DNA of 64,000 nucleotides from an uncultured Chitinophaga sp. (GTDB lineage Bacteria > Bacteroidota > Bacteroidia > Chitinophagales > Chitinophagaceae): assembly GCF_902168175.1 (NCBI RefSeq), contig NZ_CABHOU010000103.1, positions 545-64,544 on the forward strand, read 5' to 3'. The position numbers were made by a program, and so were the translations under genes. The notes below the pieces were generated by a model, which searched no databases, had not been told where the DNA came from, and was given only the letters and a program-made list of their open reading frames with translations. Shown here piece after piece: positions 1 through 64,000 of the stretch. Positions within the stretch are counted from its first letter, which is position 1. Each line of letters opens with the position of its first letter.

Positions 1-2
1 AC

Positions 3-908
3 CTGCCGACGGCGTTGGATAAAACGAATAATACAGTTACGGTGGAAAAATCCAGCTTCTCGATATTTGAGATTTATGAGAAAATATTTTTAATGCCCGT
101 GAAAGACCAGGTAGCACCCGGTGAGTATACCGAGGTGCTGTTAGGTACTCTTTTCAGCAGTCCGAACCAGGATGTATTACTGGCTCCACTGACGCCGAGT
201 TTCCAGAATGGCAACGAATTATACGAGGTAATTCGTACCGGCCAGGTAACTAAGATCAAGAACTGGCGTATCGTTACCGGTCCGGGATCGATTGAAGTGG
301 CGAACGATATGAAATCGAAGGCGCTTTATACAGCCCCCACTACAATGACAAAGCTGACAGATAAGGCCCTCATAGAAGTGACGCTGGAAGGCGTGCGGCC
401 GGTAAAAGACCCGAAAGCACCCGGTGGCGAGCGGCTGACGGGGCTGTTGATCATCCGCACGGAGGTAGATATTATGGCGGGTTACATACGACTGCAGTAT
501 AACGGGAAGGAGTACGTGCTTCGCAGCGAACTTGCTGCTGGTATGTTTACGCAGAAGCTCATGGGGATCCACGGGGAATCGGAGGATGGAGAAATTGCAG
601 TGGCTATCGGTATTAATAGTGACGGGCCTGGCAGCGCCGGTGCTTATCCCTGGGACCTCGCTTACAAACCAGGCACCTCCAGCGTAACGGTAACCGTTGA
701 TGATGATACGTGGACGGTAGGTCACCATGAATGTGGCGATCCCGGTAAAGCGGTTACGGCTTCCGGAAAGGTTGACGTTACTGAGTGGGGAGCTATAGGG
801 GAAGTTGTGAGCGGGAATTTCTCCGGTTCCATGGAGATGATGATCACCGACTGCTCGCATATCTCAAGAGGTGTGTCGGTGGAATTTAAAATGCTAAGAG
901 ATAAGTAG
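3..908 (+). CDS. Hypothetical protein, 5'-truncated by the window edge (C-terminal part of a probable surface/secreted protein)
   Basis: The frame is open from base 3 (CTG CCG ACG GCG TTG), so the TTG at 15 is probably internal. Stop TAG at 906-908, followed by a hairpin terminator. Beta-rich composition; no family confidently recognised. Confidence 0.7.
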   Translation: MPTALDKTNNTVTVEKSSFSIFEIYEKIFLMPVKDQVAPGEYTEVLLGTLFSSPNQDVLLAPLTPSFQNGNELYEVIRTGQVTKIKNWRIVTGPGSIEVANDMKSKALYTAPTTMTKLTDKALIEVTLEGVRPVKDPKAPGGERLTGLLIIRTEVDIMAGYIRLQYNGKEYVLRSELAAGMFTQKLMGIHGESEDGEIAVAIGINSDGPGSAGAYPWDLAYKPGTSSVTVTVDDDTWTVGHHECGDPGKAVTASGKVDVTEWGAIGEVVSGNFSGSMEMMITDCSHISRGVSVEFKMLRDK

Positions 909-932
909 ACGTTAAATTTTCAATAAGCCCCA

Positions 933-970
933 AAGGGACGCTCGTAAACCGGGCGTCCCTTCGTATTTTT
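933..970 (+). terminator. Intrinsic terminator
   Basis: AAGGGACGC (933-941) and GCGTCCCTT (953-961) form an inverted repeat, followed by a T-rich tail, 25 bp after the stop at 908. Confidence 0.65.
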
Positions 971-989
971 TCCCTAACTTCAAAGTACC

Positions 990-1742
990 ATGAAAAACAC
1001 CGAACGCTTTTCCAACCGGGTAGACAACTACGTGAAGTACAGGCCGCATTATCCTGAAGCCATCATTCCATATCTGAAACAGCATGCCGGCCTTAAACCT
1101 GGTGGCGTAGTAGCCGACATCGGCGTGGGTACGGGTATATCTTCCCTGCTTTTTCTTGAAAACGGTAATACAGTGCTTGGGGTAGAACCCAATGAAGCAA
1201 TGCGCCTGGCTGCAGAAAATCAACTGGGCAACAATACCGGTTTTAAAGTAGTGAATGGCTCTGCCGAGCATACCACCCTGCCCGATAACTGCGCTGACCT
1301 CATCATAGCGGGACAGGCATTTCATTGGTTCAACAGGGCCGAGGCGCGGGCGGAGTTCAGAAGGATTGGCCGTGAAAATGCGATGGTGGCCTTAATCTGG
1401 AACGAACGTTTAACGGACACCCCGTTTGAAGCGGCGTTTGAACAGTTGCTGAAAGATTATGCGGTGGATTATATTGAAGTAGATCACCGTAATATAGGGC
1501 CGGAACAACTGGCAGAGTTCTTTTCTGAAGAGGGTTTCGTGCTGCAGTTGTTTAAGAATGCACAGTTCTTCGATTATGCCGGACTTAAAGGCCGGCTGTT
1601 ATCATCTTCTTATGCCCCGGAACCCGGTCATAAAAACTATGCACCCATGCTTGAGAAACTCGAATCAATATTCGGGAAGTATAATGAACAGCGGATCGTG
1701 AAGTTTCATTATACAACGAGGTTGTATTTGGGTAGGGTTTAG
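990..1742 (+). CDS. Class I SAM-dependent methyltransferase
   Basis: Motif I VADIGVGTGIS, motif II GVEPN, and DLIIAGQAFHWF, typical of Methyltransf_11-type proteins. Confidence 0.9.
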   Translation: MKNTERFSNRVDNYVKYRPHYPEAIIPYLKQHAGLKPGGVVADIGVGTGISSLLFLENGNTVLGVEPNEAMRLAAENQLGNNTGFKVVNGSAEHTTLPDNCADLIIAGQAFHWFNRAEARAEFRRIGRENAMVALIWNERLTDTPFEAAFEQLLKDYAVDYIEVDHRNIGPEQLAEFFSEEGFVLQLFKNAQFFDYAGLKGRLLSSSYAPEPGHKNYAPMLEKLESIFGKYNEQRIVKFHYTTRLYLGRV

Positions 1743-2157
1743 CGGAGTTATTTGCAGGTTTTTTTCGGTAGGGCTTTTGTTTTAGATGCGTGAGTCCATG
1801 TTTGACCAGGTTTCAACGCTATCATATTTCAAAAGCCGGTCAGCGATATAATGGGGATAGAAGGTAAATTAAAAGTTGGCAGATGGGAGAACAATAAAGA
1901 TATATCATACAAAGTTAGTGTTGGTGCCGAACAATTTATGATCCATTGCGTATTTATTGTTGTTTAGTTAGCGGTAGCGGTATTAAAGATACCTGGAGGT
2001 AGGTGTTATGTTGCCTTCGGTAAGTATGTTAGTTACATTCAGTCTATTGTTACATAACATTTAACCATGACGGTAAAAGATTAATTAAATTCCGTGCCCC
2101 GGTAGTTATTCTTTTAAAAAATCATACATTAGTATATTGACAATAACATAAATCACT

Positions 2158-2868
2158 ATGAAAAAGTACTTTGCAGAATTTTTCGGTACATTTTGGCTGG
2201 TGTTCGGAGGTTGTGGTAGTGCGGTTTTCGCAGCGGGTGTTCCCGAAATAGGGATCGGTTTGCTAGGGGTTTCTCTGGCATTTGGTCTTACGGTATTGAC
2301 GATGGCTTATGCTGTTGGTCATATATCAGGGGGACATTTTAATCCGGCTGTTTCTGTTGGCTTATTTGCCAGTGGCCGATTCGAAGCAAAGCAATTGTTA
2401 CCTTATATTGCTTCGCAGGTATTGGGGGCAACGGCAGCAGCGGCTGTTTTGTATTTAATTTTGAATGGTGCTGACGCTTTTTCGGCAGAGGGCCCAGGTG
2501 CATTTGCTACTAACTTTTATGAAATGCCCGGATATGCCGGTAGAAGCTTTAGCATGGCGGCGGCTTTTGCAGCTGAATTTGTTTTGACAGCATTTTTTCT
2601 GATTGTTATTTTAGGGGCTACCGATAAGTATGCGAATGGGAAATTTGCCGGAATAGCCATCGGATTAGCACTAACACTGATACACTTGATCTCTATCCCG
2701 ATTACCAATACTTCGGTAAATCCTGCCCGCTCTACTTCACAGGCTCTTTTTGTACAGGGAGAAGCATTGGGGCAGCTATGGCTTTTTTGGGTTGCACCAA
2801 TTGCAGGTGCCATTGTTGGTGGACTGATTTATAAATTCCTGTTACAAAAAGATAATAATCCGGAATAG
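2158..2868 (+). CDS. aqpZ: Aquaporin Z (MIP family water channel)
   Basis: Two NPA motifs ([19 protein letters not shown]), N-terminal [18 protein letters not shown] and [10 protein letters not shown], which are AqpZ hallmarks. Confidence 0.95.
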
Positions 2869-3275
2869 TTCCTTTTGAATAATCCAATTTGGTAAGTACA
2901 GAAGCATCGTCTATACAGGCGAAGCTAGTGACAGGATTTTGCCTACAAAAAGAAATAAGCAAGGAAACGGAATAGAGGTTAAGCGTACATTACTAACGCA
3001 AGCGGATTTCCTCATAAATAGAACATTAAAAGGGAATAACTACTGATGTATAAAGACTATAACGCTTCACCCCAAAGATTGATATAGTAATTTTCCTAAC
3101 CAAGACATTTTGCCGGTGCGATAAATTGTTTCGCTTCCCGACGGGCCTGCGCCGCGTCACATTCACCAGCTGGTTATAAGTCCATATTCCCCGGATGGCA
3201 TAAACGCTATAGGCTAACGGCTAAAATTACCCTTTCTCTCCAATTTTTTATATCTTAACCCCCGAAGTTCGAGAC

Positions 3276-3872
3276 ATGGAAAAGAAGGCAGACTTTACCG
3301 GTACATTTTCTATTGATGCAATGCGGAGTGGAGATATGGCTGCGTTTAACAGCCTGTTCTCGCAATTCTATGCACCCCTTTGTTACTTCGCGGAAAAGAT
3401 ACTGGAAGATAAGTTTGCCGCCGAAGAAGTAGTGCAGGGGGTTATGATGACGGTATGGAACAAACGGGCGGACTTCGACGCCTTTCCTGCCCTTAAATCC
3501 TTTCTCTATATAAGTACCCGCAACGCCAGCCTTAACCACCTCGATAAGCTGCAACGGCAGCGCCAGCAGCAAAAGTTAATAGAGCAAAGCAGCCCGGTTT
3601 CTGAAGAAGTGATCCTCAGTTCCATATTCAGGGCGGAAGCCATGCGCGAAATATACCAGGCTATCGACAAACTGCCAGAGAAGTATCGGGTAATTATGGA
3701 ACTGGCCTATAAAGAAGAATTGAAAATCAACGAGATAGCAGAGAAGCTGGATATGCCGGTGAATACGGTGCATAAACAGAAGAACAGAGCCCTGTCGTCC
3801 TTAAAGAAACTTCTTTCTCATAAATCATTTCTCTTACTGCTGGCGGCTTTGAGCAACGATCAGCTATCCTGA
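3276..3872 (+). CDS. ECF RNA polymerase sigma-70 factor (Bacteroidetes PUL type)
   Basis: Region 2 (LFSQFYAPLCYFA...AEEVVQ...LKSFLYISTRNASLNHL) and region 4 HTH (EIAEKLDMPVNTVHKQKNRALSSLKK); sits directly upstream of a fecR homologue. Confidence 0.93.
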   Translation: MEKKADFTGTFSIDAMRSGDMAAFNSLFSQFYAPLCYFAEKILEDKFAAEEVVQGVMMTVWNKRADFDAFPALKSFLYISTRNASLNHLDKLQRQRQQQKLIEQSSPVSEEVILSSIFRAEAMREIYQAIDKLPEKYRVIMELAYKEELKINEIAEKLDMPVNTVHKQKNRALSSLKKLLSHKSFLLLLAALSNDQLS

Positions 3873-3948
3873 GAAAAAATATTTTATTCTTTTTGTCCAA
3901 AAACGGGATTGAGTTCTGTTTTAATATGGATATACGGCTATTCCAAAG

Positions 3949-5121
3949 ATGAATGATCAAGAATTGCAAACAGCGTTAAAGATGGCGGGGCTCATGCCCG
4001 GTTATCTTACTAATACCCTTACCCCGTTAGAAAGGGAAGCGTTGGAGGCATGGATGGCAGCCAGCGACACTAACCGCAAAGCGGTGGAAAGCCTGCTGAA
4101 CGAAGATCAGGCGTTAGCGGAGTGGCGGATGATGGAGAAGTACAGGCTGAAGAAACCGGCAACGGTAAAAGCTATATCGCCCGTACCCGTGCGTAACAGG
4201 CAAATATGGTGGGCCCAGGCGGCAGCGGTTGCGCTGGTAGTTATTGGCAGCACCACGGCGATATGGGTAAATAACACGAAACCGGCTACCACACCCGTGG
4301 CGGCAATAGCGGAAGTGTTGCCTGGCAGTACCAAAGCAAAACTGGTACTGCCGAACGGTGAAACGCTTTCGCTGGACGAATCCAGCGATACGGCCTTCAT
4401 GCAGGGGCAGGCAGTGCAGGTGCAGCAACACCAGGGGAACCTGGCTTACGAACAGTTGACGGGAGAAACGGATGAAGTAATCTATCACAAACTCATCACC
4501 CCCAAAGGCGGCGAGTTTAAAGTGAGACTGGAAGATGGTACGCTGGTTTGGCTGAACGCCGCTTCATCTATCCGTTACCCGACAAAGTTTACCGGCAGTA
4601 CACGTACGGTGCAGGTAACAGGGGAGGCCTACTTCGAAATAGCAAAGGATGCGGAACATCCTTTTATCGTGGAAGTAAACGATTTTACTGCTATAGAAGT
4701 GCTGGGTACCCACTTTAATGTAAATGCTTATACAGACCAGGAACATATATATACAACACTACTGCAAGGCGCAGTAGCCGTTACTGCCGGCGCAGAAAGG
4801 CGACGATTGTCGCCAGGCCAGCAGGCCATTGTAAACCACCAGCCTAACAGTCCTGTAAATGTACAGGCGGCCGACACTATCCGGGCCGTGGCGTGGAAAA
4901 ATGGAGAGTTCGATTTTAACGATGCGAAATTGTCGGATGTCATGCGGCAATTATCAAAGTGGTACGATGTTACCATTACTTATGAACCAGGCGCCCCCGA
5001 TATTAAGATATGGGGAAGAATGAAAAGAAACCAAAATCTGCAACAAGTAGTTGCCATCCTGAACGCAATGGATGTAAAAGTTAGACTGGAAGAAGGACGG
5101 AAACTATCCGTGTTACGTTAG
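3949..5121 (+). CDS. FecR-family anti-sigma factor
   Basis: Single TM segment, FecR core (TPKGGEFKVRLEDGTLVWLNAASSIRYP, GEAYFEIAKD, VLGTHFNVNAY) and a C-terminal DUF4974-like region (AWKNGEFDF). Confidence 0.95.
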   Translation: MNDQELQTALKMAGLMPGYLTNTLTPLEREALEAWMAASDTNRKAVESLLNEDQALAEWRMMEKYRLKKPATVKAISPVPVRNRQIWWAQAAAVALVVIGSTTAIWVNNTKPATTPVAAIAEVLPGSTKAKLVLPNGETLSLDESSDTAFMQGQAVQVQQHQGNLAYEQLTGETDEVIYHKLITPKGGEFKVRLEDGTLVWLNAASSIRYPTKFTGSTRTVQVTGEAYFEIAKDAEHPFIVEVNDFTAIEVLGTHFNVNAYTDQEHIYTTLLQGAVAVTAGAERRRLSPGQQAIVNHQPNSPVNVQAADTIRAVAWKNGEFDFNDAKLSDVMRQLSKWYDVTITYEPGAPDIKIWGRMKRNQNLQQVVAILNAMDVKVRLEEGRKLSVLR

Positions 5122-5219
5122 TACGCATTTGAAGCTTTAGAGAACATATTGCAGCCCGAAAGAGGGTTGTAAGGCTTGTATTGACCATTATTTACCAACC
5201 AAGATCAAACATTTGTACT

Positions 5220-8200
5220 ATGCGATTAATTGCCTTCATGCTGTTTGCATGTGCACTAAGTTGTAGCGCCATGGCACACGCCCAGCGTATTACATTTTCC
5301 GGTACAAAGGTGCCCTTACAAGAGGTACTCACGGAAGTGCAGAAACAAACCGGCTACCTTGTTATGAGCAACAGCCAGCTCATTAAAGAAGCTCCTCCTG
5401 TGACCATCACGGCGTCGCAGCAGCCACTTGTAACGTTCCTCGACGAACTGTTTAAGGGGCCGAAACTCGAATATGCTATTGAGAACAAAACGATTACTAT
5501 CCGCAGAAAGAAAGTCAATGTGCTTCCCTTTTTACCAGACACTGCACGCCTTCCGCAGAAAGACATTATTGGTACGGTAACCGACGAAGCAGGACAACCT
5601 ATTCCGGGTGTTACAGTTCGTGTTCAGGGCCGTACTGGCGGTACTTCCACCGATGCGCAGGGGAAGTTCCGCATCAAGGCAGATACTACAGCCATACTGC
5701 ATATTTCGAGTATCGGCTATTTGCCGCGCGATTTGACCACGCCGGCCGTATTACGTTCATCACTGATCCGACTTGCTCCTGCAGCCAATAACCTGGAGGC
5801 AGTATCGATCGTAACTACTGGTTATCAAACCAGGAAACAGAGCCAGCAGGTAGGCTCTATTACTTCTGTAAAGGGAAAAGACCTGGAGAACTCCGGTATT
5901 ACTACGTTCGATAAAGCCCTGGCAGGAAGAATGCCAGGCGTATACGTACGCAGCGTATCGGGCCGGCCGGGCGAAACAGGGCAGATCATCATCCGTGGCG
6001 TTAACACGCTTACGGGTAACGTGGAACCGCTGTACGTACTGGACGGTATGCCGCTACAGCCTGGTGAAGTGAGCGGTAGCATGAATACGCTCATCACCAA
6101 CGGTATCGGTAACATCCCCCCTGAAAATATAGAAAGCATCACCATCCTGAAAGATGCGACGGCAGCGTCCATTTATGGTTCCCGAGCAGCTAACGGGGTA
6201 ATTGTAATTACCACTAAAAGCGGTAAGGTGGGTAACGACTATGTAAACTATACTGGCAAATATGGTATCACCGAACGTCCGCAGAACAACTTCAGCTTCA
6301 TGAACTCGAAAGAGAAAGTGGCGTTTGAAAGGGGCCTCAGGGATGACTTTTATCCCCCGTATGAATCGGGTGGCCGTGTTATCCAGCTGCTTAGTCTGGC
6401 CGACAAAGGTGCCATTTCACAAGCTGATGCAGAAGCGCGGATCGCAGAACTGGAACAAACGAATACCGACTGGATCAAACAATTGTACCGCGTGGCACAG
6501 AGCCAGTCGCACAACATCAGCCTGAGTGGTGGTAATACAAAAACCACTTACTATGCCGGTTTCAACTACCAGGAGTCACAGGGTAGCCTGATCGAGAACA
6601 AGTTCCAGACTGGCGGGTTGAATATGAAGCTCTCCCGTTATGCAACGGACAAGCTGCTGTTTAAGGTAAACCTGTACACCACACTGAAAAAGAACCAGGA
6701 GGGTCAGGCAGGCCTCGACCCCTTTAAATATGCGGTGTTCGCCAATCCGTATGAGAAGCCTTATAATGCAGACGGTTCCTACGCATCAGATATGACCTAC
6801 CGCGCTATTCCTTATGATATCGGGAACAACAGTACCCTGTATTACTCTACGTTCAATATGATCCGCGAGTTGAAGGAAAACCGGCTTACTAACATGTATG
6901 GCAACATACGTGGACAGTTTGCAGTGGAATACGATTTCCTGAAACACTTTAAATACACGGGTAACGTTGCAGCGTCTTACACTTCGGTGCATGATAAGGA
7001 CGAATCGTTTGGAGGCACGTACCGCTCATGGGCCAACAACTGGCTAACCGCAGCGTCTACGGGTGGAGGCGTACTGCCTGAGCATAACCGTGGTTACCTG
7101 CAGGAAAATACAGGTCGCACCTTCGATTATACGGTGCGTAATACGCTCGAGTACAACAATACGATTGCAGGGAAACATTTCGTGCAGGCGTTTTTTGCGA
7201 ATGAATTCGGCGCCATTAAAAACGACCAGTTCATGCACTTCAATCCTATCTACCTGCAGGAGTATGCCATCGCCGGCTATCCCAGCTGGGACCTGGTGGC
7301 GGATACGCGCTTCATGAGTCTGAATTTAAGCAGGTTCGGTAATACCAAAACATCAGAGAACAGGAGCGCCTCCTTTATCGGCTCGCTCGTGTACTCGTAT
7401 GACAACCGCTACGTGTTTAACGGTAATATTCGTTACGATGGCGTAGATATTATCGGCTCCGAAAATCAGTTCTCTCCGTTATGGTCTGCCGGTGTTCGGT
7501 GGAACGCGCAGAACGAGAAGTTCCTGATCGACTATCAGGACGTGATCAGCAGGCTGGTACTGTCGGCCGGTTACGGTTACCGCGGTAGTATTAACCGCAG
7601 TGTATTGCCTTTCCATACTTACGACCTCGGGACCGCCGTATACGCCAGCACACCTGTTGCTGCAATGTTCTATTATGGTAACCCGGTAATTAAGTGGGAG
7701 AAAAAAGGTGAAACGAACTTAGGATTGGAGCTATCGCTGTTTAAAGGTCGTGTGAATACAGAGTGGCGTTACTTTAACGAGAAAGTAACCGACCTGCTCG
7801 ATGATACCAAGATACCACCATCAACTGGCCGTTCGAGCACGAAAGTGAACGTAGGTTCTTTAAGCAACAAAGGACTGGAAGTGAGCCTGCGTATAGAAGC
7901 GATCAAAACAAAAGACTGGTTATGGGAAGTGAGCGGTAACATCACGAAGGTGAAGAATAACCTGACGAATGTATTCGAAAAGGAATATCCAACGCTGGCC
8001 AACAGTTATACTACCAACATAGAAGGATACCCGGTAAACAGCTGGTTCGGTTACAAATACGTTCGTGTAAACCCGGAGAATGGCAGCCTGATCGTACTGG
8101 CGCAGAAACGTAACGCTAAAGTGGTGGATGGTAAAGTTGAAACCTCCCTGGTAGATACCGAAGTAGACTTAAGCCGCACCGCCGTGGCCGATCTGCAGGC

Positions 8201-8723
8201 TAACTACCGCCCTTACTACCTCGGTCACCGTGACCCTGAGGTGTATGGTGGTTTTAATTCCCGTTTAACTTATAAGGCGATAGAGCTGACCGCCAACTTC
8301 GTATTTGCAGATGGCAACCAGATCGTTGGTTTCCGCGACAGGAGAGAAGGTCCTAGTGGCGCTAACAGCGACATCTTTACCAGCCGAACCAATCGCCTGA
8401 AGAAAAACCTGAACCGCTGGCGCCAGGTAGGTGATATTACCGATATCCCGGTATATCGCACCTCGTCTTCCAGTTATACCAACTACCTTATTTCTACCGA
8501 TATAGAAAGCGGCCGTTACCTGAAGTGTACAGAGCTGGCGCTGTCATGGCGCGCACCACGCAATCTGCTGGCACGTTCGAGCATGAAATCGCTGAAAGCG
8601 ACCATCGTAGCTTCCAACCTGTTAGCGTTAAGTCCGTACAGCGGTACCGATGCGGAAACGCAAACACCTTTCGGCTATCCTAACACACGCAGCTACACAG
8701 CATCCTTAACCGTTGGCTTCTAA
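5220..8723 (+). CDS. SusC/RagA-family TonB-dependent transporter with N-terminal STN signalling domain
   Basis: Signal peptide, STN-like N-terminus, CarboxypepD_reg-like domain, plug motif IESITILKDATAASIYGSRAANGVIVITTK, C-terminal Phe. The ATG at 5220 is preferred over the TTG at 5181 because of its A-rich initiation region. Confidence 0.95.
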   Translation: MRLIAFMLFACALSCSAMAHAQRITFSGTKVPLQEVLTEVQKQTGYLVMSNSQLIKEAPPVTITASQQPLVTFLDELFKGPKLEYAIENKTITIRRKKVNVLPFLPDTARLPQKDIIGTVTDEAGQPIPGVTVRVQGRTGGTSTDAQGKFRIKADTTAILHISSIGYLPRDLTTPAVLRSSLIRLAPAANNLEAVSIVTTGYQTRKQSQQVGSITSVKGKDLENSGITTFDKALAGRMPGVYVRSVSGRPGETGQIIIRGVNTLTGNVEPLYVLDGMPLQPGEVSGSMNTLITNGIGNIPPENIESITILKDATAASIYGSRAANGVIVITTKSGKVGNDYVNYTGKYGITERPQNNFSFMNSKEKVAFERGLRDDFYPPYESGGRVIQLLSLADKGAISQADAEARIAELEQTNTDWIKQLYRVAQSQSHNISLSGGNTKTTYYAGFNYQESQGSLIENKFQTGGLNMKLSRYATDKLLFKVNLYTTLKKNQEGQAGLDPFKYAVFANPYEKPYNADGSYASDMTYRAIPYDIGNNSTLYYSTFNMIRELKENRLTNMYGNIRGQFAVEYDFLKHFKYTGNVAASYTSVHDKDESFGGTYRSWANNWLTAASTGGGVLPEHNRGYLQENTGRTFDYTVRNTLEYNNTIAGKHFVQAFFANEFGAIKNDQFMHFNPIYLQEYAIAGYPSWDLVADTRFMSLNLSRFGNTKTSENRSASFIGSLVYSYDNRYVFNGNIRYDGVDIIGSENQFSPLWSAGVRWNAQNEKFLIDYQDVISRLVLSAGYGYRGSINRSVLPFHTYDLGTAVYASTPVAAMFYYGNPVIKWEKKGETNLGLELSLFKGRVNTEWRYFNEKVTDLLDDTKIPPSTGRSSTKVNVGSLSNKGLEVSLRIEAIKTKDWLWEVSGNITKVKNNLTNVFEKEYPTLANSYTTNIEGYPVNSWFGYKYVRVNPENGSLIVLAQKRNAKVVDGKVETSLVDTEVDLSRTAVADLQANYRPYYLGHRDPEVYGGFNSRLTYKAIELTANFVFADGNQIVGFRDRREGPSGANSDIFTSRTNRLKKNLNRWRQVGDITDIPVYRTSSSSYTNYLISTDIESGRYLKCTELALSWRAPRNLLARSSMKSLKATIVASNLLALSPYSGTDAETQTPFGYPNTRSYTASLTVGF

Positions 8724-8734
8724 ATTTATCAACC

Positions 8735-10285
8735 ATGAGAAAAAGTATTGCCTATATATTACTCTCTTCCCTGCTGATGATTTCGCAGGGTTGTAAAGAC
8801 TTCCTCGACCTGCCACCAAAAAACAAACGTACGGTGACGACGATCACCGATGTAAAATCGCTGCTGGGCTCTTACCTGCGCGGCGTGGCAGAGTTACGTG
8901 TAAAGCCGCTTTACGGCAGTGTATTGTGCATAGCGCCGCCCGCAGGCAACGTGCTGTTCGAATCTTATTCCGATAATATAGATTTTGAAACGGCCCTTAC
9001 GCAAACTTACCTGCAGCCGAATAACTACCATCTTAAATCGGAGTTAAGCTACGCTGATCTGCTGTTGTGGAATAACTTCACTACGCCGCAAACATTGTGG
9101 ACGCAGCACTACGAGATCATCGGCTTCCTGAACAGCCTCATCGACCAGTTAGAAGAGATCGAGGACGGTACAGAGCAGCAGCGCGATCAGATGCGGGGTG
9201 AAATGTTAGCGCACCGTGCGTATTACGTGTTCAAACTGTTGCAATACTTCGCTCCATATAACAAAGCAGAACAGGGCATTCCTGTATACCTGCATACCGG
9301 TCAAAGTACCATGGGTATTAAGATGTCGCGCAAAACGCATGCAGAGGTATATAAGATTATCCTGGACGATCTGAACGCGGCGCTGGAGTTAAATGCTAAA
9401 TCTGCTCCCCTGCAGGGCTTTAACGTGTTTTACAACAGTCGTTACCTGAATCACCTCCTGGCACAGGTATATTGGTTCAAAGCAGAATCACCTGCCAAAG
9501 AAGCCGATGACTATGCAAAGGTGAAAACCCACGCTGCAGCAGCGGCAGAAGGAACAGCAGCTGCTATTCCGACTACCACTACAACGATGATCAATGCTTA
9601 TGCTGGTAAAGATCCCAACTACCCGGCTATATGCGGAGAGAACAACTCCCAGGGCGCGGTAAGTGCCATTTATGGCTCCTGCTATCAGTACTTGTCGCCC
9701 GGCGCTTACGGCCCGGAGAACATTCCGCTTGCGGCCGATTTCGCTGCATTGTTTACGCCTGGTGATATACGTATCGCTGCTATCTTCAATAATGATGTTA
9801 CCCGTGCAGGTGGTAAAGTAGGTGTAGCAGGCAAAACGCTGAACTGGGGCTGGCCTTCCGATGGTACTGCCACGGGTTCACTGAAGCGTGGTAATGCAGC
9901 TATCTTTAAACCTGAAGAGGCTTATCTGTTACTGGCCGAAGCACAGTTCAGACTGAACGAAACCGGTGATGCGATCACTACGCTGAACGCCTTCAAAGCC
10001 TTGCGTAATGCGGGTACGGCTAATGGCCTTACTGGCGATGCATTGTTACAGGAAATCATCAACGAACGCCGTAAAGAGTTTTTTGGTGATAATGATAAAC
10101 GCTGGCTCGATCTGAAACGCTACCGCAATAAGACTATCACACGTAAGCTGATATTCTTCAACAAAACGTACGACCTCACTGTGGCTCCGGACGCGTATAA
10201 CTACGCCTTGCCCATTCCTTTAACGGAAGTGCAGGAAAACCCGGCCCTGGTGCCAAACGACGGATGGATAGCTATTGAATATTAA
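8735..10285 (+). CDS. SusD/RagB-family lipoprotein
   Basis: Lipobox Cys (SQGC), GEMLAHRAYYVFKLLQYF, EEAYLLLAEA, ERRKEFFG...RWLDLKR, LPIP..E...NP; immediately downstream of susC. Confidence 0.92.
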   Translation: MRKSIAYILLSSLLMISQGCKDFLDLPPKNKRTVTTITDVKSLLGSYLRGVAELRVKPLYGSVLCIAPPAGNVLFESYSDNIDFETALTQTYLQPNNYHLKSELSYADLLLWNNFTTPQTLWTQHYEIIGFLNSLIDQLEEIEDGTEQQRDQMRGEMLAHRAYYVFKLLQYFAPYNKAEQGIPVYLHTGQSTMGIKMSRKTHAEVYKIILDDLNAALELNAKSAPLQGFNVFYNSRYLNHLLAQVYWFKAESPAKEADDYAKVKTHAAAAAEGTAAAIPTTTTTMINAYAGKDPNYPAICGENNSQGAVSAIYGSCYQYLSPGAYGPENIPLAADFAALFTPGDIRIAAIFNNDVTRAGGKVGVAGKTLNWGWPSDGTATGSLKRGNAAIFKPEEAYLLLAEAQFRLNETGDAITTLNAFKALRNAGTANGLTGDALLQEIINERRKEFFGDNDKRWLDLKRYRNKTITRKLIFFNKTYDLTVAPDAYNYALPIPLTEVQENPALVPNDGWIAIEY

Positions 10286-10301
10286 CGGTTAAACGCATTA
10301 C

Positions 10302-11576
10302 ATGAAAAACATCATCATAACATGTACCATGCTGGCGGCGGTTTTACTGGGCGCCTGCAAAAAAGATGGATTCAATTATAAAATGGTGAAAGCCACCCTG
10401 GAAGATGTAGACTCTGTGTACTTTTCCGCTACCGATAAAATGCTGGTAGCCGACGGGCAGGCGCGCCTCGACTTCATCGTGGAAGCTTACCGCAAGGTCA
10501 CGCTTTCTAACGGAAAAGATACGATGGCGTTCATCGATTACCGTGAACTGCCGGCTGGTTCTCTAAAATTGATAGAGGAAAGATCAGGTACCGAAGTAGG
10601 ACTTTCTTATTCTACCACCACGATCCCTTTTGATACCGTGAAGTTCCACGCGGAAATCGGAACTGTAAAGTCGGCCACCAAACCGGTAGCGCTCAGGCCA
10701 GTGCCCACACTCCCTGCGAAGGTGTATGTAGATGTGATCTTCCACGTGTGGGAACTTAATCCCACGCATGCATCTTACGATCCTATATCTTACCAGGCAG
10801 TACCTTACGATAAATTACAGGAAGCCATTACTTACATGAACAATGTGGTAAATAACAAAGTGGGGCACAGTCCGAACGGCGCTTCGGCCAACGTGGAGTT
10901 CCGCCTGGCTAAAAAGAACGCGGCTGGTCTTGCGCTGGCGCAGCCTGGTTTTAACAAGATCATTTACAGCGATAACATTAAAACCAACCCGCTGGCTACC
11001 AGCTTTGCGATGGCCGACTTTACGACCATCATCAACGCTACACCGGCGAGCTACATCTGGAACCCTAAAGAATTCCTGAACGTACACGTAATTCCGTGGG
11101 GCACCAACTATGCAATGGGTACCGCTTTTCCCGCAAAACAATTGCCTCCTGGTCAGGGCGAGGAGTCGATACTCGGCGTGGCCGGTGTGGCGGCTAACGA
11201 TAACGACTTTGCCCTTACATACGCCGCTGCATGCGTTGGTTTTCCACGCACAGTGTTCTTCCCCGGCTTTGAGCGTAAACTGGAAGCGTTCCGTTACATA
11301 GGTTCGTTTTACGGCCTGTACACGCCCACTTACACGGCTACCCGGCTGTACTCGGATTTTTGCTATGATACGCGCAAATTCGATGGGCTGGATACCAGAA
11401 ACAGCTACTCATTCGCCACCAAGGTGGGCATCGACAATGAAAAATACATCACAGATAATGCTATGGACGATATCCGTTATCCCACACTGCTGACCTCTAT
11501 CACTGTAGACCAGGTGAAGAGAATGCGGGCGGTGATGGCGCGTTGTCCTGGTAGAATGAACGGTAAAATCCAATAA
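10302..11576 (+). CDS. Lipoprotein with M43 (pappalysin-like) metallopeptidase fold lacking the zinc-binding motif
   Basis: Lipobox LGAC. M43-like landmarks DVIFHV, NVEFRLA, WNPKEFLNVHV, SDFCYDT, NAMDD (Met-turn position) and TVDQVKRMRAVM. The HExxHxxGxxH position reads RYIGSFYGLYT (11292-11324). Confidence 0.75.
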   Translation: MKNIIITCTMLAAVLLGACKKDGFNYKMVKATLEDVDSVYFSATDKMLVADGQARLDFIVEAYRKVTLSNGKDTMAFIDYRELPAGSLKLIEERSGTEVGLSYSTTTIPFDTVKFHAEIGTVKSATKPVALRPVPTLPAKVYVDVIFHVWELNPTHASYDPISYQAVPYDKLQEAITYMNNVVNNKVGHSPNGASANVEFRLAKKNAAGLALAQPGFNKIIYSDNIKTNPLATSFAMADFTTIINATPASYIWNPKEFLNVHVIPWGTNYAMGTAFPAKQLPPGQGEESILGVAGVAANDNDFALTYAAACVGFPRTVFFPGFERKLEAFRYIGSFYGLYTPTYTATRLYSDFCYDTRKFDGLDTRNSYSFATKVGIDNEKYITDNAMDDIRYPTLLTSITVDQVKRMRAVMARCPGRMNGKIQ

Positions 11577-11587
11577 AACCACTGATA

Positions 11588-12730
11588 ATGAAAAAACTAT
11601 TATTGCTTGCCATAGCCGGTTTACCCGTACTGATGGTACAAGCGCAGGAAAAAAGCTTTACGCTGCAGGGTAAGATCGACGATATCGGCGAGCCGGGAAA
11701 AGTAATACTGGCGTACAGCGCCGGTGGCAAGAGAATTTCTGATACTGCAACGCTGACAGCAGGTGCGTTCAGTTTTGCCGGAAAGATAGACCAGCCAAAC
11801 AGAGCCATGATAACCTTGTTAAAGTCCAGTGCCAATCCGAGAATGGGTTTAGGCATGGGGTATGGCGGTGAGATTATCGGTCGCGATGGTGTGCAGTTCT
11901 TCCTGGACGAAGGGGCGATTACCTTCCAGGGTAAAACCATCAAGGAAGCTGCCATCAAAGGTTCTGCTGCTCAGAAAGACTACGAAGCGCTAACCCTGGC
12001 GCAAAAGCCCGTGGTAGATAAACTGACCGCGATCAATGCGGAGATGGGAAAACTGGCGAAAGACAGGGAGTCGGAGGAGTACAAAGCCCTCTACAATAAA
12101 CTGCTGGCTACAATGAAAGAGAACGCGCCGGTGCAGGCAGAATTTATCCGCACGCACCCCGACAGTTGGGTAGCCTTCAGTGAACTCACCAGCAAAAGCA
12201 TTATCAGCAATCCTGCGCAAACACAGGAGCAGTTTAAGGGCATGTCGGCCAGGTTGAGGAATAGCGAAGAAGGTAAGAAGTTCGAAGCCCGTATTAAAAG
12301 CGCTTTTGCCACGGCAATTGGTGCTGTAGCGCCTGCGTTTAGCCAGGACAATACCGAGGGTGCTGCCGTTTCGCTGGCTTCCCTGCGTGGTAAATATGTA
12401 CTGATCGACTTTTGGGCCAGCTGGTGCGGACCATGCCGTGCAGAAAACCCTAATGTTAAAATTGCTTACGACAAGTACAAAAGTAAGAACTTCGAAATTC
12501 TTGCCGTATCATTGGACAAAGAGAAAGCGCCATGGATAAAAGCGATTGCCGACGATGGTTTGCCATGGCTGCATGTAAGTGATTTAAAGGGATGGGATAA
12601 CGTGGTGGCGAAACTGTACAACGTTCGCGCTGTGCCTCAGAACTGGCTGATCGATCCTAACGGTGTAATTATCGCCACCAATATGCGCGGTAAAGAACTG
12701 GAAGACAGGTTGGAAAAGGCATTAAAATAA
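11588..12730 (+). CDS. TlpA/AhpC-TSA family thiol-disulfide oxidoreductase with DUF4369-like N-terminus
   Basis: Signal peptide; LIDFWASWCGPCRAENP active site; AVPQNWLIDPNG cis-Pro loop. Confidence 0.92.
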   Translation: MKKLLLLAIAGLPVLMVQAQEKSFTLQGKIDDIGEPGKVILAYSAGGKRISDTATLTAGAFSFAGKIDQPNRAMITLLKSSANPRMGLGMGYGGEIIGRDGVQFFLDEGAITFQGKTIKEAAIKGSAAQKDYEALTLAQKPVVDKLTAINAEMGKLAKDRESEEYKALYNKLLATMKENAPVQAEFIRTHPDSWVAFSELTSKSIISNPAQTQEQFKGMSARLRNSEEGKKFEARIKSAFATAIGAVAPAFSQDNTEGAAVSLASLRGKYVLIDFWASWCGPCRAENPNVKIAYDKYKSKNFEILAVSLDKEKAPWIKAIADDGLPWLHVSDLKGWDNVVAKLYNVRAVPQNWLIDPNGVIIATNMRGKELEDRLEKALK

Positions 12731-12736
12731 CGCATC

Positions 12737-13873
12737 ATGATAAAGAAACAACCATTAGTGCTGGGGCTCCTGTTATTAGCAGGTAGCGTATCAGCACAAA
12801 AAACACTGGTAATAACCGGTAAGTTTACCGGCGATACCAAAGGCTTTAACCAGGTGTACGTATATGGTACCGGCGTTAAAAGCGATTCTGCTTTGATGAC
12901 GGACGGTAAATTCACGTTCACCCTGCCATTCGATAAGCCTTTTATGCCGCTGTTTTACACGGAGTACGATAAAAGCGTGAAGCGAATGTACGCCCCCTTT
13001 GCCGTACTGGCCGACCAACCGGGTACCATTACGCTCAGCGATGGCGACATCAGCAAAGGTATGAGCAGCTTTACGGTGTCGGGGCTCGAAAGCGCCACGC
13101 TTTTTTCGGAGTACCGTAAAAAGCAGAACGAAATGTATGTAACCGTTAACCAGGCAATAGGAGAGAAGTACGGCAAAAACTGGTACGACGCGAAAAACAA
13201 TACGCAGCATAAAGAGGCGAACGAAGCGCAACAGGCTGCCATACAAGCCGGCAACCTGAAGTTGGTGGAAGCATTCATCAATGCACATCCCGACTCTTAC
13301 GCCACGGGTTACATCCTCAGTGGTGCCCGCACTGCCATCGATGTAGCTGATCTCGAAAGGTTGTACAACAAGCTGTCTGCAAAAACAAAAGCTTCCGCCG
13401 AAGCTAAAAATGTAGGCGACTACCTCACCGGACTGAAAAAATCGGCTATTGGTGCTACGGTGGCGAACTTTACGTTGAATACGCCGCAGGACAAACCTTT
13501 TGCTTTTTCCGAACTGAAAGGCAAATATGTAATGATCGACTTCTGGGCCAGCTGGTGCGGTCCCTGCAAACAGTCGTTCCCGCATATGAAAGAAGTGTAT
13601 GCGAAGTACAAAAGCGACAAATTCGAGATCTACAGCATCTCCATCGACAAGGATAAAGCTGCCTGGCTCAAAGGGCTGGAAGATCAGCAACTTCCCTGGC
13701 TACAGTCGCTGGATACCAAAGGTATTTCGAGCAGCGGGTTCGCCGTAACCGGAGTACCCACTACTTTCCTGATTGATCCTAAAGGGAAAATACTGATGAA
13801 AGAAGTAGGATTCGAACCCGGTGGCAACAGTCCGCTGGAAAAGAAACTCGAAGAGCTGTTTGGCGCAAAATAA
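12737..13873 (+). CDS. Second TlpA-family thiol-disulfide oxidoreductase
   Basis: Signal peptide; MIDFWASWCGPCKQSFP; GVPTTFLIDPKG. Confidence 0.92.
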   Translation: MIKKQPLVLGLLLLAGSVSAQKTLVITGKFTGDTKGFNQVYVYGTGVKSDSALMTDGKFTFTLPFDKPFMPLFYTEYDKSVKRMYAPFAVLADQPGTITLSDGDISKGMSSFTVSGLESATLFSEYRKKQNEMYVTVNQAIGEKYGKNWYDAKNNTQHKEANEAQQAAIQAGNLKLVEAFINAHPDSYATGYILSGARTAIDVADLERLYNKLSAKTKASAEAKNVGDYLTGLKKSAIGATVANFTLNTPQDKPFAFSELKGKYVMIDFWASWCGPCKQSFPHMKEVYAKYKSDKFEIYSISIDKDKAAWLKGLEDQQLPWLQSLDTKGISSSGFAVTGVPTTFLIDPKGKILMKEVGFEPGGNSPLEKKLEELFGAK

Positions 13874-13893
13874 CCTGGAATAAATGCTAATGT

Positions 13894-13928
13894 AAGCGGC
13901 CGTACCTGCGAGGGGGCGGCCGCTTTTA
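13894..13928 (+). terminator. Intrinsic terminator closing the first SusC/D operon
   Basis: AAGCGGCCG (13894-13902) and CGGCCGCTT (13917-13925) followed by T residues. Confidence 0.75.
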
Positions 13929-14018
13929 GTTAGGTGGATGGGCCTGGCGGAATGCAGATTCGGTAAATAACACCATAAAATCCATGAATAATCTCATACC
14001 TGTGGTACTATTTCGCTT

Positions 14019-14026
14019 TACCTTTG
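14019..14026 (+). promoter_or_regulatory. Bacteroidetes housekeeping -7 promoter element (TAnnTTTG)
   Basis: TACCTTTG lies 20 bp upstream of the araC ATG; no clear -33 element was seen. Confidence 0.55.
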
Positions 14027-14045
14027 TGTAGTAATAGATTGCATC

Positions 14046-14933
14046 ATGGCAAAGGAAAAGATACCGGTTTACGACATTTGCAGCTTAGGCAAGGCGCACG
14101 AAGGAAACGACGACTTCCTGGCCGACCGGTTTTCCGATTACCTGGGCAAGTATTACGACCATCTGCATTTTCCGCATAAACACGCTTTCTTTCACCTGGT
14201 GTTGTTTACGAAAGGCACAGGCACTCATACCATTGATTTTTCCACTTTTGATGTAAAGCCCAGGCAGGTCTACTTTATGGTGCCAGGGCAGGTGCATAGC
14301 TGGCATTTTACAGGGAATACGGACGGTTACATCATCAACTTCTCCGCCTCCTTCTTTAAATCCTTCCTGCAAAATGAAAGTTACCTGGACAGGTTCTCGT
14401 TTTTCAGCGGTATCAGCGAAGAAGGGGTCAGCCAGTTAGCGCCCGATGTGTTTGCAAAAGCGGGTGAGCTGCTGGAGCAGATACTGGGTTATGTAAGCGA
14501 TATGCGCAAACATGCCGATATGATCAAAGTGTTGCTGTTGCAGTTGTTTATGGTGATAGAAGATGTACAGGCGGTGAAGCAGCAGGGCGCTGTGCCGCAG
14601 CAGAAGCTCGTACTGTTAAAAGGTTTCAGGCGACTGATAGATGCGCATTACCGTACCATGCGTTTGCCGGGTGAGTTTGCAGACCTGTTGTACGTTACCC
14701 CCAATCACCTGAACGCACTTTGCCAGGACCTGGTAGGCAAAACCGCCGGAGAACTGATCCGCGACAGGGTTTTGCTGGAAGCCAAACGCCTGCTGGCGAA
14801 TGCAAAGATGACGATCACCGAAGTGGCGTATGACCTCAACTTCCAGGACAACTCTTACTTTAACCGCTTCTTCAAAAAATACACGGGTCAAACACCCGAC
14901 GAATTCAGGAAAAGTATTACTGAACTTAAATAG
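14046..14933 (+). CDS. AraC-family transcriptional regulator with cupin sensing domain
   Basis: PHKHAFFHLV...H.IDF cupin region; C-terminal double HTH (TITEVAYDLNFQDNSYFNRFFKKYTGQTP). Confidence 0.93.
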   Translation: MAKEKIPVYDICSLGKAHEGNDDFLADRFSDYLGKYYDHLHFPHKHAFFHLVLFTKGTGTHTIDFSTFDVKPRQVYFMVPGQVHSWHFTGNTDGYIINFSASFFKSFLQNESYLDRFSFFSGISEEGVSQLAPDVFAKAGELLEQILGYVSDMRKHADMIKVLLLQLFMVIEDVQAVKQQGAVPQQKLVLLKGFRRLIDAHYRTMRLPGEFADLLYVTPNHLNALCQDLVGKTAGELIRDRVLLEAKRLLANAKMTITEVAYDLNFQDNSYFNRFFKKYTGQTPDEFRKSITELK

Positions 14934-14940
14934 TTATAAG

Positions 14941-15414
14941 ATGGAACAAGATATGATGGTGGCTGACAAAGCCTCCAAACGGCCTTCCTTTGTCAAAGTA
15001 TTTGCGTGTAAATGTCCCCGTTGCAGGCGCGGCGATATGTTCGCCGACAAAAATCCATATCATCTTAAACGTACCATGAAGATGAACGTTCACTGCCCGG
15101 TATGTAACCAGCCCTTCGACCTTGAAGTAGGTTTCTACTACGGATCTGGCTACGTGAGTTACGCCTTGTCTGTTGCCATTAGTGTGGCCTCGCTGGTAGC
15201 CTGGTTTTTAACGATCGGCATGGGCCTGTACGATAACCGTTTCATTTACTGGCTGGTCGCCAACGGCGTATTACTGGTGGCACTGCAACCCATACTTATG
15301 CGGCTGGCCCGCTCCATATGGATTGCATTTTTTGTTGGGTACGATGATAACTGGCAGCAACATGCTCCTAAAGAACCTGAGCGTGTAAATAAAGACTTTA
15401 CCAACGCCTGGTAA
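14941..15414 (+). CDS. DUF983-like membrane protein with two CxxC motifs
   Basis: CPRC and CPVC, EVGFYYGSGYVSY and two TM helices. The ATG at 14941 follows the araC stop; the track's longer 14830 start overlaps araC. Confidence 0.8.
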   Translation: MEQDMMVADKASKRPSFVKVFACKCPRCRRGDMFADKNPYHLKRTMKMNVHCPVCNQPFDLEVGFYYGSGYVSYALSVAISVASLVAWFLTIGMGLYDNRFIYWLVANGVLLVALQPILMRLARSIWIAFFVGYDDNWQQHAPKEPERVNKDFTNAW

Positions 15415-17793
15415 TTATTCCGACCGTAAACTTCTAACCGGGTTGGCCAGCGCCGCTTTTATCGTTTGTGTACTCACTGTAAGCAGCGTAACAAGTATCG
15501 CGGCCGATCCGGCCATAGCAAATATCCACCACGAAACGGCGATGCGGTACGTATAACGTTCGAGCCACTGGTGAAGGAAGTAATAGGCGACAGGGCTGGC
15601 AATAATGCAGGAGATTACTACCAGTACCAGGAACTCTTTCGATAACAATCCCCAGAGGTTCATTACTGAAGCGCCCAGCACTTTGCGTATACCTATTTCC
15701 TTGGTGCGCTGTTCCGCCATAAAAGAGGCGAGTCCCAGCAAACCCAGGCAGCTGATAAGGATAGCCAGCAGGGTAATCAGGAACGCCAGTTGCCCTATTC
15801 GTTCCTCGTCTGCAAATTTCTTCCCGTATTCTTCGCTGGCGAACGTATAGTCGAATGGCGCTTTGGGGTTATATTGTTTGAACATGTCGCCGATCTTCGC
15901 TAATGCCACGCTGGTGCTGTTAGCGGGATTCAGCCTGATGTTCACGAAGTTGCCCGGCTCTTTTAATATGTAGTAAATGCTTGGGTAGACAGGTTCATAG
16001 GGAGATTTCATCACCATGTCTTTTATCACACCCGTCACTATAAACGGTTCGCCTTTCCATCTGATGGTTTCGCCTATTGGGTTTTTAAGTCCCATATACT
16101 TAACTGCCGCCTCGTTAAGGATTACGCCGCTGGAGTCGCTCGCAAATTTGGGAGAAAAGTCGCGTCCCTGTACTATCTGCCAGCCGACGGCCGCTCCGTA
16201 ACCATGTGTAGCGCCTACCAGGGCAACAGAAGACGGCGTTGCGGGGTCTTTTCCTTTCCATTCAAAGTCGCTGCTACCCGACCATACATCCGTGATAGGG
16301 CCCTGCGACTGCGAAACAGCCAACGCTACCCCCGATCGTTTTAACTCGTCGGCGATAGTAAGGTAGTGGTCATATATATCTGGTGTGGTCATTTGGATGG
16401 ATATCAATCCTTCCCGGTTATAACCTACCGGCCTGTTTTTAGCAAATTGTATCTGCCTGTAAACCGTGATCGTGCCTGTGATGAGCAATACAGATACTAT
16501 GAATTGTACCACCACTAGTAATTTACGGGGTACCGATGCATAACGCCCCACACGGAATGTACCTTTCAGTACCTTTACAGGTTGAAACGACGACAGGTAA
16601 GCCGCCGGGTAACTCCCGGCAATAATGCCGGCAAACAAACTAAAACCGGCGCAGATCGCCCAGAACAATGGACTGCTCCACAATATCGAGATATGTTTAC
16701 CCGCAATATCGTTAAACAAGGGCAGCGCCAGTTGTGCAAGCAACAGGGCGACCACTAAAGCCAGCATCGACACCAGTATCGATTCGGCGAAGAACTGGCT
16801 GACCAGCTGGCTACGTAAAGAGCCAACTGCTTTTCTGATGCCAACTTCCTTTGCGCGCTTTTCTGACCGTGCGGTACTCAGGTTCATGAAGTTGATTACC
16901 GCAAGCAGTAGTACGAAAAGGCCGATAGTGCCAAACAGTTTAACGAATTGTATCAATCCGCCGGTGCTCACGCCGTTTTTGAATTCCGAAAATAAACGCC
17001 AACGGCTCATGGGATGTGCAAATACTTCAACCTTATACTTTGCTGCTTCCGGAAGCATATCGGCAACCAGCGGCTTTATCTTTTTGTTTAACTGTTCGAA
17101 ACTAGTATGCGGGGCGATTTGTACGTATACGGAAAACGCAAAAAAATCCCACGATTCCGCAATATCCTTCACCCATTGCCATCGGGTCAGCATCAGTTTC
17201 CAGGGTGTAATGTAGTTCAGTTCATGAAAGCCGCTGTTTTCGGGCAGGTTCTTATATACGCCGGTTACCTTCACATCTATACGGTTATCGATGGTAACAA
17301 CTTTGCCTACCGGATCGGCCTGGCCAAATAACACGTTGGCCGTTTTCTCGGAAAGCAGGATAGAATACGGATCTTTTAGTCCTGCCCGCGATCCGCTGAT
17401 CATTTCCAGTGTTAGCATGTCCGGCGCATCCTCACCCATGAAGTTCCCTAATTCCGAAAGTTTGTTATCACCATAAGAAATATTGTGTACGCCGGGAGAC
17501 GACATCACCACGTACTCAAGGTCACTGCCGTATGCTTCTTTCAACGCTGTGCCCATCGGTACGGGCATGCCGGAAGAAGCCTCGGTTTTACCTTCGTCTG
17601 TGGCCCGCGTCCATATTTGCGCAATACGGTCGTAGTTCGCATGATATTTATTAAAGGAATACTCGTCCCATATCCATAGCCCTATCAGTATGGCTACGGC
17701 CATGCCCACAGCAAAACCTGTAATGTTGATGGCTGAATATATCCTGTTTTTACGCAGATTGCGCCAGGCGATCTTGAAGTAGTTCTTTAGCAT
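15415..17793 (-). CDS. MacB/FtsX-type ABC transporter permease (duplicated MacB_PCD + FtsX domains)
   Basis: MLKNYFKIAWRNL N-terminus, INFMNLSTARSEKRAKEVGIRK, EQRTKEIGIRKVLGAS, C-terminal AALANPVRSLRSE. Confidence 0.93.
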   Translation of the reverse strand: MLKNYFKIAWRNLRKNRIYSAINITGFAVGMAVAILIGLWIWDEYSFNKYHANYDRIAQIWTRATDEGKTEASSGMPVPMGTALKEAYGSDLEYVVMSSPGVHNISYGDNKLSELGNFMGEDAPDMLTLEMISGSRAGLKDPYSILLSEKTANVLFGQADPVGKVVTIDNRIDVKVTGVYKNLPENSGFHELNYITPWKLMLTRWQWVKDIAESWDFFAFSVYVQIAPHTSFEQLNKKIKPLVADMLPEAAKYKVEVFAHPMSRWRLFSEFKNGVSTGGLIQFVKLFGTIGLFVLLLAVINFMNLSTARSEKRAKEVGIRKAVGSLRSQLVSQFFAESILVSMLALVVALLLAQLALPLFNDIAGKHISILWSSPLFWAICAGFSLFAGIIAGSYPAAYLSSFQPVKVLKGTFRVGRYASVPRKLLVVVQFIVSVLLITGTITVYRQIQFAKNRPVGYNREGLISIQMTTPDIYDHYLTIADELKRSGVALAVSQSQGPITDVWSGSSDFEWKGKDPATPSSVALVGATHGYGAAVGWQIVQGRDFSPKFASDSSGVILNEAAVKYMGLKNPIGETIRWKGEPFIVTGVIKDMVMKSPYEPVYPSIYYILKEPGNFVNIRLNPANSTSVALAKIGDMFKQYNPKAPFDYTFASEEYGKKFADEERIGQLAFLITLLAILISCLGLLGLASFMAEQRTKEIGIRKVLGASVMNLWGLLSKEFLVLVVISCIIASPVAYYFLHQWLERYTYRIAVSWWIFAMAGSAAILVTLLTVSTQTIKAALANPVRSLRSE

Positions 17794-17821
17794 GTCGGGA
17801 TAGTTGATGTGATTGGGGTAC

Positions 17822-17903
17822 CCAAGACAATGCCACTAATTGCATCCTAAACGGACAGGAGATTATATATTACAAAAAAATCAACCTGTCCGCTTTTGAT
17901 ACA
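17822..17903 (-). promoter_or_regulatory. Putative sigma54-type (-24/-12) promoter with upstream activator-like site
   Basis: The minus strand reads TGGCATTGTCTTGG (17822-17835; GG-N10-GG). Upstream is TGT-N11-ACA (17887-17903), plus an 8-bp inverted pair CGGACAGG/CCTGTCCG (17852-17859, 17885-17892) around an AT tract. Confidence 0.45.
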
Positions 17904-17931
17904 AAGTATTGTTCATTTTTAAGAGAACGGG

Positions 17932-18915
17932 TTAAAAGTGTCCTCTTATCTTTTCATAAATCTCTTCATCATATAACTTTCTTAATGCAGTATGAGTGGA
18001 AGATGGGAGAGGTGGTAACGCCGCAGCTTCTACATTACCCGCTACCTGCGAAAGTTTAGAAGCACCAGGAATAACGGTGGTTACGCCCGGATGATCAAGT
18101 ATCCAGCGGATAGCCCATTGCGCCATACGTTCATCGGGCAGCAGGGATTTTATACGGGCGGCAAATTGTACGCCATCCTTAAACGGAACACCCGAGAAGG
18201 TTTCACCGGCGTTAAATGCCTCGCCGTTCGCGTTGAAGTTGCGGTGGTCTTTGGTTTCAAACACAGTATCTTCCTTAAACTTACCGGTTAACAGTCCGCT
18301 CGCCAATGGCACGCGTACGATCACCGCCACCCCTTTCTCTTTCGCTTTTGCAAACACCTCATCTGCCACATGCTGGCGGAACAGGTTAAAGATGATTTGC
18401 AAAGAGGCGAGTCCTTCCTGCTCCAGGCAGATCAGTGCTTCTTCCGACGTTTCCACGCTGGCTCCGAAATACCGGATCAGGCCCTCTTCCCTGAATTTGC
18501 GCAGGTGATCGAATACCTCACCCGATCGCATGATCTCCGTAGGGATACAATGCAATTGCTCCAGGAACAACTGTGACTGGCCAAGGTGTTGCAATGAGTC
18601 CTCGATATGCTTCCGCATCACATCGTAACCGAAGTTTTGCGGCCAGCCATTCGGTTGATCGCCACGGCGGCCCAGTTTGGTGGCCACTAACACCTCTTTA
18701 TCAACTGTAGTTAAGAATTTGCCTATAATACGTTCGCTAACCCCCATTCCGTAAACATCGGCCGTATCTATGAAGTTGCCGCCTGCGTCCGTGTAGGCTT
18801 TTAATATCTCCAATGCTTTGTCTTCATCTACCACACCCCAGTCTGCACTACCCAGTTGCCACGTACCAAGGCCCACTTCGGCCACTTTTACATCTTTGAA
18901 TGTCCTGTAATTCAT
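17932..18915 (-). CDS. Aldo/keto reductase
   Basis: GLGTWQLG, FIDTADVYG (catalytic Asp/Tyr), ATKLG (Lys), QLHC (His), VPLASGLLTGK. The real start is probably the ATG at 18915 (MNYRTF). Confidence 0.93.
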   Translation of the reverse strand: MNYRTFKDVKVAEVGLGTWQLGSADWGVVDEDKALEILKAYTDAGGNFIDTADVYGMGVSERIIGKFLTTVDKEVLVATKLGRRGDQPNGWPQNFGYDVMRKHIEDSLQHLGQSQLFLEQLHCIPTEIMRSGEVFDHLRKFREEGLIRYFGASVETSEEALICLEQEGLASLQIIFNLFRQHVADEVFAKAKEKGVAVIVRVPLASGLLTGKFKEDTVFETKDHRNFNANGEAFNAGETFSGVPFKDGVQFAARIKSLLPDERMAQWAIRWILDHPGVTTVIPGASKLSQVAGNVEAAALPPLPSSTHTALRKLYDEEIYEKIRGHF

Positions 18916-19046
18916 GAGGTTCGTTTTTACTGAAAGACAAATGTGCGGAAAAATTGGTAGAAACGCGCAATTGGGGAAGATAAGCGGCGATTTAAGCAAC
19001 TCATTCAGTAACAATTGCTACTGGCATAGTATTCGTTGCATTACTC

Positions 19047-20015
19047 ATGGAAACATTGTTTGAAACTAAATCATTTAATATGAAAGCTGCTGTATTATCA
19101 CAGTATGGAGACGCCAGTAATTTCGAGATCAAAGACGTGAAAATACCAGAAATAGAGGAAGGGCAGATATTGGTGCGCAGCTTCGCCTCTTCTGTGAACC
19201 CGGTTGATACGCTCGTGCGTAAAGGCAAACTAAAGCTGCTCACCGGTTTGTTCGGCGAACATATTATCGGCAGCGATTTCGCCGGCGTAGTAAGCGCTTC
19301 CTCCAGCAGCCGTTTTAAACCGGGCGATGAAGTATATGGATTTAAAAATGCTGCCGCCGGACATGCCTACGCAGAATATGTGGTGGTGGATGAAGATAAT
19401 GCCGCGATTAAACCCAGTAATCTGAGTTTTGCCGAATCCGCATCGCTGCCGTTGGTGGCCCTAACGGCTTACCAGGGCTTAACGCGCGAAGGTAAGCTGC
19501 AGGCAGGTCAGCATGTGCTGATCAACGGTTGTACAGGTGGTGTGGGCTGCATGGCTGTGCAGATCGCGAAGAAGCTGCGCGCTACCGTAACAGGTACCTG
19601 CAAATCCGCCCATACCCTGCTGGCCCGCGAACTGGGCTGTGATTTTGTGATTGACTATGAGAGGGAAGAAATACCGGCAGATGGTCGCTACGACCTGATG
19701 TTGGATCTTGCCGCCCAATTAACCCTTTCCGATATCGAAAAAAGCCTGAAACCAGAAGGTGTGCTGGTTACTACCAAGCCTCCGTCTGATGGTGTAGGCG
19801 AAGTACTCTCCTCCGCTATCGACCTGCTGAAAGCCCGTATGCGTATGTATATGGTAGATCCGCTGACTGCCGACCTGGACGTACTCAGAAGTTGGGTGGA
19901 GGCATGCGATGTTCGGCCGGTGATCATGAAATCGTTTCCCCTGGAATTGACGGGAGAAGCGCATGCCATGTTAGAGGATGAAAGTGTGGCCGGGAAAGTG
20001 GTTATTGAGATATAA
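19047..20015 (+). CDS. NAD(P)-dependent MDR-family (quinone oxidoreductase-like) dehydrogenase
   Basis: SVNPVD, GSDFAGVV, GDEVYG, LPLVALTAYQ, Rossmann GCTGGVG, GKVVI. An alternative start exists at 19080. Confidence 0.9.
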   Translation: METLFETKSFNMKAAVLSQYGDASNFEIKDVKIPEIEEGQILVRSFASSVNPVDTLVRKGKLKLLTGLFGEHIIGSDFAGVVSASSSSRFKPGDEVYGFKNAAAGHAYAEYVVVDEDNAAIKPSNLSFAESASLPLVALTAYQGLTREGKLQAGQHVLINGCTGGVGCMAVQIAKKLRATVTGTCKSAHTLLARELGCDFVIDYEREEIPADGRYDLMLDLAAQLTLSDIEKSLKPEGVLVTTKPPSDGVGEVLSSAIDLLKARMRMYMVDPLTADLDVLRSWVEACDVRPVIMKSFPLELTGEAHAMLEDESVAGKVVIEI

Positions 20016-20034
20016 TCACTAATTTGGAGGGCAT

Positions 20035-20742
20035 ATGAAGCTCCCTGTCCTCCACGGCGTAATCGACCGCCGCATTCTCGTGAATTTTGCTGCCGACCCG
20101 GACGTAGTGGCCCGTGTTATTCCAGCGCCTTTTCGCCCGAAAGTGTACAATGGTAAAGCCATTGTGGGCATTTGCCTGATCCGTCTTAAGCAGGTTCGGC
20201 CTAAGGGTTTTCCTGGTTTCCTGGGAATAGCCTCTGAAAACGGCGCGCATCGTTTTGCGGTGGAGTGGGAAGAAGATGGTGTGACGAAGGAAGGCGTATA
20301 CATTCCGCGCCGCGATACATCGCTGCGGTTAAACGCACTGGTGGGCGGCCGTTTGTTCCCCGGCAAACATTACCTGGCAGATTTTGATGTAAAGGAAGGG
20401 GATGGAAATTATCATGTTGCGTTCAACAGTTCAGATAATACGCAGATTTCCATAGATGCGAAGGAAACTGATAATTTCAGCAGTAACTCTATCTTTAAAA
20501 CACTGGAGAATGTGTCTTCCTTCTTCGAAAAAGGAGCTGTAGGATATTCTCCTAATGGAGCGAAGTACGAGGGTATGAAACTGCAAACCCTTAAATGGGA
20601 AGTTACGCCGTTGGAAGTAAGCCAGGTGCGTTCTTCCTTCTTTGAAAACAGGGATTTGTTTCCCGAAGGAAGCGTGCAGTTTGATAATGCGTTATTAATG
20701 AAAAAAGTCGTGCATGAATGGCATGCGGTAAAAGATAAATAG
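20035..20742 (+). CDS. DUF2071 (YqjF-like) protein
   Basis: RRILVNFAADP, GICLIRL..VRPKGFP, ENGAHRFAV, GVYIPRRDT pattern recalled for this family. Confidence 0.7.
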   Translation: MKLPVLHGVIDRRILVNFAADPDVVARVIPAPFRPKVYNGKAIVGICLIRLKQVRPKGFPGFLGIASENGAHRFAVEWEEDGVTKEGVYIPRRDTSLRLNALVGGRLFPGKHYLADFDVKEGDGNYHVAFNSSDNTQISIDAKETDNFSSNSIFKTLENVSSFFEKGAVGYSPNGAKYEGMKLQTLKWEVTPLEVSQVRSSFFENRDLFPEGSVQFDNALLMKKVVHEWHAVKDK

Positions 20743-20773
20743 AAAACGGCCGGGCATATTACCCGGCCGTTTT
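20743..20773. terminator. Bidirectional intrinsic terminator between convergent DUF2071 and GH2 genes
   Basis: AAAACGGCCGGG (20743-20754) and CCCGGCCGTTTT (20762-20773) form a perfect 12-bp inverted repeat with T runs on both strands. Confidence 0.85.
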
Positions 20774-20775
20774 AC

Positions 20776-23448
20776 TTACTTCACCTTAAAGTCCAACACC
20801 GGCGCTTTTGCATTGAATGCTTCTGTACGCAGAAAAAATTCTTTCGGGCCGGCATCTTCTTTATCAAAGCTGATCGTTATCTTTTTCGATTCTCCGGGCA
20901 GGAGGTTGATAAAGTTATCGGAGTAGAACGCCGGACGAATGCTTTTGCCATTACCATCCTGTAATTTCAGTTGGGTAAAGAATGCGAGCGATTTGCCGGT
21001 ATTCGTCACCGTAACATCTATTTTGCCATTCACCTGCATGGTTGCCTTCACATTAAGCATGGTTTGCGGCAGTTCATTAATCGACTGAAATCCTGCGGTA
21101 GCAGGGCCGGTCATTGTCCAGGCGCCTTTGTATTCGTTGGTAGAACGCCAGTAAAATGCGTCAGACACCACATTGTCCTTCTCGTCTTTTAATATTAGTT
21201 TGATGAAGTGTACGGGGGAGATGTCCTGCGGGAAAACCAGGGTGATTGCGTCTTTCACCACACCATCGGCTGGAATATTGATGATCGCCTGCTGTATCGT
21301 TTTTCTTTCTGAATGGATGTCGTAGAGTTCTGCATAAACCGTGTAACCATCAAACTTGCTGCGGTAGTCGTTGTATACCGACACCGTATTCTTAAGATAA
21401 TCGAACTGGGCATGTAAGGGTTGCAGGCCGTTCTGTGAGTAATAAAGCGCCGCAGTTGGCTCCAGGCTCCAGTCGTACATACGTCCGCCGGTTTGCCTTA
21501 CCGGGCTGTTATGGTACCAGAACAGGAAGCCGGAAGCGAAACGATCGCCCCAGCCGAACTTATTACGGTTCCAAACCTCCCATATGGCGCGGTAGTTCAG
21601 CGCACCTACAAACTGGGCTTTCTTTGCAAATTCTTCTATAGAAGATGATGGCCCGAACTGGTCCACCGCCTCGCGATACTTCGTTGTTACCTGGTGAAAT
21701 CCACCCCCATCGAGGTAATTCCAAACACTGTCGTTAATCGGCCACAAGTCTTTGGCAGGCATCATCTCTCTTAAAGATTCCACCGTAGGCAGGCAGGGCG
21801 TGCCATACTCCGGGTTAAATCCATCCACACGACTGCCTCTGCGCGAAGCCGTGTTCTCGAAATATTGCATGGGGTTCTCGTATTTATACGGACTTCCATC
21901 ATGCACGCCGCAGCATTCCGATTGCATCTGGTAACCACGGCTGCTGTCGAGCGATTTGATAAGGGCAGCAGCGCCGGCTACCTCCGTAGATTCATTAGAG
22001 GAAACATAGTAGGCGAGGGAGGCGTGCGGACGGATGCGTTTCACCGTGTTCTCTATATTAGACAAATACAACGGTTTATCAACCGGGAACTGCGTGTCGC
22101 CCGTGATCCAGAACTCGGCCCATATCATTAAGCCTAACTCATCGCAGCGCTGGAAGAAGTAATCAGATTCCGTGATACCACCCGCCCAGAAGCGGATGAA
22201 ATTAAGCCCGCTCTGTCGCGTATATACAAGTTCCGCATTGGTGCGTTTACGCGAGTTCTGCAACATCGCCTCCGGTATCCAGTTCGTACCCCTGATAAAC
22301 ACAGGGTGCCCGTTCACCAGGAACCTCCGCGACGAATCCGGCGTTTTACGGTCGCTCGATATTTCACGGATGCCGAAAGTGCTGGTGCTGGTATGACTTA
22401 CGGCTTTATTTTGTATAAAGGAGCAGTTAAGATGATAAAGGAACTGATGCCCTTTATTGATAGGCCACCAAAGTTTGGGTGAACGGAAAGCCAGTTGGGG
22501 ATGCGTTTCCGGTGTAAACACTAGTGTTTTACGCTCTTTTGGCGCCAGCGAAACCTTTTGCTGTATGGTAATGCCATTTTCCGGTATAGTAGCCTGGAGC
22601 AAACCTTCCTGCATTTTGTCAGAAGCATTAGCTACTTCTACTGATATGGTTTCCCTTGAACTGGTAGTATCCGGCAATGGCAGGTCAGACACGACAAAAG
22701 GATGCTCAACCAGCACGTCGCCGGTAGTATAGAGTTCCACTTCCCGCCATATACCCGTATTCCTGTCGCGGATACCATCGGCGAAGGTGAAATCCCAGCC
22801 GGCGCTCATCAGCATCGTTACGTTTTTACCGATCATCCCATCTCCGCCGTTCTGGTTTTCGCCAGGTGCGCCATTACGCCGCTCTTTCTTAAGCCCGCTC
22901 TGCCCGGGAACGTCTACCGGGGTAATATTCACCGCTAATACGTTCTCTTTGTTACGAACGGCAATATTGGTGATATCGAAAGCCTGCGTATTAAACATCC
23001 CAGCCATATCGCCCAGCTTCTGTCCGTTCAGCCATATTTCTGCCCGGTAGTTAATGCCATGTAACCTGAGCCAAAGGCGTTTACCCGTTAAAGTGGCAGG
23101 CACCCTGAACGAATTCCGGAACCAGTAATGATAAAACTCCCGCCCGGCATCGGCCATATCCGGGATTTTGTGCAGTAACCGTTTATTGGCATCCCCGAAA
23201 TACGGGTCCGGATATACCTTATTGGCTACCAGCGAAGTAAGCACCGTTCCCGGTACAATCGCGGGCTGCCAGCCATCCGGCTTATAAGTTTTAGTAGATA
23301 TCGTTTCCCCGCCGGCACCGGCTTTCGGGAAATGCTGCATCTGCCAGCCCTTGCCCAGGAACACGGACTGTGGCGAAGAGGGCGCTGCAAGCTGTGAGAA
23401 TGCGTTCAGCGTAGTAAATAGAAAACCCAGAAGGATGGAGTACCTCAT
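20776..23448 (-). CDS. Glycoside hydrolase family 2 (beta-mannosidase/exo-beta-glucosaminidase-like branch), secreted
   Basis: Signal peptide, LHGINYRAEIWLNG, FGIRE, VNGHPVFIRGTNWIP, RFWAGG, acid/base SNE, nucleophile region NPEYGTP, C-terminal Ig domain (YSDNFINLLPGE). Confidence 0.88.
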   Translation of the reverse strand: MRYSILLGFLFTTLNAFSQLAAPSSPQSVFLGKGWQMQHFPKAGAGGETISTKTYKPDGWQPAIVPGTVLTSLVANKVYPDPYFGDANKRLLHKIPDMADAGREFYHYWFRNSFRVPATLTGKRLWLRLHGINYRAEIWLNGQKLGDMAGMFNTQAFDITNIAVRNKENVLAVNITPVDVPGQSGLKKERRNGAPGENQNGGDGMIGKNVTMLMSAGWDFTFADGIRDRNTGIWREVELYTTGDVLVEHPFVVSDLPLPDTTSSRETISVEVANASDKMQEGLLQATIPENGITIQQKVSLAPKERKTLVFTPETHPQLAFRSPKLWWPINKGHQFLYHLNCSFIQNKAVSHTSTSTFGIREISSDRKTPDSSRRFLVNGHPVFIRGTNWIPEAMLQNSRKRTNAELVYTRQSGLNFIRFWAGGITESDYFFQRCDELGLMIWAEFWITGDTQFPVDKPLYLSNIENTVKRIRPHASLAYYVSSNESTEVAGAAALIKSLDSSRGYQMQSECCGVHDGSPYKYENPMQYFENTASRRGSRVDGFNPEYGTPCLPTVESLREMMPAKDLWPINDSVWNYLDGGGFHQVTTKYREAVDQFGPSSSIEEFAKKAQFVGALNYRAIWEVWNRNKFGWGDRFASGFLFWYHNSPVRQTGGRMYDWSLEPTAALYYSQNGLQPLHAQFDYLKNTVSVYNDYRSKFDGYTVYAELYDIHSERKTIQQAIINIPADGVVKDAITLVFPQDISPVHFIKLILKDEKDNVVSDAFYWRSTNEYKGAWTMTGPATAGFQSINELPQTMLNVKATMQVNGKIDVTVTNTGKSLAFFTQLKLQDGNGKSIRPAFYSDNFINLLPGESKKITISFDKEDAGPKEFFLRTEAFNAKAPVLDFKVK

Positions 23449-23528
23449 AATGTAAAACGTGGTTGTAATTGAAGGTGCTAAAGATAATAGGTGGGTTGGA
23501 TATTTTTCGGTTTTTGGGATTAGCGGGG

Positions 23529-23823
23529 GCGTTTACGTGTCGGCGTGTTTTTTTACTGTAGCGAAGACTGGAGCGACGGGTTGCTTCGCTTCGCTCGCAA
23601 TGACGACCAAGTGGGATGATGTTCGGGGCTGTTGTTGAATCGATGCTGGCGTGCCGTAGATGCGTTTACGTGTCGGCGTGTTTTTTTACTGTAGCGAAGA
23701 CCTGTATGAATTTATACGAGCGTAAATTTTTATAAATTAGATCGTCGCGAGACGTATAACGCCGCATGTACGCTACTCTCCGCCGTCATTGCGAGCGAAG
23801 CGAAGCAACCCGTCGCTCCAGTC
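23529..23823. repeat. Composite REP/MITE-like element: 40-bp inverted repeats plus 40-bp direct repeats
   Basis: 23566-23605 is the exact reverse complement of 23784-23823 (CGTCATTGCGAGCGAAGCGAAGCAACCCGTCGCTCCAGTC). GCGTTTACGTGTCGGCGTGTTTTTTTACTGTAGCGAAGAC occurs identically at 23529-23568 and 23662-23701. Confidence 0.9.
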
Positions 23824-23863
23824 AAAAACGTTTAAATCAACGCTTATAATAAGGGCAAAGCAG

Positions 23864-24640
23864 CTACACCCCCCTTATCTCCCCCAACTTCTCCTGCACA
23901 TAAGCCGTTGGCGACATCCCAAACTGCTTCATGAAACTACGGCCAAAATGGTTCGGCGAGCCGAAACCAACGATCTCTGATACTTCGTACACCTTGTAGT
24001 TCCCTTCTGCGAGCAATGCTGCTGCCTTTTTAAGGCGTGTGATGTTGAGCAGCTCATTTGGCGTGAGGTTGGAGATGGATTTGAGTTTGCGGTAGAACGT
24101 AGGACGGCTCATGTTCATGATGGTAGCGATTTTTTTCACGTCGAGTTCTTCCTGGTCGAGGTTGTCGGAAATGACTTCGTGCAGATGTTCGAGAAATTGT
24201 TCGTCGTGGCGGGTATGGGCCATGCTTTTGATGTGGGTGAGGGGGGAGTTGGCGAAGTAGTCCCGTAGTTTGCTGCGGTTTTGCAGGAGGTTGGCTACCT
24301 GTACCTGCAGGTATTGGGGGGAGAAGGGTTTCTCTACGTACGCATCGGCGCCCAGTTCCAGGCCTTCGATGCGCGATTCCATGGTGTTTTTGGCGGTGAG
24401 CAGGATGATGGGGAGGTGACTGTGTTCGAAGTCGTTTTTGATGGTGCGGCAAAGCGTGAAGCCGTCCATGCCGGGCATCATGATATCGGAGATAATGAGT
24501 TGTACGCAATTGTTTTTTAGCAGGGTGAGGGCTTCCGGGCCGCTGCTGGCGGCAAGTACTTCATATTTCTCTCCAAGATCTTCTGCCAGGAAATCCAGGA
24601 TGTCTTTGTTGTCGTCTACGATCAATAAAACTGGTTTCAT
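23864..24640 (-). CDS. Response regulator with AraC-type HTH (REC-AraC half of a split hybrid two-component system)
   Basis: LLIVDD, LIISDIMMPGMDG, ILLTAK, KPF; C-terminal MSRPTFYRKLK and FGSPNHFGRSFMKQFG. Confidence 0.93.
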   Translation of the reverse strand: MKPVLLIVDDNKDILDFLAEDLGEKYEVLAASSGPEALTLLKNNCVQLIISDIMMPGMDGFTLCRTIKNDFEHSHLPIILLTAKNTMESRIEGLELGADAYVEKPFSPQYLQVQVANLLQNRSKLRDYFANSPLTHIKSMAHTRHDEQFLEHLHEVISDNLDQEELDVKKIATIMNMSRPTFYRKLKSISNLTPNELLNITRLKKAAALLAEGNYKVYEVSEIVGFGSPNHFGRSFMKQFGMSPTAYVQEKLGEIRGV

Positions 24641-24651
24641 ATTGCTGGTTT

Positions 24652-27600
24652 TCAGTTTGAGAGTTTTCTGCCGTTCACGCCGTGAACAACAGAGAGATTA
24701 AATTCTGTGGCCTGATGTACAGGCAGGGTTAGTAAAAATACATTTTGATGATGCGCTTCTACGTACAGCGAGCCATTATGCAACTTGGCAAGTGAACGCG
24801 ATAAAGCCAGGCCTATACCGGTGCCAGGTTGTTTAATATCTTTCATCCGGTAAAAAGGTTCAAATATTTTCTCCTGCAGTTCGGCGGGTATCGGCGGACC
24901 ATCGTTGCTAAAGCGGATACTGAAATTCTCTGCACCTTCGTCCACAGGTAATAGTTGTACCGATGCAAATACATCTCCGAACTTAATGGCGTTACTGAAA
25001 AGATTATAGATGATCTTGTTGAACGCATCCATATCAATGTAAGCATACACCTGTTCCGGCGGCAGGTGGAGATGAAATCGTGTGTGCTTCTCATCGGCCA
25101 GCGGTTTAAAACTATAATAGGTTTCTTCCAGCATAGCACCGATATCTGCTTTCACAAAACTAAGGCTGTAACCATTGATCTCTGTTTTGCGGAAGTCGAG
25201 CAACTGGTTGGTAAGGTCTACCAGGCGGTTGGTGTTTTTCTCCATGATGTGCAGGAACTTCATCAGGTCGGGCATACCGGTGGCTTTGGTCATTACTTTT
25301 TCCAGCGGGGCTTTGATGAGTGTAAGGGGCGTTCGTATTTCGTGCGCTACGTTGGTGAAGAACACGATTTTGGCCTGGAATATTTCTTTCTCCTTTGCTC
25401 TTTCCAGCAGCTCGTACTTGCGGTTGTTTCTTTTCTCCACTTCTTCATGATATCTTTTAATGCCGAATGATATCACGAGTACGGTGGAAATGAAATAGGC
25501 AAAGTAGGCGGCATTACTGGCCCACCATGGCGGAAGTATTTTTATAGCTAACGCTGTTTCCTGGTTCCACACACCTGGTTTTACGGAGGCTTTTACCTTA
25601 AATAGATAATCACCGGGTGGCAGTTCGGTAAAATATGCTTTTCGGTTACGCGCCAGGTAAGTCCAGCTTTTTTCCTGTCCTTCTAAAACGTAAGCATACT
25701 CCGACATGTCGGGCGCGGCATAACTTAACGCCGCAAAGTCAATACTTATGGTAGATTGGTCGTGCGGAAGGGTGATTTTTTTTGTATATAACACGGAGTT
25801 TTGCAAAGGTGAATCATTATCCCCGATCCTTAATTCCTTATCAAATACCTGGAACCCGGTAATATAAACCGGGGGTGCAAATTCATTTTCTTTTAATTCA
25901 TCAGGATGAAAACTGATCATGCCTTTTACACTGCCGAAATACATACGGCCAGTTGCATCTTTATAAGCGGAATTAAAGTTGAACTGATCGCCAAGAGTAC
26001 CGTGAACGCTGTTGTAAATTACCGCTTTACCGGCGGCCGGATTAAACCTTGCAAGCCCGCGTGTGGTTGATACCCATAAATTACTTTTATCATCTTCCAG
26101 TATACTTAACGTAAAGTTACTCGGGAGGCCGTGTTCGGTAGTGTAGGTTGTAAAGTTGCGCTTGTTGCGGTTGTACAGGCAAAGGCCATCTTCCGTAGTA
26201 AACCAGAGGTTACGTTTACTGTCTTCGAAAACACTGGTTACCCTGTCGCTGCTAAGACTTTTTTCATCACCCGGCCGCTGGCGCAAATTGCCATGTTCTG
26301 AGGCGGATGAATAATTTATACCATTACCGTAGGTGGCGGCCCATATTACGCCGTAACTGTCTTTTAGAAGATAGGTGTACCAGTTGTTGGCGGGCATATT
26401 CGGTAGTGGATCAAAACCATCGTTCCGGTAAACGTATGCGCCGCGTGTGGTACCTGCCAGTATTTGTCCATCGCCGGTTTTGGTAAGATAATAAATGAAG
26501 TTGCTCTTCATCATATGCGGCCCGGCGCCGGCGGAATAGTGGCGGATAATTTGTCCGGTACGGGCGTCCATTACATCGAGGCCATGTTCGAAGGTGCCTA
26601 TCCATATTTCGTTACCGTTTACCAGTAACCCGTGTATGTTATTGTACGAAATGTTTTTACGGCTTCCCGTCGGCTGGTAGGGGGTGAACAGGCCGGTGGC
26701 GGTATCCAGTTTATTCAGTCCCGCATCTTCTGTTCCTATCCATAAGTTGCCCGCAGCATCCTGCTTTATTTCGCGTACAATATTGCCGCTGATAGCGTTG
26801 CCCGTCATCTTCGGATAGTATTTGGCAAATGGAGTTAGCGGGTTGGGGAAGTAGTTGATGCCGCCGAAGTACGTGCCTGCCCAGATGCCGCCCTCTTTGT
26901 CGCGCCAGAATGAGTACACCGCATTGTCTGACAGTGAATAGGGGTCATTGTATTTTTTCCTGATGTTGATGATCTTTCCCGCAGCAGTGTGGTATACGTA
27001 AATACCCGACTCGGTGGCGATCCAGGTTTCTTCCGGTGATACTTCTACGAAGTTGCGCGCAAACAGGGCGGTTTTATCTTCATTATAAGTGATGATATCT
27101 TTATAAGAATGGGTTTGACTGTCAAATATTTTCGCGCCCTGGTTGGAGGTGCCAACGAATATTTGTCCTTTCGAATTGCAGTAGATCTTTTCTATCCAGT
27201 GAGAAACGGCACCGGGGGAGTGGCTGAAAATATCAAAGCCTGTAAAAGTATTCCTGGCTTCATCGTACCGCTCTAATAGTCCGTCGCGCGTAGATACCCA
27301 GATGTGCCCGGACGGCGTCATACAAATAGACGTGGCCTCAAAGTAGCCCTGGGTATCAAAAGTATCGAGCTGACCGGATTGCGGATCAAATCGGTAGAGC
27401 GTAAAACCCATGATAAACCAGAGTCGGCCGTGGCGGTCAGATTTAATATCTCTTACCGGGCCACTCACCCTTTTATCGGCCTGGTTAAACTTCTCTACTG
27501 AAGCATCGTAGCGGTATAACCCTTTTTCTGTTCCGGCCCAGAGTATACCCCGCCCATCTTCATAAATACTGTGAATGAAGTTGCTGCCAATGCTGGTACT

Positions 27601-27831
27601 GTCTGCCTGGTTATGGCGGAATACCTTAAAAGTATAACCATCAAAACGGTTCAGTCCGTCCTTTGTCCCAAACCACATGAAACCTTTATGGTCCTGCAGG
27701 CAACAGATGGTGGCGTTGTTGGAAAGCCCGTTCTCAACTTGGTAATGGCGGAAGTTATAGGATTGCCCGTAAAGGCTGTGTACAAAAACAGCCAGTAACG
27801 TGGAAAGTAATATGTGGGTCCAGGGTTTCAA
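24652..27831 (-). CDS. Sensor histidine kinase with beta-propeller (Reg_prop) repeats and Y_Y_Y domain
   Basis: ENGLSNN...QDHKGFMWFGTKDGLNRFDG repeats, YAYVLEG, TM helix, H-box FFTNVAHEIRTPLTLI, NLFSNAIKF, GTGIGLAL; TTG start. Confidence 0.93.
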   Translation of the reverse strand: MKPWTHILLSTLLAVFVHSLYGQSYNFRHYQVENGLSNNATICCLQDHKGFMWFGTKDGLNRFDGYTFKVFRHNQADSTSIGSNFIHSIYEDGRGILWAGTEKGLYRYDASVEKFNQADKRVSGPVRDIKSDRHGRLWFIMGFTLYRFDPQSGQLDTFDTQGYFEATSICMTPSGHIWVSTRDGLLERYDEARNTFTGFDIFSHSPGAVSHWIEKIYCNSKGQIFVGTSNQGAKIFDSQTHSYKDIITYNEDKTALFARNFVEVSPEETWIATESGIYVYHTAAGKIINIRKKYNDPYSLSDNAVYSFWRDKEGGIWAGTYFGGINYFPNPLTPFAKYYPKMTGNAISGNIVREIKQDAAGNLWIGTEDAGLNKLDTATGLFTPYQPTGSRKNISYNNIHGLLVNGNEIWIGTFEHGLDVMDARTGQIIRHYSAGAGPHMMKSNFIYYLTKTGDGQILAGTTRGAYVYRNDGFDPLPNMPANNWYTYLLKDSYGVIWAATYGNGINYSSASEHGNLRQRPGDEKSLSSDRVTSVFEDSKRNLWFTTEDGLCLYNRNKRNFTTYTTEHGLPSNFTLSILEDDKSNLWVSTTRGLARFNPAAGKAVIYNSVHGTLGDQFNFNSAYKDATGRMYFGSVKGMISFHPDELKENEFAPPVYITGFQVFDKELRIGDNDSPLQNSVLYTKKITLPHDQSTISIDFAALSYAAPDMSEYAYVLEGQEKSWTYLARNRKAYFTELPPGDYLFKVKASVKPGVWNQETALAIKILPPWWASNAAYFAYFISTVLVISFGIKRYHEEVEKRNNRKYELLERAKEKEIFQAKIVFFTNVAHEIRTPLTLIKAPLEKVMTKATGMPDLMKFLHIMEKNTNRLVDLTNQLLDFRKTEINGYSLSFVKADIGAMLEETYYSFKPLADEKHTRFHLHLPPEQVYAYIDMDAFNKIIYNLFSNAIKFGDVFASVQLLPVDEGAENFSIRFSNDGPPIPAELQEKIFEPFYRMKDIKQPGTGIGLALSRSLAKLHNGSLYVEAHHQNVFLLTLPVHQATEFNLSVVHGVNGRKLSN

Positions 27832-27948
27832 ATCACTTTATTGAGATGATTTGGCGAAATATTGAAACAAAATGGCGTGCCGGATCAGATAATAATTGTC
27901 AATTTCACACTAACTAAAGTATTAAATATTCAATCAAAATCACGCGTT

Positions 27949-30900
27949 ATGAAAAAAACTTTTCAACAACTGAAGAGTGATACTTTCTATTTGGACTGTA
28001 TACCCCGGCCATTCTTTCTTTTCCTGATGCTGATATTACCATCTGCTTTGCTGGCACAAACTTCGGTTGTAACTGGTAAGGTAAGCAGTTCCGGCGACAG
28101 CGCCCTTATCGGCGTAAACGTGCAGGTGAAAGGTACAACTATTGCGGCGGTTACTGATGCCACCGGTACCTTTACGATCAATGCCGCCCCGGAGGCTACG
28201 CTGGTTTTCAGCTATATAGGTTTTTCGACCCAGGAAGTGAAGATAGGCGGCCGGAACACGGTTAATGTCCGCCTTGAATCATCCAGCCAGCAATTAACAG
28301 ACGTTATTGTGGTAGGATACGGTACCCAGAAGCGGGGGAACGTAACCGGGGCCGTGAGCAGTGTTAAGTCGGCCCAGTTGGTGCAAACACCTTCTACCAC
28401 TACATCAGGTGCCCTGGTGGGGAAAGTGCCGGGTATTACCACGCGCGCTACCGATAACAGGCCGGGCAATGGTATTAATATCCAGATCCGTAATATGGGT
28501 AACCCGCTTTTCGTGATCGATGGTGTGCCTTACAATGCCAATCCACAAACGGATGCCTTCGGCTTTAGCACAGGTACGGGGCAGGACGTGTTTAATAACC
28601 TCGGGCTGGAAGATATCGAAAGCATCACTATCCTGAAAGATGGTGCTGCCGCCGTGTACGGCCTGCGTGCCGCCAATGGCGTAGTGCTGGTAACCACGAA
28701 AAAAGGCAGCAAAAACGAAAAGCCCAACATCAACATCAATGGCTATTACGGCCTCCAGAATTTTACGCGGTACCCTAAACCTGCCAATGCCGCGCAATAT
28801 ACACTGGCAAGGGCGCAAGGTATGCAAAACATCGGCGGCGATCCAAGAACGTTGTACACGCCCGAAGTATTGGCGAAATGGCAGGCGGGAACTGAGAAAT
28901 ACTATAAGAGTTACGATTACTTCGATATGGTGATGCGTAAGAATGTGCCACAGTCGTACATCAGCGCAAGCGCCTCCGGTGGTTCGAAACGTGCGAGTTA
29001 TTACATGTCGGCCAGTAACCTTAACCAGGAAGCAATTATACGCGATTACTCGTACAACCGCACCAACCTGCAGGCGAATATAGAAACGAACCTGGCAAAA
29101 GGATTGAGGATCGGTACACAGATCAGCGCGAGACTGGAAAAAACGCATAACGTAGGGGTGCCGGGGCTCGACGATTACTTTAACCCGTTCCTGAGCGTAT
29201 TTAGCATGTGGCCTACCGAGAGTCCTTATGCAAACGATAACCCCCAGTACATCAACGAAACCCATAGCGTAAACCTGAACCCGGCTACTTATAAGGATGA
29301 TGTAACGGGTTATGTAGACAATCTGTGGCGCGCGATGAACGTAAACCTGAACGCGCAGTACGACTTTGATTTCGGCTTGTCGCTGAAGGGGATTTACTCG
29401 TACAATTACATGAACGAAGACTTCGACGGTTTTGAATATACTTACGATGCGTACCGTTATGACACCGCCACTGATACGTACATCAAAGGCACCGGTAACC
29501 AAAACCCCTGGCGTGAAAGGCATAAGCGTAACGTAGTATCGCGTTTCTCACAACTACAGATCGCGTATACCCGCCAGTTTGGCGACCATAGCGTGTATGC
29601 AGTGGGTGCGTACGAGCAGTCGGATTACGATAACTCTTATTTCGTAGTGCATACGGTGCCTTCCAATAACTACATTCCACTGCAATCATTTGCCGAACAG
29701 GATTACCTGGCGGATGAGTGGGGTATGGAAGCACGTGCCGGATATATCGGCCGTATCGCCTATAACTATAAACAGCGCTACCTGCTGGAAGTGCTGGGCC
29801 GTTACGATGGCTCGTTCCTGTACGCAGATGGCAGCCGTTATGGCTTTTTCCCCGGCATGTCTGCGGGATGGCGTATTTCGGATGAACCGTTCTTTACAAA
29901 GATCAAAGGCAGGGTGCTGAACGATCTTAAACTGAGGTTTTCGTATGGCGAAACCGGTAGTGAAATAGGAGTGAGCGCGTTCGATGCCATTCCCGGTTAT
30001 ACTTATAACAACACGGTGTTTAACGCGGTACTTGATAATAAATATACCATCAATGTAAGGCCAAGAGGTATTCCTATTACGAACCTCAGCTGGGTAACGA
30101 ACCGCTCTACCAATATTGGTGTTGACTTCAGCCTGTTCGATAATAAGTTAACCGGTAGTGCAGATATCTTTCAGCGCAAACGCACAGGTTTACCTGCCGG
30201 CCGCTACGATGTGAGGCTGCCGAACGAAGTAGGCTACGTGTTACCCAACGAAAACCTGAACTCCGATGTAACACGCGGTATTGAAGGCCAGCTTACTTAT
30301 GCCGGCCGTGTAGGGGATGTAAATATCGGTGTTGGTGCTAACGCCACTTTCGCCAGGTTGAAAATACTGAATACCTACAACCCGCTGTTCGAGAACTCCT
30401 GGCAGCAGTACCGTGCTTCTGTGGAAGGCCGTTGGTCTAATATCTACTGGGGCTACCATGTAACCGGGCAGTTCAAGTCAGAAGAAGAGATCCGCAACTA
30501 CGATATCAACAATGATCAGCAGGGCAACAGGACACAGTTGCCGGGCGACTTTAAATACCAGGACGTGAACGGCGACAAGATCATCAACTTCATGGACGAA
30601 CGCCCGATTGGTTATGCCCTGGGCGCGCAGCCGTACGTGAGCTTTGGTTTCACGGCTAATGCCGCCTGGAAAGGCATTACGCTTCGTGCCGACTTTGCGG
30701 GAGGTGCGTTGCAATCTTTCAACCGTAACTGGGAAATTCGGTATCCTTTCCAGAACAATGGCAACTCACCCGACTACATGCTTACCGATGTGTGGCACCG
30801 CGCCGATCCTTATGACAATACCAGTGAATGGATTCCCGGTAAATACCCCGCCATCCGCCTGAACAACGCTACCAATAACTGGCTGCCCAATGATTTTTGG

Positions 30901-31134
30901 GTGATGAACGTGAAGTACGTCAGGCTCCGCAACCTCGAACTGGGTTACAGCTTCCCGAAAAAGTGGCTGGAACGTATAGGCGTGGAAGCTTTCAGGATGT
31001 ATGCGAACGGCACCAACCTGTTTTCTATCGATAACGTGAAAGACTACGGCATTGACCCGGAAATTGCTTCGGAAAACGCGCTTGTATATCCGCAGCAAAG
31101 GCTGTTCAACTTTGGTTTTAATTTATCGCTCTAA
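27949..31134 (+). CDS. SusC-family TonB-dependent transporter (no STN domain)
   Basis: GVNVQVKGT, VIVVGYGTQKR, DIESITILKDGAAAVYGLRAANGVVLVTTK. The ATG at 27949 is preferred over the TTG at 27862. Confidence 0.95.
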   Translation: MKKTFQQLKSDTFYLDCIPRPFFLFLMLILPSALLAQTSVVTGKVSSSGDSALIGVNVQVKGTTIAAVTDATGTFTINAAPEATLVFSYIGFSTQEVKIGGRNTVNVRLESSSQQLTDVIVVGYGTQKRGNVTGAVSSVKSAQLVQTPSTTTSGALVGKVPGITTRATDNRPGNGINIQIRNMGNPLFVIDGVPYNANPQTDAFGFSTGTGQDVFNNLGLEDIESITILKDGAAAVYGLRAANGVVLVTTKKGSKNEKPNININGYYGLQNFTRYPKPANAAQYTLARAQGMQNIGGDPRTLYTPEVLAKWQAGTEKYYKSYDYFDMVMRKNVPQSYISASASGGSKRASYYMSASNLNQEAIIRDYSYNRTNLQANIETNLAKGLRIGTQISARLEKTHNVGVPGLDDYFNPFLSVFSMWPTESPYANDNPQYINETHSVNLNPATYKDDVTGYVDNLWRAMNVNLNAQYDFDFGLSLKGIYSYNYMNEDFDGFEYTYDAYRYDTATDTYIKGTGNQNPWRERHKRNVVSRFSQLQIAYTRQFGDHSVYAVGAYEQSDYDNSYFVVHTVPSNNYIPLQSFAEQDYLADEWGMEARAGYIGRIAYNYKQRYLLEVLGRYDGSFLYADGSRYGFFPGMSAGWRISDEPFFTKIKGRVLNDLKLRFSYGETGSEIGVSAFDAIPGYTYNNTVFNAVLDNKYTINVRPRGIPITNLSWVTNRSTNIGVDFSLFDNKLTGSADIFQRKRTGLPAGRYDVRLPNEVGYVLPNENLNSDVTRGIEGQLTYAGRVGDVNIGVGANATFARLKILNTYNPLFENSWQQYRASVEGRWSNIYWGYHVTGQFKSEEEIRNYDINNDQQGNRTQLPGDFKYQDVNGDKIINFMDERPIGYALGAQPYVSFGFTANAAWKGITLRADFAGGALQSFNRNWEIRYPFQNNGNSPDYMLTDVWHRADPYDNTSEWIPGKYPAIRLNNATNNWLPNDFWVMNVKYVRLRNLELGYSFPKKWLERIGVEAFRMYANGTNLFSIDNVKDYGIDPEIASENALVYPQQRLFNFGFNLSL

Positions 31135-31146
31135 TTCGTACATGTT

Positions 31147-33033
31147 ATGAAAATGCTGAAAAAAACGATCCCACTCTTCCTTTGTATTACCGCGCTGGTA
31201 GCCTGCCAGAAAGACTGGCTGGACAGGAAGCCCAGGAATATACTCACCGACGACCAGGTGCTGAATGATCCCAGTCAGATCGTGGGCGTACTCGCTAACT
31301 TTTACAGTCGTTTACCCTCCGATCAGGGTCTGGACGACATTGCCGACGGCGGCGACCGTATTTCGCAATGGCGTAATATGGCTAATTATGACGATGCCAT
31401 GTGGAGCGGGCAGAGTAACGAAGACTGGCGTAATAATATTTTCGGTTACGACTTCTTCGGCAGCTGGTACCTCTGGAACTACGGCCTTATCCGCGACATC
31501 AACCTGATGATCGATAATATCACTACTAAAAGCACCCAGCTTACTGCCGGGCAGAAGACACAGTTCCTGGCCGAGCTGCGATTTATCCGTGCTTTCAACT
31601 ATTTCCAACTGGTGAAAAGAATGGGCGGTGTGCCGCTTGTAACTACACAGTTGCTTTATGACTACAGCGGTGATGCCAGCAAACTGCAACAACCGCGGGC
31701 AAAAGAGGCCGAAGTATACGACTTCATTGCCAGCGAAGTAGATGCTATTAAAGAAGATTTAGGAAACGGCGGCAGCATTACCCGGGCAACTAAGTTCACC
31801 GCATTGGCTTTAAAGAGCAGGGCCATGTTGTATGCAGCCTCTATCGCTAAATACAATGCTTTGAACACACCCCAGATTACCACACCGGGTGGCGAAGTAG
31901 GAATACCCGCAACACGGGCGAATGAGTATTACGATAAAGCACTGATCGCCTCGCAGGAAATCATTACTACCAGTCCTTTCCGCCTGTACCGTAATAATAC
32001 CGGCAATTTGGGCGAGAACTTTTATGAAGCCGTAAACAAGAAAGCGACCAATGGTGAAGTGATTTTCGTAAAGGATTATCTTGCCGCTAAAGATAAACGT
32101 CACTTCTTTGCATACGATAACATCGTGCGCAGTATTCGTGAAGACAACCTCGGGTCATCGTCCGTAACGCCTTCATTAAACCTGGTTGAAAGTTTCGATT
32201 ACCTCGACGGCAGTAATGGCGCTGTAAAAACACGCACTGCCGATAACAGCGATTATATTTATTACGATAAGATAGAAGACATCTTTGCCAACAAGGACGC
32301 CCGCCTGTACGGCACTGTCGTATACGGCGGCGCGCCTTTTAAAGGTACAGTGATCGATATGCAGGCCGGTGTAATGGTGTGGAACGGTACTGCTTATCAA
32401 ACCACAGAAGGCAACGACCTGGCTACTAAGTACACAGATGGTGGTACCCTGGTAGCCGCGGCCGGCCCTCACCGCGCCATCCAGGAGGTAAGTAACACTG
32501 GCTTTTATCTCCGGAAGTTCGTGGATGCCACACCGCAATCGAGTACCCGTGGTGTAAGAAGCGATAACTGGTGGGTATGGTTCCGCCTGGGTGAAATATA
32601 CCTGAACGCTTCCGAAGCTGCGTTTGAATTAGGCCGTACGGGTGAAGCGCTGGGTTACATTAACGAACTGCGTGTGAGGGCGGGGTTTCCTCCAAACAGT
32701 CTTACCACACTGTCCATCGCTAAAATACAAAGTGAGAGAAGGGTAGAGCTGGCCTTTGAAGATCATCGCCTCTGGGACCTGAAACGCTGGCGTATTGCCG
32801 ACCAGGTATGGAATGGTGTAAACGACAATCCCAATGCAAGGGTGTATGCGCTTTATCCGTACCGGGTAATACGGCCAGGCGATGCAGCGCGTAACAACAA
32901 GTTTGTTTTTGTGAAGATGGTGGCCCCGCGCTTCGGTGCCCCGCGCAACTTCCAGTTACAGAACTATTACACGTTCATCTCCCAGGATGTAATGAACAAT
33001 AACCCGAAAATTGTTAAAAATCCTTTACAATAG
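31147..33033 (+). CDS. SusD-family lipoprotein
   Basis: Lipobox LVAC, AELRFIRAFNYFQLVKRMGGVP, ATKFTALALKSRAMLY, RLGEIYLNASEA, ERRVELAFEDHRLWDLKRW. Confidence 0.95.
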   Translation: MKMLKKTIPLFLCITALVACQKDWLDRKPRNILTDDQVLNDPSQIVGVLANFYSRLPSDQGLDDIADGGDRISQWRNMANYDDAMWSGQSNEDWRNNIFGYDFFGSWYLWNYGLIRDINLMIDNITTKSTQLTAGQKTQFLAELRFIRAFNYFQLVKRMGGVPLVTTQLLYDYSGDASKLQQPRAKEAEVYDFIASEVDAIKEDLGNGGSITRATKFTALALKSRAMLYAASIAKYNALNTPQITTPGGEVGIPATRANEYYDKALIASQEIITTSPFRLYRNNTGNLGENFYEAVNKKATNGEVIFVKDYLAAKDKRHFFAYDNIVRSIREDNLGSSSVTPSLNLVESFDYLDGSNGAVKTRTADNSDYIYYDKIEDIFANKDARLYGTVVYGGAPFKGTVIDMQAGVMVWNGTAYQTTEGNDLATKYTDGGTLVAAAGPHRAIQEVSNTGFYLRKFVDATPQSSTRGVRSDNWWVWFRLGEIYLNASEAAFELGRTGEALGYINELRVRAGFPPNSLTTLSIAKIQSERRVELAFEDHRLWDLKRWRIADQVWNGVNDNPNARVYALYPYRVIRPGDAARNNKFVFVKMVAPRFGAPRNFQLQNYYTFISQDVMNNNPKIVKNPLQ

Positions 33034-33038
33034 ATCAT

Positions 33039-33719
33039 ATGCGTACAAGAATACTGTCATCACTCGCCTTTATACTGCTGTTAGCGGGCGCGGGATGTAA
33101 AAAGGATAATTATGATGCGCCTTCCACGGAACTGAAAGGCCGTATTATTTACAATGGTAAACAATTGGGCCTCCGCTCTAATGGTGTGCAGCTGGAGTTA
33201 TGGCAGCCTGGTTTTGCACTGTCGTCTAAAATCCCTGTGTTTGTAGCCCAGGATGGCAGTTTTTCAGTAAAACTGTTTAATGGTAACTATAAGCTGGTGG
33301 GCGTGCGTGGTAACGGGCCCTGGGTCGACTTCCAGGACTCTATCCCCGTAACTGTTTCGGGTAATGGGCAGGTCGATGTGCAGGTAGACCCGTATTTTGT
33401 GTTCCAGGACGCTACCTTCCAGCATACGGCCACCACAGTAACGGCAACTTTTACAATAATGCGGATAAATCCCACCCAACCACTGGAGTCGGTCACTCTT
33501 TACGTGGGCAATAGTAAGATTGTAGATGTGTTTAACAGGAATGTAGCGGTCACCAAAGTGGCTGCCGATATCACCAACATCCTTCAACCGCAAACCTTAA
33601 CGCTCACGTTGCCCGCAGACCTTGCAAACAAAAGTTTTGTATATGCGCGGGTAGGAATTAAGGCGGTGGGGGTTGGCGAACAGGTGTATACGCCTGCCGA
33701 ACTGATACAGCTGAAATAG
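33039..33719 (+). CDS. DUF3823-like PUL lipoprotein
   Basis: Lipobox AGC, DNYDAP, LELWQPG, QDGSFS..LFNGNYK, PYF, YARVG; located after susD. Confidence 0.75.
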   Translation: MRTRILSSLAFILLLAGAGCKKDNYDAPSTELKGRIIYNGKQLGLRSNGVQLELWQPGFALSSKIPVFVAQDGSFSVKLFNGNYKLVGVRGNGPWVDFQDSIPVTVSGNGQVDVQVDPYFVFQDATFQHTATTVTATFTIMRINPTQPLESVTLYVGNSKIVDVFNRNVAVTKVAADITNILQPQTLTLTLPADLANKSFVYARVGIKAVGVGEQVYTPAELIQLK

Positions 33720-33749
33720 ACCCGTACTGAATAACCTTATATTTGAGAT

Positions 33750-35741
33750 ATGAACAAAAAGCGCATGATTGCGGGCGCCCTGCTCGCGGTTGCCGCATAT
33801 TGTCCCGCTAAAGTGCGGGCACAGTCCGGCAGCCCTGTAATGACGGTACAGGCTGGAAAGGTAGTTTCGACTGTAGAACCCACCATGTGGGGCGTCTTTT
33901 TCGAAGACATTAATATGGGGGCCGATGGTGGTCTTTATGCCGAAATGGTAAAGAACCGCTCTTTCGAATTTTACCAGCCACTGATGGGTTGGGAAGTGCG
34001 GCAGTCGCCCGTTAAAGAAGGTGCAGTGCTGGTGCAGAACAGGCAGGAAAAAAGTGCCGCGAATCCCCGTTTTATCCGCATAACCCGCGAAGCTAATACC
34101 CAGACTTTAGGAATGGTGAATGAGGGCTTCAGGGGCATGGGCATTAAGAAGGGCTTGCGCTACGATTTTTCGGTGATGTACCGCCAACATAAACCTGGCC
34201 TCAAACTGCGGCTGGAACTGGTGAGTGCTGCGGGGAAAATCATTGGCAACAGCGCACTTGATTTAAAAGAAACCGGCGACGGCTGGCATAAAGCGAATGT
34301 AAGTTTTAACGCCACCGATAGTACCATGCGTGGCAAACTGGCGGTTTGGTTCGATGGTGCCGGTTCTGTAGATCTCGATATGATCTCCCTTTTTCCTTCA
34401 GATACCTGGAAGGGCCGGCCCGGCGGTATGCGTGCCGATATGGTGCAGCTACTGGCCGATATGAAACCCGGTTTTATCCGGTTCCCGGGCGGATGTATTG
34501 TGGAGGGCCACGACCTTTCTGTACGTTACCAATGGAAAAAAACCATTGGCCCGATAGAAGACCGTCACCTGATCGTTAACCGCTGGAATACCGAGTTTGC
34601 ACATCGTCCAACCCCCGATTATTACCAGACGTTCGGGCTTGGCTTCTTTGAATACTTCCAGATGGCGGAAGATATTGGTGCAGCACCACTACCTATCCTT
34701 AACTGTGGTATGGCCTGCCAGTTTAACACCGCGGAGGTAGTGCCGCTCGATCAGTTAGATCCTTATATACAGGACGCCCTCGACCTTATAGAGTTTGCCA
34801 ACGGCGACGTGGCTACGAAGTGGGGCGGCATCCGTGCTTCTATGGGTCACCCTGCTCCGTTTAATTTGACGATGATGGGCGTGGGTAATGAAAACTGGGG
34901 TCCCCAGTACATCGAACGTTTAAAACTGTTCCGGGATGCAATAAAGGCAAAGTACCCGGATTTTAAGATCATCGCAAGCGCAGGCACTAATCCTAACGGC
35001 GAACGCTTCGATTATCTCGATAAAGAACTGCGCGCTATGAAAGCTGACATTATTGACGAACATTATTACAGTCCGCCTTCCTGGTTCCTGGACAATGCCG
35101 GCCGTTATGATAATTACGACCGCAACGCTTCCAAGATTTTCGCGGGTGAGTATGCCGCCCAAAGCGATAGAGTAGTAAGTATCCATAACCGCAACATCTT
35201 AAAAACAGCGATCGCCGAAGCCGCGTTTATGACCGGGCTGGAACGTAATGCGGGCGTAGTGGTAATGGCCTCTTACGCACCGTTGTTCGCCCACACCGAC
35301 GGCTGGCAGTGGACGCCCGACCTTATCTGGGTAAACAACCTGCAGTCGTACGGCACGCCCGACTATTACGTGCAAAAGATGTTCTCTACCAATAAAGGCA
35401 CGCACGTGGTGCCCATTTTGCGGAACGGTAATACCATTAAAGGGCAGGACAGCCTGTACGCCTCTGCTGTTATCGACAAACCGGCGAAAACATTGTTGCT
35501 CAAAGTGGTGAACGCCTCTTCTGTAGCGGTAAAACAAAAGATCGCGCTGGAAGGTGTGAGCGTAGCTGTCAGCAATGCCGAGGTAGCTACACTTAAAAGC
35601 CCGTCCCTGCAGGACATGAACAGTTTCAACGCCCCGCAGCTGGTAGCGCCTGTAACATCGGCTGTTAAGCTAAAAGGCAAACAGCTGGATGTAGAACTGC
35701 CACCAAACTCGTTCTCCGTATATCGGGTAACTATTAAATAA
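33750..35741 (+). CDS. Alpha-L-arabinofuranosidase, GH51
   Basis: FFEDINMGADGGLYAEMVKNRSFE, FIRFPGGC, GVGNENWG (acid/base), DEHYY, FAGEYAA (nucleophile), MASYAPL, WTPDLIW. Confidence 0.93.
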   Translation: MNKKRMIAGALLAVAAYCPAKVRAQSGSPVMTVQAGKVVSTVEPTMWGVFFEDINMGADGGLYAEMVKNRSFEFYQPLMGWEVRQSPVKEGAVLVQNRQEKSAANPRFIRITREANTQTLGMVNEGFRGMGIKKGLRYDFSVMYRQHKPGLKLRLELVSAAGKIIGNSALDLKETGDGWHKANVSFNATDSTMRGKLAVWFDGAGSVDLDMISLFPSDTWKGRPGGMRADMVQLLADMKPGFIRFPGGCIVEGHDLSVRYQWKKTIGPIEDRHLIVNRWNTEFAHRPTPDYYQTFGLGFFEYFQMAEDIGAAPLPILNCGMACQFNTAEVVPLDQLDPYIQDALDLIEFANGDVATKWGGIRASMGHPAPFNLTMMGVGNENWGPQYIERLKLFRDAIKAKYPDFKIIASAGTNPNGERFDYLDKELRAMKADIIDEHYYSPPSWFLDNAGRYDNYDRNASKIFAGEYAAQSDRVVSIHNRNILKTAIAEAAFMTGLERNAGVVVMASYAPLFAHTDGWQWTPDLIWVNNLQSYGTPDYYVQKMFSTNKGTHVVPILRNGNTIKGQDSLYASAVIDKPAKTLLLKVVNASSVAVKQKIALEGVSVAVSNAEVATLKSPSLQDMNSFNAPQLVAPVTSAVKLKGKQLDVELPPNSFSVYRVTIK

Positions 35742-35765
35742 AATAAAGTAAGGAAAGAAAAGACG

Positions 35766-35793
35766 GGCGTCCCAGTTTTGGGACGCCTTTTTT
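35766..35793 (+). terminator. Intrinsic terminator after GH51
   Basis: GGCGTCCCA (35766-35774) and TGGGACGCC (35779-35787) followed by TTTTTT. Confidence 0.85.
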
Positions 35794-35798
35794 CGGCC

Positions 35799-35893
35799 AT
35801 CCTATATCGATCCTTTATCGATCCTATATCCGTTTTCGCTGAAACCCGCGCTGGTGGTGATGGGCATTATAGGATCGATATAGGATCGATATA
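35799..35893. repeat. Inverted repeat built from tandem 11-bp units (ATCCTATATCG)
   Basis: 35803-35828 and 35868-35893 are reverse complements at 25 of 26 positions, with a 39-nt spacer; each arm is 2-3 tandem copies of the 11-mer. Confidence 0.85.
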
Positions 35894-36178
35894 CCTTCGC
35901 CATGCTGATCCTATTGCTGTTGGTTCGAGTGGCTTGATAAGCAGCATCTTTTGTATGGTGATTAAGTGAATTATGGTGGAGATGCCTTCTGGTGGAGGGT
36001 TACAGGCGATCAGGAGGGCATTCGTCCCAACTTTCGCTAAGCTTCGTCCCAAGGTTTATGAAGCTTCAAATCATTTCGCCTTCATTCGCCTGTTGGCGGG
36101 TGTAACTTCGTTTCGTTAACGGCAAAAGGTCGTTTTCGAAGTTCTTTGACATATTGGTTTTTAAATAAAGAGGGGGCT

Positions 36179-36217
36179 AAAAAAGCAATCGGGTGCCCCA
36201 TATTGATGGAACACCCG
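36179..36217 (-). terminator. Intrinsic terminator after the CNNM/HlyC gene
   Basis: Minus strand CGGGTGTTCCAT-CAAT-ATGGGGCACCCG forms a 12-bp stem (two G-U pairs), followed by ATTGCTTTTT. Confidence 0.65.
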
Positions 36218-36238
36218 CTCACTATATTTAAAAGAAGG

Positions 36239-37552
36239 TTACGGACGGATTTTGCCGGTCACTAGTATCTTGGCAATACGTAACTGGTCCATGGCAGTTA
36301 CTTTTAACTGCAGGTTGCCCAGTTTTACGGTGTCGCCGATGTCGGGTATTTTACCCAGCTTTTCGAGGATAAAGCCACCGAGGGTAACATAACCACCGGT
36401 TAATTTGGCTTTAGCCGGATCGATAGTGACATGCAGCAGTTCCAGGAATTCGATGAAGGGCATTTGTGCATCTACGAGCATGCTGCCATCTTCGTATTTC
36501 ACCACTTCGTATTCAAACTCGTTGGTTTCCGATGAAATATTGCCTACCAGCGCGTCCACGATGTCGTTAATGGTCACCAGACCTTTAATGCTGCCAAATT
36601 CGTCTACTACCATCGCCTGGTAAACCTTCTCCTTCTGGAAAAGTTCGAGTATCTGGTAAGTGCGGTTATACTGCGTAACCACCAGCATTTTTTTGCTGAT
36701 CGCTTTCAGGTCCTTGAACTTCTCCGCAAGGTTTTCGCTGATCAGATCTTTGGAATATACGAATGCGAAAGAGGCGTCGATATCATCGGTGGCCAGTGGA
36801 TAGATCGTATGTTTGCGCGTAAGTACTTTTTGCATATTCACATCAGGCGCATCGTTCACATCCAGCCAAACGATCTCGTTCCTCGGTGTCATCAGCGACT
36901 GTACATGGCGGTCGGCCAGGTTAAATACGTTTTGGATGAGTGATTTTTCCGTTTCTTCAATTACACCGCCCTGGTGACTTTCAGAGATGATGACCCGCAG
37001 TTCTTCTTCCGAATGTATATCCCCATGCTCGCCGGCGGGTTTTATACCGATGGCTTTCAGGATGAAGTTGGCAAAGCTGTTTAATATCCAGATGAAGGGG
37101 CGGAACACGATGAAGAAAATTTTCAGGGGTAACGCCACTGCAAAGGTGGTAGCCACCGGTTTGCGAATGGCCAGCGATTTGGGCGCAAGTTCTCCGAAAA
37201 CGATGTGTAATATGGTGATCACGATGAATGCCACCGGCAAAGCAGCTTTATGGGCAACTTCCGGCGTCAGGTTCATGTTGAGGAAGTTGAACAGGTCCAT
37301 AATAAGTACCGTCATTACATCTTCACCCACCCAGCCTAAGCCCAGCGAAGCCAGCGTAATACCCAGTTGCGTAGCGGCCAGGTAACCGTCCAGGTTGTTT
37401 ACAATACTTTTGGCAATGCCGGTAACCGCATTGCTTCGACCAGTGTTTACCTCAATTTGAGAAGTACGCACCTTTACGATCGCGAACTCCGCCGCTACAA
37501 AAAATCCATTCAGTATTACAAGGAAAAGTGTTAGAAGTATGTCCCAGGTCAT
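36239..37552 (-). CDS. Hemolysin-family/CorC-like protein (CNNM-DUF21 TM domain, CBS pair, CorC_HlyC domain)
   Basis: LNGFFVAAEFAIVKVR, YLAATQLGITLASLGLGW, GELAPKSLA, MTPRNEI, VVDEFGSIKGLVTINDI, TLGGFILEKLGKIP. Confidence 0.93.
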   Translation of the reverse strand: MTWDILLTLFLVILNGFFVAAEFAIVKVRTSQIEVNTGRSNAVTGIAKSIVNNLDGYLAATQLGITLASLGLGWVGEDVMTVLIMDLFNFLNMNLTPEVAHKAALPVAFIVITILHIVFGELAPKSLAIRKPVATTFAVALPLKIFFIVFRPFIWILNSFANFILKAIGIKPAGEHGDIHSEEELRVIISESHQGGVIEETEKSLIQNVFNLADRHVQSLMTPRNEIVWLDVNDAPDVNMQKVLTRKHTIYPLATDDIDASFAFVYSKDLISENLAEKFKDLKAISKKMLVVTQYNRTYQILELFQKEKVYQAMVVDEFGSIKGLVTINDIVDALVGNISSETNEFEYEVVKYEDGSMLVDAQMPFIEFLELLHVTIDPAKAKLTGGYVTLGGFILEKLGKIPDIGDTVKLGNLQLKVTAMDQLRIAKILVTGKIRP

Positions 37553-37577
37553 TTTAAATTAGTTCGTTAGAAGACAG

Positions 37578-37585
37578 CAAAAATA
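37578..37585 (-). promoter_or_regulatory. -7 promoter element (TATTTTTG) for the hlyC/corC-like gene
   Basis: Exact TAnnTTTG on the minus strand, 25 bp upstream of the ATG at 37552. Confidence 0.5.
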
Positions 37586-37720
37586 ATAATATATTCCGAT
37601 ACGCCGGTTTTATGTTAAGCCTGTATACAACTACAAAGCAAATGCCATCGCTTACAGCTGCGTATGGTAAGGAATTACGCCGTTTTTTTCTAAATTGGCA
37701 TCTACAACCAACCGATATAC

Positions 37721-38281
37721 ATGAAATACGTTAGCCTGGTGTTGCTTATCGCCTTATCAGCCTGTTCTCCAAAAACTTATCGTACAGGCGATTATTCCTA
37801 TTACCGTAAACAATTTCGCCTGGCAGACAGTTCATTCTTACGTACCGATGGTGTGTATATTGCCGCCGCCGTGTGGACAGATGATAATCCCACCCTGCGT
37901 GCGCCGAAGGAAAAGAAGATACTGCAGTTTTTCCCTGGCGGGCAAACCAACCTGTTTCTCGATATGGGCGACAGCCTTAAAACCGAAGCGGACTTTATCG
38001 GTAAAATAGCAGCAAGGCATAAAGAACAGGGAGCAACGCTGTTTGAAGGGTATTACCGGATCGAAGGTGATCGTATAGCTATTCAACGCGTAAATAACCC
38101 TTTGCGGCAGTTTAACTATGCCTTCGGTCACATTGCACAAGACAGTATCGTGATCCTGAAAGGTGGTATTGAGGGCAGGCAACCGTTCGCAGATAAAAAC
38201 TATCCCGGTATCTATAAAGAATATTACATTTTTATGCCGCTGGATACGGCGGAATTACATAAGTACCCGGCTTACTGGTAA
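37721..38281 (+). CDS. Hypothetical lipoprotein
   Basis: ATG with A/C-rich leader, signal peptide with lipobox LSAC; 186 aa; no family recognised. Confidence 0.75.
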   Translation: MKYVSLVLLIALSACSPKTYRTGDYSYYRKQFRLADSSFLRTDGVYIAAAVWTDDNPTLRAPKEKKILQFFPGGQTNLFLDMGDSLKTEADFIGKIAARHKEQGATLFEGYYRIEGDRIAIQRVNNPLRQFNYAFGHIAQDSIVILKGGIEGRQPFADKNYPGIYKEYYIFMPLDTAELHKYPAYW

Positions 38282-38994
38282 CCGTTGGTGAGCAGTTTTA
38301 GCACATGTTTGTAGTTTTTACCCAGGGGTAACTCTTTCCCGTTTTTTAATTTGATGATGTTGCCCTGAATGTACTGCACGTACTTACGGTGCAGGATAAA
38401 CGATTTGTGGATACGGATAAAGGCATCTGCAGGCAGTTGTTCTTCAAAGCTGCTGAGCGTGCGTGGTGTAAGCAAAAAGGTGGCGCCTTCCCAAATCTTC
38501 ACATAATTACCCAGACTTTCCAGGTAGTGAACAGCTTCGAGATCGAGCAGGATGAGTTTTTTGTCTGATTTGATGTAGATCTGTGCAGGTGGTGCCGGTT
38601 CAGCGTGCGGCAATGTGCCGGGCGTTGGTTGCTGAAGTGTATGCTGCGTCAGTGCGCGGTTTACAGCTTTCAGGAAACGTTCGAAGCGGAAGGGTTTTAG
38701 CAGATAATCGCAAACATCGAGGTCGTAGCTTTCGAGGGCATGTTCTTCGTAGGCAGAAGTAATGATCACGATTGGCGGGTGTTTCAGTGTGCGAAGTAAT
38801 TCGAGGCCGCTTAGTTTAGGCATGCGGATGTCCAGGAAAATAAGATCGACGGAATGTTTGCTGAGGAAGTCGAGTGCTTCTGCCGCGCGGTAACATTGTC
38901 CGGCCAGTTTGAGAAAAGGCACGTCCTCCATATACCGCAGGATAATATCATGGGCCAGTGGTTCATCGTCAACGATAAGACAGCGCATACTCAT
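38272..38994 (-). CDS. LytTR-family response regulator
   Basis: CLIVDDEP, DLIFLDIRMP, TSAYEEHALESYDLDVCDYLLKPF, C-terminal FIRIHKSFI. Its start overlaps the kinase stop (ATGA). Confidence 0.95.
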   Translation of the reverse strand: MSMRCLIVDDEPLAHDIILRYMEDVPFLKLAGQCYRAAEALDFLSKHSVDLIFLDIRMPKLSGLELLRTLKHPPIVIITSAYEEHALESYDLDVCDYLLKPFRFERFLKAVNRALTQHTLQQPTPGTLPHAEPAPPAQIYIKSDKKLILLDLEAVHYLESLGNYVKIWEGATFLLTPRTLSSFEEQLPADAFIRIHKSFILHRKYVQYIQGNIIKLKNGKELPLGKNYKHVLKLLTNGYQ

Positions 38995-40415
38995 AATTCC
39001 AGTTGCAATTCGGCTTTAAATGTATGATTTTTAATGGTAGTGCGCAGCTCGTGGCGACCCGGATAAAGTAGTTCCAGGCGCTTCCGCAGGTTGCTGAGCC
39101 CTATGCCTGGCGTTTCATGCCCTTCTTCAAAAGAGTTTTCACAGCAGAAATACAACCGGCGTTCGCTGCATTGCAGGCTTATCCTGAGTAACGCCGCATC
39201 TTCCGCATTCTCAATCCCATGTTTAAATGCGTTTTCCACGAAAACGATCAGTAACATGGGTGGTATCAGTTGCTCTTCATCCTGGGTAAGTATATCAAAA
39301 GTAATATCTGCCGTGTTTTTTAACCGTATTTGTTGCAGTTGTATATAGTCCTGCACATACTTTATTTCTTCCCTGATGGCAACGGCTGGTAACTGACCTT
39401 TGTAGATGGTGTACCGCATCAGCTCCGACAGTTGCAGTATGCTTTCAGATGTTTGCGCCGACTGTTGCATGCTCAGGGCGTAAAGGTTGTTGAGCGTATT
39501 AAAGAAGAAATGAGGATTGATTTGCTGCTTCAGCAAATCCAGTTCGGTGCGGGCTTTTTCTTTTTCCAGTGATAAGATGCGGTTGTTTTGCCGTGCGTAC
39601 TGTAATGCCAGCACAATAGGAAGGCTTAGCAGGATAATGAATATCCCCGCTGCTGCATTTTCGAGTCGCAGGGGATTGCTGGGGAATATTTGCCCGAAAG
39701 TACGATTGAGTGGCAGCAGGATGACGAGCTGGGCCAGCAGAGGGGCGAGGAATGCCACCACTGCCATACCCGACAGCAGGTAGATCAGTATTCCTTTCTG
39801 CTTCAGGATAATAGGCACAAGGTACCTGCTGTTGATGAAGAAGAACGCATATCCGCACAGGTACATCAATATAAACTGCAGGCAGAAAACCAGGAAGGTG
39901 CCGAAGTTCCGAACCACTTTGATTATACTGAATTCAAACCCGATCAACAACTGGCCGCCGCTATTATAGGCCGGATCATCCATACTGGAAACTGCCATCG
40001 CCGAAAGTGCTACGGCAATAATCCCGATGGTGATCAATACAGCGTGTTCCAGTCCGGGTTGCCGCAGCCAGCCGCTGTTCCGGGCACGTTGCCTGTAAAA
40101 CACATCCAGCATGAACAGCAGTTCCAGTACGATGGCGGTGGCGCCCATGCCCACAATTAATTCCGGATCAGCGTTCAGCGCCAGGCAAATATAACTGGTG
40201 AGCGGGAGCGCTAACAGGAAAGTGAGCGGACGAAAGAGCCGCGGTTTGTGATGGCTGAACCAACTGAAGGCCAACACGGGCCACAGTTGCAGGCAGCCGA
40301 AAAGGAACGCCTGGAAATAAACATCCCAGCCACCTTCAGGCTGCGTGAAAAGCAAACAACCCCACAACAGCAAGCCTGCATATATCCAGAAATAGATGCG
40401 CGACATCTTAAACAT
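38991..40415 (-). CDS. LytS/YehU-family membrane histidine kinase
   Basis: Multiple TM helices, ELDLLKQQINPHFFFNTLNNLY, LSELMRY, VENAFKHG, GIGLSNLRKRLELLYPG. Start uncertain (40406, 40415 or 40418). Confidence 0.92.
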   Translation of the reverse strand: MFKMSRIYFWIYAGLLLWGCLLFTQPEGGWDVYFQAFLFGCLQLWPVLAFSWFSHHKPRLFRPLTFLLALPLTSYICLALNADPELIVGMGATAIVLELLFMLDVFYRQRARNSGWLRQPGLEHAVLITIGIIAVALSAMAVSSMDDPAYNSGGQLLIGFEFSIIKVVRNFGTFLVFCLQFILMYLCGYAFFFINSRYLVPIILKQKGILIYLLSGMAVVAFLAPLLAQLVILLPLNRTFGQIFPSNPLRLENAAAGIFIILLSLPIVLALQYARQNNRILSLEKEKARTELDLLKQQINPHFFFNTLNNLYALSMQQSAQTSESILQLSELMRYTIYKGQLPAVAIREEIKYVQDYIQLQQIRLKNTADITFDILTQDEEQLIPPMLLIVFVENAFKHGIENAEDAALLRISLQCSERRLYFCCENSFEEGHETPGIGLSNLRKRLELLYPGRHELRTTIKNHTFKAELQLEL

Positions 40416-40603
40416 CACTAAAAAAACACCGAATCTGTGTGTCTGACAAATTTTAATGACGAAAGCAGCTCTTTTCGTGATGTAGGTAAAAAATGACGGT
40501 TGAAGGTGATGGGCGGGCGTTCATCATTGGGTTGGTCACCTTCTTCATTTTAAGTTGATGCTTTTTTTCCTTGCCCGCAACTTTGCAGCAAATCAGTAAA
40601 CCT

Positions 40604-41491
40604 ATGTACCGCTTACAGGTAAAAGATCTTACAAAAAGTTATGGCAACATCACCGCGCTCCGCGGCATTAACCTCGAGCTGAGTAATGGTATGTTTGGAC
40701 TACTGGGACCCAATGGTGCCGGTAAATCAACGTTAATGCGTACCCTCGCCACTTTGCAGTTACCCGATAGCGGTACCATTCTTTTCGATGGTAAAGATGT
40801 GATGAGTGATCCACAGTCGCTACGACTGCAACTGGGTTACCTGCCGCAGGACTTTGGTGTTTACCCGCGTATATCTGCTATGGCTTTACTCGATCACCTG
40901 GCTGTGCTGAAAGGCCTGACCAGCAAAGCAGAACGGAAAGAGCAGGTGGCAGCCCTGTTGCAGCAAACTAATCTCTACCAGGTAAGAAAACAAGCCGTTA
41001 GTACTTTTTCAGGTGGCATGCGGCAGCGTTTCGGTATAGCGCAGGCACTGTTAGGTAACCCACAGCTAATTATTGTAGATGAACCCACGGCAGGTCTCGA
41101 TCCGCTGGAACGTAACCGCTTCCACGATCTGCTAAGCGAAATAGGCGAGCAGATCGTAGTTGTATTGTCTACGCACATCGTAGAAGATGTACACGATCTG
41201 TGTCCGGCCATGGCTATACTGGCACACGGCCGCATTGTGTTGCAGGGTAGCCCCGCTAACCTTACCCGGTCGCTGCAGGACAGGGTATGGCGCAGGGTGG
41301 TAGATAAATCTTCGGCGCAGCATTACCTGTCGTATCTGAATGTTATTTCAACAAGGCGTGTTGCGGGCAATGTTCAGCTGCATGTATTATCCGACCAGCA
41401 GCCGGGCGAGGACTTTGAGCGATGCCAGCCTGATTTGGAAGATGTTTACTTTTCGGCAATAGAAGGGCAAAAGGAGGGTAGCATATGTTGA
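40604..41491 (+). CDS. ABC transporter ATP-binding protein
   Basis: Walker A GPNGAGKS, signature FSGGM, Walker B IIVDEP, H-loop STH. The ATG at 40604 is preferred. Confidence 0.95.
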   Translation: MYRLQVKDLTKSYGNITALRGINLELSNGMFGLLGPNGAGKSTLMRTLATLQLPDSGTILFDGKDVMSDPQSLRLQLGYLPQDFGVYPRISAMALLDHLAVLKGLTSKAERKEQVAALLQQTNLYQVRKQAVSTFSGGMRQRFGIAQALLGNPQLIIVDEPTAGLDPLERNRFHDLLSEIGEQIVVVLSTHIVEDVHDLCPAMAILAHGRIVLQGSPANLTRSLQDRVWRRVVDKSSAQHYLSYLNVISTRRVAGNVQLHVLSDQQPGEDFERCQPDLEDVYFSAIEGQKEGSIC

Positions 41492-44400
41492 GTTTCGAAT
41501 TAAAGTATTACTGGTCGCAGCTAACATTTAAGCTGGCCGGACTACTGTTCTTCGTGTTAGGCTGCGTGTGTGTACATGGCGGCTTTGGCGGCCCGGATGT
41601 ACATTCCAACGGGCCTTATGTAATTTCGGTGGTACTCGGACTGTTATCGCTGTTCACGATTTTTGTGAGTATTGTTTTTTGTGCTGTCGTGGTGTTAAGA
41701 GACAGTACCTGGAAGATGGAGGAAGTACTGTACGCCACTGCCATCAGACGTTCAGCTTACTTTGTTACACGTTTTTCAGGGCTGCTACTGGCTGCTTTCG
41801 TGGTAATGGTGTTAGCGCTTGCGGGTATGATGCTCGGCAGTTCAATGATGGACAATAACGGCCCGTTTCGCGTTTGTTGGCACCTGCATCCGTTATTTGT
41901 ATTCGCGCTGCCGAATGTATTGTTTACGTGTGCTGTTATTTTTTGTACGGCGGTTCTTACGCGAAGCACAAAGGCTGTATATGCTGCCGGTGTATTATTG
42001 TTCATCCTCTATCTTACCTCTTCCATTCTCGGTAATTCGCCGATGATGGCAGGTTCGGCGCTTAAGACCGATCATGCGTCTTTGTTACCTTATCTCACCG
42101 ACCCTTTTGCCCTCTCTGTGCTTTTTGGTGAAACCAGGCAGTGGACGGATGTGCAGCGGAATTCGGAAGTTTTGCCCTTAAATGGCATCCTGTTATGGAA
42201 CCGTTTGTTATGGGGCGGGGTTTCTGCGTTACTGCTATTGGTTACCTACCGCATATTTCGTTTCCGCCTGGCGGAGAAGCTACGACAGAAGTTGCCGGGT
42301 ACGGTTATCCGCGATATAATTCCCTACCAGCGTTTTGCCGTGAAGCCGCGTTTCCTGTATTCGTTTACATCTCAACTGAAACTGGAGGTCAGGTCTGTTT
42401 TTTTACATATTCCTTTTGTGCTGCTGTTAGTGTTATGGGTATTCCTGTACGGCGTAGAGCTTTATGAAGGTGTGTTTCGCGGGCCTTACGGGATAACGTT
42501 TTACCCGTTAACCGGGATACTGGTGGAGGAATTACGGACGGTAAGGCCGGCCATGCTGTTGATCATTTTTTACACGGCCGAAGTGCTGGCCCGTGAAAGA
42601 GCATCGAACATGCAGGGCATAATTTACAGTACCCCGGTTTCGAATGGTGTGATGTGGAGTGCCAAAAGTTGTAGTCTTTTCTTACTGGTATTTACGCTGG
42701 TAACGCTGAATGTAATGATGGGCGTGGTATTGCAACTGGCTAACAATACTGCGCAGATGGATGTAGCGGCTTATCTGAGTCTCTACTATTATAGCGCTTT
42801 GCCTTTGTGCCTCTACGTACTTCTTGCCATATTCATTCAAAGTCTGATACCGAATAAATACCTCGCGATGTTATGTAACCTCATCATTGCCGGCATTATC
42901 ATTTTCAGTAAAAAAATAGGGATAGAGCATTACCTGCTACGATTTGCTACTGTGCCGGAAATGCAATATTCAGACTTTAACGGGTTTGGTCATTATGCGA
43001 AAGCATTTAACTGGTACATGCTTTACTGGACGCTATTATCGGTAGCACTTTCGCTGCTTGGCATCAGCATCTGGATAAAGGAAAGGAAAATTCCCATTAG
43101 TAAGTGGCTGTTCCCGTTGCTGGTGGCCTGGATGGTTACCGGGGCGTTTATCTTTTATAAATCGAATATAGAAGGGGATTATAAAAGCCGGAAAGCTGCT
43201 GAAGAATGGCAGTTGCAGTATGAGGGAAAATATAAATCATTAGAGAACCAGCCACAACCGACCATTAAGGCGGTTGCCACAAAGGTTGATTTATATCCAT
43301 CAGAGAATAGATACAGCGTGAGTGGTAGTTACAGGATAATGAACGAATCGGCTGTTGTCATTCATTCGCTATGGATCAGCATCGATCCGGAAGTGACGAC
43401 TGCGGTTATGGAGGGATGTACGATGCAACAGGAAGATGGAAAATTCCGTCAATATCGCTACAAGTTGCCGAAACCGCTACAGCCCGGCGAAGAAACAATA
43501 CTGAAGTTTAATATGCAGACAGTGCGTTCGGGCTTTACGCCGTTTAATAGCGAACACGCTGTAGTGAGCAACGGTACTTATATCGAACTGGAAAAATACC
43601 TGCCACATATCGGCTACAATAACCGGTACGAAAACGGCGATAAAGTTGCGCGACGTAAGTTTGGTTTGCCTGCACAAACAGAAAAAATCGATAGCCTGTA
43701 TCATTTCATCGATTACGAAACCGTAGTTAGTACGGAAGGAGATCAACAGGTGGTGACAGTGGGTGATCTGCAAGGCTCCTGGAAGAAAGATGGCAGACGT
43801 TATTATCACTATAAAACGGCATCGCCGGTACGCTTTATGCTGGCGCTCAGTTCGGCCAGGTATGCCGTAAAATCCGAGTGGTACAATGGGGTAGCACTTA
43901 CCATTTATCATCATCCCAATCAAACCAAAAATCTGGCAGGTATGATGATGGCAATGAAAGATGCGTTGGATTATGGGGACAGTCAGTATAGCCGGTATCC
44001 TTACAGGCATTACAGGCTGGTGGCCATTCCGCAATATCGTGGTGCTGCTACAGCTTATCCTGGCGTAGTATTCAGTGGTGAACGTATCAACTTTCTTGGT
44101 AATTACAGCGATAGTAGTACGGTAAACCAGGCGTACGCCATTACTGCTCATGAAACGGCACACCAATGGTTCGCATACCTGCTGGGGCCGGAGAACGGTG
44201 CAGGGGCAGCTTTCCTTACAGAGTCGCTGGCACAGTATACAGAGGCAATGGTATTGGAGAAGCGTTTTGGGAAAGATAAAGTTGGCAAACACCTGCTGAC
44301 TGATAATCAACTGTATTTCGGTATGCGTACAGCGGATGAGTTGCCGCTTGCCTACACTTACAACCAAGCATACGTGCATTATCAGAAGGGCACCGTGGTG

Positions 44401-44865
44401 ATGTACGCATTGAAGGAAGCTTTTGGGGAAGATACGCTGAACGGGGTATTGCGCCAGTTATTAGCACAGCATGCCTATCCTCATATAAAGGCCAACCCCG
44501 ATGCCCTGGTGCAAATGCTGACTGCAAAGGCGAATCCGTGGCAGCAGAAAGTAGTACACGAAGAGCTACAACGGGTCATCATTTATTCAGCGGGCGCCCG
44601 GCTCCTTTCCTGTAAACCTGTCGGCGGACAGCAGTTTAAAGCCACTATTGCGCTTAGTGTTCGAAAGAGAGATATACGAACAGGAAAAGAACTGGTGCCC
44701 GACGATAACCTGGAAATTGCCCTGTATGCCGGTGGCGAACGATGTTATTTAAAAAAGCACCAGGTCACATCAACCGAAACGGTGTTGGACCTGGTGCTTA
44801 GCAGAAGCGTGGATGCGGTGGAGATAGATCCTTACGGATACATCCTCAACGATAAACGTTTTTAA
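41485..44865 (+). CDS. ABC-2-type permease fused to a C-terminal M1-family zinc aminopeptidase domain
   Basis: About 12 TM segments in the N-terminal half. The C-terminal half has HETAH (44149-44163), downstream ESLAQY and YQKG. Confidence 0.88.
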   Translation: MLSFELKYYWSQLTFKLAGLLFFVLGCVCVHGGFGGPDVHSNGPYVISVVLGLLSLFTIFVSIVFCAVVVLRDSTWKMEEVLYATAIRRSAYFVTRFSGLLLAAFVVMVLALAGMMLGSSMMDNNGPFRVCWHLHPLFVFALPNVLFTCAVIFCTAVLTRSTKAVYAAGVLLFILYLTSSILGNSPMMAGSALKTDHASLLPYLTDPFALSVLFGETRQWTDVQRNSEVLPLNGILLWNRLLWGGVSALLLLVTYRIFRFRLAEKLRQKLPGTVIRDIIPYQRFAVKPRFLYSFTSQLKLEVRSVFLHIPFVLLLVLWVFLYGVELYEGVFRGPYGITFYPLTGILVEELRTVRPAMLLIIFYTAEVLARERASNMQGIIYSTPVSNGVMWSAKSCSLFLLVFTLVTLNVMMGVVLQLANNTAQMDVAAYLSLYYYSALPLCLYVLLAIFIQSLIPNKYLAMLCNLIIAGIIIFSKKIGIEHYLLRFATVPEMQYSDFNGFGHYAKAFNWYMLYWTLLSVALSLLGISIWIKERKIPISKWLFPLLVAWMVTGAFIFYKSNIEGDYKSRKAAEEWQLQYEGKYKSLENQPQPTIKAVATKVDLYPSENRYSVSGSYRIMNESAVVIHSLWISIDPEVTTAVMEGCTMQQEDGKFRQYRYKLPKPLQPGEETILKFNMQTVRSGFTPFNSEHAVVSNGTYIELEKYLPHIGYNNRYENGDKVARRKFGLPAQTEKIDSLYHFIDYETVVSTEGDQQVVTVGDLQGSWKKDGRRYYHYKTASPVRFMLALSSARYAVKSEWYNGVALTIYHHPNQTKNLAGMMMAMKDALDYGDSQYSRYPYRHYRLVAIPQYRGAATAYPGVVFSGERINFLGNYSDSSTVNQAYAITAHETAHQWFAYLLGPENGAGAAFLTESLAQYTEAMVLEKRFGKDKVGKHLLTDNQLYFGMRTADELPLAYTYNQAYVHYQKGTVVMYALKEAFGEDTLNGVLRQLLAQHAYPHIKANPDALVQMLTAKANPWQQKVVHEELQRVIIYSAGARLLSCKPVGGQQFKATIALSVRKRDIRTGKELVPDDNLEIALYAGGERCYLKKHQVTSTETVLDLVLSRSVDAVEIDPYGYILNDKRF

Positions 44866-46508
44866 AGTGAATTGAGAACTGTCCTGGCCTTTTGCAGCAT
44901 TTCTGCTGCGGTTTCTTTAGCCAGTGCGCCCAACTCAAATTGTTGAACGGTTTTATTCAGTTGTTCCAACTGTGAAGCATTGATAACACCGGCGCGCAGT
45001 ATCCTGATCTTCTCATAATCCTGCAAACCTTCGATCAGTTTCTCGAAGCGGATGGAGCTGCCTGCGTTCGGATAAACGAAATAAGTATCGCCCGCCGACC
45101 ATGTGCCGAAGCGTGAATCGGTCATTGGGTTGGCCGGCCAGCAGTTGTAAGCCCAGCGCAGATAGCCGTTGAAGCCTTTGTTGGCAGCAAACCAGCCCAT
45201 CCAGGTTGATTCTGCAGGAGGGGAGAAGGTGAACGTATTAGGACGGGCTTCTACACAACAGGTGTAAAAGGTAGTAGGCAGCGATGCTTTCAGCCGCTTT
45301 TCCATGATGTCTGCCTCAAATATTTCAGCGGCTGATATGCAATAGTCGTAAATATCTTCGCCTAATTCGCGATGATAGGTACCGGCCAGCGAGATCTTGA
45401 AATCCTTGTCGGCCGACTTCACCAGCGCTACTACCTTCAGCATATCCGCCAGCGGACGTTCGTCCATAGCGATGGCTGTTTTGTGGTACCAGTTCTTTTG
45501 TTTCAGGTGTTGGGCGAAATTTTGCAGCATAGGGCGCCAGTGTGCATTGTATTCGGGCGTACCGGTTTGAGCCACCAGTACTGTATCCCTGCCAGCGGCT
45601 TCATCGTAATAATAGAACCGGTTGTTCCAGGGCACCATCGAATAACAGTTGATCAACTTATCAATCCCTATCGACATCATGTAAGACACCCACTGATCAA
45701 ATATGGTATAGTCATAAGCCCAGCTGCCATCTTTCTTTTTAGTCCATTTGATCATCGACTGGTAAATGTCGTAGGTCTGACTACGCCACGGATCGTGGAT
45801 CATACTCACCGTGATCGTTTTTTGTCCGGCGTCGGCCAGCATTTTCATGTACGGCGTTGCTGCCTTGAAAAAGGCCGGCGTCATGGGTTTTACATTATGC
45901 ACCCTGGCAATGGAATACGGGTTTTGCCAGAGGTCGAGGTGAAACTGCCATTTGGAAGGTTCGGGCAAAACGTGATCCTTCACCTTAATGTTTAAGGTGA
46001 GAGGATACGCTTTCCCATCGATCACAATAATAATATCGCTTTTATAATCACCGGTTTCAGCATGACGTGGTATGCGAACGCTAACCCATACAGGTTGTAC
46101 AGTGTTTGCGGCGATTTTTTTTGTGTTGATACATTCAATACCATCTGCCACCCGGGAAGAGTCAAGCTGGTTGTTGGCCGGAATACCGCAACCGCTGCCA
46201 GCTTTGTTCAAACCATCGGTCCATACATAATGTACAAAGCCGGTTTTTGTTTCGAAGGCAAGGCTTTTACCATCGCTTTTGCGGAAGGTGCCCGTTTTTA
46301 CGGAGGCTTTGGCTACGGGAGAACTGGTATAGATTACCAGTTGTGTATTTACTTTTTCGCCCTTCCAGCCTTCAAGTGTGTGCGTGGTTTGCTGCTGCGG
46401 AAGGTTCGTGGCATTGTAACGTACATCGGTGTTTCCAAAACCGGCCAGTTTTACCTGGGCAAAGCTGCTGATAGACAGCAGGCATAATAGTAATGTGTTC
46501 TTCATCAA
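44862..46508 (-). CDS. GH123-like (DUF4091) beta-N-acetylgalactosaminidase candidate
   Basis: FHLDLWQNPY, YSMVPW, catalytic-type DE pair (AMDERP), YTCC..RPNTF, GYLRWAYN, AGDTYFVYP, SIRFEKLIEGLQDYEK. Confidence 0.75.
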   Translation of the reverse strand: MMKNTLLLCLLSISSFAQVKLAGFGNTDVRYNATNLPQQQTTHTLEGWKGEKVNTQLVIYTSSPVAKASVKTGTFRKSDGKSLAFETKTGFVHYVWTDGLNKAGSGCGIPANNQLDSSRVADGIECINTKKIAANTVQPVWVSVRIPRHAETGDYKSDIIIVIDGKAYPLTLNIKVKDHVLPEPSKWQFHLDLWQNPYSIARVHNVKPMTPAFFKAATPYMKMLADAGQKTITVSMIHDPWRSQTYDIYQSMIKWTKKKDGSWAYDYTIFDQWVSYMMSIGIDKLINCYSMVPWNNRFYYYDEAAGRDTVLVAQTGTPEYNAHWRPMLQNFAQHLKQKNWYHKTAIAMDERPLADMLKVVALVKSADKDFKISLAGTYHRELGEDIYDYCISAAEIFEADIMEKRLKASLPTTFYTCCVEARPNTFTFSPPAESTWMGWFAANKGFNGYLRWAYNCWPANPMTDSRFGTWSAGDTYFVYPNAGSSIRFEKLIEGLQDYEKIRILRAGVINASQLEQLNKTVQQFELGALAKETAAEMLQKARTVLNSL

Positions 46509-48616
46509 CGGAGAATAGATTTTAGCGTTTCGTTAATCCTGGATGGATACGAATCTACTGCTATTCCCGGATGTTTTTCTACCCAGCTTCGCTCCCAATA
46601 GAACCAATCGGGCAGGGTAGTGGGTTTGCCGGTTAAATTTCCTTCCAGGTGTGCAAAGTATATTGCCCAGCGTTCCCGGTAGAACGATTTCATCAGGCCG
46701 GCCCATTCTTTATAGGCATATTCATGCAGGTTGTCTTCCTTTTCATTATGGCCGCCCCAATAGGTGGTGAGCATCATCAGGTTCAACAGGTTATTCGTTT
46801 TTTCCAGCTTAGTATTGCCGGCATTAACTGCCTGTTTCTGGTAGGTAGGTAACCTGAAATAAGCATGCGCATTTAACAGGTCATTTTCCAGATCGCAGAG
46901 CTGCAGGAATTTGCCGGAAGAGAGTTTAAACGATGTCAGGTCTTTCGCATGATAATCGTTTACAAACTCCGCAAACACTTTATCGGCCCTGTTCGCCAAT
47001 ACCTGCCGGGCGAAGTTGATCAGGTCTGTTTTATACGTTTCGCTGCCCGTAAAGGCCGGCGCAGCTTTATAGAAATGTGTTACTGCTTTTACAAATACCG
47101 CGGTGTCGTATCCCTTCTTTAAATTCCCCCAACGGGATACCGATTTTATTTCCAGAGCAGGGCGCGCACAGAGTATATTTTCCGGCGGACCTTCCTGGTA
47201 ACCGGGGTTGCCATACACTGTTTGCAGGAGTAACTGCCAGGCCGAGTCGATATGCGGGTTGGATTTGCCGTAACGGGCGGCGGTGTAATCCTTCAGCCAT
47301 TTACTAACATCTAATTTTTCTTTGTGCCAGGCCAGTTCTAACAGCAATTCGTATACAACCGGGTTGTTGTTGATGCCTTCCGGCATAATGCCCACCCCTT
47401 TCATGTAATTGTTCTGGTTAGCCCTGTACACCTCGTCCGCAAACCTTTGTAATTTACCGTTAAGTCCCGGGCGTTCGCCGAAGTTGGTAACTGTACACCA
47501 GATAAAAGGCGTACCCTCGTACCCGTTACGGTCCTGCCAGTTCTGGGTGTTTTCGCCGAACAGTTCCTGCACCAGCAGCGACGATTTATCTACCTCGGAT
47601 ATCAATTGCTGCTTAGGGTTGTTCTGCCAGCCCTGTAACACCCATATAGCACCGGGAAAGTATTGTTGCATCACCTTTAGCACGCCCACACCGGCTTTGG
47701 CGAGGTCAACGCCTTCGGTAACGCCTCCTTCATGGAAAGGATCGCCGGAAAAGAAGCGGATGTCTTTACCGTAAGCCTTGCGGGTTTCGTCGTAAAAGAT
47801 CCCTGCAATGCGTGCGAATGCTGTATCCGTGGGGTCAAGGATGTCTGGACGTGGAAAAGCGCCCCAGGTACCTTGGAGTATGATATGTGCTTTTGTTTTG
47901 GCAGCCAGCGATTTGGGCACCATGCCGAAGAAGGCAGGCATTACGGGTTCGATGCCGAGCAGCTTCATACGGGCGAGCATTTTTTGCACCAGTACTTTGC
48001 GGCTATCGATCTGGCTTTGTGGCATTGGGCCGCCCCAGCCTTCGATATTGCCCATCAGCCACCAGGCGTTAAAAGCCGGGCCTGTAATGAAACCTTCGAT
48101 TTCTTTTGCACTAAAGCCCATGCGTTTCATCACATTCTGCCATACCACTTCCGTACCATTGGCCACCAGCATCATGTTTACACCATTTAGTGCCATCCAG
48201 TCCAGTTCATGCTCCCAGTCGGCCCAGGTATAAAAACTCATGGTGTAGTTGTAGGTGCAGTAGTTGAGTGCATGGCGGTAAATGGCCTGGCATTGTACCG
48301 TAACGGGTGTTTCCAGCTCCGGCAGTTTTGTTACAGGTGCGAGGTTGTCGCCCATGTGCGACATGCTGCGGTGGCAATAGTACCTGAGGTACCAGTTAAG
48401 GCCAACAGCTGCTGCATTGGGATTGTTGGCGCTTATCACCAGTTTATGCTGCTTGGTCTGTAACTGGAACGCGTCCGTTTTACTGTTCAGTGTTTCAAAT
48501 ACAATATGCTGTTGCAGCCAGGGTACGCGGCGTTTAACGAGTTGTTGTACGCCGGTAAAGTCTGCGGCAAAGCCCGCTGTAGGTAACAGCAGCAATAATA
48601 TAATGAGTTTCTTCAT
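46505..48616 (-). CDS. Alpha-N-acetylglucosaminidase, GH89
   Basis: LNYCTYNY, WEHELDWMALNGVN, GPAFNAWWLMGNIEGWGGP, DPFHEGG and MPEGINNNPVVYEL (catalytic Glu motifs), HEYAYKEWAGL. Confidence 0.93.
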   Translation of the reverse strand: MKKLIILLLLLPTAGFAADFTGVQQLVKRRVPWLQQHIVFETLNSKTDAFQLQTKQHKLVISANNPNAAAVGLNWYLRYYCHRSMSHMGDNLAPVTKLPELETPVTVQCQAIYRHALNYCTYNYTMSFYTWADWEHELDWMALNGVNMMLVANGTEVVWQNVMKRMGFSAKEIEGFITGPAFNAWWLMGNIEGWGGPMPQSQIDSRKVLVQKMLARMKLLGIEPVMPAFFGMVPKSLAAKTKAHIILQGTWGAFPRPDILDPTDTAFARIAGIFYDETRKAYGKDIRFFSGDPFHEGGVTEGVDLAKAGVGVLKVMQQYFPGAIWVLQGWQNNPKQQLISEVDKSSLLVQELFGENTQNWQDRNGYEGTPFIWCTVTNFGERPGLNGKLQRFADEVYRANQNNYMKGVGIMPEGINNNPVVYELLLELAWHKEKLDVSKWLKDYTAARYGKSNPHIDSAWQLLLQTVYGNPGYQEGPPENILCARPALEIKSVSRWGNLKKGYDTAVFVKAVTHFYKAAPAFTGSETYKTDLINFARQVLANRADKVFAEFVNDYHAKDLTSFKLSSGKFLQLCDLENDLLNAHAYFRLPTYQKQAVNAGNTKLEKTNNLLNLMMLTTYWGGHNEKEDNLHEYAYKEWAGLMKSFYRERWAIYFAHLEGNLTGKPTTLPDWFYWERSWVEKHPGIAVDSYPSRINETLKSILR

Positions 48617-48623
48617 GATCGAT

Positions 48624-50069
48624 TTAAAGTTTTACAGCACCTGTATTGCCACCACCACGCAGGGAAAGATTTACCGGTTTATTGTTTTTCCATGAACCAC
48701 CTGTAAAATCAGGCATGTCAACCGAATTGGAACGATGGTTTACCGACCAGGTGCTCAAAGGTGTAATGGCACTCCAGGTAGCCAGGTCGTACACATCAAT
48801 GTCGAGTGGCAGCCCGTTTCGCAGGCAGTCGATCATACGCCAGTCCATGATGAAGTCCATACCACCATGGCCGCCTACGGCTTTCGCTACTTCGGCTACG
48901 TGCGTCACTACTTCAGGTGTATAAAGTGTTTCCAGCTCTTTTACTTTTGCTTCGCTCAGAAAACCTTCGTGACCGAATGCAATTTTGCCCGGCTCCGGAT
49001 ATTTCTGTACAAAACCTTTGGTGCCACTAAGCGCGTGGATACGGCTGTAGGGGCGGGGAGTAGAAACATCGTGCTGTATCATGATCGTTTTTCCCTTATT
49101 CGTTTTTACCACCGATGTATTCATGTTGCCGCGATAGTGTTTACCTGCAAACTGCTGGTAGTAGGGATCGCCGCCCGCCGCAAGTTTGTTGGCCAGTGCT
49201 TCCATCATAAAATCGTTCGACGACATCGAAGTAAGGTATTCCATTTTGTCGCCGCGGTTGATGTTCATTGCCTGGGCAACGGGGCCCAGGCCGTGCGTAG
49301 GATAGAGGTTGCCGTTTTTCAGGTTCTCTTTCCAGCGCCAGCCCGGGGCTTCATCTGGCGATCCTGGTTTGTGGAAGAAGCCATCGAGCAGTGTATGAAT
49401 ATAAGCGCCTTCGCCATGCACCAGTTCTCCCAATAAACCCTTCTGCGCCATGTTGATAGTCAGTGTTTCAAAAAAGTCGTAGCAGCAATTTTCCAGTTGC
49501 ATACAGTGTTTCCTGGTGCGCTCCGATGTTTCCACCATCTGCCAGCACTCTTCAAGTGTAACAGCGCCCGGAACTTCCACCGCTACGTGTTTCCCGTGTT
49601 CCATAGCGTATATGGCAATTGGAGCGTGCCATTCCCATGGTGTAGCAATGTAGATGAGATCTATATCATCACGTTCGCACATTTTTTTATAAGCATTCAC
49701 ATCGCCGAAGTATTCAGCCGCCGCAGCGAATCCTTTTTCCTTCAATACCTGCTGGCTCTTTTTTACTGCCACTTCGCGGATGTCGCAAAGCGCTTTGATC
49801 TCCACGTTCCGGATATTGGTCATCCTGTGTACTGCCCAGCCACCGCGGTTGCCAATGCCTACATAACCAATACGAACGGTTGGTATTTTGGGAGCGGCAT
49901 AACCGGTCATATTAAACAATTGCTTATGCTTTTTTGATTGCGAAAGGCTTTGCTGTACCGATTCGTTCAAAGCACCTGCAGAAGCATAGCCGAACATATT
50001 ACCCAATAATAATCCACCCGTGCCGGCGGTGGCCCTTTTCAGAAAGCTGCGTCGGTTATTTATACTCAT
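48624..50069 (-). CDS. GH109 (Gfo/Idh/MocA fold) NAD+-dependent alpha-N-acetylgalactosaminidase-like enzyme, Tat-exported
   Basis: Twin-arginine RRSFLK, GIGNRG, IATPWEWH, AVEVP, QLENCCY, GH109 motif YPTHGLGP, GGHGGMDFIM. Confidence 0.9.
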   Translation of the reverse strand: MSINNRRSFLKRATAGTGGLLLGNMFGYASAGALNESVQQSLSQSKKHKQLFNMTGYAAPKIPTVRIGYVGIGNRGGWAVHRMTNIRNVEIKALCDIREVAVKKSQQVLKEKGFAAAAEYFGDVNAYKKMCERDDIDLIYIATPWEWHAPIAIYAMEHGKHVAVEVPGAVTLEECWQMVETSERTRKHCMQLENCCYDFFETLTINMAQKGLLGELVHGEGAYIHTLLDGFFHKPGSPDEAPGWRWKENLKNGNLYPTHGLGPVAQAMNINRGDKMEYLTSMSSNDFMMEALANKLAAGGDPYYQQFAGKHYRGNMNTSVVKTNKGKTIMIQHDVSTPRPYSRIHALSGTKGFVQKYPEPGKIAFGHEGFLSEAKVKELETLYTPEVVTHVAEVAKAVGGHGGMDFIMDWRMIDCLRNGLPLDIDVYDLATWSAITPLSTWSVNHRSNSVDMPDFTGGSWKNNKPVNLSLRGGGNTGAVKL

Positions 50070-50095
50070 AAAAAAATTATTTAGCTGTTGATGTG

Positions 50096-51631
50096 CTATT
50101 GCGCCTGGTAAGCGCCCAATCCTATATTTGTCCCGTTAAACCTGGGTTTTCCCAGTATGTCCGTTGTACCGTTAACATCCGCCGAAATGAATACACCACC
50201 GGTTTTTGCGGGGGAGGCAGATTGTAGCTGGAGATCGGGTAACTGTAAGTTTACGAACAGCGGATCGAGGTGACTAACAGAAGCTTCGTCTGTGCCCGAT
50301 GCATTTTGCCAGGCGGCCAGTGTGGTGTACGGTGTGCCATTGGTGCTGTTCCATATCCATTGCGGTGTGCCTGTGGTGAAATACATGTTGTTATTGATGA
50401 TGTTGCCCGATCCGGTGTTGCTGTATTTATGAACGAAAATACCACCGGGCCTTGCATACACGATATTGTTCCTGATTATGTTGTTAAAGCATTGTTCCGT
50501 GAGTCTTATTTCCCCTTCATTTTCACCGAAAGCGCCGTTTTCACGGTTGTTGAAGAAGATGGTGTTGTTGACCACATAACAATCCCTGGTACCGCCGGAG
50601 GTATAACCCAGGTAACCGCCCAGGTAAATACCCGTACGCCAGCAGTTGTACACAACGTTATTGCGAACGATGCAGTTGCTGGTAGGGAAGGCGTCGTTTT
50701 CACTCACAATACCGATCCCGCGATCAGTATTGTATATTTTATTCTTCTCTACGGTAATGTTACGTGCGCCATCTACATAAATGCCGATAGCACCGTGACC
50801 GTGAATGGGGCCTACGGGGCCGGTGGTCATATCGATATTAAACAATTCGTTGCCGGTAATAACACCATTGCGGGCGTAGTTAAATTCCGGTACAGTGTTG
50901 GCGGCGTAGCCACCTGCAGCGTCAATGCCAATGTTTTCAGCATTGTATATCTTGTTGCCGCGGATGGTAAAGCCATCAACATACCCGTTAATGGTCAGGT
51001 TTTCGCTGTAGCCGGTGTTACAGTCGTGTATCTCGTTATCCTCCACCAGGATATTTTTCATAGGGGTGCTGGTGTTACCGAATATTTCGATGGCATGCGC
51101 GCTTCTGCCATCTGCAGGCGCTGCATTGTGTTCAATGTTGTAAATCTTATTTTTCCTGATGATGAGGTTACTGGCTCCCGCGTCTGCTACTATACCGTTG
51201 GGACTAACCCAGGGCGAACTGCTTTTGAAGTTGCACACATCAAATCCTTCAAAAATAATGTAGCTGGATTTACTGATGTTGACCAGGGCTTCTTTGCCGG
51301 TAACGCCCAGGCCCGTTCCGTCGATTACCGGTTTATCACCGGGGTAGGCCTTTAATGTAATGTATTTATCCAGTCGTCCCGATTTCGGGAACCGTACATT
51401 TTCGTGGTACACCCCCGTTTTCACCATCACCGTATCGCCGGCCACAGCTTTGTCTAAAGCGGTATTAATACCCCTCAGTGGTGCGTTAATAGTGCCCGCA
51501 GCGGCATCGCTGCCAGTGGGTGATACATAGTACGTTTTGGAAGACGGTGTGTTGCCGCCAGTGGGCGCGCTGCCACTTTTGCTACAGGCACAGGCCAGCA
51601 GCAATATTACACATAAGCGAATGGAATACAT
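50096..51631 (-). CDS. Lipoprotein with DUF1565-like N-terminus and right-handed parallel beta-helix
   Basis: Lipobox CAC, YYVSPTGSD...GTINAPLRGI, repeated Asn-ladder strands (NKIYN, NEIHD, NELFN, NNVVYN, NNTIFFN), ending D...PRF....IGLGAYQ. Confidence 0.85.
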   Translation of the reverse strand: MYSIRLCVILLLACACSKSGSAPTGGNTPSSKTYYVSPTGSDAAAGTINAPLRGINTALDKAVAGDTVMVKTGVYHENVRFPKSGRLDKYITLKAYPGDKPVIDGTGLGVTGKEALVNISKSSYIIFEGFDVCNFKSSSPWVSPNGIVADAGASNLIIRKNKIYNIEHNAAPADGRSAHAIEIFGNTSTPMKNILVEDNEIHDCNTGYSENLTINGYVDGFTIRGNKIYNAENIGIDAAGGYAANTVPEFNYARNGVITGNELFNIDMTTGPVGPIHGHGAIGIYVDGARNITVEKNKIYNTDRGIGIVSENDAFPTSNCIVRNNVVYNCWRTGIYLGGYLGYTSGGTRDCYVVNNTIFFNNRENGAFGENEGEIRLTEQCFNNIIRNNIVYARPGGIFVHKYSNTGSGNIINNNMYFTTGTPQWIWNSTNGTPYTTLAAWQNASGTDEASVSHLDPLFVNLQLPDLQLQSASPAKTGGVFISADVNGTTDILGKPRFNGTNIGLGAYQAQ

Positions 51632-51636
51632 GGTAG

Positions 51637-51668
51637 AAAAAGGTGGGTGACAACCGGAGCTGCCACCC
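51637..51668 (-). terminator. Intra-operon stem-loop (terminator-like) between IPT/NHL and beta-helix genes
   Basis: Minus strand GGGTGGCAGC-TCCG-GTTGTCACCC (10-bp stem, two G-U pairs) followed by ACC-TTTTT. Confidence 0.65.
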
Positions 51669-51678
51669 GTTTATATGG

Positions 51679-52974
51679 TTACTCGGATACTATTTTTCTT
51701 ACACGGTTGTTGTTTTTGTCCAGTACGTACACCGTACCGTTTTTATCCACTGTTACGCCTGTAGGCGCACTAAAGGCTGCTGCTTCACCAATGCCATTGC
51801 TGTAACCTGCCGTGCCGCTGCCAGCGAACGTACTCACGGTCCAGGTACCCGGCTCAATAAAGCGGATGCTTTGATCAGGATTGTTTGTACCACCATCGCT
51901 GCGGCCGTTGGTCGCTACGTAAATGTTACCATTACTGTCCAGTGCCAGGCTCCAGGGTAAAGAGAATTTAGCGGCGGTACCTACACCGTTTTGATAGCCG
52001 CCTACATTTAACTGGCCGGCCACAATAGAGCGTGTCCAGGTGCCCACGTCGAATTTATAGATAACGTTTTCTCCATGACCGGTCACAAACATGTTGCCGT
52101 CTTTATCGAAATCGAAACCTGTAGGATATACAAGACCCTGAACGATGGCGGTTGAATTACCGTCTTCCAGTTTATATATATTCGCGCTGCCTACTGCACC
52201 GCTATAATACACCTGGTCTGTTCTTTTGTCCACAGCAACTGACCATGGCTCCTGTGATGCCCAGCCAATGGTGGTTGCTGTTCCATCCTGGGTAATTTTA
52301 CGGATATCCCAGTTGATAGGATCTACGGTATACATATTGCCTGCTTTATCTAAAGCCAGGTCGTAAGGATACCAGAAATTTGCGCCGGTACCCTGGCCAT
52401 CAGCATAACCTCCAACGTTCGGATTACCTGCTACCAGTGTTACGTTGCCCGCGCTGTCGATTTTCCGGATGCAATGGTTGCCAGGGTCTGCTATGAAAAC
52501 ATTCAGGTTGTCGTCTACCGCAATACCCTGCGATCTGTACCAGTTAGCACCGCTGAAATTGAAAGAGGCGTTTTCGCCTTTGCCGTTTGCATAACCTGCG
52601 GTACCGTTGCCTGCAAGCGTGCTTACGGTGCGGGTGAATCGGTAATTAAATACATCGGTGCTGGTTACGCTGTTGCTGCCCACTTTCACGGTGATAGTAC
52701 CGGAGCCGCACTTCTTCGGCACTACGGCCATGATCTGTTTGGTGTTAGCACCGGTGATCACCAGTTTGTTGCCATTGATCAGTACTTCAAGCTGGGAAGT
52801 ATCACCCGAAAAGTTTTCGCCGGTAATCAGTATCGATGTGCCACCGCTGCCTTGTTCCGGTGTAAAGCTGGTGATGGTCATCGGCTGAGATGGATTGTGC
52901 CCGAGATCATCTTTGCTGCAGCCCGCCATGATTAACACGGCGAGCAGCAGGTATATAGAAAATGACTTTATCAT
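51679..52974 (-). CDS. IPT/TIG domain + NHL-repeat beta-propeller lipoprotein (PUL surface protein)
   Basis: Lipobox AGC, ITSFTPEQGSGGTSILITGENF, NHL repeats (VSTLAGNG, IADPGNHCIRKID, FSAPTGVTVDKNGTVYVLDKNNNRVRKI). Confidence 0.88.
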   Translation of the reverse strand: MIKSFSIYLLLAVLIMAGCSKDDLGHNPSQPMTITSFTPEQGSGGTSILITGENFSGDTSQLEVLINGNKLVITGANTKQIMAVVPKKCGSGTITVKVGSNSVTSTDVFNYRFTRTVSTLAGNGTAGYANGKGENASFNFSGANWYRSQGIAVDDNLNVFIADPGNHCIRKIDSAGNVTLVAGNPNVGGYADGQGTGANFWYPYDLALDKAGNMYTVDPINWDIRKITQDGTATTIGWASQEPWSVAVDKRTDQVYYSGAVGSANIYKLEDGNSTAIVQGLVYPTGFDFDKDGNMFVTGHGENVIYKFDVGTWTRSIVAGQLNVGGYQNGVGTAAKFSLPWSLALDSNGNIYVATNGRSDGGTNNPDQSIRFIEPGTWTVSTFAGSGTAGYSNGIGEAAAFSAPTGVTVDKNGTVYVLDKNNNRVRKIVSE

Positions 52975-53005
52975 AGATAATGCATTGAAGTTTGTGTGAA
53001 TGATA

Positions 53006-54844
53006 TTACCAGCCCGGATTTGGCACGATGGCCCTGTTACGCTCTATGTCGCCCTGCAGAATAGGGTAGAGGTACATTTTGTCGTCCCAATACCTTTGCT
53101 GGAACAACTTCCTGGTGTATAAGCCGGTAAAGGCGAATCCAAGCCCGTTATCGTTCGCGTTAACGTCCAGGCCGTAAATAGCGGTGTGTTCCGGTTTACC
53201 CAGCAGCAACCTCCTGGTAAGGGTGTAGTAACGATCGGTTTCGAAACAAAGTTCTACCTGCCTTTCGCGCAGAATGTGTTTACGCATTTGGTCCTGGTTG
53301 CCCACAGCACCGGGGTATACGATTTCTATGCCTGGCAAACCTGCTCTTGTTCTTACGAGGTTCAGGTAAGTAACAATGTTAGGATCGCCCGGATCAAATT
53401 CGTTGAGGGCTTCTACATAATCTAACAGTATCTCCGAATAACGCAGCAGTATGTAGGGACCGCGGAAGGCAACCTGGTCGTTACGGATGTTATCGTTCGC
53501 GCTGATCCGTTTGAGTGGCAGGTAGCCGGTAAGGTTGCCCGTAGCGGTACGCTGACCAGATTTGCCATTATAGTAAAACTCTGCACGTCCCTGGCCGTTG
53601 ATGTTATTATCTGATGAGTAAAAGTTTTTGTCGTCCAGAGTTGGTGCAGGTACTACGGGGCGGCCGTTGTACATGATGTAGGCATAGAAACGGGGTTCGC
53701 GGTTAGCGTACATGTTCCAGTCATTTTGCCTGTGCCCCCAGCTGTTGGCGCCACTGCTTTGTGCAAAACCTGTTTCTACGTAACCGGAAGTGTTATCGTC
53801 GATGGTTTTACCATTTGCCATAGCAAAGGCATCTACCAGGTTCTGAGTAGGATTGTACATATTGTAACCACCTGGTGCAGGGGACGCACATTTTGTGAAG
53901 CCCCAGCGGCTCCAGCCTACTTTGCCAAACACGATCTCGTCGTTCCAGTTAGTCAGGAACACGTCGCGAACGGAAGCATACGGATCAAATGTGGTACCAC
54001 CGTTATCAAGGTTGGTAAACAGTTTAAAGTAGTTGGAGTCAATTACGGCTTTTGCTGCATCGGCCGCCAGTTTCCACCTGTTTTTATCATAACTGAGCGG
54101 TGCAAGTGGTGTTTGGTCGGCATTTTTAAAGGTGGCAAAAGCCGGGTTACCATTCCATAACGGGCTTGCGGCGAGCATGTTGGTTTTCACTTTCAGGGCC
54201 ATACAGGCGCCTTTTGTGGGTCTGCCAAAGTTTGAATTCGCCTCCCATTTAGCAGGAAGTCCTACCATGGCTTCGTCCATCAGGTTGTTGATGAAGCCTA
54301 CACAAGTATCGAACGGTGCGCGTGGGAATTGATGAAAGTCGGCGTCCTGTGGGATTAGCGTGGTCACTTTTACGAACGGGCCATATTGTCTTAACAGATT
54401 CCAGTAGAAGAAACCACGGAGGAATTTATTCTCTGATTTGTACTGCAGTTTAAGCTCGTCGCTCAGCTGGTTGGCCGGTACTTTGTCAATGTTCTGCTCA
54501 AATACATAACTCTTACGAATGGCGGTGTAAAACCATGCCCATGTTTCAAAATAACCGCTGGTAGGGCTCCAGTTGCCGATGGCCATCTGGCGAACGCCTA
54601 CTGTAGGGATAGAAACAGAGGATTCATCAGAAGCGCCCATTGTTTCAAAGTCGCCACCGGCCCTGTTATCGGGCAGATAGCCATATATGTTGTAGAGATA
54701 GGCTTCGGCATTCGCCCTGGTTTGCCATATCTGGTCCTCAGTTAAAAGATTGTCCGGCTTTTGGTCCAGGTATTTGGTGCAGGAAGTAATACCTACAGCC
54801 AGCAGAAGGCCTGTGAACAGAATAATATATTTACACGTATTCAT
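53006..54844 (-). CDS. SusD-family lipoprotein
   Basis: Lipobox TSC, ENKFLRGFFYWNLLRQYGP, RYSEILLDYVEA, RERQVELCFETDRYY, LYPI..GDI.RN. Confidence 0.95.
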   Translation of the reverse strand: MNTCKYIILFTGLLLAVGITSCTKYLDQKPDNLLTEDQIWQTRANAEAYLYNIYGYLPDNRAGGDFETMGASDESSVSIPTVGVRQMAIGNWSPTSGYFETWAWFYTAIRKSYVFEQNIDKVPANQLSDELKLQYKSENKFLRGFFYWNLLRQYGPFVKVTTLIPQDADFHQFPRAPFDTCVGFINNLMDEAMVGLPAKWEANSNFGRPTKGACMALKVKTNMLAASPLWNGNPAFATFKNADQTPLAPLSYDKNRWKLAADAAKAVIDSNYFKLFTNLDNGGTTFDPYASVRDVFLTNWNDEIVFGKVGWSRWGFTKCASPAPGGYNMYNPTQNLVDAFAMANGKTIDDNTSGYVETGFAQSSGANSWGHRQNDWNMYANREPRFYAYIMYNGRPVVPAPTLDDKNFYSSDNNINGQGRAEFYYNGKSGQRTATGNLTGYLPLKRISANDNIRNDQVAFRGPYILLRYSEILLDYVEALNEFDPGDPNIVTYLNLVRTRAGLPGIEIVYPGAVGNQDQMRKHILRERQVELCFETDRYYTLTRRLLLGKPEHTAIYGLDVNANDNGLGFAFTGLYTRKLFQQRYWDDKMYLYPILQGDIERNRAIVPNPGW

Positions 54845-54869
54845 CTTTAATGTTTTTGTTGTTACCTGA

Positions 54870-57800
54870 TCAAAACTGTGCTCTCAGACCTACGGTGATC
54901 GTTCTTGCATAAGGATACCTGGCTGCTGAATTACCTAACTCCGGGTCCCACGTTTTGAACTTGGAGAAAGTAAGCAGGTTGGTGCCCGCAGCGTAACAAT
55001 GCAGACTGCTGATGCCTGTTTTGTTCATAGCCGGTGTGATGATCTGATAGCCGATAGAAGCCTGTTTCAAACGCATGAAACTACCGTCTTTTAACCACCA
55101 GGTGCTGCGAACGTAGTTGTTATCTTCTGAGTTGGCCATGCTGAGTCTCGGATACTCAACGTCCTGGCTTGGGTTTTCTTCCGTCCACCTGTTTTTAACA
55201 TTGGCGATCACGTTGGCAGGATACTGACCGATACCGGCGAAAGGCACAACACCCACACCGGCAGAACTGCCGTCGTTCATGTTAATTTGATCACCATTGG
55301 CCATGATGCCCACATCTGCAATACCAGAGAAAATAGCCGAGAGGTCGAAGCGGCGGTAGGTAACATTGAACCCGTAACCGTAAGACCATGTAGGGAAGGT
55401 GGATTTGCCGAGGTAAGTCTGATCATTGGCGTTAATAACACCGTCATTGTTCAGGTCTTCGTATTTAATGTCGCCTGGTTTTACAGGGCGCATTTGCTCC
55501 GGACTTTTATCGATGTCGTTCTGGTCTGCGAAGAGGCCGAGGCTTTTGTAACCGTACAATTCAGACCATACCCTGTTTTCAGGCTGCTGGTAATCGTACA
55601 GGTACTTAGGACTATCTCTGAAAAGCACTTTGTTTTTCGCGTAGGTAACATTACCGAACAAACGGATAGTTCCATCTTCGCCAAACTTGTCGTTATATTC
55701 CAGGGTACCATCAATACCCCTGTTCTGCATTCTGCCCAAATTCGCAAAGGAGGCGAGTTCTGTATAGCCACCGATGGAAGAAATGGAATTTCTCTGGATC
55801 AGGATAGCCGATCTTTTGTCCTGGAACACGTCTACGATCAGGCTGAACTTATTCAGAAGCCCAACTTCGAGGCCAATGTTCGTTTTCGCTGATTTTTCCC
55901 ATGTAAGGTTGTCAGCACCTATCACTTGTTCTGTTATACCCTCGTACCAGGTGGGAGAGTACCCCAGTTGTGTACCGCCGCCAGTACCCACGTAGGTAAG
56001 ATAGCCAAACCGGTCGCCTGCAATCTGGTCGTTACCGGTAAGTCCCCAGGAGGCTCTTACTTTAAGCAGGTTGATGGTGGAAGTAAAAGGCGTAAAGAAG
56101 TCTTCTTTCGATATTACCCAACCGGCAGATACTGCAGGGAAGTAACCCCAGCGATTGCCTTTTTCAAAGTTCTCTGAACCGGTAGCACCGAGGTTGGCCT
56201 CAGCCATGTACTTGTCATTGTAAGCATATGTTACACGACCGGCGAAGCCCTGGTTGCGGAAGGGAATAGCATTTTTCAGCGTGCCGGCGGCACCGATAAG
56301 ACGGTTACGGGCAGATGCTACGAGTAAGCCACCTACCGTGTGTTTGCCGAAGTTGCGATCGTAGTTGATGTTACCTTCGAGGTACATTACCCGTTCGCCC
56401 TGCGAGCTATATTCGTAACCCAGGTAAGTGCTGCCGTTCCTTACACGTTCTAACGCCAGTGTGCCGTCCGGGTTGCGGGAACCGGCGTACCAAAGATCGT
56501 TGAGACCCTTGCGGCTGTTGTTAAACTCGCCATAGGTATCAAACGAAAAACGGCCTGTAGCGCTAAGTCCATTTATAATACCATCGAGGCGCTGGTTAAG
56601 GGAAAGGATGGATTGTACGGAGGGACGGAACTCAGTGCTGTAACCTGCGTTCTGTACGAGGTTGAAAGGATTGTTACCGCCGTTTGCGCGCGGGCCTGCC
56701 CATATATTGTCACCGTATTTTATAGGGTAGGCAACCGGGTTGGTAGCAAAGGAATTGTACCAGATAGTGCTCGCAGAATTGCCTGGATAACGGCTGTTCA
56801 CCAGCATCGCCGCCAGGTTTAATGATAATATCGTAGACTTGGTAATGTTGAGGTCAATATTGCTTCTGAAGTCGTAACGTTTGAAGTTCAGGTTGGGATT
56901 GTAGCCGTTTACGTCTTTATCTACTTTATACTGGCCTTCCTGGTTAAAGAAGGACATAGACACGTAATAACGCATGGCTTCTCCGCCACCGCTGATATTT
57001 ACGTTCGCGTTGGTCATAGAAGCCCAGTCGCGGTAAATAGCATCGATCCAGTTTACGTTTGGATAGAGGTAAGGGTCCAGACCGCTGGCCGTTTTAGCGA
57101 TTGTTTCGTCCGAATACACAGGTGTTTCACCATTATTCGTGCGCGCTTCGTTTAAGAGCTGCATGTAACTTACGCCATCCAGCATTTTCGGTAATTTTGT
57201 AAGGCCGGTTACGCCCGATTCCACCTTAGCAGATACTTTGGCTTTGCCGGCAATCCCCTTTTTTGTGGTGATGATCAATACGCCGTTAGCGCCTTTGGCA
57301 CCGAATATGGCAGTAGCAGAGGCATCTTTCAGTAAGGAAATGCTCTGGATATCTTCCGCATCAATGTTGTTAAACGCGCCCCCGTAAGTGCTGTTCACAT
57401 CCTCACGCTGTACACCATCTACAATGATCAACGGACTGCGGTTACCGGTAAATGTGCCTACACCACGGATCGTAAATTCCGGGTTATCATATCCAGGCTC
57501 ACCACCGCCGCTCTGCACCGAAATCACACCGGCCACTTTACCGGCCAGTGCATTTGTGAGCGAACGTACCGGTGTTTGCATATCGGCCATATTTACGGTG
57601 GATACGGCGCCTGTAACGGTTACTTTCTTTTGGGCACCAAAACCTACTACCACGATCTCATCCAGTTTGTCAACCTTTTCAGTTAACGCGATTTTGAGCG
57701 TTTTGCGGTCGGTTACGGCTACCTGCTCCGGGTTCATCCCCATCATATTAAAGTTGAGGATTTCACCTTTGTCGGCATCCAGCGAGAATACACCCAATTC

Positions 57801-58307
57801 ATCGGTTACGGTGCCACGGGATGTACCGGGAATCGAAATGGTAACGCCGGGTAATGGCGCACCTTTGGTGTCCATCACCTGACCCTTTACAGCACGGCTT
57901 TGTGTAACTGTTGCTGGCTGTTGGGGTGGGGCAGACTGTGTTGGTGCCGCGTCTTTTTTGTCGAGTACAATGCGGTTGCTTTTTACGTCAAAACGGAGGT
58001 CTTTGCCTTTTAATACGAAAGTAAGCACCTCTTCAAGTTTGGCTTTCTTAAAGTTGACGTCTACTTTTTCGGCATCGTTTAACAGTTGGTTACTGTACAC
58101 CAGGGTAAGCCCTGTTTGTTTTTTAATGGCCTGGAAAACTTCCAGGAGAGAAATGTTTTTGCCCGAGATGGAAACGGGTAGCTGCAAGGTTGGCGTATTT
58201 ACTTGTGCCTGGGCCGATTGGAAGAGCATCGGTAGCAGGCAGCCGATCAGCAGGACATAAAGCGCCCTTCGCATAGCCGGCTGGCAATGGCGTACACATT
58301 TTCGCAT
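54870..58307 (-). CDS. SusC-family TonB-dependent transporter with STN domain
   Basis: STN-like N-terminus, [43 protein letters not shown], C-terminal Phe. Confidence 0.95.
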   Translation of the reverse strand: [1145 protein letters not shown]

Positions 58308-58376
58308 GATGGAATATTATTTAAGACTTTTTACGATAACAGCAGCATTTGTTGGTTGATAATGCCTTTCAACATA

Positions 58377-58404
58377 ACTACAACGCAAGAAATGGAATGG
58401 GTGA
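58377..58404 (-). promoter_or_regulatory. Putative ECF-sigma promoter of susC (TCACCC-N14-GTTGTAGT)
   Basis: Same hexamer/octamer and identical 14-nt spacing as the element upstream of fecR (59589-59616). Confidence 0.6.
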
Positions 58405-58456
58405 CGGGTATTAAAAAAAATATTTTACCCAATAAAAAAGTATGGATGAAGATCAG

Positions 58457-59578
58457 TTACTGGAGATATATCTCGTTGTTTTCGAAGCGGTAAGAAATGC
58501 TGGCCGTGGTTTTCAGATCGGCTAAAAACTCTTTTAGTTTGTCGCGCTCCATGAGTCCCGTTACTGTAATGTGCGAAAATTTAGCTTTGTCTACATGAAA
58601 GCTGGCTCCATAAAACCGCCCTGCAACATCTGCCAGTTCAGGCAGCGACATACGGTGATAATAATAGATACCTTTCATCCATGACAGTACTTCATCTTCA
58701 TCGAAGGCGGTGGAGCTAAACCCTTTTGCTGCCGTAAAGCCAGCTTGCATACCGGGCGTCAGCTTTAGTTGCTGGCCGCCCGCATTTTTCGTTATTACAC
58801 TGCCATTTATCAGCGCCGTATTAACAGTGCCGCTTTCGTAGGTATTAATGTTAAAGGAGGTGCCCAATACCTGTACTTCAGTAAGCGGGGTACGGACTAT
58901 AAAAGGCTGCGAGGCATTTTGCGCCACTTTGAAAAAGGCTTCTCCAGATACGGTTACCTGCCTGTTCCCTTTGCCAAAATGGAAAGGGAAAGAGAGGGTG
59001 GAGGCGGCGTTGAGCCATACCTCGGTGCCATCGCTCAGCACCAGGTGATAGTTTTCGCCTGCCGGTACCTGTAAGGTATTAACAGTGGTGTCTTCAGAGG
59101 TGTAGGCCAGGGTATTATTTCCTGTATTTAAAGTAGCATTATTCAGGGGGATGGCCGCACTATCGTTCAGTGTGATCGTTTGTCCGTTCGCCAGTTTCAG
59201 TTCTACCGGCTGTTTAGTTACCCTGATACCGGCAAGTGTACCCGCATTTTTAGGTGCTGGTTTCAGCAGGAAATACGCGCCAGAGGCCAGAAGCAGTAAT
59301 ACAGCAGCGGCCGGCAGTGCGCGTTTAAGGGTGAATGTCTTTTTAGGTGCGGGCTGCAGTTGGGCTCTTACTTTAGCCAGCGCCTCACCAGTATCGATGT
59401 TGGCGGCAAACGTGCCGGCCTTCATCGCCAGTGCGTCCTGTTCCAGTTTTTCCCAGGCAGCTTTAAATGCCAGGTCGGTAGCCAGCTTCTTTTCTATATG
59501 GGCCTCTTCGCTGGCAGACAACTGCCCGCCAAGCTTTTCTATAAATAATTGAAATATGTCGTCGTTCAGTGGTTCCAT
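58457..59578 (-). CDS. FecR-family anti-sigma factor
   Basis: TM helix, VPAGENYHLVLSDGTEVWLNAASTLSFP, GEAFFKV, VLGTSFNINTY, SWMKG. Confidence 0.95.
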   Translation of the reverse strand: MEPLNDDIFQLFIEKLGGQLSASEEAHIEKKLATDLAFKAAWEKLEQDALAMKAGTFAANIDTGEALAKVRAQLQPAPKKTFTLKRALPAAAVLLLLASGAYFLLKPAPKNAGTLAGIRVTKQPVELKLANGQTITLNDSAAIPLNNATLNTGNNTLAYTSEDTTVNTLQVPAGENYHLVLSDGTEVWLNAASTLSFPFHFGKGNRQVTVSGEAFFKVAQNASQPFIVRTPLTEVQVLGTSFNINTYESGTVNTALINGSVITKNAGGQQLKLTPGMQAGFTAAKGFSSTAFDEDEVLSWMKGIYYYHRMSLPELADVAGRFYGASFHVDKAKFSHITVTGLMERDKLKEFLADLKTTASISYRFENNEIYLQ

Positions 59579-59588
59579 TTGTAACTAT

Positions 59589-59616
59589 ACTACAACTTTT
59601 TGTAGTGATCGGGTTA
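59589..59616 (-). promoter_or_regulatory. Putative ECF-sigma promoter of fecR (TAACCC-N14-GTTGTAGT)
   Basis: Matches the susC-upstream element in sequence and spacing; overlaps the sigma gene stop codon. Confidence 0.55.
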
Positions 59617-60162
59617 ATGTTGCCGGTTATTTTTCATGTTTTGCCGGAGCAATTTCAGGCCCCGCTTGAGGTGCGTCTTAAAAGAATTAACGCTGATACC
59701 CATCTCGTCCGCCGCCTCCTTGTAGCGTTTACCCTGTACATATACCATCTGCACCGCCATCTTTTTCTGTCCGGCCATATCGTTAAGCGTGTGCCTTATC
59801 TGACCATAGTAATCAGGATCGGCTTCGCCGGTAGCAGCGGCTTGCTCGGTTTCCTGGGTTTGCGACCAGGCAGCCTCCTTGTCCAGCAGCAGTTTTTGCT
59901 TTTTGAGGTGGTTAAGGCAGCGGTTTTTCACAGCCATGTGTAAATAACCTTTTATCTCCCCGTTAAACTGGAAATACAGCTGCTTGTCCCATATATCTAT
60001 AAAAAAAGACTGCACCAGGTCCTGCGCTTCCTCTTCGTTCTGCAGGAACCAAAAGGCATTGAGGCACAATAGTTTGTAATATTTCAGGAATAGCGCATCA
60101 TACGCCGTAAGGTCGCCGGTTTTGAGCCGCTGGATCAGGTCCGTGTCCTCGTATTGATGCAT
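59614..60162 (-). CDS. ECF RNA polymerase sigma-70 factor
   Basis: AYDALFLKYYKLL, EAQDLVQSFF..IW, YLHMAVKNRCLNHLK, YKEAADEMGISVNSFKTHLKRGLKLLR. Confidence 0.93.
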   Translation of the reverse strand: MHQYEDTDLIQRLKTGDLTAYDALFLKYYKLLCLNAFWFLQNEEEAQDLVQSFFIDIWDKQLYFQFNGEIKGYLHMAVKNRCLNHLKKQKLLLDKEAAWSQTQETEQAAATGEADPDYYGQIRHTLNDMAGQKKMAVQMVYVQGKRYKEAADEMGISVNSFKTHLKRGLKLLRQNMKNNRQH

Positions 60163-60267
60163 TTATACAATTAATACCGTCTTTGTGGGCGGTTGATTAC
60201 TGGTTGATTGGTGGAATAGTACCTTCTTCGAACATCCGGTTTCAAGATAGAGAATATTGTTTGAAAT

Positions 60268-60297
60268 AAAAAAGACCGCCAGTTACAGGCGGCCTCT
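60268..60297 (-). terminator. Intrinsic terminator on the minus strand, upstream of the ECF sigma gene
   Basis: Minus strand GGCCGCC-TGTAACT-GGCGGTC followed by TTTTTT. Confidence 0.75.
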
Positions 60298-60400
60298 CTT
60301 CTTTAACCCAAAAAAGCATAGATTATGAGAAGGTACATTATAATAATTTCTATAGGTACAGGCAGGTTTTCAAAAAGATATGGTCAAAATTTGCACGCTG
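60268..60400 (-). ncRNA. Candidate small RNA ending at the 60268 terminator (5' end unknown)
   Basis: No protein gene ends here. The segment before the terminator reads CAUAAUCUAUGCUUUUUUGGGUUAAAG, the reverse complement of a translation-start-like sequence. Confidence 0.35.
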
Positions 60401-60486
60401 AAAAATCTAAATTGACGCGTACATTTCTCTATTAAGTGTTTTAGATTTTGGCTGATAACACATCAAACATTAAACCCCAAAAAAAT

Positions 60487-60988
60487 TCGTTCACAGGTAA
60501 GAGATAAATAGCCCTCTCAAAAAAAGAACAGATGATAAAATGGAATATCGTTCACAGGTATAGAATAAATAGCAACTCTTAAAAGCATAGAATATGGCAG
60601 GCTTGTTTATTAATTGTATACCACCGGCACGGGATATACAACCGGTTTAAACTTGCAGAAAATGTAATTCGGCTTAATCCTGAAAACGGTATCATAGGCA
60701 GCGAAAAAGTAACGTTCCATGTTTAGTTTTTTAATCAGTTTTTAAAAAGTTATTTCCAATAGGTGTTAAAAAGTTAAAATAGGATCGTCACAGGACGTAA
60801 TAAATAGCTTGATCGTTTGCGCTCGTTTTAATGTGCCCCGGGCATTGTATTTGTAAAATGACTCGTTTGTTTTAAAATAAACGGGCGGAACTTTTCTCTT
60901 CGACATCTCCTGTTTTCACTGTTCCTGCCCGTTTATGTACACCACCATGTTTCTCGTACATTCAAATCAGCGGCAAGGGATAAATAGC
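60487..60988. repeat. Dispersed motif TCGT(T)CACAGG-N-ATAAATAGC, three full copies and one partial
   Basis: 60487-60512, 60548-60573, 60785-60808, and partial GATAAATAGC at 60979-60988. Confidence 0.8.
60610..60720 (-). CDS. Small ORF, 36 aa (MERYFFAAYDTVFRIKPNYIFCKFKPVVYPVPVVYN)
   Basis: ATG preceded by an A-rich Bacteroidetes-type initiation region (TTAAAAAACTAAAC-ATG); below the ORF-track length cutoff. Confidence 0.4.
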   Translation of the reverse strand: MERYFFAAYDTVFRIKPNYIFCKFKPVVYPVPVVYN

Positions 60989-61130
60989 CTATCTGTTTGC
61001 TCATGCTTCATTTGTCTTATGACTGTTGAAGGTTTTCTTCTCTCATAACAGCTGTAGGTTCTTCGAAGGATATGGACAAATATTCGTTTCACTGTTTCCC
61101 AATCAGACTTATGCATATAATAATTTCTTT

Positions 61131-61658
61131 TTATCGTGTTGCCAGTTCCTGCGTCCAGAAGTAACTGTAGCGGCCTATGCCTGTTTCAGTAACCTTTGCG
61201 TTCATTAGTGCTTTGCAGTGCGTGGGGCTTTTCAGCCAGCCAGCAATCACCTCCTGTTCAGTAATATTGCCGGCCGCAATGTTTTCGTAGTATGTTTTCC
61301 AGTTGTAACCCAGGGCTTTGATCCTGGCACCCGCATCGCTACCATTTTTGCCGGTGTGGCTGATGTAGTTGCTGTCGCTCATCTCTTTACTGTGTAACCA
61401 GGCTGCTTTCTCTAACCGCTGGCTCCATTTTACCGGTGTTACAGCAGGCATTGTTTCGCTTCCGCAGTTGCAGCCTTTGCTTCGAGCATCATTGATCAGC
61501 GCCAACATCACATCTCTGTTTAATGTATTGGTATAGGAAAAAACAGAATCTTTACCGAGGGCCGAAGCGTTTTCTACGGTTATTTCTGTCAGCGGCTCTT
61601 TTGAACACGAAGCCATCAGGCAGATTATCGGAATTAAGAACGTCAGGCGGAATTTCAT
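61131..61658 (-). CDS. CAP (SCP/PR-1) domain lipoprotein
   Basis: Lipobox ASC, LINDARSKGCNCG, WSQRLEKAAWLHSKEM, HTG..GS, ENIAAG, GWLKSPTHCKALM, YFWTQEL. Confidence 0.92.
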   Translation of the reverse strand: MKFRLTFLIPIICLMASCSKEPLTEITVENASALGKDSVFSYTNTLNRDVMLALINDARSKGCNCGSETMPAVTPVKWSQRLEKAAWLHSKEMSDSNYISHTGKNGSDAGARIKALGYNWKTYYENIAAGNITEQEVIAGWLKSPTHCKALMNAKVTETGIGRYSYFWTQELATR

Positions 61659-61794
61659 TTTTTATTTGGATATGGTCAAAGCCTCGTTTTGGGTAGATGA
61701 TGTTGCGGGCACTTTCCAGGTTACTTCAGTTTTTCATTCACCCCGCTTATCCATCAATCTGAAACAAAGGTATACCCGCCGCAGGCCGTAAAGA

Positions 61795-61897
61795 ATGATG
61801 GCCATCACCAAAAATGATGAGTGTCATCTTCACACGTTCGGTGTATTTACATAGAAATGTAGTGTGGGTAAGGGTTTGGGAAGCTGACGGCCGTCAG
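61795..61897. promoter_or_regulatory. Three Fnr/Crp-like boxes TGAY-N4-RTCA
   Basis: TGAT-GGCC-ATCA (61796-61807), TGAT-GAGT-GTCA (61815-61826) and the perfect palindrome CTGAC-GGCC-GTCAG (61884-61897), in the divergent region upstream of the kinase and REC-Crp genes. Confidence 0.5.
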
Positions 61898-62222
61898 TAC
61901 CTGATTTTGGTTAGAAAAAAAGAGTTGCCTTTATGGGGTTAAATCAGCGAGTAATTGATGAAGAAGATAATTTACTTATCTTTCAATATCATTTAATGGC
62001 AACCGGTGATCATTTTTAGGTGATTTTAACCTGTAACCTCATCCAGGAAGATTCGCGCTAACCAAACCCCGATGTGTTTGTGCCTTATTGCCTCACTCCG
62101 GCGGATTAACGGTTGCTCTAAGTACTTACTATGGCAGGAGGGGAGTTTTCCCGAAAACATCGTACTCCCTCACTGTCGCAATACCGGACCCAAACCTGTT
62201 TTACCATATTTTCGGCTGTTGT

Positions 62223-63383
62223 ATGTATTATTCGAAGATTGATCCTGGCACTGATTTCCACTTGTCTGTTTTTCAGACTGCTATAGAAAAACTTCCGGCA
62301 CTGGTGGCTATCCGCGAATTTCCGGAGGGCACGCTTGTGTTCCTGAACGATAAAGGGGCCGCCATGTTGGGCGTATCCGGTCCGGAAGAGGCGGAAGCGC
62401 TATTGGCAAAAAACGAGATGGGGGCCACCGACGCTTTTGTACCAACGTCCGGCAGCCTGCGGAAATGGGAGAGTGCCAGCGGCGAATTCTTCTATAGCCA
62501 TTACGAGCAGGCGCCGCTTACATTCAATAATAAAGATTACCTGTTGATACGCCTCTCTGCCCCGCTGGCCGACCATGTAAACAAAGACATCGAGCAAATG
62601 GTGCAACAGCGTACGGACAGGCTGCAGCATGCACTGGAGGCGATGCAATCGGCCCGGGACGAGCTGAATGTGAAGCTGGATAAGGAAAAGGACCTGGGTG
62701 AACTGAAATCCCGCTTCGTGTCCATGGCTTCCCACGAGTTCCGCACACCGCTCAGCACTATTCTTTCCTCCGCCTACCTGGCCAAACAGTACAATGCCGA
62801 AGAAGATCAGCATAAAAGAAATAAACATATCGACCGGATTGTTGCCTCAGTGAACTTCCTGACGGATATCCTGAACGACTTCCTCTCGCTGGGTAAAATT
62901 GAAGAAGGCAAAGTGGTGGTACGGCCAGTGCTGTTCGATGTACGGGAGAGTATTAATAAAATGATACAGGAGGCCCAGGGAATTGTAAAACCTAACCAGG
63001 AAATCAGCTATAAACATGAGGGCTGGCCTGATGTAATGCTCGATCCGTCGCTGTTACGGCATATTATACTTAACCTCATCGGTAATGCAGTGAAGTTCAG
63101 TACCAGGGAAAACGCGCAAATACAGGTATTGTCGCACACCGACTCCTATGGCCTTACGCTTAAGGTGCGGGATAATGGTATTGGTATGAGCCCTGAAGAC
63201 CAGGCTCACCTGTTTGAACGCTTCTTCCGGGGCGGCAACGCCGGCAATATCCAGGGTACGGGCCTGGGATTACACATCGTAAGCAAGTACACCGAGTTAA
63301 TGAAGGGCATTATTACCTGTCAAAGCGAATTGGACGTTGGCACGACTTTTACCATCATCTTTCCCCCCGTTACCGAATGTTAA
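62223..63383 (+). CDS. Cytoplasmic sensor histidine kinase (PAS-like N-terminus, coiled coil, HisKA, HATPase)
   Basis: H-box FVSMASHEFRTPLSTI, NLIGNAVKFS, DNGIGM, LFERFFR, GTGLGLHIV; no TM segment. The ATG at 62223 is preferred over the track's 62088 start. Confidence 0.9.
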   Translation: MYYSKIDPGTDFHLSVFQTAIEKLPALVAIREFPEGTLVFLNDKGAAMLGVSGPEEAEALLAKNEMGATDAFVPTSGSLRKWESASGEFFYSHYEQAPLTFNNKDYLLIRLSAPLADHVNKDIEQMVQQRTDRLQHALEAMQSARDELNVKLDKEKDLGELKSRFVSMASHEFRTPLSTILSSAYLAKQYNAEEDQHKRNKHIDRIVASVNFLTDILNDFLSLGKIEEGKVVVRPVLFDVRESINKMIQEAQGIVKPNQEISYKHEGWPDVMLDPSLLRHIILNLIGNAVKFSTRENAQIQVLSHTDSYGLTLKVRDNGIGMSPEDQAHLFERFFRGGNAGNIQGTGLGLHIVSKYTELMKGIITCQSELDVGTTFTIIFPPVTEC

Positions 63384-63417
63384 TCCATGTTATTTTGAAA
63401 CTTTTAACTGAAAATAG

Positions 63418-64000
63418 ATGAAAACGCTGCTACTGATTGAAGACAACGCAGAAATAAGAGAAAATACAGAAGAAATTCTGGAACTGGCGGGTTACAAAGT
63501 ATTGACAGCCCCCGACGGCAAAAAAGGCGTGGAACTGGCGATTAAAAATCATCCCGACCTGGTCATCTGCGATATTATGATGCCTGTATTAGACGGCTAT
63601 GGCGTATTACATATGATGCAGCGTAACGATGAGCTAAAGGGTACACCTTTTATTTTCCTCAGTGCCAAGTCTGAAAGAGGTGACTTTCGCAAAGGCATGG
63701 ATCTCGGGGCGGACGATTACATCACCAAACCGTTTAGCGGCACCGATTTGCTGAATGCGGTAGAAAGCAGGCTGAAAAAGGCGGAGGTCAGAAAGGAAAA
63801 CTTCACGCCGGATATACAGGGTTTGAACAAACTCATGGACGTAGCTGGGGGTAAATCGGCCCTGCAAAACCTGCCCGAGGGCCGCAATACGGAGAAGTAT
63901 AAAAAGAAACAGGTGATTTATTCTGAGGGGAATCGCCCCCAGCGCCTTTATTATGTGCAAAAAGGAAAGGTGAAAACCTATAAAAGAAACGATGATGGTA
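63418..64000 (+). CDS. Response regulator fused to a Crp/Fnr-type cNMP-binding domain, 3'-truncated by the window edge
   Basis: Translated by hand: MKTLLLIEDN...DLVICDIMMP...FIFLSAK...DDYITKPF, then YKKKQVIYSEGNRPQRLYYVQKGKVKTYK. It is missing from the ORF track because no stop falls inside the window. Confidence 0.9.
   Translation, partial: MKTLLLIEDNAEIRENTEEILELAGYKVLTAPDGKKGVELAIKNHPDLVICDIMMPVLDGYGVLHMMQRNDELKGTPFIFLSAKSERGDFRKGMDLGADDYITKPFSGTDLLNAVESRLKKAEVRKENFTPDIQGLNKLMDVAGGKSALQNLPEGRNTEKYKKKQVIYSEGNRPQRLYYVQKGKVKTYKRNDDG

Follow-up and report, generated by a model that had tools for sequence, protein, structure and literature searches.

ButCD of Bacteroides fragilis (PDB 8YPT/8YPU) imports BfUbb, a folded, disulfide-bonded protein of 8.8 kDa, and was proposed by its authors to be a protein-nutrient system (Tong et al. 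2024, PMC11467351). Its locus comprises no glycan-degrading set and adjoins a gene for a metzincin-type ZnMc protein (PMC11467351). Another SusCD-type importer, RagAB of Porphyromonas gingivalis (PDB 6SLI and related entries), takes up peptides and is encoded in a locus free of CAZymes. In that system, proteolysis is left to secreted gingipains. Finally, SusC/SusD pairs placed behind an ECF-sigma/anti-sigma front end form the core of ECF-controlled Sus-like PULs, e.g. the host-glycan PULs of Bacteroides thetaiotaomicron.

Here we describe a locus from a 64-kb stretch of DNA of a soil Chitinophaga (hereafter, the window). Among solved structures, ButCD comes closest to both its SusC and its SusD, but ButCD has no adjoining ECF sigma/FecR or thioredoxin genes, whereas the window locus has both. 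Like RagAB, it comes without CAZymes; unlike RagAB, it combines sigma/anti-sigma control, a predicted accessory pseudo-protease and thioredoxins. With the ECF-controlled Sus-like PULs it shares the regulatory front end and the SusC/SusD core, but glycoside hydrolases, lyases and esterases are lacking, and the cargo genes code instead for the putative pseudo-protease and for thiol-disulfide oxidoreductases. Of the two marks of a Sus-like PUL, the adjacent susC/susD pair is present and co-located carbohydrate-active enzymes are absent. A literature search found no paper characterizing such loci.

Organization of the locus

The locus comprises seven genes, all on the + strand, which span positions 3276–13873 of the 64-kb window and, according to the ORF coordinates, lie 6–76 nt from their neighbors. 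This is the co-oriented unit of ECF sigma, FecR, SusC, SusD, M43-like and two TlpA genes described in the initial annotation, which also had it closed by a terminator and devoid of CAZymes. Indeed, when searched with Pfam and NCBIfam profiles, all seven proteins prove to lack glycoside hydrolase, PL and CE domains. Two CAZyme-rich PULs are present elsewhere in the window, one of them under FecR/STN control.

The first two genes encode an ECF-type sigma-70 factor of the Bacteroidetes subfamily (3276–3872, + strand; TIGR02985, 135 bits for a cut-off of 126; Sigma70_r2 and r4_2 domains) and a FecR-type anti-sigma factor (3949–5121, + strand; PF04773, 2.9e-19; PF16344 (FecR_C), 1.9e-14). They lie immediately 5' of susC, an order common to the orthologous loci, and a scan for terminator-like structures reports a small hairpin in the fecR–susC gap (5149–5172, + strand). 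The annotated start codon of susC is a TTG at 5181; an alignment with orthologous loci reveals a conserved in-frame ATG at 5220, preceded by a conserved AACCAACCAA about 25 nt upstream, and this ATG is more likely to be the susC start than the TTG.

From susC to tlpA2, the intergenic gaps measure 11, 16, 11 and 6 nt. The last stop codon is followed by a GC-rich, terminator-like hairpin and then UUUU (13887–13933, + strand; MFE −27.7 kcal/mol, z = −4.0), the stability of which was matched by none of 200 shuffled sequences, and a sequence scan found no housekeeping-type promoter consensus within the locus. The tight same-strand packing (6–16 nt), the strong terminal hairpin and the lack of an internal promoter consensus suggest that susC to tlpA2 are cotranscribed as a single mRNA. 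Note that a simple terminator scan overlooks the terminal hairpin.

The SusC/SusD pair and its solved relatives

The SusC/RagA-type TonB-dependent transporter (5181–8723, + strand; TIGR04056, 621 bits; Plug and CarboxypepD_reg domains and an STN-like N-terminus) and the SusD/RagB-type lid lipoprotein (8735–10285, + strand; PF14322 (SusD-like_3) and PF07980 (SusD_RagB)) are encoded by adjacent genes separated by 11 nt. In the PDB, the top match of SusC is ButC (8ypu, 302 bits; the next best match scores 197 bits, and RagA 189 bits), and that of SusD is ButD (8ypt, E = 5e-17). The affinity for ButC is specific to the window SusC, being absent from two paralogs tested. More specifically, the closest solved structure is RagA for a TlpA-linked paralogous SusC, and a glycan SusC for a paralog devoid of a TlpA link. 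The likeness between SusC and ButC is remote, with about 300 bits across about 970 residues.

The two transporters also differ at their N-termini, where ButC has a different extension, the NTE domain, and the window SusC a putative signaling domain of the STN type. Residues 64–110 of SusC match the STN family PF07660 with an E-value of 2e-4 and a score of 21.5 bits, for a Pfam cut-off of 28.4. The STN matches of the orthologous SusC proteins are likewise faint, save for that of Carboxylicivirga, which is full.

An M43-like lipoprotein without a zinc site

The gene following susD encodes a lipoprotein (10302–11576, + strand; lipobox LLGAC) that combines an N-terminal Ig-like domain with a pappalysin fold, as indicated by its AF2 model (pLDDT 85) and Foldseek. 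The protein has no Pfam match, PF05572 included, above the gathering score, its more distant homologs match PF05572 only faintly, and its own match to TIGR03952 is weak (55 bits for a cut-off of 208). At the structural level, the Foldseek matches are to M43 pappalysins (probability 1.0; target-normalized TM-score 0.65–0.68), among them ulilysin (2cki, E = 2e-8) and mirolysin (6r7w), which reach 0.67–0.68; a profile match to mirolysin (E = 5e-12) and several shared structural landmarks point the same way.

The M43-like label given in the initial annotation therefore stands for the fold but not for the zinc motif. HExxH is found neither in the window protein nor in any of its 96 homologs, the three zinc-binding histidines and the catalytic glutamate of HExxHxxGxxH being absent from all 96 family members, and the position of the zinc site is now occupied by a conserved E-I-F-x-F-I-G-x-F-Y-G-L-Y-T. 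Contrary to the view that it is a peptidase, the lipoprotein is thus, as judged from its sequence family, a conserved pseudo-metallopeptidase, predicted to be catalytically dead. Besides the zinc site, it differs from ulilysin and mirolysin by its lipid anchor, by the extra Ig-like domain and by being always encoded after susD, the SusD gene lying directly 5' in 40/40 loci. It also differs from the ZnMc protein of the ButCD locus, which is predicted to be active and is encoded upstream of butC.

Two secreted thiol-disulfide oxidoreductases

The last two genes encode TlpA1 (11588–12730, + strand; Pfam, NCBIfam and AF2) and TlpA2 (12737–13873, + strand; Pfam and NCBIfam), both secreted DUF4369–TlpA thiol-disulfide oxidoreductases. 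TlpA1 is composed of a DUF4369 β-sandwich, a helical bundle and a TlpA/ResA thioredoxin domain. The Pfam matches of the pair comprise AhpC-TSA, Redoxin and Thioredoxin_8. With the AF2 model of TlpA1 (pLDDT 90), Foldseek retrieves 4grf, 3fw2, 3fkf and ResA, with an rmsd of 1.5–1.9 Å to ResA and 4grf. As stated in the initial annotation, both exported proteins contain WCGPC, the canonical thioredoxin motif; both have signal peptides, which lack a lipobox cysteine as read from the sequence itself rather than by a dedicated predictor. Orthologs in related loci score 376–597 bits for TlpA1 and, in Chitinophaga and Sphingobacterium loci, 238–554 bits for TlpA2. TlpA1 and TlpA2 are only 29% identical, suggesting that their duplication is old.

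With the TlpA/ResA/CcmG family, both proteins share the thioredoxin fold, CxxC, secretion and a genome that supplies a DsbD/CcdA-type electron donor, and the likeness in fold extends to Bacteroides structural-genomics domains (rmsd 1.5–1.9 Å). However, the known members of this family have apocytochrome c, ScoI or CoxB as their substrates, whereas some 30 copies are tied to SusCD operons here; in addition, the window copies carry the DUF4369 β-sandwich, the helical bundle and the thioredoxin-like dipeptide of WCGPC. The genome encodes a single DsbD (DsbD_TM gene, 669-aa frame), and neither DsbB nor VKOR is detectable in it. Taken with the WCGPC motif and the secreted location, this redox setting fits a predicted reductive role for TlpA1 and TlpA2.

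Conservation in Bacteroidota

The cluster is real and widely conserved in Bacteroidota. A survey of gene neighborhoods for co-occurring susC/susD, TlpA and M43-like genes, as suggested in the initial annotation, shows that 38 of 40 loci, drawn from four orders, have the SusD gene followed by the pseudo-M43 gene and then by one or more thioredoxin-fold genes, in taxa that include Chitinophaga, Pseudobacter, Pedobacter, Sphingobacterium, Tamlana, Carboxylicivirga and a Bacteroidales MAG, and sigma–FecR–SusC lies 5' of the cluster in every locus with a long enough flank. Variants of the cluster occur as well. Ginsengibacter-type loci have an M1 peptidase gene (HEIMH; PF01433, 2.5e-19) between the pseudo-M43 and TlpA genes, Carboxylicivirga and Tamlana loci encode a trypsin-like peptidase 3' of the thioredoxin gene, and the thioredoxin itself is of the TlpA type in some orthologous loci and of the Thioredoxin_7/DsbH type in others.

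Proposed function and alternative explanations

The best-supported reading, to which we give a probability of roughly 40%, is that the locus encodes an ECF-sigma/anti-sigma-controlled SusCD importer of the ButCD/RagAB kind, serving a small protein or peptide rather than a glycan, and that this disulfide-bonded, non-glycan cargo is reduced in the periplasm. At the cell surface, where the pseudo-M43 lipoprotein is putatively located, this lipoprotein, the presumed ligand-binding partner of SusCD, would seize the ligand together with SusD, a protease-derived binder thereby taking the place of the surface glycan-binding proteins of classical PULs. Ligand bound to SusC would signal through STN to FecR and the ECF sigma factor, switching on susC–tlpA2 as a single transcript, and SusC would import the ligand in a TonB-driven manner. 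In the periplasm, soluble TlpA1 and TlpA2 would use their WCGPC motifs to reduce the disulfides of the cargo, leading to its unfolding, degradation or onward transfer, with the single DsbD holding both proteins in the reduced state. In this scheme, the nature of the cargo, the redox direction and its target are what we infer. Since the accessory pseudo-M43 is predicted to be unable to cleave, the locus would have no protein-breakdown enzyme of its own.

The claim that the cargo is non-glycan and probably proteinaceous gains partial support. The affinity for ButC and ButD, the closeness of a TlpA-linked paralog to RagA, the protease fold of the lipoprotein, the variants with M1 or trypsin-like peptidases and a sibling cassette of the genome that encodes an S41 tail-specific protease are circumstantial evidence in its favor. 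On the other side stand the remoteness of the likeness to ButCD, the different N-terminal extension of ButC and its want of thioredoxin neighbors, the predicted inability of the accessory lipoprotein to cleave, and the paralogs of the locus, which had been treated as singular but is one of about 23 TlpA-ended SusCD cassettes in the same genome. The lipoproteins encoded in sibling TlpA-ended cassettes are either DUF4843/PKD-like or of the BT_3987-like_N and F5/8 type C kinds; lipoproteins of these kinds typically bind glycans or glycoproteins, and they speak against the protein-import reading; the BT_3987-like_N and F5/8 type C lipoproteins make a glycoprotein or other cargo possible. SusCD could thus import glycopeptides or glycans from disulfide-cross-linked glycoproteins, such as those of fungal or plant cell walls, with the enzymes supplied in trans, the pseudo-M43 acting as a plain surface binder and the thioredoxins loosening the peptide part. 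ECF/FecR/STN-SusC front ends do run true glycan PULs, including one in the window itself (44862–59578; GH109, GH89 and GH123), and a β-N-acetylhexosaminidase gene flanks the ButCD locus (PMC11467351). We nevertheless consider this explanation unlikely: CAZymes are absent both here and from the three orthologous loci for which precomputed Pfam listings exist (L001, L003 and L005), and the variant loci gain peptidases, not glycosidases.

The distribution of the thioredoxins raises another objection to the import-and-reduction reading. The genome contains about 30 thioredoxins linked to SusCD, and their CxxC dipeptides vary; generic disulfide reduction would hardly call for so many. They might instead be dedicated to the envelope proteins of their own cassette, assisting in maturation, repair or docking, for instance by controlling cysteines in the lipoprotein, in SusC or in SusD, or by serving as periplasmic receivers via DUF4369, in which case the chemistry of the cargo would be irrelevant. 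That every cassette comes with one or more thioredoxins, which vary in CxxC and carry a non-catalytic DUF4369 and helical module, suggests specific protein–protein pairing. Consistent with this idea, the SusCs of TlpA-ended cassettes, mostly FecR-linked, cluster in the SusC tree, on which TlpA linkage requires 12 changes compared to 21.3 in shuffles (none of 500 shuffles being as low). Likewise, cysteines C354 and C415 of the pseudo-M43 co-vary (C in 79/96 and 78/96 sequences, respectively), and a genome that has neither DsbB nor VKOR implies unusual envelope thiol management. Yet most of the about 96 other SusC genes of the genome manage without a linked thioredoxin, and thioredoxin types are interchanged among orthologous loci, as one would more readily expect if they shared a chemical task than if each were a lock-and-key partner. 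Both points render this explanation improbable as well.

Alternatively, the system could take up a small compound that is redox-active, contains sulfur or is bound to a metal (e.g. an oxidized thiol/disulfide metabolite, or a metallophore that must be released by reduction), under sigma/FecR/STN control as in FecIRA-type iron systems. The sigma/FecR/STN–TBDT arrangement is the classical siderophore-sensing design and TlpA-family proteins reduce metallochaperones such as ScoI, but we consider this explanation unlikely too: the transporter is of the SusC/SusD type, its affinities lying with ButCD and RagA, rather than a siderophore-type TBDT, the locus encodes neither a metal-binding partner nor one of the Sco, PepSY or reductase kinds, and related loci contain peptidases.

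If import of a disulfide-bonded protein is taken as the function of the window locus, the TlpA-ended cassettes as a whole might constitute distinct, ancient reductive protein-utilization loci across Bacteroidota, each with an importer, its own binder and its own reductase, a generalization that we regard as doubtful. Candidate cargoes would then be defensins, hydrophobins, bacteriocins and cell-wall proteins of fungi, plants or rival bacteria. Such loci would represent a second large modality of nutrient or antagonist uptake beside glycan PULs, and the surface binder of the window locus would be a domesticated, dead M43 protease.

Organization of the locus

All seven ORFs listed in the initial annotation are present on the + strand between positions 3276 and 13873, with exactly the coordinates it reported. 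They encode a Bacteroidetes-subfamily ECF sigma factor (3276–3872; TIGR02985, over its cut-off), a FecR/FecR_C anti-sigma factor (second gene; Pfam and NCBIfam), a SusC/RagA transporter (TIGR04056, 621 bits) with a CarboxypepD_reg domain, a Plug and a sub-threshold STN match (Pfam, E = 2e-4), a SusD-like protein (fourth gene; Pfam and NCBIfam), a 424-residue lipoprotein with no Pfam match (10302–11576), and two proteins of about 380 residues, TlpA1 (11588–12730) and TlpA2 (12737–13873), in which DUF4369 is combined with a TlpA/ResA-type thioredoxin domain bearing a WCGPC motif. From susC to the final gene, the ORFs are separated by 11, 16, 11 and 6 nt. The final stop codon is succeeded, 13 nt further on, by a GC-rich hairpin with a UUUU tail (−27.7 kcal/mol, z = −4.0; equal folding in none of 200 shuffles), in agreement with the closing terminator proposed earlier. 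Within the locus, no match to the Bacteroidetes housekeeping promoter consensus (TTTG-N-TAnnTTTG) was found, which is a weak test, and a sigma-70 promoter scan gave no more sites than in shuffled sequence.

The ORFs used in our scripts are the output of a simple caller. The susC ORF as given begins at a TTG (5181); in frame with it, at 5220, is an ATG that six orthologous loci share, as they do a AACCAACCAA element some 25 nt before this ATG. Position 5220 is probably the true susC start, in which case the fecR–susC gap is about 98 nt long; it contains a small hairpin (5149–5172).

The claim that the locus lacks CAZymes also holds: Pfam and NCBIfam detected a carbohydrate-active domain in none of the seven proteins. 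Since two ordinary glycosidase-rich PULs share the window, one of them likewise FecR/STN-SusC controlled, this absence is a trait of the locus and not of the genome. The classical ECF/FecR-type PUL (44862–59578, − strand), an internal contrast to the enzyme-free locus, comprises genes for FecR (58457–59578), an STN-SusC (54870–58307) and SusD (53006–54844), all on the − strand, together with a TIG/NHL lipoprotein, a beta-helix protein, GH109, GH89 (NAGLU) and GH123, a set of enzymes typical of host- or complex-glycan degradation. The second PUL (20776–35741) encodes a GH2 (20776–23448, − strand), a hybrid two-component-like sensor (24652–27831, − strand), SusC (27862–31134), SusD (31147–33033), a DUF3823 protein (33039–33719) and a GH51-type arabinofuranosidase (33750–35741). 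The gene for a 1126-residue protein with a C-terminal M1 peptidase domain (41485–44865, + strand) has a histidine-kinase/response-regulator pair on one side and the GH123 gene on the other.

A pappalysin fold without its zinc site

The AlphaFold model of the lipoprotein (pLDDT 85, pTM 0.83) consists of an N-terminal Ig-like domain and an M43-type domain, the latter having as top structural matches the M43 pappalysins ulilysin and mirolysin (Foldseek probability 1.0, target-normalised TM 0.65–0.68). A search of 5.8 billion proteins retrieved 98 homologues, from Chitinophaga, Pseudobacter, Parasegetibacter, Pedobacter, Sphingobacterium and Carboxylicivirga. The HExxH motif is absent from the window protein and from all 96 aligned homologues; the site matching the M43 HExxHxxGxxH position is instead a conserved E-[IL]-F-x-[FY]-[IV]-G-x-F-Y-G-L-Y-T, and in a PDB profile search the alignment with mirolysin is confined to the N-terminal sub-domain plus the C-terminal helix, skipping the active-site helix. 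Because the motif is missing and its site replaced throughout, the family, hereafter pseudo-M43, is one of dead proteases, and an active M43 peptidase can be rejected. The earlier description as an M43-like lipoprotein is right as regards the fold; the protein is a pseudo-enzyme. From its place right after susD and its lipobox, the simplest reading of pseudo-M43 is that of a ligand-binding partner at the cell surface. The residues behind its lipid cysteine (KKDGF) fit the published surface-export motif only loosely; surface exposure, like the signal peptides, was judged by eye.

Residues C354 and C415 of the family co-vary: they are cysteines in 79 and 78 of the 96 sequences, respectively, and are jointly swapped for V and S in about 15. 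This pattern points to a structural disulfide; the neighboring genes encode disulfide reductases.

Conservation of the cluster

Gene neighborhoods were compared in 40 loci, some redundant, 35 from species-representative genomes and five from exact-protein look-ups, annotated with HMMs built from the genome's own paralogues. Every one of the 40 has susD immediately 5' of the pseudo-M43 gene, preceded by sigma, fecR and susC wherever the flank is long enough, and 38 have one to three thioredoxin-fold genes downstream, of either the DUF4369-TlpA or the Thioredoxin_7/DsbH type, the two exceptions being loci L009 and L013. TlpA1 and TlpA2 each have orthologues that can be followed from one family to another. 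The arrangement must be old, since it is found in Tamlana (Flavobacteriales), in Carboxylicivirga and in a Bacteroidales MAG. Among diverged loci, those of the Ginsengibacter type have an M1 peptidase with a HEIMH motif between pseudo-M43 and the TlpA genes, and those of Carboxylicivirga and Tamlana a trypsin-like peptidase after the thioredoxin gene.

Redox direction of the thioredoxins

TlpA1 and TlpA2 have cleavable signal peptides in which, as read by eye, the lipobox cysteine is absent, and should therefore be soluble periplasmic proteins. In the three-domain TlpA1 model (pLDDT 90), a beta-sandwich and a helical bundle precede the thioredoxin domain; a fold search with the full model returned thioredoxin-domain matches only, with no informative solved relative for the DUF4369 and helical domains. 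When superposed, the thioredoxin domains fit ResA and Bacteroides structural-genomics domains at 1.5–1.9 Å, and their WCGPC motif holds the canonical thioredoxin dipeptide. The genome contains one DsbD and two DSBA-family ORFs, and no DsbB, VKOR or Thioredoxin_4-type DsbA is detectable in its assembly. Taken together, the motif, the ResA superposition, the single DsbD and the lack of detectable DsbB, VKOR and Thioredoxin_4-type DsbA favor a DsbD-fed reductive role, as predicted from sequence. A DsbA-like, oxidative role is disfavored, no DsbB/VKOR partner having been found, despite the two DSBA-family ORFs.

A candidate protein or peptide importer

Among solved structures, the locus SusC matches ButC best (8YPU, 302 bits; runner-up 197) and its SusD matches ButD best (8YPT, E = 5e-17). 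The affinity for ButC is specific to this SusC, since the two paralogues tested have other top matches: RagA for a sister TlpA-linked SusC (201 bits; ButC 104) and a glycan SusC for one without a TlpA link (273 bits; ButC 119). ButCD of B. fragilis imports BfUbb, an 8.8-kDa disulfide-bonded ubiquitin homologue, and adjoins a zinc-metalloprotease gene without glycan-degrading genes; its authors propose a protein-nutrient system whose native substrate is unknown (PMC11467351). The present locus likewise lacks glycan-degrading genes.

The best-supported reading, to which we give a probability of about 0.4, is that of a ButCD/RagAB-like importer whose cargo is a small protein or peptide: SusD and the dead-protease lipoprotein would capture the ligand, STN, FecR and the ECF sigma factor would sense it, and both thioredoxins would reduce its disulfides in the periplasm. 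It seems unlikely that the locus serves glycoprotein or glycan use, its enzymes being provided in trans. We similarly doubt that the thioredoxins attend to the envelope proteins of their own cassette or are specific partners in the periplasm. The number and diversity of cassette-specific thioredoxins, the main unexplained feature, are not well explained by simple generic reduction. It is quite improbable that the system takes up a small compound of a redox-active, sulfur or metal kind.

To our knowledge, SusCD systems are nearly always read as glycan importers, the only exceptions being the peptide importer RagAB and ButCD, a protein importer of unknown native role that has been hijacked, and only orphan structural-genomics structures exist for the DUF4369-TlpA family. 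If the cargo is disulfide-rich protein, such systems would be a large, unstudied means by which Bacteroidota of soil and gut acquire proteins or peptides, possibly also a toxin entry route, and would give the DUF4369-TlpA family a function; in the dead-protease lipoprotein, an enzyme fold would clearly have been recruited for binding. In the literature library searched, no paper characterizes a SusCD–thioredoxin locus; the one recurring match, PMC10434189, simply lists such genes in iron-stimulon tables. The locus is real and uncharacterized, and the sub-family with SusCD, dead M43 and thioredoxin is conserved across several orders.

Paralogous cassettes in the genome

The locus is a recurring variation on the SusCD theme, not a singular oddity: uniqueness is rejected by the 20–23 paralogous cassettes in the genome. 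The 6.65-Mb assembly contains 119 full-length SusC, 122 SusD and 68 FecR genes, 48 TlpA-like ORFs and 29 DUF4369 genes, compared with at most seven of the latter per genome in a sample of 80 others of the phylum. About one SusC gene in five (23/119) has a co-oriented gene for a secreted TlpA-like thioredoxin within 7 kb downstream, in place of glycosidases; this applies to 20 of the 55 FecR-linked SusCs versus three of the 64 others. In the SusC tree (FastTree topology, deep nodes weak), 17 of the 23 fall inside one 23-member clade, and TlpA linkage requires 12 changes versus 21.3 in shuffles (0/500 as low). The TlpA-linked SusCs group together phylogenetically and are mostly under ECF/FecR control.

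The genes found between susD and tlpA vary within the genome: a DUF4843 and a PKD-like lipoprotein in seven cassettes, BT_3987-like_N lipoproteins with or without F5/8 type C in others, an Mx1-like protein and an S41 tail-specific protease in another, nothing in some, and pseudo-M43 in the locus under study only. The envelope thiol chemistry of this aerobic soil bacterium looks unusual: one DsbD and two DSBA-family ORFs, with no detectable DsbB, VKOR or Thioredoxin_4-type DsbA, stand against 29 DUF4369 genes and 48 ORFs for secreted TlpA-like proteins.

One sibling cassette (contig C21, 183955–194489, − strand) encodes sigma, FecR, SusC, SusD, a lipoprotein with a weak Peptidase_Mx1-like match and no obvious HExxH seen by eye, an S41 tail-specific protease and two TlpA proteins (WCAPC and WCTPC); it is another protease-flavored, thioredoxin-ended SusCD operon. 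Yet another sigma–FecR–SusC–SusD operon is closed by a 779-residue ORF (contig C14, 849–3188, − strand) in which a DUF4369-TlpA module (WCGPC) is fused to a Thioredoxin_7/DsbH-type module (WCAPC) and a helical tail, a Rosetta-stone link between the two thioredoxin types that are separate neighbors in the Pedobacter orthologue of the locus.

Follow-up and report, generated by a model that had tools for sequence, protein, structure and literature searches.

Gene content of the locus

The window, a 64,000-nucleotide stretch of DNA from an uncultured Chitinophaga sp., contains a unit of genes on the + strand that opens with an ECF-type sigma-70 factor (3276..3872; Pfam Sigma70_r2, Sigma70_r4_2, and Sigma70_ECF) and a FecR-type anti-sigma factor (3949..5121; Pfam FecR, 2.9e-19, and FecR_C, 1.9e-14); related loci also have a sigma factor gene ahead of FecR. 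Next come a SusC-like TonB-dependent transporter with an N-terminal STN signalling domain (5181..8723; Pfam STN, CarbopepD_reg_2, and Plug), whose orthologues in related loci show 46–76% identity, and a SusD-like lid lipoprotein (8735..10285; Pfam SusD-like_3 and SusD_RagB; lipobox ...SQGC20). The gene under study (10302..11576) stands directly after susD and is followed by two exported DUF4369 and TlpA/ResA-like thiol-disulfide oxidoreductases, identified with Pfam and NCBIfam, namely reductase 1 (11588..12730, CGPC at residue 280) and reductase 2 (12737..13873, CGPC at residue 274). Both reductases have a type-I signal peptide, and reductase 1 is not a lipoprotein. The intergenic gaps are 11 nt between susC and susD, 16 nt between susD and the gene under study, 11 nt between this gene and reductase 1, and 6 nt between the two reductases.

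With its susC-like and susD-like genes adjacent and co-oriented, the locus is of the SusCD type (PUL-like). No carbohydrate-active enzyme was found in the unit, whose contents are the sigma factor, FecR, SusC, SusD, the catalytically dead M43 protein described below, and the two TlpA-like reductases. It is not strictly a polysaccharide utilisation locus, and related loci gain peptidases and no glycosidases. A scan for promoters and terminators returned counts no higher than those obtained from shuffled sequences, and the consensus is in any case unsuited to Bacteroidota. A gene for an AraC-type regulator comes after the unit.

The open reading frame at 10302..11576 (+) is intact, as an earlier note on this DNA had claimed, and encodes a lipoprotein of 424 residues, hereafter P0001. 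Its signal peptide (10302..10358, +) carries the lipobox LLGAC, with the lipidation site at Cys19 followed by KKDG. Residues 28–137 (10383..10712, +) form an N-terminal Ig-like beta-sandwich domain with a conserved ADG motif (domain model pLDDT 90.0); when this domain was modelled separately and used for a fold search, it matched generic Ig-like folds only, the best being a LigA Big domain (TM-score 0.54). The same domain has no Pfam match and shows a dN/dS of 0.04–0.15. The remainder of the protein (residues 138–424; 10713..11573, +) has the fold of an M43 (pappalysin) catalytic domain and is non-catalytic, based on hhalign, Foldseek, and a profile search against the PDB.

A pappalysin fold without a catalytic site

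The M43 assignment made in the earlier note agrees with structure prediction. The AlphaFold2 model of P0001 (mean pLDDT 88.5, pTM 0.83) was compared to the PDB using Foldseek, and the top 11 fold matches were all ulilysin or mirolysin (probability 1.00, E 1.2e-6 to 1.1e-5), with TM-scores on the target of up to 0.68. Mirolysin was also found by sequence when the family profile was searched against the PDB (E 1.1e-12); this profile was required, as a PDB search with the single P0001 sequence returned nothing relevant. P0001 itself has no Pfam match at E≤0.01, and scores against PF05572, for which the gathering threshold is 23 bits, range from 13 bits for a 75%-identical orthologue to 25–28 bits, above the threshold, for orthologues from Pedobacter and Sphingobacterium. 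The sole curated model to match was NCBIfam TIGR03952 (metzin_BF0631), with an E-value of 6e-15 and a score of 55.1 bits that lies below the 208.1-bit cut-off; this match covers only profile positions 3–155 of 351, in the N-terminal part of P0001, and scored 40.7 bits in a genome-level search.

All the M43 landmarks listed in the earlier note were located in the translation, namely VIFHV (residues 145–149), VEFRLA (198–203), WNP..FLNV (253–261), DFCYDT (352–357), NAMD (386–389), and T.DQ..RMR (401–409). The sequence RYIGSFYGLYT, which replaces the zinc-binding motif HExxHxxGxxH, lies exactly where it had been reported (11292..11324, +), residue 331 beginning at nucleotide 11292 and residue 341 ending at nucleotide 11324. 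A short motif alone proves nothing, and the correspondence is secure because homology extends over the full domain: an hhalign comparison of the family profile with 21 active relatives (probability 100, E 1.1e-41, 250 columns) spans P0001 residues 138–420 and places RYIGSFYGLY(-)T on HE.GH..GL.H, and the same register was obtained from an hmmalign alignment of 143 representatives. In this register, set by active relatives, the three histidines and the glutamate are indeed all replaced and the G and GL retained. The first histidine becomes R331, the glutamate Y332, and the second histidine S335, while the third is either deleted or corresponds to T341; G334, G338, and L339 are kept in active and motif-less groups alike. 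Among active representatives, the His, Glu, and His columns are conserved in 23/23, 22/23, and 22/23 proteins, respectively, and the same three columns are variable in the motif-less group.

The loss extends to a residue that the earlier note did not mention. The “tyrosine switch” is a catalytic residue located two positions after the methionine of the Met-turn (PMC11674741), and in the Met-turn region NAMDD of P0001 (11457..11471, +) this position is Asp390. The corresponding column is tyrosine in 16 of the 23 active proteins and mostly aspartate or glutamate in the motif-less group. The Met-turn methionine itself, M388, aligns to mirolysin NYMDY and is present in 107 of the 120 motif-less representatives and in all 23 active ones. 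Likewise, within DFCYDT (11355..11372, +), which also holds Cys354, the residues D352, D356, and T357 are each found in 113 or more of the 120 motif-less representatives and in 22 or more of the 23 active ones, Asp352 and Thr357 being equivalent by alignment to calcium-site residues named for pappalysins (PMC11674741). Column counts show that residues of the C-terminal helix are kept as well. These comparisons confirm that P0001 is a catalytically dead M43 homologue, in which all five catalytic positions are lost and the structural residues are kept.

The lipidation site Cys19 is kept in 95% of motif-less representatives. The export signal for surface lipoproteins of Bacteroidota consists of K-(D/E)2 or Q-A-(D/E)2 after the lipobox cysteine (PMC5080379). 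Positions +2 to +5 of the family (K, K, D/E, E/D) fit K-(D/E)2, and the signal of P0001, KKDG, with its single acidic residue, is partial and weaker than this consensus. P0001 is probably exposed at the cell surface, as judged from its lipobox and this partial export signal. Finally, Cys354 covaries with Cys415 (CC in 79 sequences and VS in 14), which suggests a disulfide.

Conservation of the family and of its gene neighbourhood

The 143 representative clusters, defined at 50% identity, comprise 120 motif-less and 23 active ones, and in a tree inferred with the motif columns excluded these two groups part at a single branch (SH-aLRT 83), which shows that the loss of the catalytic site is ancient and of single origin. 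Two expectations raised alongside the original observation were examined at family scale, and both held: orthologues share the motif loss, 120 of the 143 clusters lacking the site and no orthologue having an intact motif, and they evolve under purifying selection that is not relaxed, with a dN/dS of 0.045–0.11 in the six pairs with unsaturated dS. All domains are constrained, including strongly the whole 287-residue M43 domain, and no stop codon occurs in any of the five copies within the genus. The locus is patchily distributed, with copies in 5 species of the genus out of 81, and among 401 genomes from across the phylum (E≤1e-20, four candidates per genome scored) the only full-length copy was the window's own, which is a lower bound. 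In four classes of Bacteroidota, family members ranging from 75% identity to as little as 23% keep the same gene neighbours. Within the protein, few positions of the family vary as much as those that replace the zinc ligands, and Cys415 is the sole conserved column of the M43 domain, across the 120 motif-less clusters, that is not common to active relatives. Since Cys415 alone is family-specific, the sequence gives no grounds for proposing a new active or binding site.

Gene order is conserved. SusD lies directly upstream of the dead M43 gene in 29/29 genome loci, and FecR and SusC, the latter with an STN domain, are present wherever the contig extends that far, although for such synteny among orthologous operons shared ancestry explains part of the signal. 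In every metagenomic contig that includes the upstream region (five loci and four proteins, with identities as low as 23%), the gene again directly follows SusC-SusD: the contigs of P0099 (26% identity), P0159 (23%), P0114, and P0142 encode an STN-bearing SusC and a SusD upstream, with FecR where the contig is long enough, and that of P0184 a SusD. The “SusE-like position” proposed in the earlier note thus stands in terms of gene order, the slot directly after susD being occupied in every examinable related locus, and falls in terms of homology, as P0001 has no sequence or fold likeness to SusE/SusF. Among active relatives, context could be read on both sides for P0239 only, which is not adjacent to SusCD (P0243 is encoded at the start of its contig, P0204 has no other gene on its contig, and the contig of P0146 is 1.7 kb long).

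Downstream, a thioredoxin-fold gene was found in 27/29 genome loci and four metagenomic ones (P0099, P0114, P0184, and P0142), and was not found in L004, L009 (the other 2/29 genome loci), or the P0159 locus. Its type varies between loci, being either DUF4369-TlpA or Thioredoxin_7/DsbH-like, and because either type is found among the genes downstream of the dead M43 slot, the coupling to thiol chemistry outlasts a swap of thioredoxin type. In three loci, genes for intact exported peptidases, either Peptidase_M1 (HEIMH..E) or trypsin-like, are inserted in the unit, which provides a hint of a peptide cargo.

Proposed role and alternative explanations

We favour, with moderate confidence, the explanation that P0001 is a non-catalytic, probably surface-exposed accessory subunit of the SusC/SusD importer encoded upstream, and captures a peptide-like ligand. 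Because the catalytic residues are all lost while the SusC/SusD neighbours are constant and the reductase neighbours nearly so, the cargo is probably bound and not cut. In the scheme that we infer for substrate binding, cargo, signalling, and reduction, an outer-membrane lipoprotein made of an Ig-like spacer and a pappalysin fold unable to bind catalytic zinc or activate water would use what is left of its substrate cleft, or a different face of the scaffold, to capture a peptide-like ligand at the cell surface. The dead M43 protein would then deliver it to the lid (SusD) and barrel (SusC), and passage of the ligand may be signalled by the SusC STN domain to FecR and on to the ECF sigma factor, inducing the operon. 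In the periplasm, the putatively co-transcribed CGPC thioredoxin-fold reductases would reduce the disulfides of the cargo, which in some relatives the exported M1 or trypsin-like peptidases of the unit may then digest. The cargo of this sigma/anti-sigma-controlled SusCD importer is thus possibly composed of disulfide-bonded peptides. Taken to its most specific form, this scheme would be an as yet undescribed “reductive peptide utilisation” system of Bacteroidota, in which the dead M43 protein would serve as a surface receptor for disulfide-bonded peptides or small proteins that are left uncut, imported by SusCD, reduced in the periplasm, and only then digested by peptidases, the cargo itself acting as inducer via STN, FecR, and the ECF sigma factor. 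We offer this full version tentatively, as a possible but somewhat improbable account.

The alternative that survives best is a subunit that binds no ligand itself and serves in structure, assembly, or signalling; it would stabilise or gate SusC/SusD or help to couple the pair to the FecR/ECF sigma switch. The obligate synteny of the dead M43 gene with SusC(STN)-SusD would be expected for such a subunit, only fold-maintaining residues are conserved family-wide with no family-specific surface motif visible, and the formerly catalytic positions are variable. As the former ligand positions vary and conservation reveals no new binding site, these patterns agree equally well with a purely structural role. 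Nevertheless, the cleft architecture has been kept (Met-turn and glycines of the active-site helix), the constraint on the 287-residue M43 domain exceeds what a spacer would need, and a diversifying ligand specificity would also yield variable cleft residues, so that we consider this alternative unlikely, if with a real chance of being correct.

A periplasm-facing lipoprotein that partners the TlpA-like reductases, as a cargo-holding adaptor or as a redox client, seems to us distinctly less probable still. It would account for the tight linkage to exported thioredoxin-fold proteins (27/29 genome loci and four metagenomic loci) that persists despite the change in type, for the covarying Cys354/Cys415 pair, and for the incomplete export signal of P0001 (CKKDG). 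However, the family consensus after the lipid cysteine matches the surface signal K-(D/E)2, the gene is fixed beside susD, and L004, L009, and L037 carry it without any thioredoxin gene.

That the dead M43 protein could still be a hydrolase, through an active site of a non-canonical type or a metal with different coordination, is very unlikely. Strong purifying selection would be compatible with an enzyme, and databases label orthologues “M43 family zinc metalloprotease”, but these names derive from the Pfam M43 match and not from experiments. Moreover, the five catalytic positions are replaced by R, Y, S, a deletion or T, and D, these replacements vary by clade with no recurrent set of His, Asp, Glu, or Cys, and there is no family-specific alternative cluster of conserved polar residues; a cryptic alternative catalytic site was rejected given the variability of the replacements. 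As for the reading of the gene as a functionless, decaying remnant of a protease gene, the lost catalytic motif and patchy distribution (5/81 species in the genus) are outweighed by the dN/dS of 0.045–0.11, the intact frames in all copies, and the conservation of family and neighbours from 75% to 23% identity in four classes of Bacteroidota, and selection and conservation together refute a decaying pseudogene as far as sequence data allow, leaving this reading next to no credence.

Comparison with known systems

With M43B pappalysins (ulilysin, mirolysin, and cytophagalysin), P0001 shares the catalytic-domain fold (Foldseek probability 1.00) along with VIFHV, ANxEFRLA, WxPxxxLNI, the glycine of the active-site helix, Gly-Leu, DxCxDT, NxMD, and TxDQxxRMR. 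Unlike them, it has neither the three zinc-binding histidines, the general-base glutamate, nor the switch tyrosine, and instead of their cysteine-switch prosegment it carries an Ig-like domain and a lipid anchor. It is also encoded within a SusCD operon, in contrast to the active M43 relative P0239. The TIGR03952 family (zinc-dependent metalloproteinase lipoprotein, Bacteroidota) likewise consists of lipoproteins with an M43-type domain, and a true member, P0243 (482 bits), is found among the remote relatives; however, true members are ~350 residues long and keep HELGHYLGLFH, which P0001 does not.

The accessory subunit role that we favour would have counterparts in SusE/SusF and other surface glycan-binding lipoproteins (SGBPs) of polysaccharide utilisation loci and in “utilisome” lipoproteins, with which P0001 shares a gene position directly after susD and the make-up of a lipoprotein that begins with an Ig-like domain. 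In “utilisomes” (PMC7618045), additional surface lipoproteins whose genes adjoin susCD can join the transporter complex. By analogy with SusE/SusF and SGBPs, P0001 may be expected to act as a non-catalytic SusCD partner. The resemblance does not extend to the protein itself, as no SusE/SusF Pfam family matched P0001 and no such structure was among its fold matches; its body is a protease fold, whereas SusE/SusF and SGBPs are built of tandem Ig/CBM-like domains. Similarly, unlike polysaccharide utilisation loci, the P0001 locus includes no glycoside hydrolase and encodes reductases (and, in relatives, peptidases).

For peptide transport, a precedent is RagAB of Porphyromonas gingivalis, a SusC/SusD-type pair (PMC11817032) believed to import peptides and not glycans. 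For the P0001 locus, a peptide cargo is only a proposal. The ragAB locus is not known to include a dead-protease lipoprotein or thioredoxin genes. For the pseudo-enzyme itself, a parallel is offered by the degenerate LytM (M23) factors EnvC and NlpD, which have a metallopeptidase fold, have lost their zinc ligands, and act by binding. Like these factors, the dead M43 protein could be a selected non-catalytic partner of another envelope machine, although EnvC and NlpD belong to another peptidase clan, have amidases as partners, reside in another compartment, and have no role in transport.

Annotation and significance

The dead M43 lipoproteins are an uncharacterised conserved family, and no description of a dead-M43/SusCD system was found in the searchable literature; one candidate (PMC10434189) was rejected, as it lists unrelated TlpA and DUF4369 genes only. 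To date, to our knowledge, the understanding of SusCD transporters is confined almost entirely to glycans, and many SusCD loci in Bacteroidota are glycosidase-free. For such loci, the unit described here offers a sharp and testable signature, consisting of a sigma/anti-sigma pair, SusC with an STN domain, SusD, a dead M43 lipoprotein, a thioredoxin-fold reductase, and sometimes a peptidase, which points to thiol/disulfide chemistry and a peptide-like cargo. The family also provides a clean example of a bacterial pseudo-enzyme, in which all five catalytic residues are gone and all structural residues kept after one ancient loss and under strong purifying selection. Finally, orthologues are currently named “M43 family zinc metalloprotease” or “zinc-dependent metalloproteinase lipoprotein” in databases, an annotation error that inflates predicted protease repertoires.

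Fold and operon context of the inactive M43-like lipoprotein

The reading frame at 10302-11576 (+) is intact, as the earlier note had claimed, and its 424-aa product, P0001, carries an N-terminal signal peptide with the lipobox LLGAC19. Its gene is the fifth in a run of seven on the same strand, with gaps of 6-16 nt from susC on: an ECF sigma factor (3276-3872, +), a FecR anti-sigma factor (3949-5121, +), a SusC-like transporter with an STN domain (5181-8723, +), a SusD-like lipoprotein (8735-10285, +), P0001, an exported DUF4369+TlpA-like thiol-disulfide oxidoreductase with CGPC (11588-12730, +), and a second DUF4369+TlpA-like oxidoreductase with CGPC (12737-13873, +). Past the operon end lie an AraC-type regulator (14046-14933), an overlapping gene for a DUF983-like small membrane protein (14830-15414), and a MacB/FtsX-type ABC permease (15415-17793, minus strand); we saw no connection between this 14046-17793 stretch and the inactive M43 gene.

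Pfam yielded no match for P0001 itself, and the sole NCBIfam match, TIGR03952 (BF0631 family, zinc metalloproteinase lipoproteins), fell below threshold (55 bits vs a cut-off of 208). Despite this outcome, profile comparison and structure prediction argue firmly for homology to M43. A PDB search with a profile of 37 family members retrieved mirolysin (E 1.1e-12) and ulilysin (0.008), the top 11 fold matches to the AlphaFold2 model (pLDDT 88.5, pTM 0.83) were all ulilysin/mirolysin (probability 1.00, target TM-score ≤0.68), and hhalign aligned the motif-less family to 21 active relatives over 250 columns (probability 100, E 1.1e-41). For residues 28-137, the domain model (pLDDT 90.0) is a generic Ig-like sandwich, with weak matches of Big-domain type only.

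Every M43 landmark named in the earlier note was found in P0001, and the sequence RYIGSFYGLYT occupies residues 331-341 (nt 11292-11324). Position equivalence was read from hhalign and from hmmalign of 143 representatives (clusters at 50% identity). In this register, the first His of HExxHxxGxxH becomes R331, the general-base Glu Y332, the second His S335, and the third a one-residue deletion beside T341, which bears out the claim that all three His and the Glu are gone while G and GL are kept. The tyrosine switch (Met-turn Met +2), whose role is described in pappalysins (PMC11674741), is D390. As judged from this alignment, none of the substituted side chains would permit a zinc site. Scaffold residues common to motif-less and active groups include G334, G338, L339, M388 (Met-turn), D356, N386, Q404, and R407, along with D352 and T357, the pappalysin Ca-site equivalents by alignment. 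P0001 is a homologue of M43 peptidases, but one that lacks three marks of an active member: it has neither the zinc motif nor the switch Tyr, and it scores below the Pfam threshold.

Loss of the zinc site across the family

Word search recovered 98 homologues at 75% to 26% identity in Chitinophaga, Pseudobacter, Pedobacter, Sphingobacterium, Carboxylicivirga, and numerous metagenomes; every one was motif-less, and GxFYGLYxT was common to them all. Searching 1.84 billion representatives exhaustively with HMMER returned 152 clusters, of which the 143 with at least 280 aa were retained. The zinc site was absent in 120 of these, a group characterized by the N-domain, the lipid Cys, and a size of ~400-470 aa, so that the loss is not private to the P0001 copy. 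The other 23 carried HExxHxxGxxH or a close variant (Gly substituted in two), and a majority of them were long or without the N-domain. In a maximum-likelihood M43-domain tree built without the motif columns, motif-less and active sequences parted at a single branch (one change, SH-aLRT 83). Because archaeal and eukaryotic M43 enzymes fall on the active side, in an outgroup made up only of relatives reachable from the P0001 query, the loss reads as a single ancient event. The architecture of one active relative, P0239 (382 aa; L036:8001-9149, CP055154.1), may resemble the active ancestor: its N-domain aligns with the motif-less family over 118 residues, and its site is intact (HELGH...H), with Asn at the motif Gly position. 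In this relative, the one active member with readable flanks, SusCD does not adjoin the gene on its 141-kb replicon.

Former catalytic positions are highly variable in the motif-less family (first His: Y, T, S, N, H, or K; Glu: Y, L, I, A, or V; second His: R, T, K, or S; third His: mainly P). The orthologues are under purifying selection, with pairwise Nei-Gojobori dN/dS of 0.045 (L043/L044, dS 0.43), 0.072 (L042/L043), 0.077 (L042/L044), 0.090 (L004/L005), 0.102 (L008/L012), and 0.110 (L010/L011) in the six locus pairs usable at unsaturated dS, and constraint was seen in the N-domain and both M43 subdomains. Cys354 (11361-11363) and Cys415 (11544-11546) covary (C/C in 79 sequences, V/S in 14, mixed very rarely), and among M43-domain columns Cys415 alone combines conservation in the motif-less family (78%) with the lack of it in active relatives (9%). 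The two cysteines probably form a family-specific disulfide between the DxCxDT loop and the C-terminal tail, which in turn suggests that the protein is extracytoplasmic.

Conserved gene neighbourhood

The SusD gene lies immediately upstream of the inactive M43 gene in all 29 named-genome loci, which cover Chitinophagaceae, Sphingobacteriaceae, Tamlana, and one Bacteroidales MAG, with FecR and SusC farther upstream on every contig long enough to show them. Remote metagenomic members P0099 (26% identity), P0159 (23%), P0114, and P0142 have the identical order, including a SusC with an STN domain, and the P0184 contig has SusD upstream. The SusE-like position proposed earlier thus stands, in that the gene directly follows susD in every locus examined, a likeness to SusE in position only. 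The P0159 locus also has an additional 431-aa gene without Pfam matches between FecR and SusC (L037:1448-2743).

A thioredoxin-fold gene is found downstream in 27 of the 29 genome loci and 4/5 remote-member loci, the P0159 locus having none. It is of either the DUF4369-TlpA or a Thioredoxin_7/DsbH-like type with CGPC (2/2 checked, L008 and L025); with two types in the slot, the coupling outlasts a swap of thioredoxin type. The Thioredoxin_7/DsbH-like gene (~370-470 aa; L008:9290-10495, L025:9428-10549, L026:10608-11882, L047:9498-10922) substitutes for or precedes the other type after the inactive M43 gene in Pedobacter, Tamlana, the Bacteroidales MAG, and a remote metagenomic member. Between the inactive M43 gene and the reductases, an exported Peptidase_M1 that retains HEIMH..E is encoded in two loci (L027:9394-11250, L029:2644-4512) and an exported trypsin-like peptidase with a Trypsin_2 domain in one (L025:10649-11566), all apparently active. 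These insertions hint that the cargo is a peptide or protein. Directly 3' of the M1 peptidase in L029, a single frame (4542-6089) combines AhpC/TSA thioredoxin-like and FGE-sulfatase (formylglycine-generating-enzyme-like) domains, a fusion that would represent further cysteine-directed chemistry in such a locus.

Proposed role

Inactive metallopeptidase folds serve as bacterial binding partners elsewhere, as in the degenerate LytM factors. P0001 would work like SGBP/SusE-type accessory lipoproteins; it has no similarity to those families and is no member of them. We found no paper on the motif-less M43 family or its operon type in the searchable literature. On these grounds, we place P0001 as a pseudo-peptidase and probable SusCD accessory lipoprotein, both kinds already known.

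The inactive but conserved protease fold, lipid anchor, fixed place after susD, exported reductases, and occasional peptidases lead us to favor, at somewhat better than even confidence, a reading in which P0001 serves the SusCD importer as a non-catalytic accessory subunit. In glycan systems, additional lipoproteins with genes adjacent to susCD can join the transporter (PMC7618045). Surface exposure is suggested by the family positions that follow the lipidated Cys, which read K, K, D/E, E/D and match the Bacteroidota surface export signal K-(D/E)2 (PMC5080379); P0001 itself has just KKDG there. A peptide-like ligand would be held in the vestigial cleft of the protease scaffold and taken in by SusCD, its disulfides would be reduced by the oxidoreductases, and occupancy would be signalled through the STN/FecR/sigma relay. 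A weak point is that column conservation in the motif-less family revealed no conserved surface peculiar to it. A purely structural role and a periplasmic one alongside the reductases are less probable alternatives.

Distribution and annotation

The locus is present in 5 of the 81 species of the genus, and this patchy presence marks it as an accessory module; phylum-wide frequency of the family is a lower bound only. The genome of P0001 has one family copy and one further M43 homologue elsewhere. This only other family-profile match (G000:C108:186166-186930, minus strand; E 7.7e-8, profile residues 139-417) sits inside a 718-aa open frame, presumably an ordinary M43-type protein. Motif-less P0056, P0060, and P0093 (Pedobacter, Sphingobacterium) are publicly named "M43 family zinc metalloprotease" because such orthologues exceed the PF05572 threshold (25-28 bits in P0056 and P0093, the two scanned); the inactive family is thereby systematically over-annotated as active zinc proteases in public records.

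Follow-up and report, generated by a model that had tools for sequence, protein, structure and literature searches.

A putative minus-strand RNA end that mirrors a translation start site and is shared by three Chitinophaga species

What is an intrinsic terminator doing where no protein gene appears to end? The question is raised by a 968-nt intergenic gap (60163-61130) in a 64,000-nt stretch of Chitinophaga DNA (the window, contig C103:545-64544, from a genome of 6.65 Mb and 47.7% GC). Two minus-strand genes border the gap. On its left lies the gene of an ECF sigma factor (59614-60162), behind which come genes for a FecR anti-sigma factor and an STN-type SusC/TonB receptor, and on its right is the gene of a CAP-domain lipoprotein (61131-61658). 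A first-pass annotation saw on the minus strand of this gap an intrinsic terminator, preceded by the reverse complement of a start-site-like sequence, and everything it said about the sequence itself is correct. It went on to propose a small RNA, an analogue in the Chitinophagaceae of the paralogous FopS RNAs of Bacteroides thetaiotaomicron, placed next to a PUL sigma factor.

The best reading of this locus is that the minus strand gives rise to a conserved, structured RNA end that carries an anti-start-site motif. Because the terminator and a stretch of 21 anti-start bases are conserved in three Chitinophaga species, they probably mark a small regulatory RNA.

The terminator and its neighbourhood

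The hairpin (60264-60298, minus strand) pairs GGCCGCC (60294 to 60288) with GGCGGUC (60280 to 60274) across a 7-nt loop, UGUAACU. An AAGAGA/UCUUUU extension lengthens the stem, and the tail, U6-A-U3, runs from 60273 to 60264. A GC-rich stem-loop followed by a U-tract on the transcribed strand is what defines a Rho-independent terminator, and that is what is found here. Folded as minus-strand RNA, the hairpin reaches -19.5 kcal/mol (z = -5.5), versus -9.7 kcal/mol for the plus strand, where an A.C mismatch takes the place of a G.U pair.

When the gap was searched by blastn against 36 and then 103 Chitinophaga genomes, two relatives proved to share the block, G092 and G103, the latter being C. 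sedimenti KCTC 52590. The homology (about 70% DNA identity) begins exactly at the terminator, at 60264, and extends rightwards through the gap into the CAP gene and on to a histidine kinase gene, while nothing to the left of the terminator is homologous to G092 or G103. The hairpin is kept in G092 as ACACCGCC/GGCGGUGU and in G103 as AGCCGCC/GGCGGCU. Its two outer pairs vary across the three species, as G.U, A-U, and G-C in one case and as G-C, C-G, and A-U in the other, so that the covariation rests on two base pairs in three sequences in all. In each of the three, the hairpin is followed by a T-tract on the minus strand and not on the plus strand.

What lies beyond the terminator is a different matter in each species. 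In G103 it is a CorC/DUF21-type gene, and in G092 a lipoprotein gene intervenes before a gene of that type. The source genome has orthologues of these genes at about 36.2-38.3 kb of the window, and so a block of about 22 kb, which includes the PUL, separates the terminator from its ancestral neighbours. The element is not next to any PUL in G092 or G103. Moreover, an orthologous sigma/anti-sigma pair occurs in 20 other Chitinophaga genomes, with upstream regions that are not homologous and with no CAP gene adjacent, which makes the PUL side the wrong anchor. Placement beside a PUL sigma factor is thus peculiar to the source species. By its sequence conservation the element is linked to the block that holds the CAP gene and a 36-aa ORF, not to the PUL, and this corrected context prevents its being wrongly annotated as a PUL regulator. 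The sigma gene probably has its own promoter immediately downstream of the terminator, to judge by a -7-like sequence, TCTATCTTG (60238-60252, minus strand); the pattern TTCTCTATCTT ... ATCAACCA is found upstream of about 10 of the 20 orthologous sigma genes examined.

The start-like block and the strand that carries it

Just upstream of the hairpin on the minus strand is the block CUUCUCAUAAUCUAUGCUUUUUUGGGUUAA (60303-60333), whose core, CCAAAAAAGCATAGATTATGA (60308-60328, 21 nt), is invariant in the three species. It is the longest three-way identical run in the 968-nt gap, where 43% of the aligned columns are identical in all three, and judged against this background the conservation of the block is more than chance. 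Read on the plus strand, the start-like sequence is CTTTAACCCAAAAAAGCATAGATTATG, at 60301-60327.

Parts of the block recur nearby, as the first-pass annotation had pointed out. A 16-mer, AAAAGCATAGA(T/A)TATG, is found at 60312-60327 and again at 60581-60596, with 15 of 16 positions identical, and these two copies of the 16-mer (AAAAGCATAGAWTATG) are the only ones in the 6.65-Mb genome. The sequence TTAA(A)CCC(C)AAAAAA also recurs, at 60303-60315 and 60471-60485, and has one further copy genome-wide. The second copy of the 16-mer has no terminator attached. It lies in the second unit (60548-60608, strand unassigned) of a 61-nt tandem duplication whose first unit is 60487-60547, a duplication that must be specific to the source species, since G092 and G103 have a single unit. 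Both relatives have a weaker second copy of the motif, GGCACAGATTAT(A/G)G (GGCACAGATTATRG).

Do these repeats belong to a paralogous family, as had been supposed? They do not. The element is single-copy and is present in 3 of the 103 Chitinophaga genomes, and its one local companion is the copy without a terminator in the species-specific duplication. An nhmmer profile of the three orthologues recovers its own locus at E = 2e-13, the next best match having E = 1.3. With the covariance model R2 the three orthologous loci score 85-99 bits, and nothing else in the 103 genomes exceeds 34 bits. A pattern search that allowed up to 3 mismatches found no occurrence outside the three species. The exact 19-mer, sought in genome contigs, turned up in C. 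sedimenti and otherwise in chance matches only, and the exact 21-mer, sought in metagenome contigs, gave one chance match, within a coding region.

The resemblance of the block to a start region is real. A position matrix built from 5,300 long ORFs of the source genome shows an enrichment of A at -14 to -10, as expected for Bacteroidota. Scored with this matrix, the plus-strand complement of the block reaches the 93.5th percentile of real start regions in the source and the 99.8th in the relatives, whose version stands above every one of the 2,235 random ATGs that were sampled. Both its TAACC (-21/-22) and its A-run (-15 to -10) coincide with positional peaks in real start regions, and so the earlier impression of a Bacteroidetes start region is borne out both by rank and by the position of its parts.

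It would be natural to take this resemblance at face value and suppose that the plus strand is the functional one, the ATG at 60325 being the true start site of a 36-aa small protein or of a start-stop mini-ORF. Such a view would account for the high percentile, and it draws some comfort from the sequence ATG AAA AAG TAA, which is identical between G092 and G103. But the frame from this ATG has 36 codons in the source and 3 in both relatives, and the sequence that follows the ATG has suffered non-triplet indels of 10, 2, and 2 nt between species; when the three orthologous loci are aligned, no conserved reading frame headed by the plus-strand ATG is present. The left flank, from which a plus-strand transcript would have to come, is antisense of the sigma gene in the source and consists of unrelated genes in the relatives. 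Since homology ends at the hairpin, there can be no conserved plus-strand promoter on that side. The absence of both a conserved ORF and a conserved promoter, together with a T-tract and G.U pairs that are specific to the minus strand, makes it most likely that the functional molecule is a minus-strand RNA, the strand that the first-pass annotation had chosen, and leaves a functional plus strand very improbable.

What form might the minus-strand RNA take? The same fold, a two-tier 5' stem-loop followed by the terminator, is predicted for the terminal 78 nt in all three species, with energies between -24.3 and -25.9 kcal/mol and z between -3.4 and -5.1. The predicted 5' stem-loop (60298-60332, minus strand) encloses the block, with an inner stem UAAUCUA/UGGGUUA, an apical loop UGCUUUUU, and an outer stem CUUCU/AGAAG. 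The motif would thus be partly base-paired, with part of it (UGCUUUUU) exposed in the apical loop. Several G.U pairs of this stem-loop could form in a minus-strand RNA but not in a plus-strand one. Because the outer stem comes back in a shifted register and MAFFT misaligns the arms, the 5' stem-loop is not counted as covariation, and covariation is claimed for the two terminator pairs only.

The origin of the RNA admits of two possibilities. One is a promoter of its own. No canonical TAnnTTTG promoter stands at a fixed distance upstream in the three species. The best candidate for a -7 box, TATCTTTTTG (60371-60380, minus strand), which may be written TATCTTTT[TG] (60380 to 60371), matches TAnnTTTG at 7 of 8 positions and sits some 35 nt ahead of the motif, at a spacing that varies. 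Its counterparts are TATCCTTTG in G092 and TATCTTTTG in G103, all of the form TATC(Y)T2-4G, with a T-run that varies in length, and the box overlaps a plus-strand sequence like the seed of a multicopy sRNA family, to which I return below.

The other possible origin is the mRNA of a 36-aa ORF, MERYFFAAYDTVFRIKPNYIFCKFKPVVYPVPVVYN (60610-60720, minus strand), the nearest coding gene upstream. It is found in exactly the same three genomes as the element and has 36 codons in each. The differences between species, counted by codon position, are 7/6/15, 6/5/17, and 3/3/15, so they are concentrated at third positions. The ORF has no match in Pfam or NCBIfam. A type I toxin-antitoxin pair was considered and rejected: the peptide is neither hydrophobic nor transmembrane, and its start region shows no pairing with the block. 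The first-pass annotation held that no protein gene ends on the terminator. This is so to the extent that the nearest conserved minus-strand ORFs stop upstream, the 36-aa ORF at 60610, 315 nt from the hairpin, and the CAP-domain gene at 61131. It is not so if one thinks of transcripts, since no other terminator-like site is reported between 60610 and the hairpin and the transcript of the 36-aa ORF could therefore end there.

I propose that a minus-strand RNA has a lineage-specific, non-coding end here, with the hairpin as its Rho-independent terminator, and that this RNA is made either from a promoter of its own near 60363-60380 or as the 3' end of the 36-aa-ORF mRNA, possibly by processing. 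Its last 75-100 nt or so would be a structured small RNA, with a 5' stem-loop and a terminator, and the 5' stem-loop would carry the invariant U-rich anti-start-site sequence, the complement of TAACC-A6-N9-AUG-AAAAA. Such an RNA would most likely pair with the A-rich translation start regions of other mRNAs and so block initiation. The conservation, the strand, the terminator, the mimicry of a start site, the single copy, and the absence of linkage to the PUL are established here; that such an RNA accumulates, that it begins where proposed, and that it works in trans I infer from sequence. Confidence should be apportioned accordingly among the parts of the proposal. That a functional minus-strand RNA element ends at the terminator is probable. 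That it acts in trans on start regions is a tentative suggestion, which I would hold with a good deal less than even confidence. The combined statement, of a lineage-specific, non-coding, minus-strand RNA end that acts by pairing with A-rich start regions, falls a little short of an even chance in my estimation.

Do potential targets say anything about action in trans? In a scan of duplex energies over 7,987 candidate start windows, the best value, -26.6 kcal/mol, was equalled or beaten by 11 of 20 shuffled seeds. The pairing with PUL start regions that had been anticipated does not appear in silico: the duplex energies of 109 SusC-like start regions show no preference relative to those of other genes (p = 0.95), and the adjacent susC start region, at -8.5 kcal/mol (76th percentile), is a poor partner. 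Pairing of the block in cis with the starts of the 36-aa ORF, CAP, sigma, FecR, and SusC genes is in each case unremarkable. The version of the motif in the relatives finds a perfect complement of at least 10 nt in 98 start regions versus 26 +/- 13 for shuffles, clearly more than expected. The source version, with 21 start regions versus 16.6 (p = 0.24), shows no excess, generic complementarity to AUGAAAAA starts having been lost through two U-to-C changes that turned UUUUUCAU into CUUCUCAU. In the source, the best partner predicted is a ROK-family sugar kinase (contig C59:171931), whose start region overlaps the end of a preceding ORF of the same orientation. This region offers a perfect complement of 14 nt, or a duplex of 17 bp with one G.U. 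The site is kept in both relatives with one mismatch, and a single mRNA change and a single RNA change each improve the pairing in the source. Compared with shuffles, a match of 14 nt has p ~ 0.07 (0.067 in the longest-match test), a marginal significance that makes the ROK kinase a lead and not a result.

One may then ask whether the element needs a target at all. It could act purely in cis, as the terminator and 3'-UTR element of a transcript from the 36-aa ORF (or of read-through from CAP), with a hairpin that shields the downstream promoter and with the block and its weaker second copy farther upstream in the transcript, AUAAUCU(G/A)UGC, serving as protein-binding sites or stability elements. 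This would explain why the ORF and the element are confined to an identical set of three genomes with no other reported terminator-like site between them, why each of these species has two copies of the motif in the putative transcript, and why target prediction does no better than shuffles; the probable sigma promoter directly downstream would, in the source, give the hairpin something to shield. It would not explain why the block should fit the positional features of start regions in such detail, which is unexpected of a site for a protein, nor why the 3' UTR that leads from the ORF to the block shows poor conservation and has accommodated a 61-nt duplication. I regard action confined to cis as the chief competitor of my proposal, possible but rather unlikely.

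Comparison with FopS and other known RNAs

There is a good precedent for small RNAs that pair with start regions. The FopS sRNAs, of which B. thetaiotaomicron has 14 paralogues, number 12-15 per genome and are conserved in the Bacteroidaceae; they consist of a free 5' seed and a terminator and repress the translation of susC (PMC11697453), as the first-pass annotation described them. Could the element belong to this family, or be a DonS-type sRNA that represses the adjacent susC? Its layout is FopS-like (UCAU ... GGUUAA ... terminator), the Rfam FopS model aligns to it from end to end, and it does stand beside an ECF sigma/anti-sigma/SusC unit. The score with the covariance model (RF04319) is nonetheless 20.3 bits for the window (E = 7.3) and 24.0 bits for G103, versus a gathering threshold of 56 bits, and unrelated sequences in the same genome that combine the antisense of a start with a hairpin score 26-30 bits, so that any such combination does as well or better below the threshold. 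A permissive Rfam scan returned only sub-threshold matches (FopS, Phe/Thr leaders, GcvB, RcsR1), driven by the terminator and the U/A-rich flank.

The element also differs from FopS in being single-copy where FopS has 12-15 copies, in being found in Chitinophaga and not in Bacteroidaceae, and, in the source genome, in being neither linked to SusC/PUL start regions nor selective for them. Two further traits of FopS are a TAnnTTTG (sigma-ABfr) promoter directly upstream and binding by the RRM protein RbpB. Where FopS has a free 5' end, the element has its motif predicted to lie partly within a stem-loop, and its one candidate for such a promoter is the 7/8 box, at a distance that varies. DonS-type sRNAs of Bacteroides, as PMC11697453 relates from Cao et al. 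2016, are cis-encoded and divergent from their own PUL. By that description the element resembles them in lying beside an ECF-sigma/anti-sigma/SusC unit, but it precedes the sigma gene and points the same way, next to a PUL in the source only. A cis-encoded PUL sRNA of the DonS type is therefore rejected on orientation, on the absence of a PUL neighbour in G092 and G103, and on the block of about 22 kb in the source. Membership in FopS, paralogy, and linkage to a PUL are rejected likewise, by model score, copy number, and synteny. With an adjacent susC that pairs so poorly and to which the element is not antisense, a FopS or DonS identity is scarcely credible.

The proposed minus-strand RNA end retains a likeness of another sort. 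Like FopS and GibS, it would be a short RNA with a Rho-independent terminator and a 5' part that is antisense of a start region. The version in the relatives has UUUUUCAU ... GGUUAA with nearly the same spacing of 14-15 nt, and by analogy the RNA may share the mechanism, in which pairing with the start codon or its close surroundings blocks initiation.

A likeness to sRNAs derived from 3' UTRs is also worth noting. CpxQ and SroC of enterobacteria arise in this way. The element, too, would combine a conserved seed with the mRNA's own terminator at the end of a coding transcript, the putative mRNA of the 36-aa ORF, although its candidate parental gene is a tiny ORF, unlike those of the known examples. 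Within FopS itself, FopS-14 of B. thetaiotaomicron is derived from a 3' UTR (PMC11697453).

If the RNA is real, then pairing with start regions, so far shown only for GibS and FopS of gut Bacteroides, reaches the Chitinophagaceae of soil. This in turn would suggest that anti-start-site sRNAs arise repeatedly in Bacteroidota, where start regions are A-rich and without a Shine-Dalgarno sequence. The element itself, a feature of three species and no PUL regulator, is of modest weight.

A genus-wide family of small RNAs

The FopS model, run on the whole genome, exposed something else: an element of about 64 nt present in tandem arrays (C108:19.3-20.4 kb and C41:26.4-27.8 kb) and in dispersed copies. 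Its layout is GGUUUUUCAUAGGAUAUGGUUAAAA, a spacer, a GC hairpin, and a U-run. Each copy is preceded by a TAnnTTTG -7 box, by TTCAC boxes at about -52 and -73, and by a box GGTTAAAT-N4-GTTAACA at about -105. A covariance model of this family, R1, finds 4-18 copies per genome in all 103 Chitinophaga genomes, with compensatory variants in the hairpin, and almost no matches elsewhere in the order. The family has no Rfam match at E <= 0.1. Complements of at least 10 nt to its seed are found in 51 start regions, an excess over 12.5 +/- 7.

The single-copy element shares with this family the layout UUUUUCAU ... GGUUAA ... GC-hairpin ... U-run, and the seeds of both are antisense to start regions. The spacer, however, is 15 nt in the element and 7 nt in the family, and the element is confined to three species whereas the family is genus-wide. 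As a member of the family the element was tried, with nhmmer and with R1, and rejected: its minus strand scores 8.5 bits with R1 (E = 4.6), while true members score 68-90 bits. It is the multicopy family, and not the element, that is the closest Chitinophaga analogue of a paralogous sRNA family, and the family is the more useful lead for RNA regulation outside of Bacteroides.

The two nevertheless meet at this locus. Within the 64-kb window, R1 has significant matches on the plus strand of this locus and nowhere else, and they cover no more than the seed; they lie at 60365-60429 (28.9 bits, E = 9e-5) and at 61057-61134 (20.5 bits), with a weak match opposite the CAP start (61656-61681). The first of these contains a seed-only copy of the family, GGTTTTCAAAAAGATATGGTCAAAA (60365-60389, plus strand; nhmmer E = 9e-4), which has no hairpin and whose minus-strand complement would pair with the seed. 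The homologous sites in G092 and G103 score 24.9-25.9 bits with R1. The seed-like copies may be truncated genes of the family, since they share the promoter-proximal GGTAYAGG with real members. Alternatively, if read on the minus strand, they may be sites in transcripts of the CAP locus that are complementary to the family seed.

This second possibility leads to a different view of the terminator, one in which it merely ends a longer minus-strand transcript that carries 60389 to 60365 and acts as a decoy, sponge, or target of the multicopy family. It would make sense of the restriction of significant R1 matches in the window to the plus strand of this locus, of the conservation of the first site in the relatives, where 20-21 of 21 seed positions pair, and of the two additional seed-complementary sites, one in the 3' UTR of CAP and one in its start region, the latter pairing with the family seed at -23.5 kcal/mol. 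On the other side, the site in the CAP start region is conserved in only two of the three species, the shared GGTAYAGG is what one would see in truncated plus-strand copies, and the invariant block at 60308-60328 is left with no explanation. I think it improbable that this is the role of the transcript.

A broader scheme can be imagined, in which anti-start-site sRNAs form a system of Chitinophaga's own, separate from FopS. It would be composed of the multicopy family, whose 4-18 copies often lie in tandem arrays behind a conserved and presumably regulated promoter, and of lineage-specific single-copy elements such as this one, with the locus of the CAP gene and the 36-aa ORF as a node. Since the minus strand of that locus has three sites complementary to the multicopy seed, the terminal RNA could, if the scheme were true, be both an anti-start-site regulator (for example of the ROK sugar kinase) and a sponge or target of the multicopy sRNA, though such a system is at present an unlikely conjecture.

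Seed matches and possible pairing sites

Spread over this genome are 18 copies of an sRNA-like family whose unit, about 64 nt long, combines a seed (GGUUUUUCAUAGGAUAUGGUUAAAA) with a GC hairpin, which shows compensatory variants, and a U-run. Its loci L002-L007 lie on other contigs of the same genome (C108:19319-20397; C41:26430-27759; C95:64543-65714 and 82445-82508; C108:52904-53154; C25:83282-83345). Tandem arrays are frequent, with a period of 253-319 nt. Every copy has four boxes: one TAnnTTTG, two TTCAC and one GGTTAAAT-N4-GTTAACA. The family occurs in 103 of 103 Chitinophaga genomes, at 4-18 copies per genome, is almost missing from the remainder of the order and has no match in Rfam. 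The family's seed runs antisense to start regions: a complement of at least 10 nt is present in 51 of them, versus 12.5 for shuffles.

Then there are the three places at the locus of the CAP-domain lipoprotein gene (60365-60389, 61057-61080 and 61656-61681, all plus strand) that match the seed and lack the hairpin. They may be truncated genes of the family or else, read on the minus strand, sites in the CAP-locus transcripts with which the family pairs. On the minus-strand reading, the putative pairing sites would include the CAP start region itself (TTTGACCATATCC...ATG).

The candidate minus-strand RNA that ends at terminator 60264-60298 has a possible partner of its own. The sole further GCATAGATTATG in the genome lies in the start region of a gene for a ROK-family sugar kinase (C59:171890-171960); this region overlaps the end of the previous ORF in the same orientation and is complementary to the candidate RNA over 17 bp. 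G092 and G103 (C. sedimenti), the two Chitinophaga genomes that share the CAP-side block, keep this site with one mismatch.

Conserved elements between the CAP and sigma genes

The gap encodes a conserved, aromatic-rich minus-strand ORF of 36 aa (60610-60720; MERYFFAAYDTVFRIKPNYIFCKFKPVVYPVPVVYN), restricted to these three genomes, among which substitutions favor third codon positions. It has no match in Pfam or NCBIfam. A 61-nt tandem duplication (60487-60608) is found only in this species. The duplicated unit contains TCGTTCACAGGTA-N-ATAAATAGC, within which TCACAGGTAAG is identical in all three species; further degenerate copies lie at about 60784 and 60966, and CACAGG-N-ATAAATAGC occurs nowhere else in the genome.

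A conserved long-range hairpin at 60877-60936 (ATAAACGGGCGG... / ...CCCGTTTAT, loop about 30 nt), followed on the minus strand by TTTATTTTAAAA, is likely a terminator of the CAP gene or a structured element of its 3' UTR. Two more blocks are invariant: TTTAGATTTTGG (60440-60451), which resembles a plus-strand -7 box and as such would give rise to a transcript antisense to the 36-aa ORF, and TACACCACCATGTTTCTCGTACA (60937-60964), with arms TGTAC/GTACA.

Left of the terminator

A block of about 22 kb (window ~38282-60263), comprising a LytS/LytTR-ABC unit and a HexNAc-type polysaccharide-utilisation locus with its sigma / anti-sigma pair, is missing at the syntenic site of G092 and G103, where the terminator has CorC or lipoprotein genes directly next to it. 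Either the block was inserted here or it was lost there. No repeat of the terminator hairpin was seen at its left border (38230-38480).

Upstream of the ECF sigma gene lies the pattern TTCTCTATCTT ... ATCAACCA (60238-60252, minus strand), shared by about half of the 20 orthologous genes examined in Chitinophaga genomes (loci L008-L027). Many also carry GTGAACA(A/G)TG and CCTGTAAT boxes, and all these sequences may act as promoter or leader elements in this group of sigma genes.

What the first reader, a model, noticed from the sequence alone, without database searches (positions are those of the whole stretch)
60487..60988. Reiterated 26-nt motif in a 970-bp ORF-poor gap: possible regulatory RNA cluster
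Seen: TCGTTCACAGGTA-agag-ATAAATAGC (60487), TCGTTCACAGGTA-taga-ATAAATAGC (60548), TCGT-CACAGG-acgta-ATAAATAGC (60785) and partial GATAAATAGC (60979). All have the same orientation, with conserved ends and a variable middle. They interleave with two other repeat families, a hairpin, a terminator and a small ORF, in an otherwise gene-dense window. Inference: same-strand, non-palindromic, irregularly spaced copies fit RNA-level modules (a multi-seed sRNA array or a CsrB-like protein sponge) better than a dimeric operator or CRISPR. I cannot assign it to any known family, and it is the strongest candidate here for an undescribed system.
Basis: partly seen in the sequence, partly recalled or inferred. 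Interest (0 to 1): 0.75.

Follow-up and report, generated by a model that had tools for sequence, protein, structure and literature searches.

The report
Conserved motif in small-RNA/small-gene module
The repeated 26-base motif is real and under selection, but it is one conserved control signal (doubled recently by a 61-base duplication) inside a minus-strand module of a lipoprotein gene, a 36-residue protein gene and a terminator-ended small RNA in a few Chitinophaga species, not a plus-strand array of RNA seeds or a protein sponge.

Summary
TCGTTCACAGGTA-N4-ATAAATAGC occurs at 60487 and 60548, a 1-nt-shorter copy at 60785 and a right-arm remnant at 60979, all on the + strand. CACAGG-N4-8-ATAAATAGC occurs nowhere else in the 6.65-Mb genome.

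The 970-bp gap is not empty and does not belong to the adjacent PUL. Two other Chitinophaga species (C. horti = G084, and G095) carry the same ~800-bp region next to the same CAP-lipoprotein gene and the same kinase/REC-Crp regulator pair, but without the ECF sigma operon.

Everything supported there reads on the minus strand:
- a CAP terminator hairpin;
- a 36-aa protein gene under purifying selection;
- conserved blocks;
- a hairpin plus intrinsic terminator whose changes keep pairing only on the minus strand.

Those species have one good motif copy (core 17/20 columns invariant, against 44% for the noncoding background). The pair seen here comes from a lineage-specific 61-nt tandem duplication. 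Copies 3 and 4 are old, decayed paralogues.

The motif has no RNA structure on either strand, no Rfam match, and the genome has no CsrA. Its minus-strand reading (GCTATTTAT-N4-TACCTGTGA) is one mismatch from this genome's -7 promoter box.

Best guess (~35%): it is a promoter/operator for the terminal minus-strand small RNA. The close rival (~30%) is a single-stranded RNA recognition or processing site. No strand-resolved RNA data were available.

The parts
60487..60512 (-). Motif copy 1. On the minus strand it reads GCTATTTATCTCTTACCTGTGAACGA. It is the orthologue or duplicate of the single conserved copy in C. horti and G095. It contains the -7-like box TACCTGTG, with a TTTG 18 nt upstream.
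60548..60573 (-). Motif copy 2. It heads the second unit of a 61-nt tandem duplication (60487-60547 / 60548-60608) that is specific to this lineage. Its arms are 22/22 identical to copy 1, while I estimate by eye that the rest of the unit is only ~60% alike.
60785..60808 (-). Motif copy 3, an old paralogue about 65 nt upstream (minus strand) of the 36-aa ORF. Only the left arm (YGTGA..ATCCTATTT) is conserved across species.
60963..60988 (-). Motif copy 4, a decayed paralogue between the CAP stop codon and the CAP terminator hairpin. Only 4/26 columns are invariant across species. G095 keeps a fuller version, TTCACAGGTGAGGGGAATAGCCCTCTC.
60262..60345 (-). 3' domain of a minus-strand RNA: a hairpin, a 21-nt invariant single-stranded block (reverse complement of CCAAAAAAGCATAGATTATGA), then an intrinsic terminator with a U-run. 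The fold z-score is -4.0. Sequence changes in relatives keep pairing only on the minus strand.
60437..60481 (-). Conserved block directly 3' (minus strand) of motif copy 1, reading ...GGGGTTTAATGTTTGATG...TCAGCCAAAATCTAAA. It is 43 nt identical in L035 and 28/34 invariant across three species. A weak conserved hairpin is predicted on the minus strand.
60610..60720 (-). 36-aa protein gene, MERYFFAAYDTVFRIKPNYIFCKFKPVVYPVPVVYN. It is conserved as 36 codons in C. horti, G095 and a JGI relative. Differences fall mainly at third codon positions.
60868..60936 (-). Long hairpin (arms 60877-60891 / 60921-60936) followed on the minus strand by UUUAUUUU. It is the probable intrinsic terminator of the CAP gene. 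The inner stem differs between species with compensatory changes.
61131..61658 (-). CAP/SCP-domain lipoprotein gene that heads the minus-strand module. It is deleted in related strains.
61765..61772 (-). Canonical -7 box TACCTTTG of the CAP promoter. It is shared with the CAP paralogues on contig C92 and conserved in the other two species.

Best explanation
The 26-nt motif is a conserved cis-acting signal inside a minus-strand module found in a small Chitinophaga clade.

The module reads, on the minus strand: CAP-lipoprotein gene, terminator hairpin, 36-aa protein gene, then a ~215-290-nt RNA ending in an intrinsic terminator. In all three species it lies beside a divergent histidine kinase / REC-cNMP-Crp regulator pair.

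On the minus strand the motif is GCTATTTAT-N4-TACCTGTGAACGA. Its invariant core (CTTACCTGTGA plus TTTAT) sits between the 36-aa gene and the conserved terminal RNA.

I propose that it works at the DNA level, as the promoter/operator that starts or gates transcription of that terminal small RNA:
- TACCTGTG would act as a weakened sigma-A -7 box.
- The adjacent conserved GCTATTTAT would be the site of an unidentified regulator.

The multiplicity seen in this genome is secondary. It comes from a 61-nt tandem duplication in this lineage, plus two old, decaying paralogues that stand in front of the other minus-strand units (the 36-aa gene, and the short stretch before the CAP terminator).

Shown: the conservation, uniqueness, duplication history, lack of structure, strand of the neighbouring elements and synteny.
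Inferred: the promoter/operator function, the transcription start and the existence of a regulator.
For: - Motif core 60491-60510 is invariant in 17/20 columns across this genome, C. horti and G095. The noncoding background of the same alignment is 0.44.
- After the 61-nt duplication both copies kept 22/22 arm positions, while I estimate by eye that the rest of the unit is only ~60% alike. The arms are also kept in L035 and X17.
- There is no secondary structure at the motif on either strand, in single folds (z -0.7 to +1.6) or in alifold (about 0 kcal/mol). It is therefore read as sequence, not as shape.
- Neighbouring elements are minus-strand: terminator T2 and its preceding hairpin keep pairing through G-U only on the minus strand, T1 is followed by a U-run on the minus strand, and the 36-aa ORF is coding.
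- This genome's promoters are TTTG-N19-TAnnTTTG(CA), with TACCTTTG among the commonest boxes (tRNA survey).
- The motif's minus strand gives TACCTGTG, a 7/8 match, and copy 1 has TTTG at an 18-nt spacing.
- No exact TAnnTTTG box exists anywhere else on either strand of 60100-61760.
- Each copy stands 5' (minus strand) of a unit with a conserved body and a terminator.
- The motif occurs nowhere else in the genome, as expected of a local control site.
Against: - The mismatch (G at box position 6) hits a position that is T in every exact TAnnTTTG box found in the tRNA survey. It is conserved in all copies and species. Copy 3 in the other species reads TATCCGTG. The invariant core is therefore YGTGA rather than TTTG.
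- C. horti and G095 have no -33 TTTG at the right spacing.
- One-mismatch -7 boxes are common by chance: 33 in 1.75 kb on both strands.
- The distance from the motif to the conserved downstream block varies from 13 to 26 nt.
- Contigs from the two RNA-type runs read straight through the motif. The motif is therefore itself transcribed, probably as the 3'UTR of the 36-aa gene, which suits an RNA-level role equally well.
- No regulator is identified. The syntenic Crp-type regulator seems to have its own palindromic sites elsewhere.
- There are no TSS or strand-specific data.
Confidence: 0.35

Rival explanations
1. RNA-level element on the minus strand. GCUAUUUAU-NN-CUUACCUGUGA would be an unstructured recognition sequence in the long 3'UTR of the 36-aa gene, or in a longer minus-strand RNA. 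It could be bound by an RRM-type RNA-binding protein, cut by an endoribonuclease to release the terminal small RNA, or paired with another RNA.
For: - The motif is unstructured and conserved as sequence.
- It lies inside a region covered without a break by a metatranscriptome contig that ends at the minus-strand terminator, and by a 706-nt contig in a probable RNA run.
- Each copy follows a TIR-like D1 box, which would give a unit of seed plus motif.
- The genome encodes three RRM_1 proteins. In Bacteroides, such a protein binds single-stranded parts of small RNAs (PMC11697453).
Against: - No partner was found. There is no complementary sequence elsewhere in the genome beyond chance.
- The one 13-nt match, to the 5'UTR of the C34 gene, is not conserved in the orthologues.
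- There is no strand-resolved RNA evidence and no mapped processing site.
- Copies 3 and 4 are not conserved, so a repeated RNA module is not required.
Confidence: 0.3
2. A relic without a function of its own. The copies would be leftovers of serial local duplications of a unit consisting of a small-RNA 3' end (D1 box plus terminator). The motif would be the decayed counterpart of the terminator half, conserved only by chance or by linkage to neighbouring functional blocks.
For: - The gap is a patchwork of diverged repeats: D1, D3, D6, and the unit alignments with z of 3.4-4.0.
- The unit 'D1' box + GAGAG + motif' parallels 'D1 box + hairpin/terminator', and both contain CCTGT.
- Copies 3 and 4 are decaying.
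Against: - 17/20 invariant columns against a 0.44 background across three species gives p of about 2e-4 by my binomial estimate.
- The arms are 22/22 identical between the duplicated copies, while I estimate by eye that their flanks are only ~60% alike.
- The arms are retained in at least five lineages.
Confidence: 0.1
3. Operator of the syntenic REC-cNMP-Crp response regulator. The motif carries the CRP-type half-site TGTGA/TCACA, and the regulator gene travels with the module.
For: - The regulator is 87-93% identical and syntenic in all three species.
- Its C-terminal part matches CRP and FNR models.
- TGTGA is invariant in the motif.
Against: - There is no second, inverted half-site at N6 (or N4) spacing in any copy.
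- A conserved palindrome of the expected family type, TGAT-GGCC-ATCA, lies about 43 bp upstream of the predicted CAP start, with a second imperfect one beside it. These are far better candidates for this regulator's sites.
Confidence: 0.08
4. One reading: plus-strand RNA modules, either a multi-seed small-RNA array or a protein sponge.
For: - All copies share one orientation.
- Each ATAAATAGC is followed 15-24 nt later by an ATG in an A-rich context.
- The region appears to be transcribed.
Against: - There is no CsrA in the genome.
- The motif forms no hairpins.
- The plus-strand mini-ORFs and their frames are not conserved. They are 3-42 codons long, and the ATG is lost in C. horti.
- No exact TAnnTTTG box lies on the plus strand in 60100-61760.
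- The probable RNA contig stops ~20 nt short of the minus-strand CAP promoter instead of running on to the plus-strand terminator at 61883-61898.
- All structure-bearing neighbours are minus-strand.
- The ancestral state is one copy, not an array.
Confidence: 0.05
5. Protein-binding sites of a mobile element or recombination system: a transposon end with several transposase sites, integrase arm sites, or iterons.
For: - The copies are several same-orientation ~22-26-bp sites at irregular spacing in AT-rich DNA.
- The left flank of the module differs between species.
- A neighbouring 553-bp stretch carrying the CAP ORF is present or absent among strains.
Against: - There is no inverted partner copy anywhere in the genome.
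- No transposase, integrase or Rep gene was seen among the ORFs beside the module in three genomes.
- The CAP gap in other strains is a deletion that leaves the CAP promoter behind.
- The module is syntenic, not scattered.
Confidence: 0.04

Closest known systems
Bacteroidota sigma-A (sigma-ABfr) promoters, TTTG(-33)-N19-TAnnTTTG(-7)
   Same: The minus-strand reading of the motif contains TACCTGTG, a 7/8 match to the -7 box. TACCTTTG is among the commonest boxes in this genome's tRNA promoters. Copy 1 has TTTG 18 nt upstream. The motif stands 5' of a terminator-ended unit.
   Different: - The deviating base is conserved instead of drifting.
- There is no -33 element in the other species.
- A second conserved half (GCTATTTAT) lies where canonical promoters show no conservation.
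- No start site has been mapped.
FopS/GibS small RNAs of Bacteroides (Rfam RF04319; PMC11697453, PMC7366714)
   Same: - The neighbouring minus-strand element (60262-60345) has the same layout: an unstructured conserved stretch complementary to a translation-initiation-like sequence, followed by an intrinsic terminator.
- It gives the only weak Rfam hits.
- The genome has RRM_1 proteins like RbpB.
   Different: - The hit scores 20 bits against a gathering score of 56, and it does not cover the 26-nt motif at all.
- FopS is a 12-15-copy family restricted to Bacteroidaceae. This element is single-locus and found in only three of 103 Chitinophaga species genomes.
- No sequence homology is established.
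CsrB/RsmZ-type protein sponges
   Same: Repeated, same-strand short motifs in a noncoding stretch.
   Different: - There are 3-4 long copies, not ~10-20 GGA motifs.
- The copies are not presented in hairpin loops.
- There is no CsrA gene in the genome.
CRP/FNR-family operators (TGTGA-N6-TCACA, TTGAT-N4-ATCAA)
   Same: The invariant TGTGA/TCACA pentamer, and a Crp-family regulator encoded in the same conserved neighbourhood.
   Different: Only a single half-site is present, with no dyad. Palindromes of the expected family type lie upstream of the CAP promoter instead.

Membership tests
Rfam FopS (RF04319) or any Rfam family | A covariance-model score at or above the family's gathering score, over the element. 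| tested here: not met
   The best hits in 59000-62500 are all far below threshold: Phe_leader 25 bits against 55, and FopS 20.3 bits against 56. They lie on the terminator at 60264-60336 (minus strand), not on any motif copy.
Rfam FopS (RF04319) | A multicopy paralogous family (12-15 per genome) in Bacteroidaceae (PMC11697453). | tested here: not met
   The gap has no paralogue in its own genome. It was found in 3 of 103 Chitinophaga species genomes and in no other genus sampled.
CsrB-like sponge | The partner protein CsrA/RsmA is encoded in the genome. | tested here: not met
   PF02599 gives no match in the 99.9%-complete genome, while the controls give matches.
CsrB-like sponge | Many binding motifs displayed in hairpin loops. 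| tested here: not met
   There are 3-4 copies. Fold z-scores are -0.7 to +1.6 on both strands. Alifold energy at the motif is about 0.
Sigma-A promoter of Bacteroidota | A -7 box TAnnTTTG. | tested here: inconclusive
   TACCTGTG is a 7/8 match and is conserved in all good copies. The mismatch is at a position that is T in every exact box found in the tRNA survey. Such near-matches are frequent by chance.
Sigma-A promoter of Bacteroidota | A -33 TTTG about 19 nt upstream of the -7 box. | tested here: inconclusive
   It is present at 18 nt for copy 1 here, and also in L035 and X17. Copy 2 has TTTA. It is absent in C. horti and G095.
Sigma-A promoter of Bacteroidota | A primary transcript 5' end a few nt downstream of the box. 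| not testable with these tools
   Only unstranded assembled contigs were available. The raw RNA runs offered held no reads.
CRP/FNR-type operator | Two inverted half-sites at fixed spacing. | tested here: not met
   No second half-site is present in any copy or species. Palindromes of the expected family type are found at 61796-61807 and 61815-61826 instead.
Transposon end / iteron / integrase arm sites | A partner set of sites (inverted for transposon ends) and a cognate transposase, Rep or integrase gene nearby. | tested here: not met
   No further copy exists on either strand genome-wide. The flanking genes I identified are sigma/FecR/SusC, CAP, HK and RR. In the relatives, the gene on the other flank is a 436-442-aa ORF that I did not identify.
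Decayed gene remnant | Residual similarity of the translated gap to a protein family or to neighbouring paralogues. | tested here: not met
   tblastn of three CAP paralogues against the gap gives only noise. The small ORFs have no credible Pfam match (best E = 0.059, 13 bits against a 27-bit cut-off). GC is 31-41%. Instead, one intact 36-aa gene is conserved.

The most novel reading that the evidence does not exclude
The whole 60262-60810 stretch encodes a minus-strand regulatory RNA that is either derived from the 3'UTR of a 36-aa protein gene or independently started. In this reading:
- Two or three TIR-complementary seeds (the D1 boxes) are each followed by the 26-nt motif.
- The motif acts as a docking or processing site for an RRM-type protein.
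- The RNA is a Chitinophaga analogue of the FopS/RbpB circuit, unrelated to it in sequence.
- It is under a REC-Crp two-component system, and it represses translation of sugar-handling genes. One candidate is the ROK kinase whose start region matches the seed over 14 nt.
Probability: 0.12. Interest if true: 0.6.

Novelty: new member of a known kind. Interest (0 to 1): 0.33.

Why it matters
As far as I know, no small RNA or small protein has been characterised in Chitinophaga, and RNA-based control in Bacteroidota outside the gut Bacteroides is largely unknown.

This locus offers a compact, conserved test case in which each part is separately mutable:
- a two-component system with a Crp-type output;
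- a lipoprotein gene;
- a 36-aa protein under purifying selection;
- a terminator-ended RNA with an invariant 21-nt stretch;
- a conserved 20-nt signal (the motif).

C. horti is a sequenced genome that carries the same module, and it could be used for the experiments if a culture is available.

The value of the motif itself is modest. It is a single-locus control element in a narrow clade. The main correction to the original finding is that it is not an RNA array and has no conserved link to the neighbouring PUL.

Tried and rejected
- **Genome-wide repeat or MITE.** Rejected: the motif and the gap are unique in the genome.
- **Decayed second CAP gene or other pseudogene.** Rejected.
- **Structured RNA.** Rejected for the motif: single folds and alifold on both strands and Rfam.
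- **Coding through the motif.** Rejected on either strand: frames differ between copies and species.
- **ECF-sigma promoter of the adjacent operon, or a PUL regulator site.** Rejected, because the region is not next to the sigma operon in C. horti or G095.
- **LytTR or OmpR-type direct repeats and a marbox-type site.** Considered by eye only. The halves are not repeats of each other and the spacings do not fit.
- **Base-pairing targets of the motif.**
  - An 11-13-nt identity with the 5'UTR of a secreted-protein gene (C34:37333) looked promising, but it is absent from both orthologues.
  - For the D1 seed, the ROK-kinase start region matches 14 nt here, but it has an internal mismatch in both other species and a further end mismatch against their D1. 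It remains only a lead.
- **Searches that found nothing.**
  - Two metagenome contigs pattern scans.
  - A genome-contig scan with the sigma factor, which returned only ~62% relatives.
  - Raw RNA runs of the host-labelled organisms, which held no reads.
  - A family-wide search with the 36-aa protein, which gave only noise beyond C. horti.
- **Stranded transcript evidence.** It could not be obtained.
Full report
**1. The observation**

- Copies 1 (60487) and 2 (60548) share 13 + 9 identical flanking bases around a 4-nt centre.
- Copy 3 (60785) lacks one T, and its inner spacer is 1 nt shorter.
- Copy 4 (60979) keeps only GATAAATAGC clearly.

The pattern is far from chance.
- It matches twice in the window, against none in 100 shuffles.
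- CACAGG-N4-8-ATAAATAGC occurs only at these three places in the 6.65-Mb genome.
- ATAAATAGC occurs 88 times genome-wide on both strands, yet four times on one strand within 500 bp here.
- Relaxing to 3-4 mismatches adds only one hit inside a gene and one at the ends of two convergent ORFs.
- The gap as a whole has no paralogue in the genome.

**2. What surrounds it in this genome**

The 968-bp gap (60163-61130) has minus-strand genes on both sides.
- On one side is a CAP/SCP-domain lipoprotein gene (61131-61658, minus strand).
- On the other is an ECF sigma / FecR / STN-SusC operon (from 60162 downward, minus strand).

The gap is AT-rich, at 31-41% GC against 47.7% for the genome. It holds no CAP pseudogene and no credible Pfam-matching ORF.

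A strong intrinsic terminator points along the minus strand at 60262-60298. Together with the hairpin before it, it folds with z = -4.0 on the minus strand, against -1.4 on the plus strand.

Rfam gives nothing. The weak leader and FopS hits (20-25 bits against thresholds of 55-56) sit on that terminator, not on the motif.

**3. Relatives**

No DNA match appeared in a first sample of 40 relatives. Sigma orthologues in the genus are only ~60-67% identical.

Three sources gave close relatives:
- Public runs carry 95-99% strains.
- The exact 36-aa ORF product is on record. It led to an identical set of contigs and to a 98.4% strain, L042.
- A 92%-sigma relative gave L035, which covers 60163-60578 at ~82% DNA identity.

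In L035 the motif arms are 43/44 identical, while the sequence between the copies has many changes. A soil metatranscriptome (X17, ~85% identity) likewise keeps both copies, 62 nt apart.

The decisive step was a genus-wide pattern search. It turned up CACAGGTAAGGGATAAATAGC in G084. G084's contig length (6,309,489 bp) equals that of Chitinophaga horti CP107006. A follow-up BLAST across all 103 genus genomes found the whole region in G084 and G095 only. A search with the invariant 20-mer CAAAAAAGCATAGATTATGA agrees.

**4. The region is a conserved module, and it is not part of the PUL**

In both other species the ~750-800-bp region lies downstream of the orthologous CAP gene (69-73% aa identity). 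Beyond CAP lie the orthologous histidine kinase (73-75%), the REC-cNMP-Crp regulator (87-93%) and, in C. horti, the next gene as well.

The other flank differs. There is no sigma/FecR/SusC operon there. The C. horti sigma orthologue is ~2.3 Mb away. The stretch therefore belongs to the CAP/HK/RR neighbourhood, and the PUL adjacency is specific to this lineage.

**5. Anatomy from the three-species alignment**

Overall, 47% of columns are invariant. They form blocks. Read on the minus strand, the order is:

1. The CAP stop codon.
2. Decayed motif copy 4.
3. A conserved block, then a long hairpin (60877-60936). Its inner stem differs between species with compensating changes, and a U-run follows it. 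This is the likely CAP terminator.
4. Motif copy 3. Only YGTGA..ATCCTATTT is conserved.
5. A 36-aa ORF.
6. A TIR-like box (D1').
7. The well-conserved motif copy.
8. A conserved block, GGGGTTTAATGTTTGATG...TCARCCAAAATCTAAA.
9. The D3 block.
10. A 21-nt invariant stretch (reverse complement of CCAAAAAAGCATAGATTATGA) inside or after a hairpin.
11. Terminator T2.

Three lines of evidence point to the minus strand:
- The ORF is coding. It is 36 codons in all species. C. horti and G095 differ at 15 synonymous-only codons against 2 non-synonymous, and 15 of their 21 base differences are at third positions.
- T2 and the hairpin before it change between species in ways that keep pairing through G-U only on the minus strand.
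- The plus-strand mini-ORFs that follow the motif or the D1 box are not conserved. They are 3 codons long in the other species, against 36-42 here and in L035, and the ATG is lost after the C. horti motif.

**6. The motif itself**

The other two species have one copy where this genome has copies 1 and 2:
- C. horti: ATTCACAGGTAAGGGATAAATAGC.
- G095: TCTCACAGGTAAGGAATAAACAGG.

The 61-nt tandem duplication is therefore specific to the lineage of this genome, L035 and X17.

The core 60491-60510 is invariant in 17/20 columns, against a 0.44 noncoding background. This puts it among the five best-conserved noncoding blocks. Copy 3 scores 0.46 and copy 4 scores 0.15.

No structure involves the motif on either strand. 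It is therefore a sequence-read element under purifying selection. It was ancestrally single, and older paralogues nearby are fading.

Self-alignments show that the gap as a whole is built from diverged repeats of longer units.

**7. Transcription**

Only unstranded assemblies were available.
- In the soil metatranscriptome X17, one contig runs from about 60264 (where T2's U-run ends) through both motif copies. A second contig continues through the ORF to ~60746.
- In run X3 (labelled 'RNA?'), only two parts of the 20-kb stretch examined carry long near-identical contigs: the fecR/susC junction (depth ~3), and a 706-nt contig (depth 6) from 60492 across the CAP-less junction to 61739. Other X3 pieces are short matches of about 40 nt.
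- That contig ends ~20 nt short of where the CAP promoter (TACCTTTG, 61772-61765, minus strand) would start transcription. It does not run on to the plus-strand terminator at 61883-61898.

This fits minus-strand transcription but does not prove it. The raw-read RNA runs offered held no reads.

**8. Mechanism**

A survey of the 53 tRNA genes defines this genome's promoters as TTTG-N19-TAnnTTTG(CA). TACCTTTG and TATCTTTG are the commonest boxes.

The minus strand of the motif contains TACCTGTG, a 7/8 match. Copy 1 (also in L035 and X17) has TTTG 18 nt upstream. No exact box exists anywhere else in 60100-61760.

The motif stands directly 5' of a conserved, terminator-ended stretch. The decayed paralogues stand 5' of the ORF and of the block before the CAP terminator.

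I therefore favour a DNA-level role as promoter/operator of the terminal minus-strand RNA. The conserved GCTATTTAT would be a regulator site.

Weaknesses of this reading:
- The deviating G is itself invariant, and copy 3 elsewhere reads TATCCGTG. The conserved core is really YGTGA.
- There is no -33 element in the other species.
- One-mismatch boxes are common by chance.
- The motif is itself transcribed.

The close rival is an RNA-level recognition or processing site in the ORF's 3'UTR. Three RRM_1 proteins are encoded.

A CsrA sponge is excluded. The syntenic Crp-type regulator more probably binds the conserved TGAT-N4-ATCA palindromes ~43 bp upstream of the CAP start. Searches for base-pairing partners gave only non-conserved matches.

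**9. Comparison and verdict**

In layout, the neighbouring minus-strand RNA resembles the FopS/GibS class of Bacteroides: an unstructured stretch complementary to a start-codon region, followed by a terminator (PMC11697453, PMC7366714). It fails every membership test, and the 26-mer is not part of that resemblance.

The motif is best filed as a new, narrowly distributed member of a known kind, a local cis-regulatory signal. Its exact reader is unresolved.

Its interpretation (plus-strand RNA array or sponge, linked to the PUL) is mostly not supported. Interest is moderate to low for the motif and somewhat higher for the module around it.

Noticed in passing
window 60610-60720 (-): A 36-aa protein gene that matches no Pfam or NCBIfam family: MERYFFAAYDTVFRIKPNYIFCKFKPVVYPVPVVYN. 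It is kept as exactly 36 codons in C. horti, G095 and a JGI metagenome relative. Between C. horti and G095, 15 codons differ synonymously only, against 2 non-synonymous.
   Followed up: yes
window 61141-61693: A 553-bp stretch carrying the CAP lipoprotein ORF and ~25 nt of its leader is missing in close strains (L042, X1, X3). The CAP promoter and most of the 5'UTR remain, so this is a deletion in those strains. The deletion fuses the CAP promoter to the downstream noncoding region. Short TCGT(G/T)TT repeats flank the break.
   Followed up: partly
window 61796-61807 and 61815-61826: A perfect palindrome, TGATGGCCATCA (TGAT-N4-ATCA, FNR/CRP-family type), lies about 43 bp upstream of the predicted CAP transcription start. 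A second, imperfect site, TGATGAGTGTCA, lies beside it. The half-sites (TGAT/ATCA) are kept in three species. These are the likely operators of the neighbouring REC-cNMP-Crp response regulator.
   Followed up: partly
window 60262-60345 (-): A minus-strand RNA 3' domain with a 21-nt stretch that is invariant in three species. The stretch is complementary to an A-rich start-codon region (CCAAAAAAGCATAGATTATGA). In this genome it matches 14 nt around the start codon of a ROK-family sugar kinase (contig C59, ~171918). The match has an internal mismatch in both other species.
   Followed up: partly
window 60608-60620 vs 60164-60176: A 13-nt perfect inverted repeat. The end of the 36-aa ORF (minus-strand RNA UAUACAAUUAAUA) is complementary to the sigma-factor mRNA immediately upstream of its AUG. 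The sigma leader differs in L035, and I could not check covariation.
   Followed up: no
window 61883-61898 (+): A plus-strand terminator-like hairpin, GCTGACGGCCGTCAGT followed by a T-run, lies just upstream of the histidine kinase gene. Its core CTGAC.GC.GTCAG is conserved in three species. It implies some plus-strand transcript ending between the CAP promoter and the kinase.
   Followed up: no
window 62088-63383 (+): The listed kinase ORF starts at a TTG (431 aa), but similarity to the orthologues begins only at residue ~44-46, and their ORFs are 386-395 aa. The true start is probably ~130 nt further downstream.
   Followed up: no
window 54870-60162 vs C. horti L037: The ECF sigma / FecR / SusC operon sits next to the CAP module only in this lineage. 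In C. horti the sigma orthologue (71% aa) lies ~2.3 Mb away, beside a second, divergent sigma/FecR/SusC set.
   Followed up: partly
genome contig C34 ~37308-37335: TTCACAGGTAAGA (13 nt, identical to motif copy 1) lies 11 nt upstream of the start codon of a 191-aa secreted, beta-rich protein gene. It is not conserved upstream of the orthologues in C. horti or G095, so it is probably chance.
   Followed up: yes
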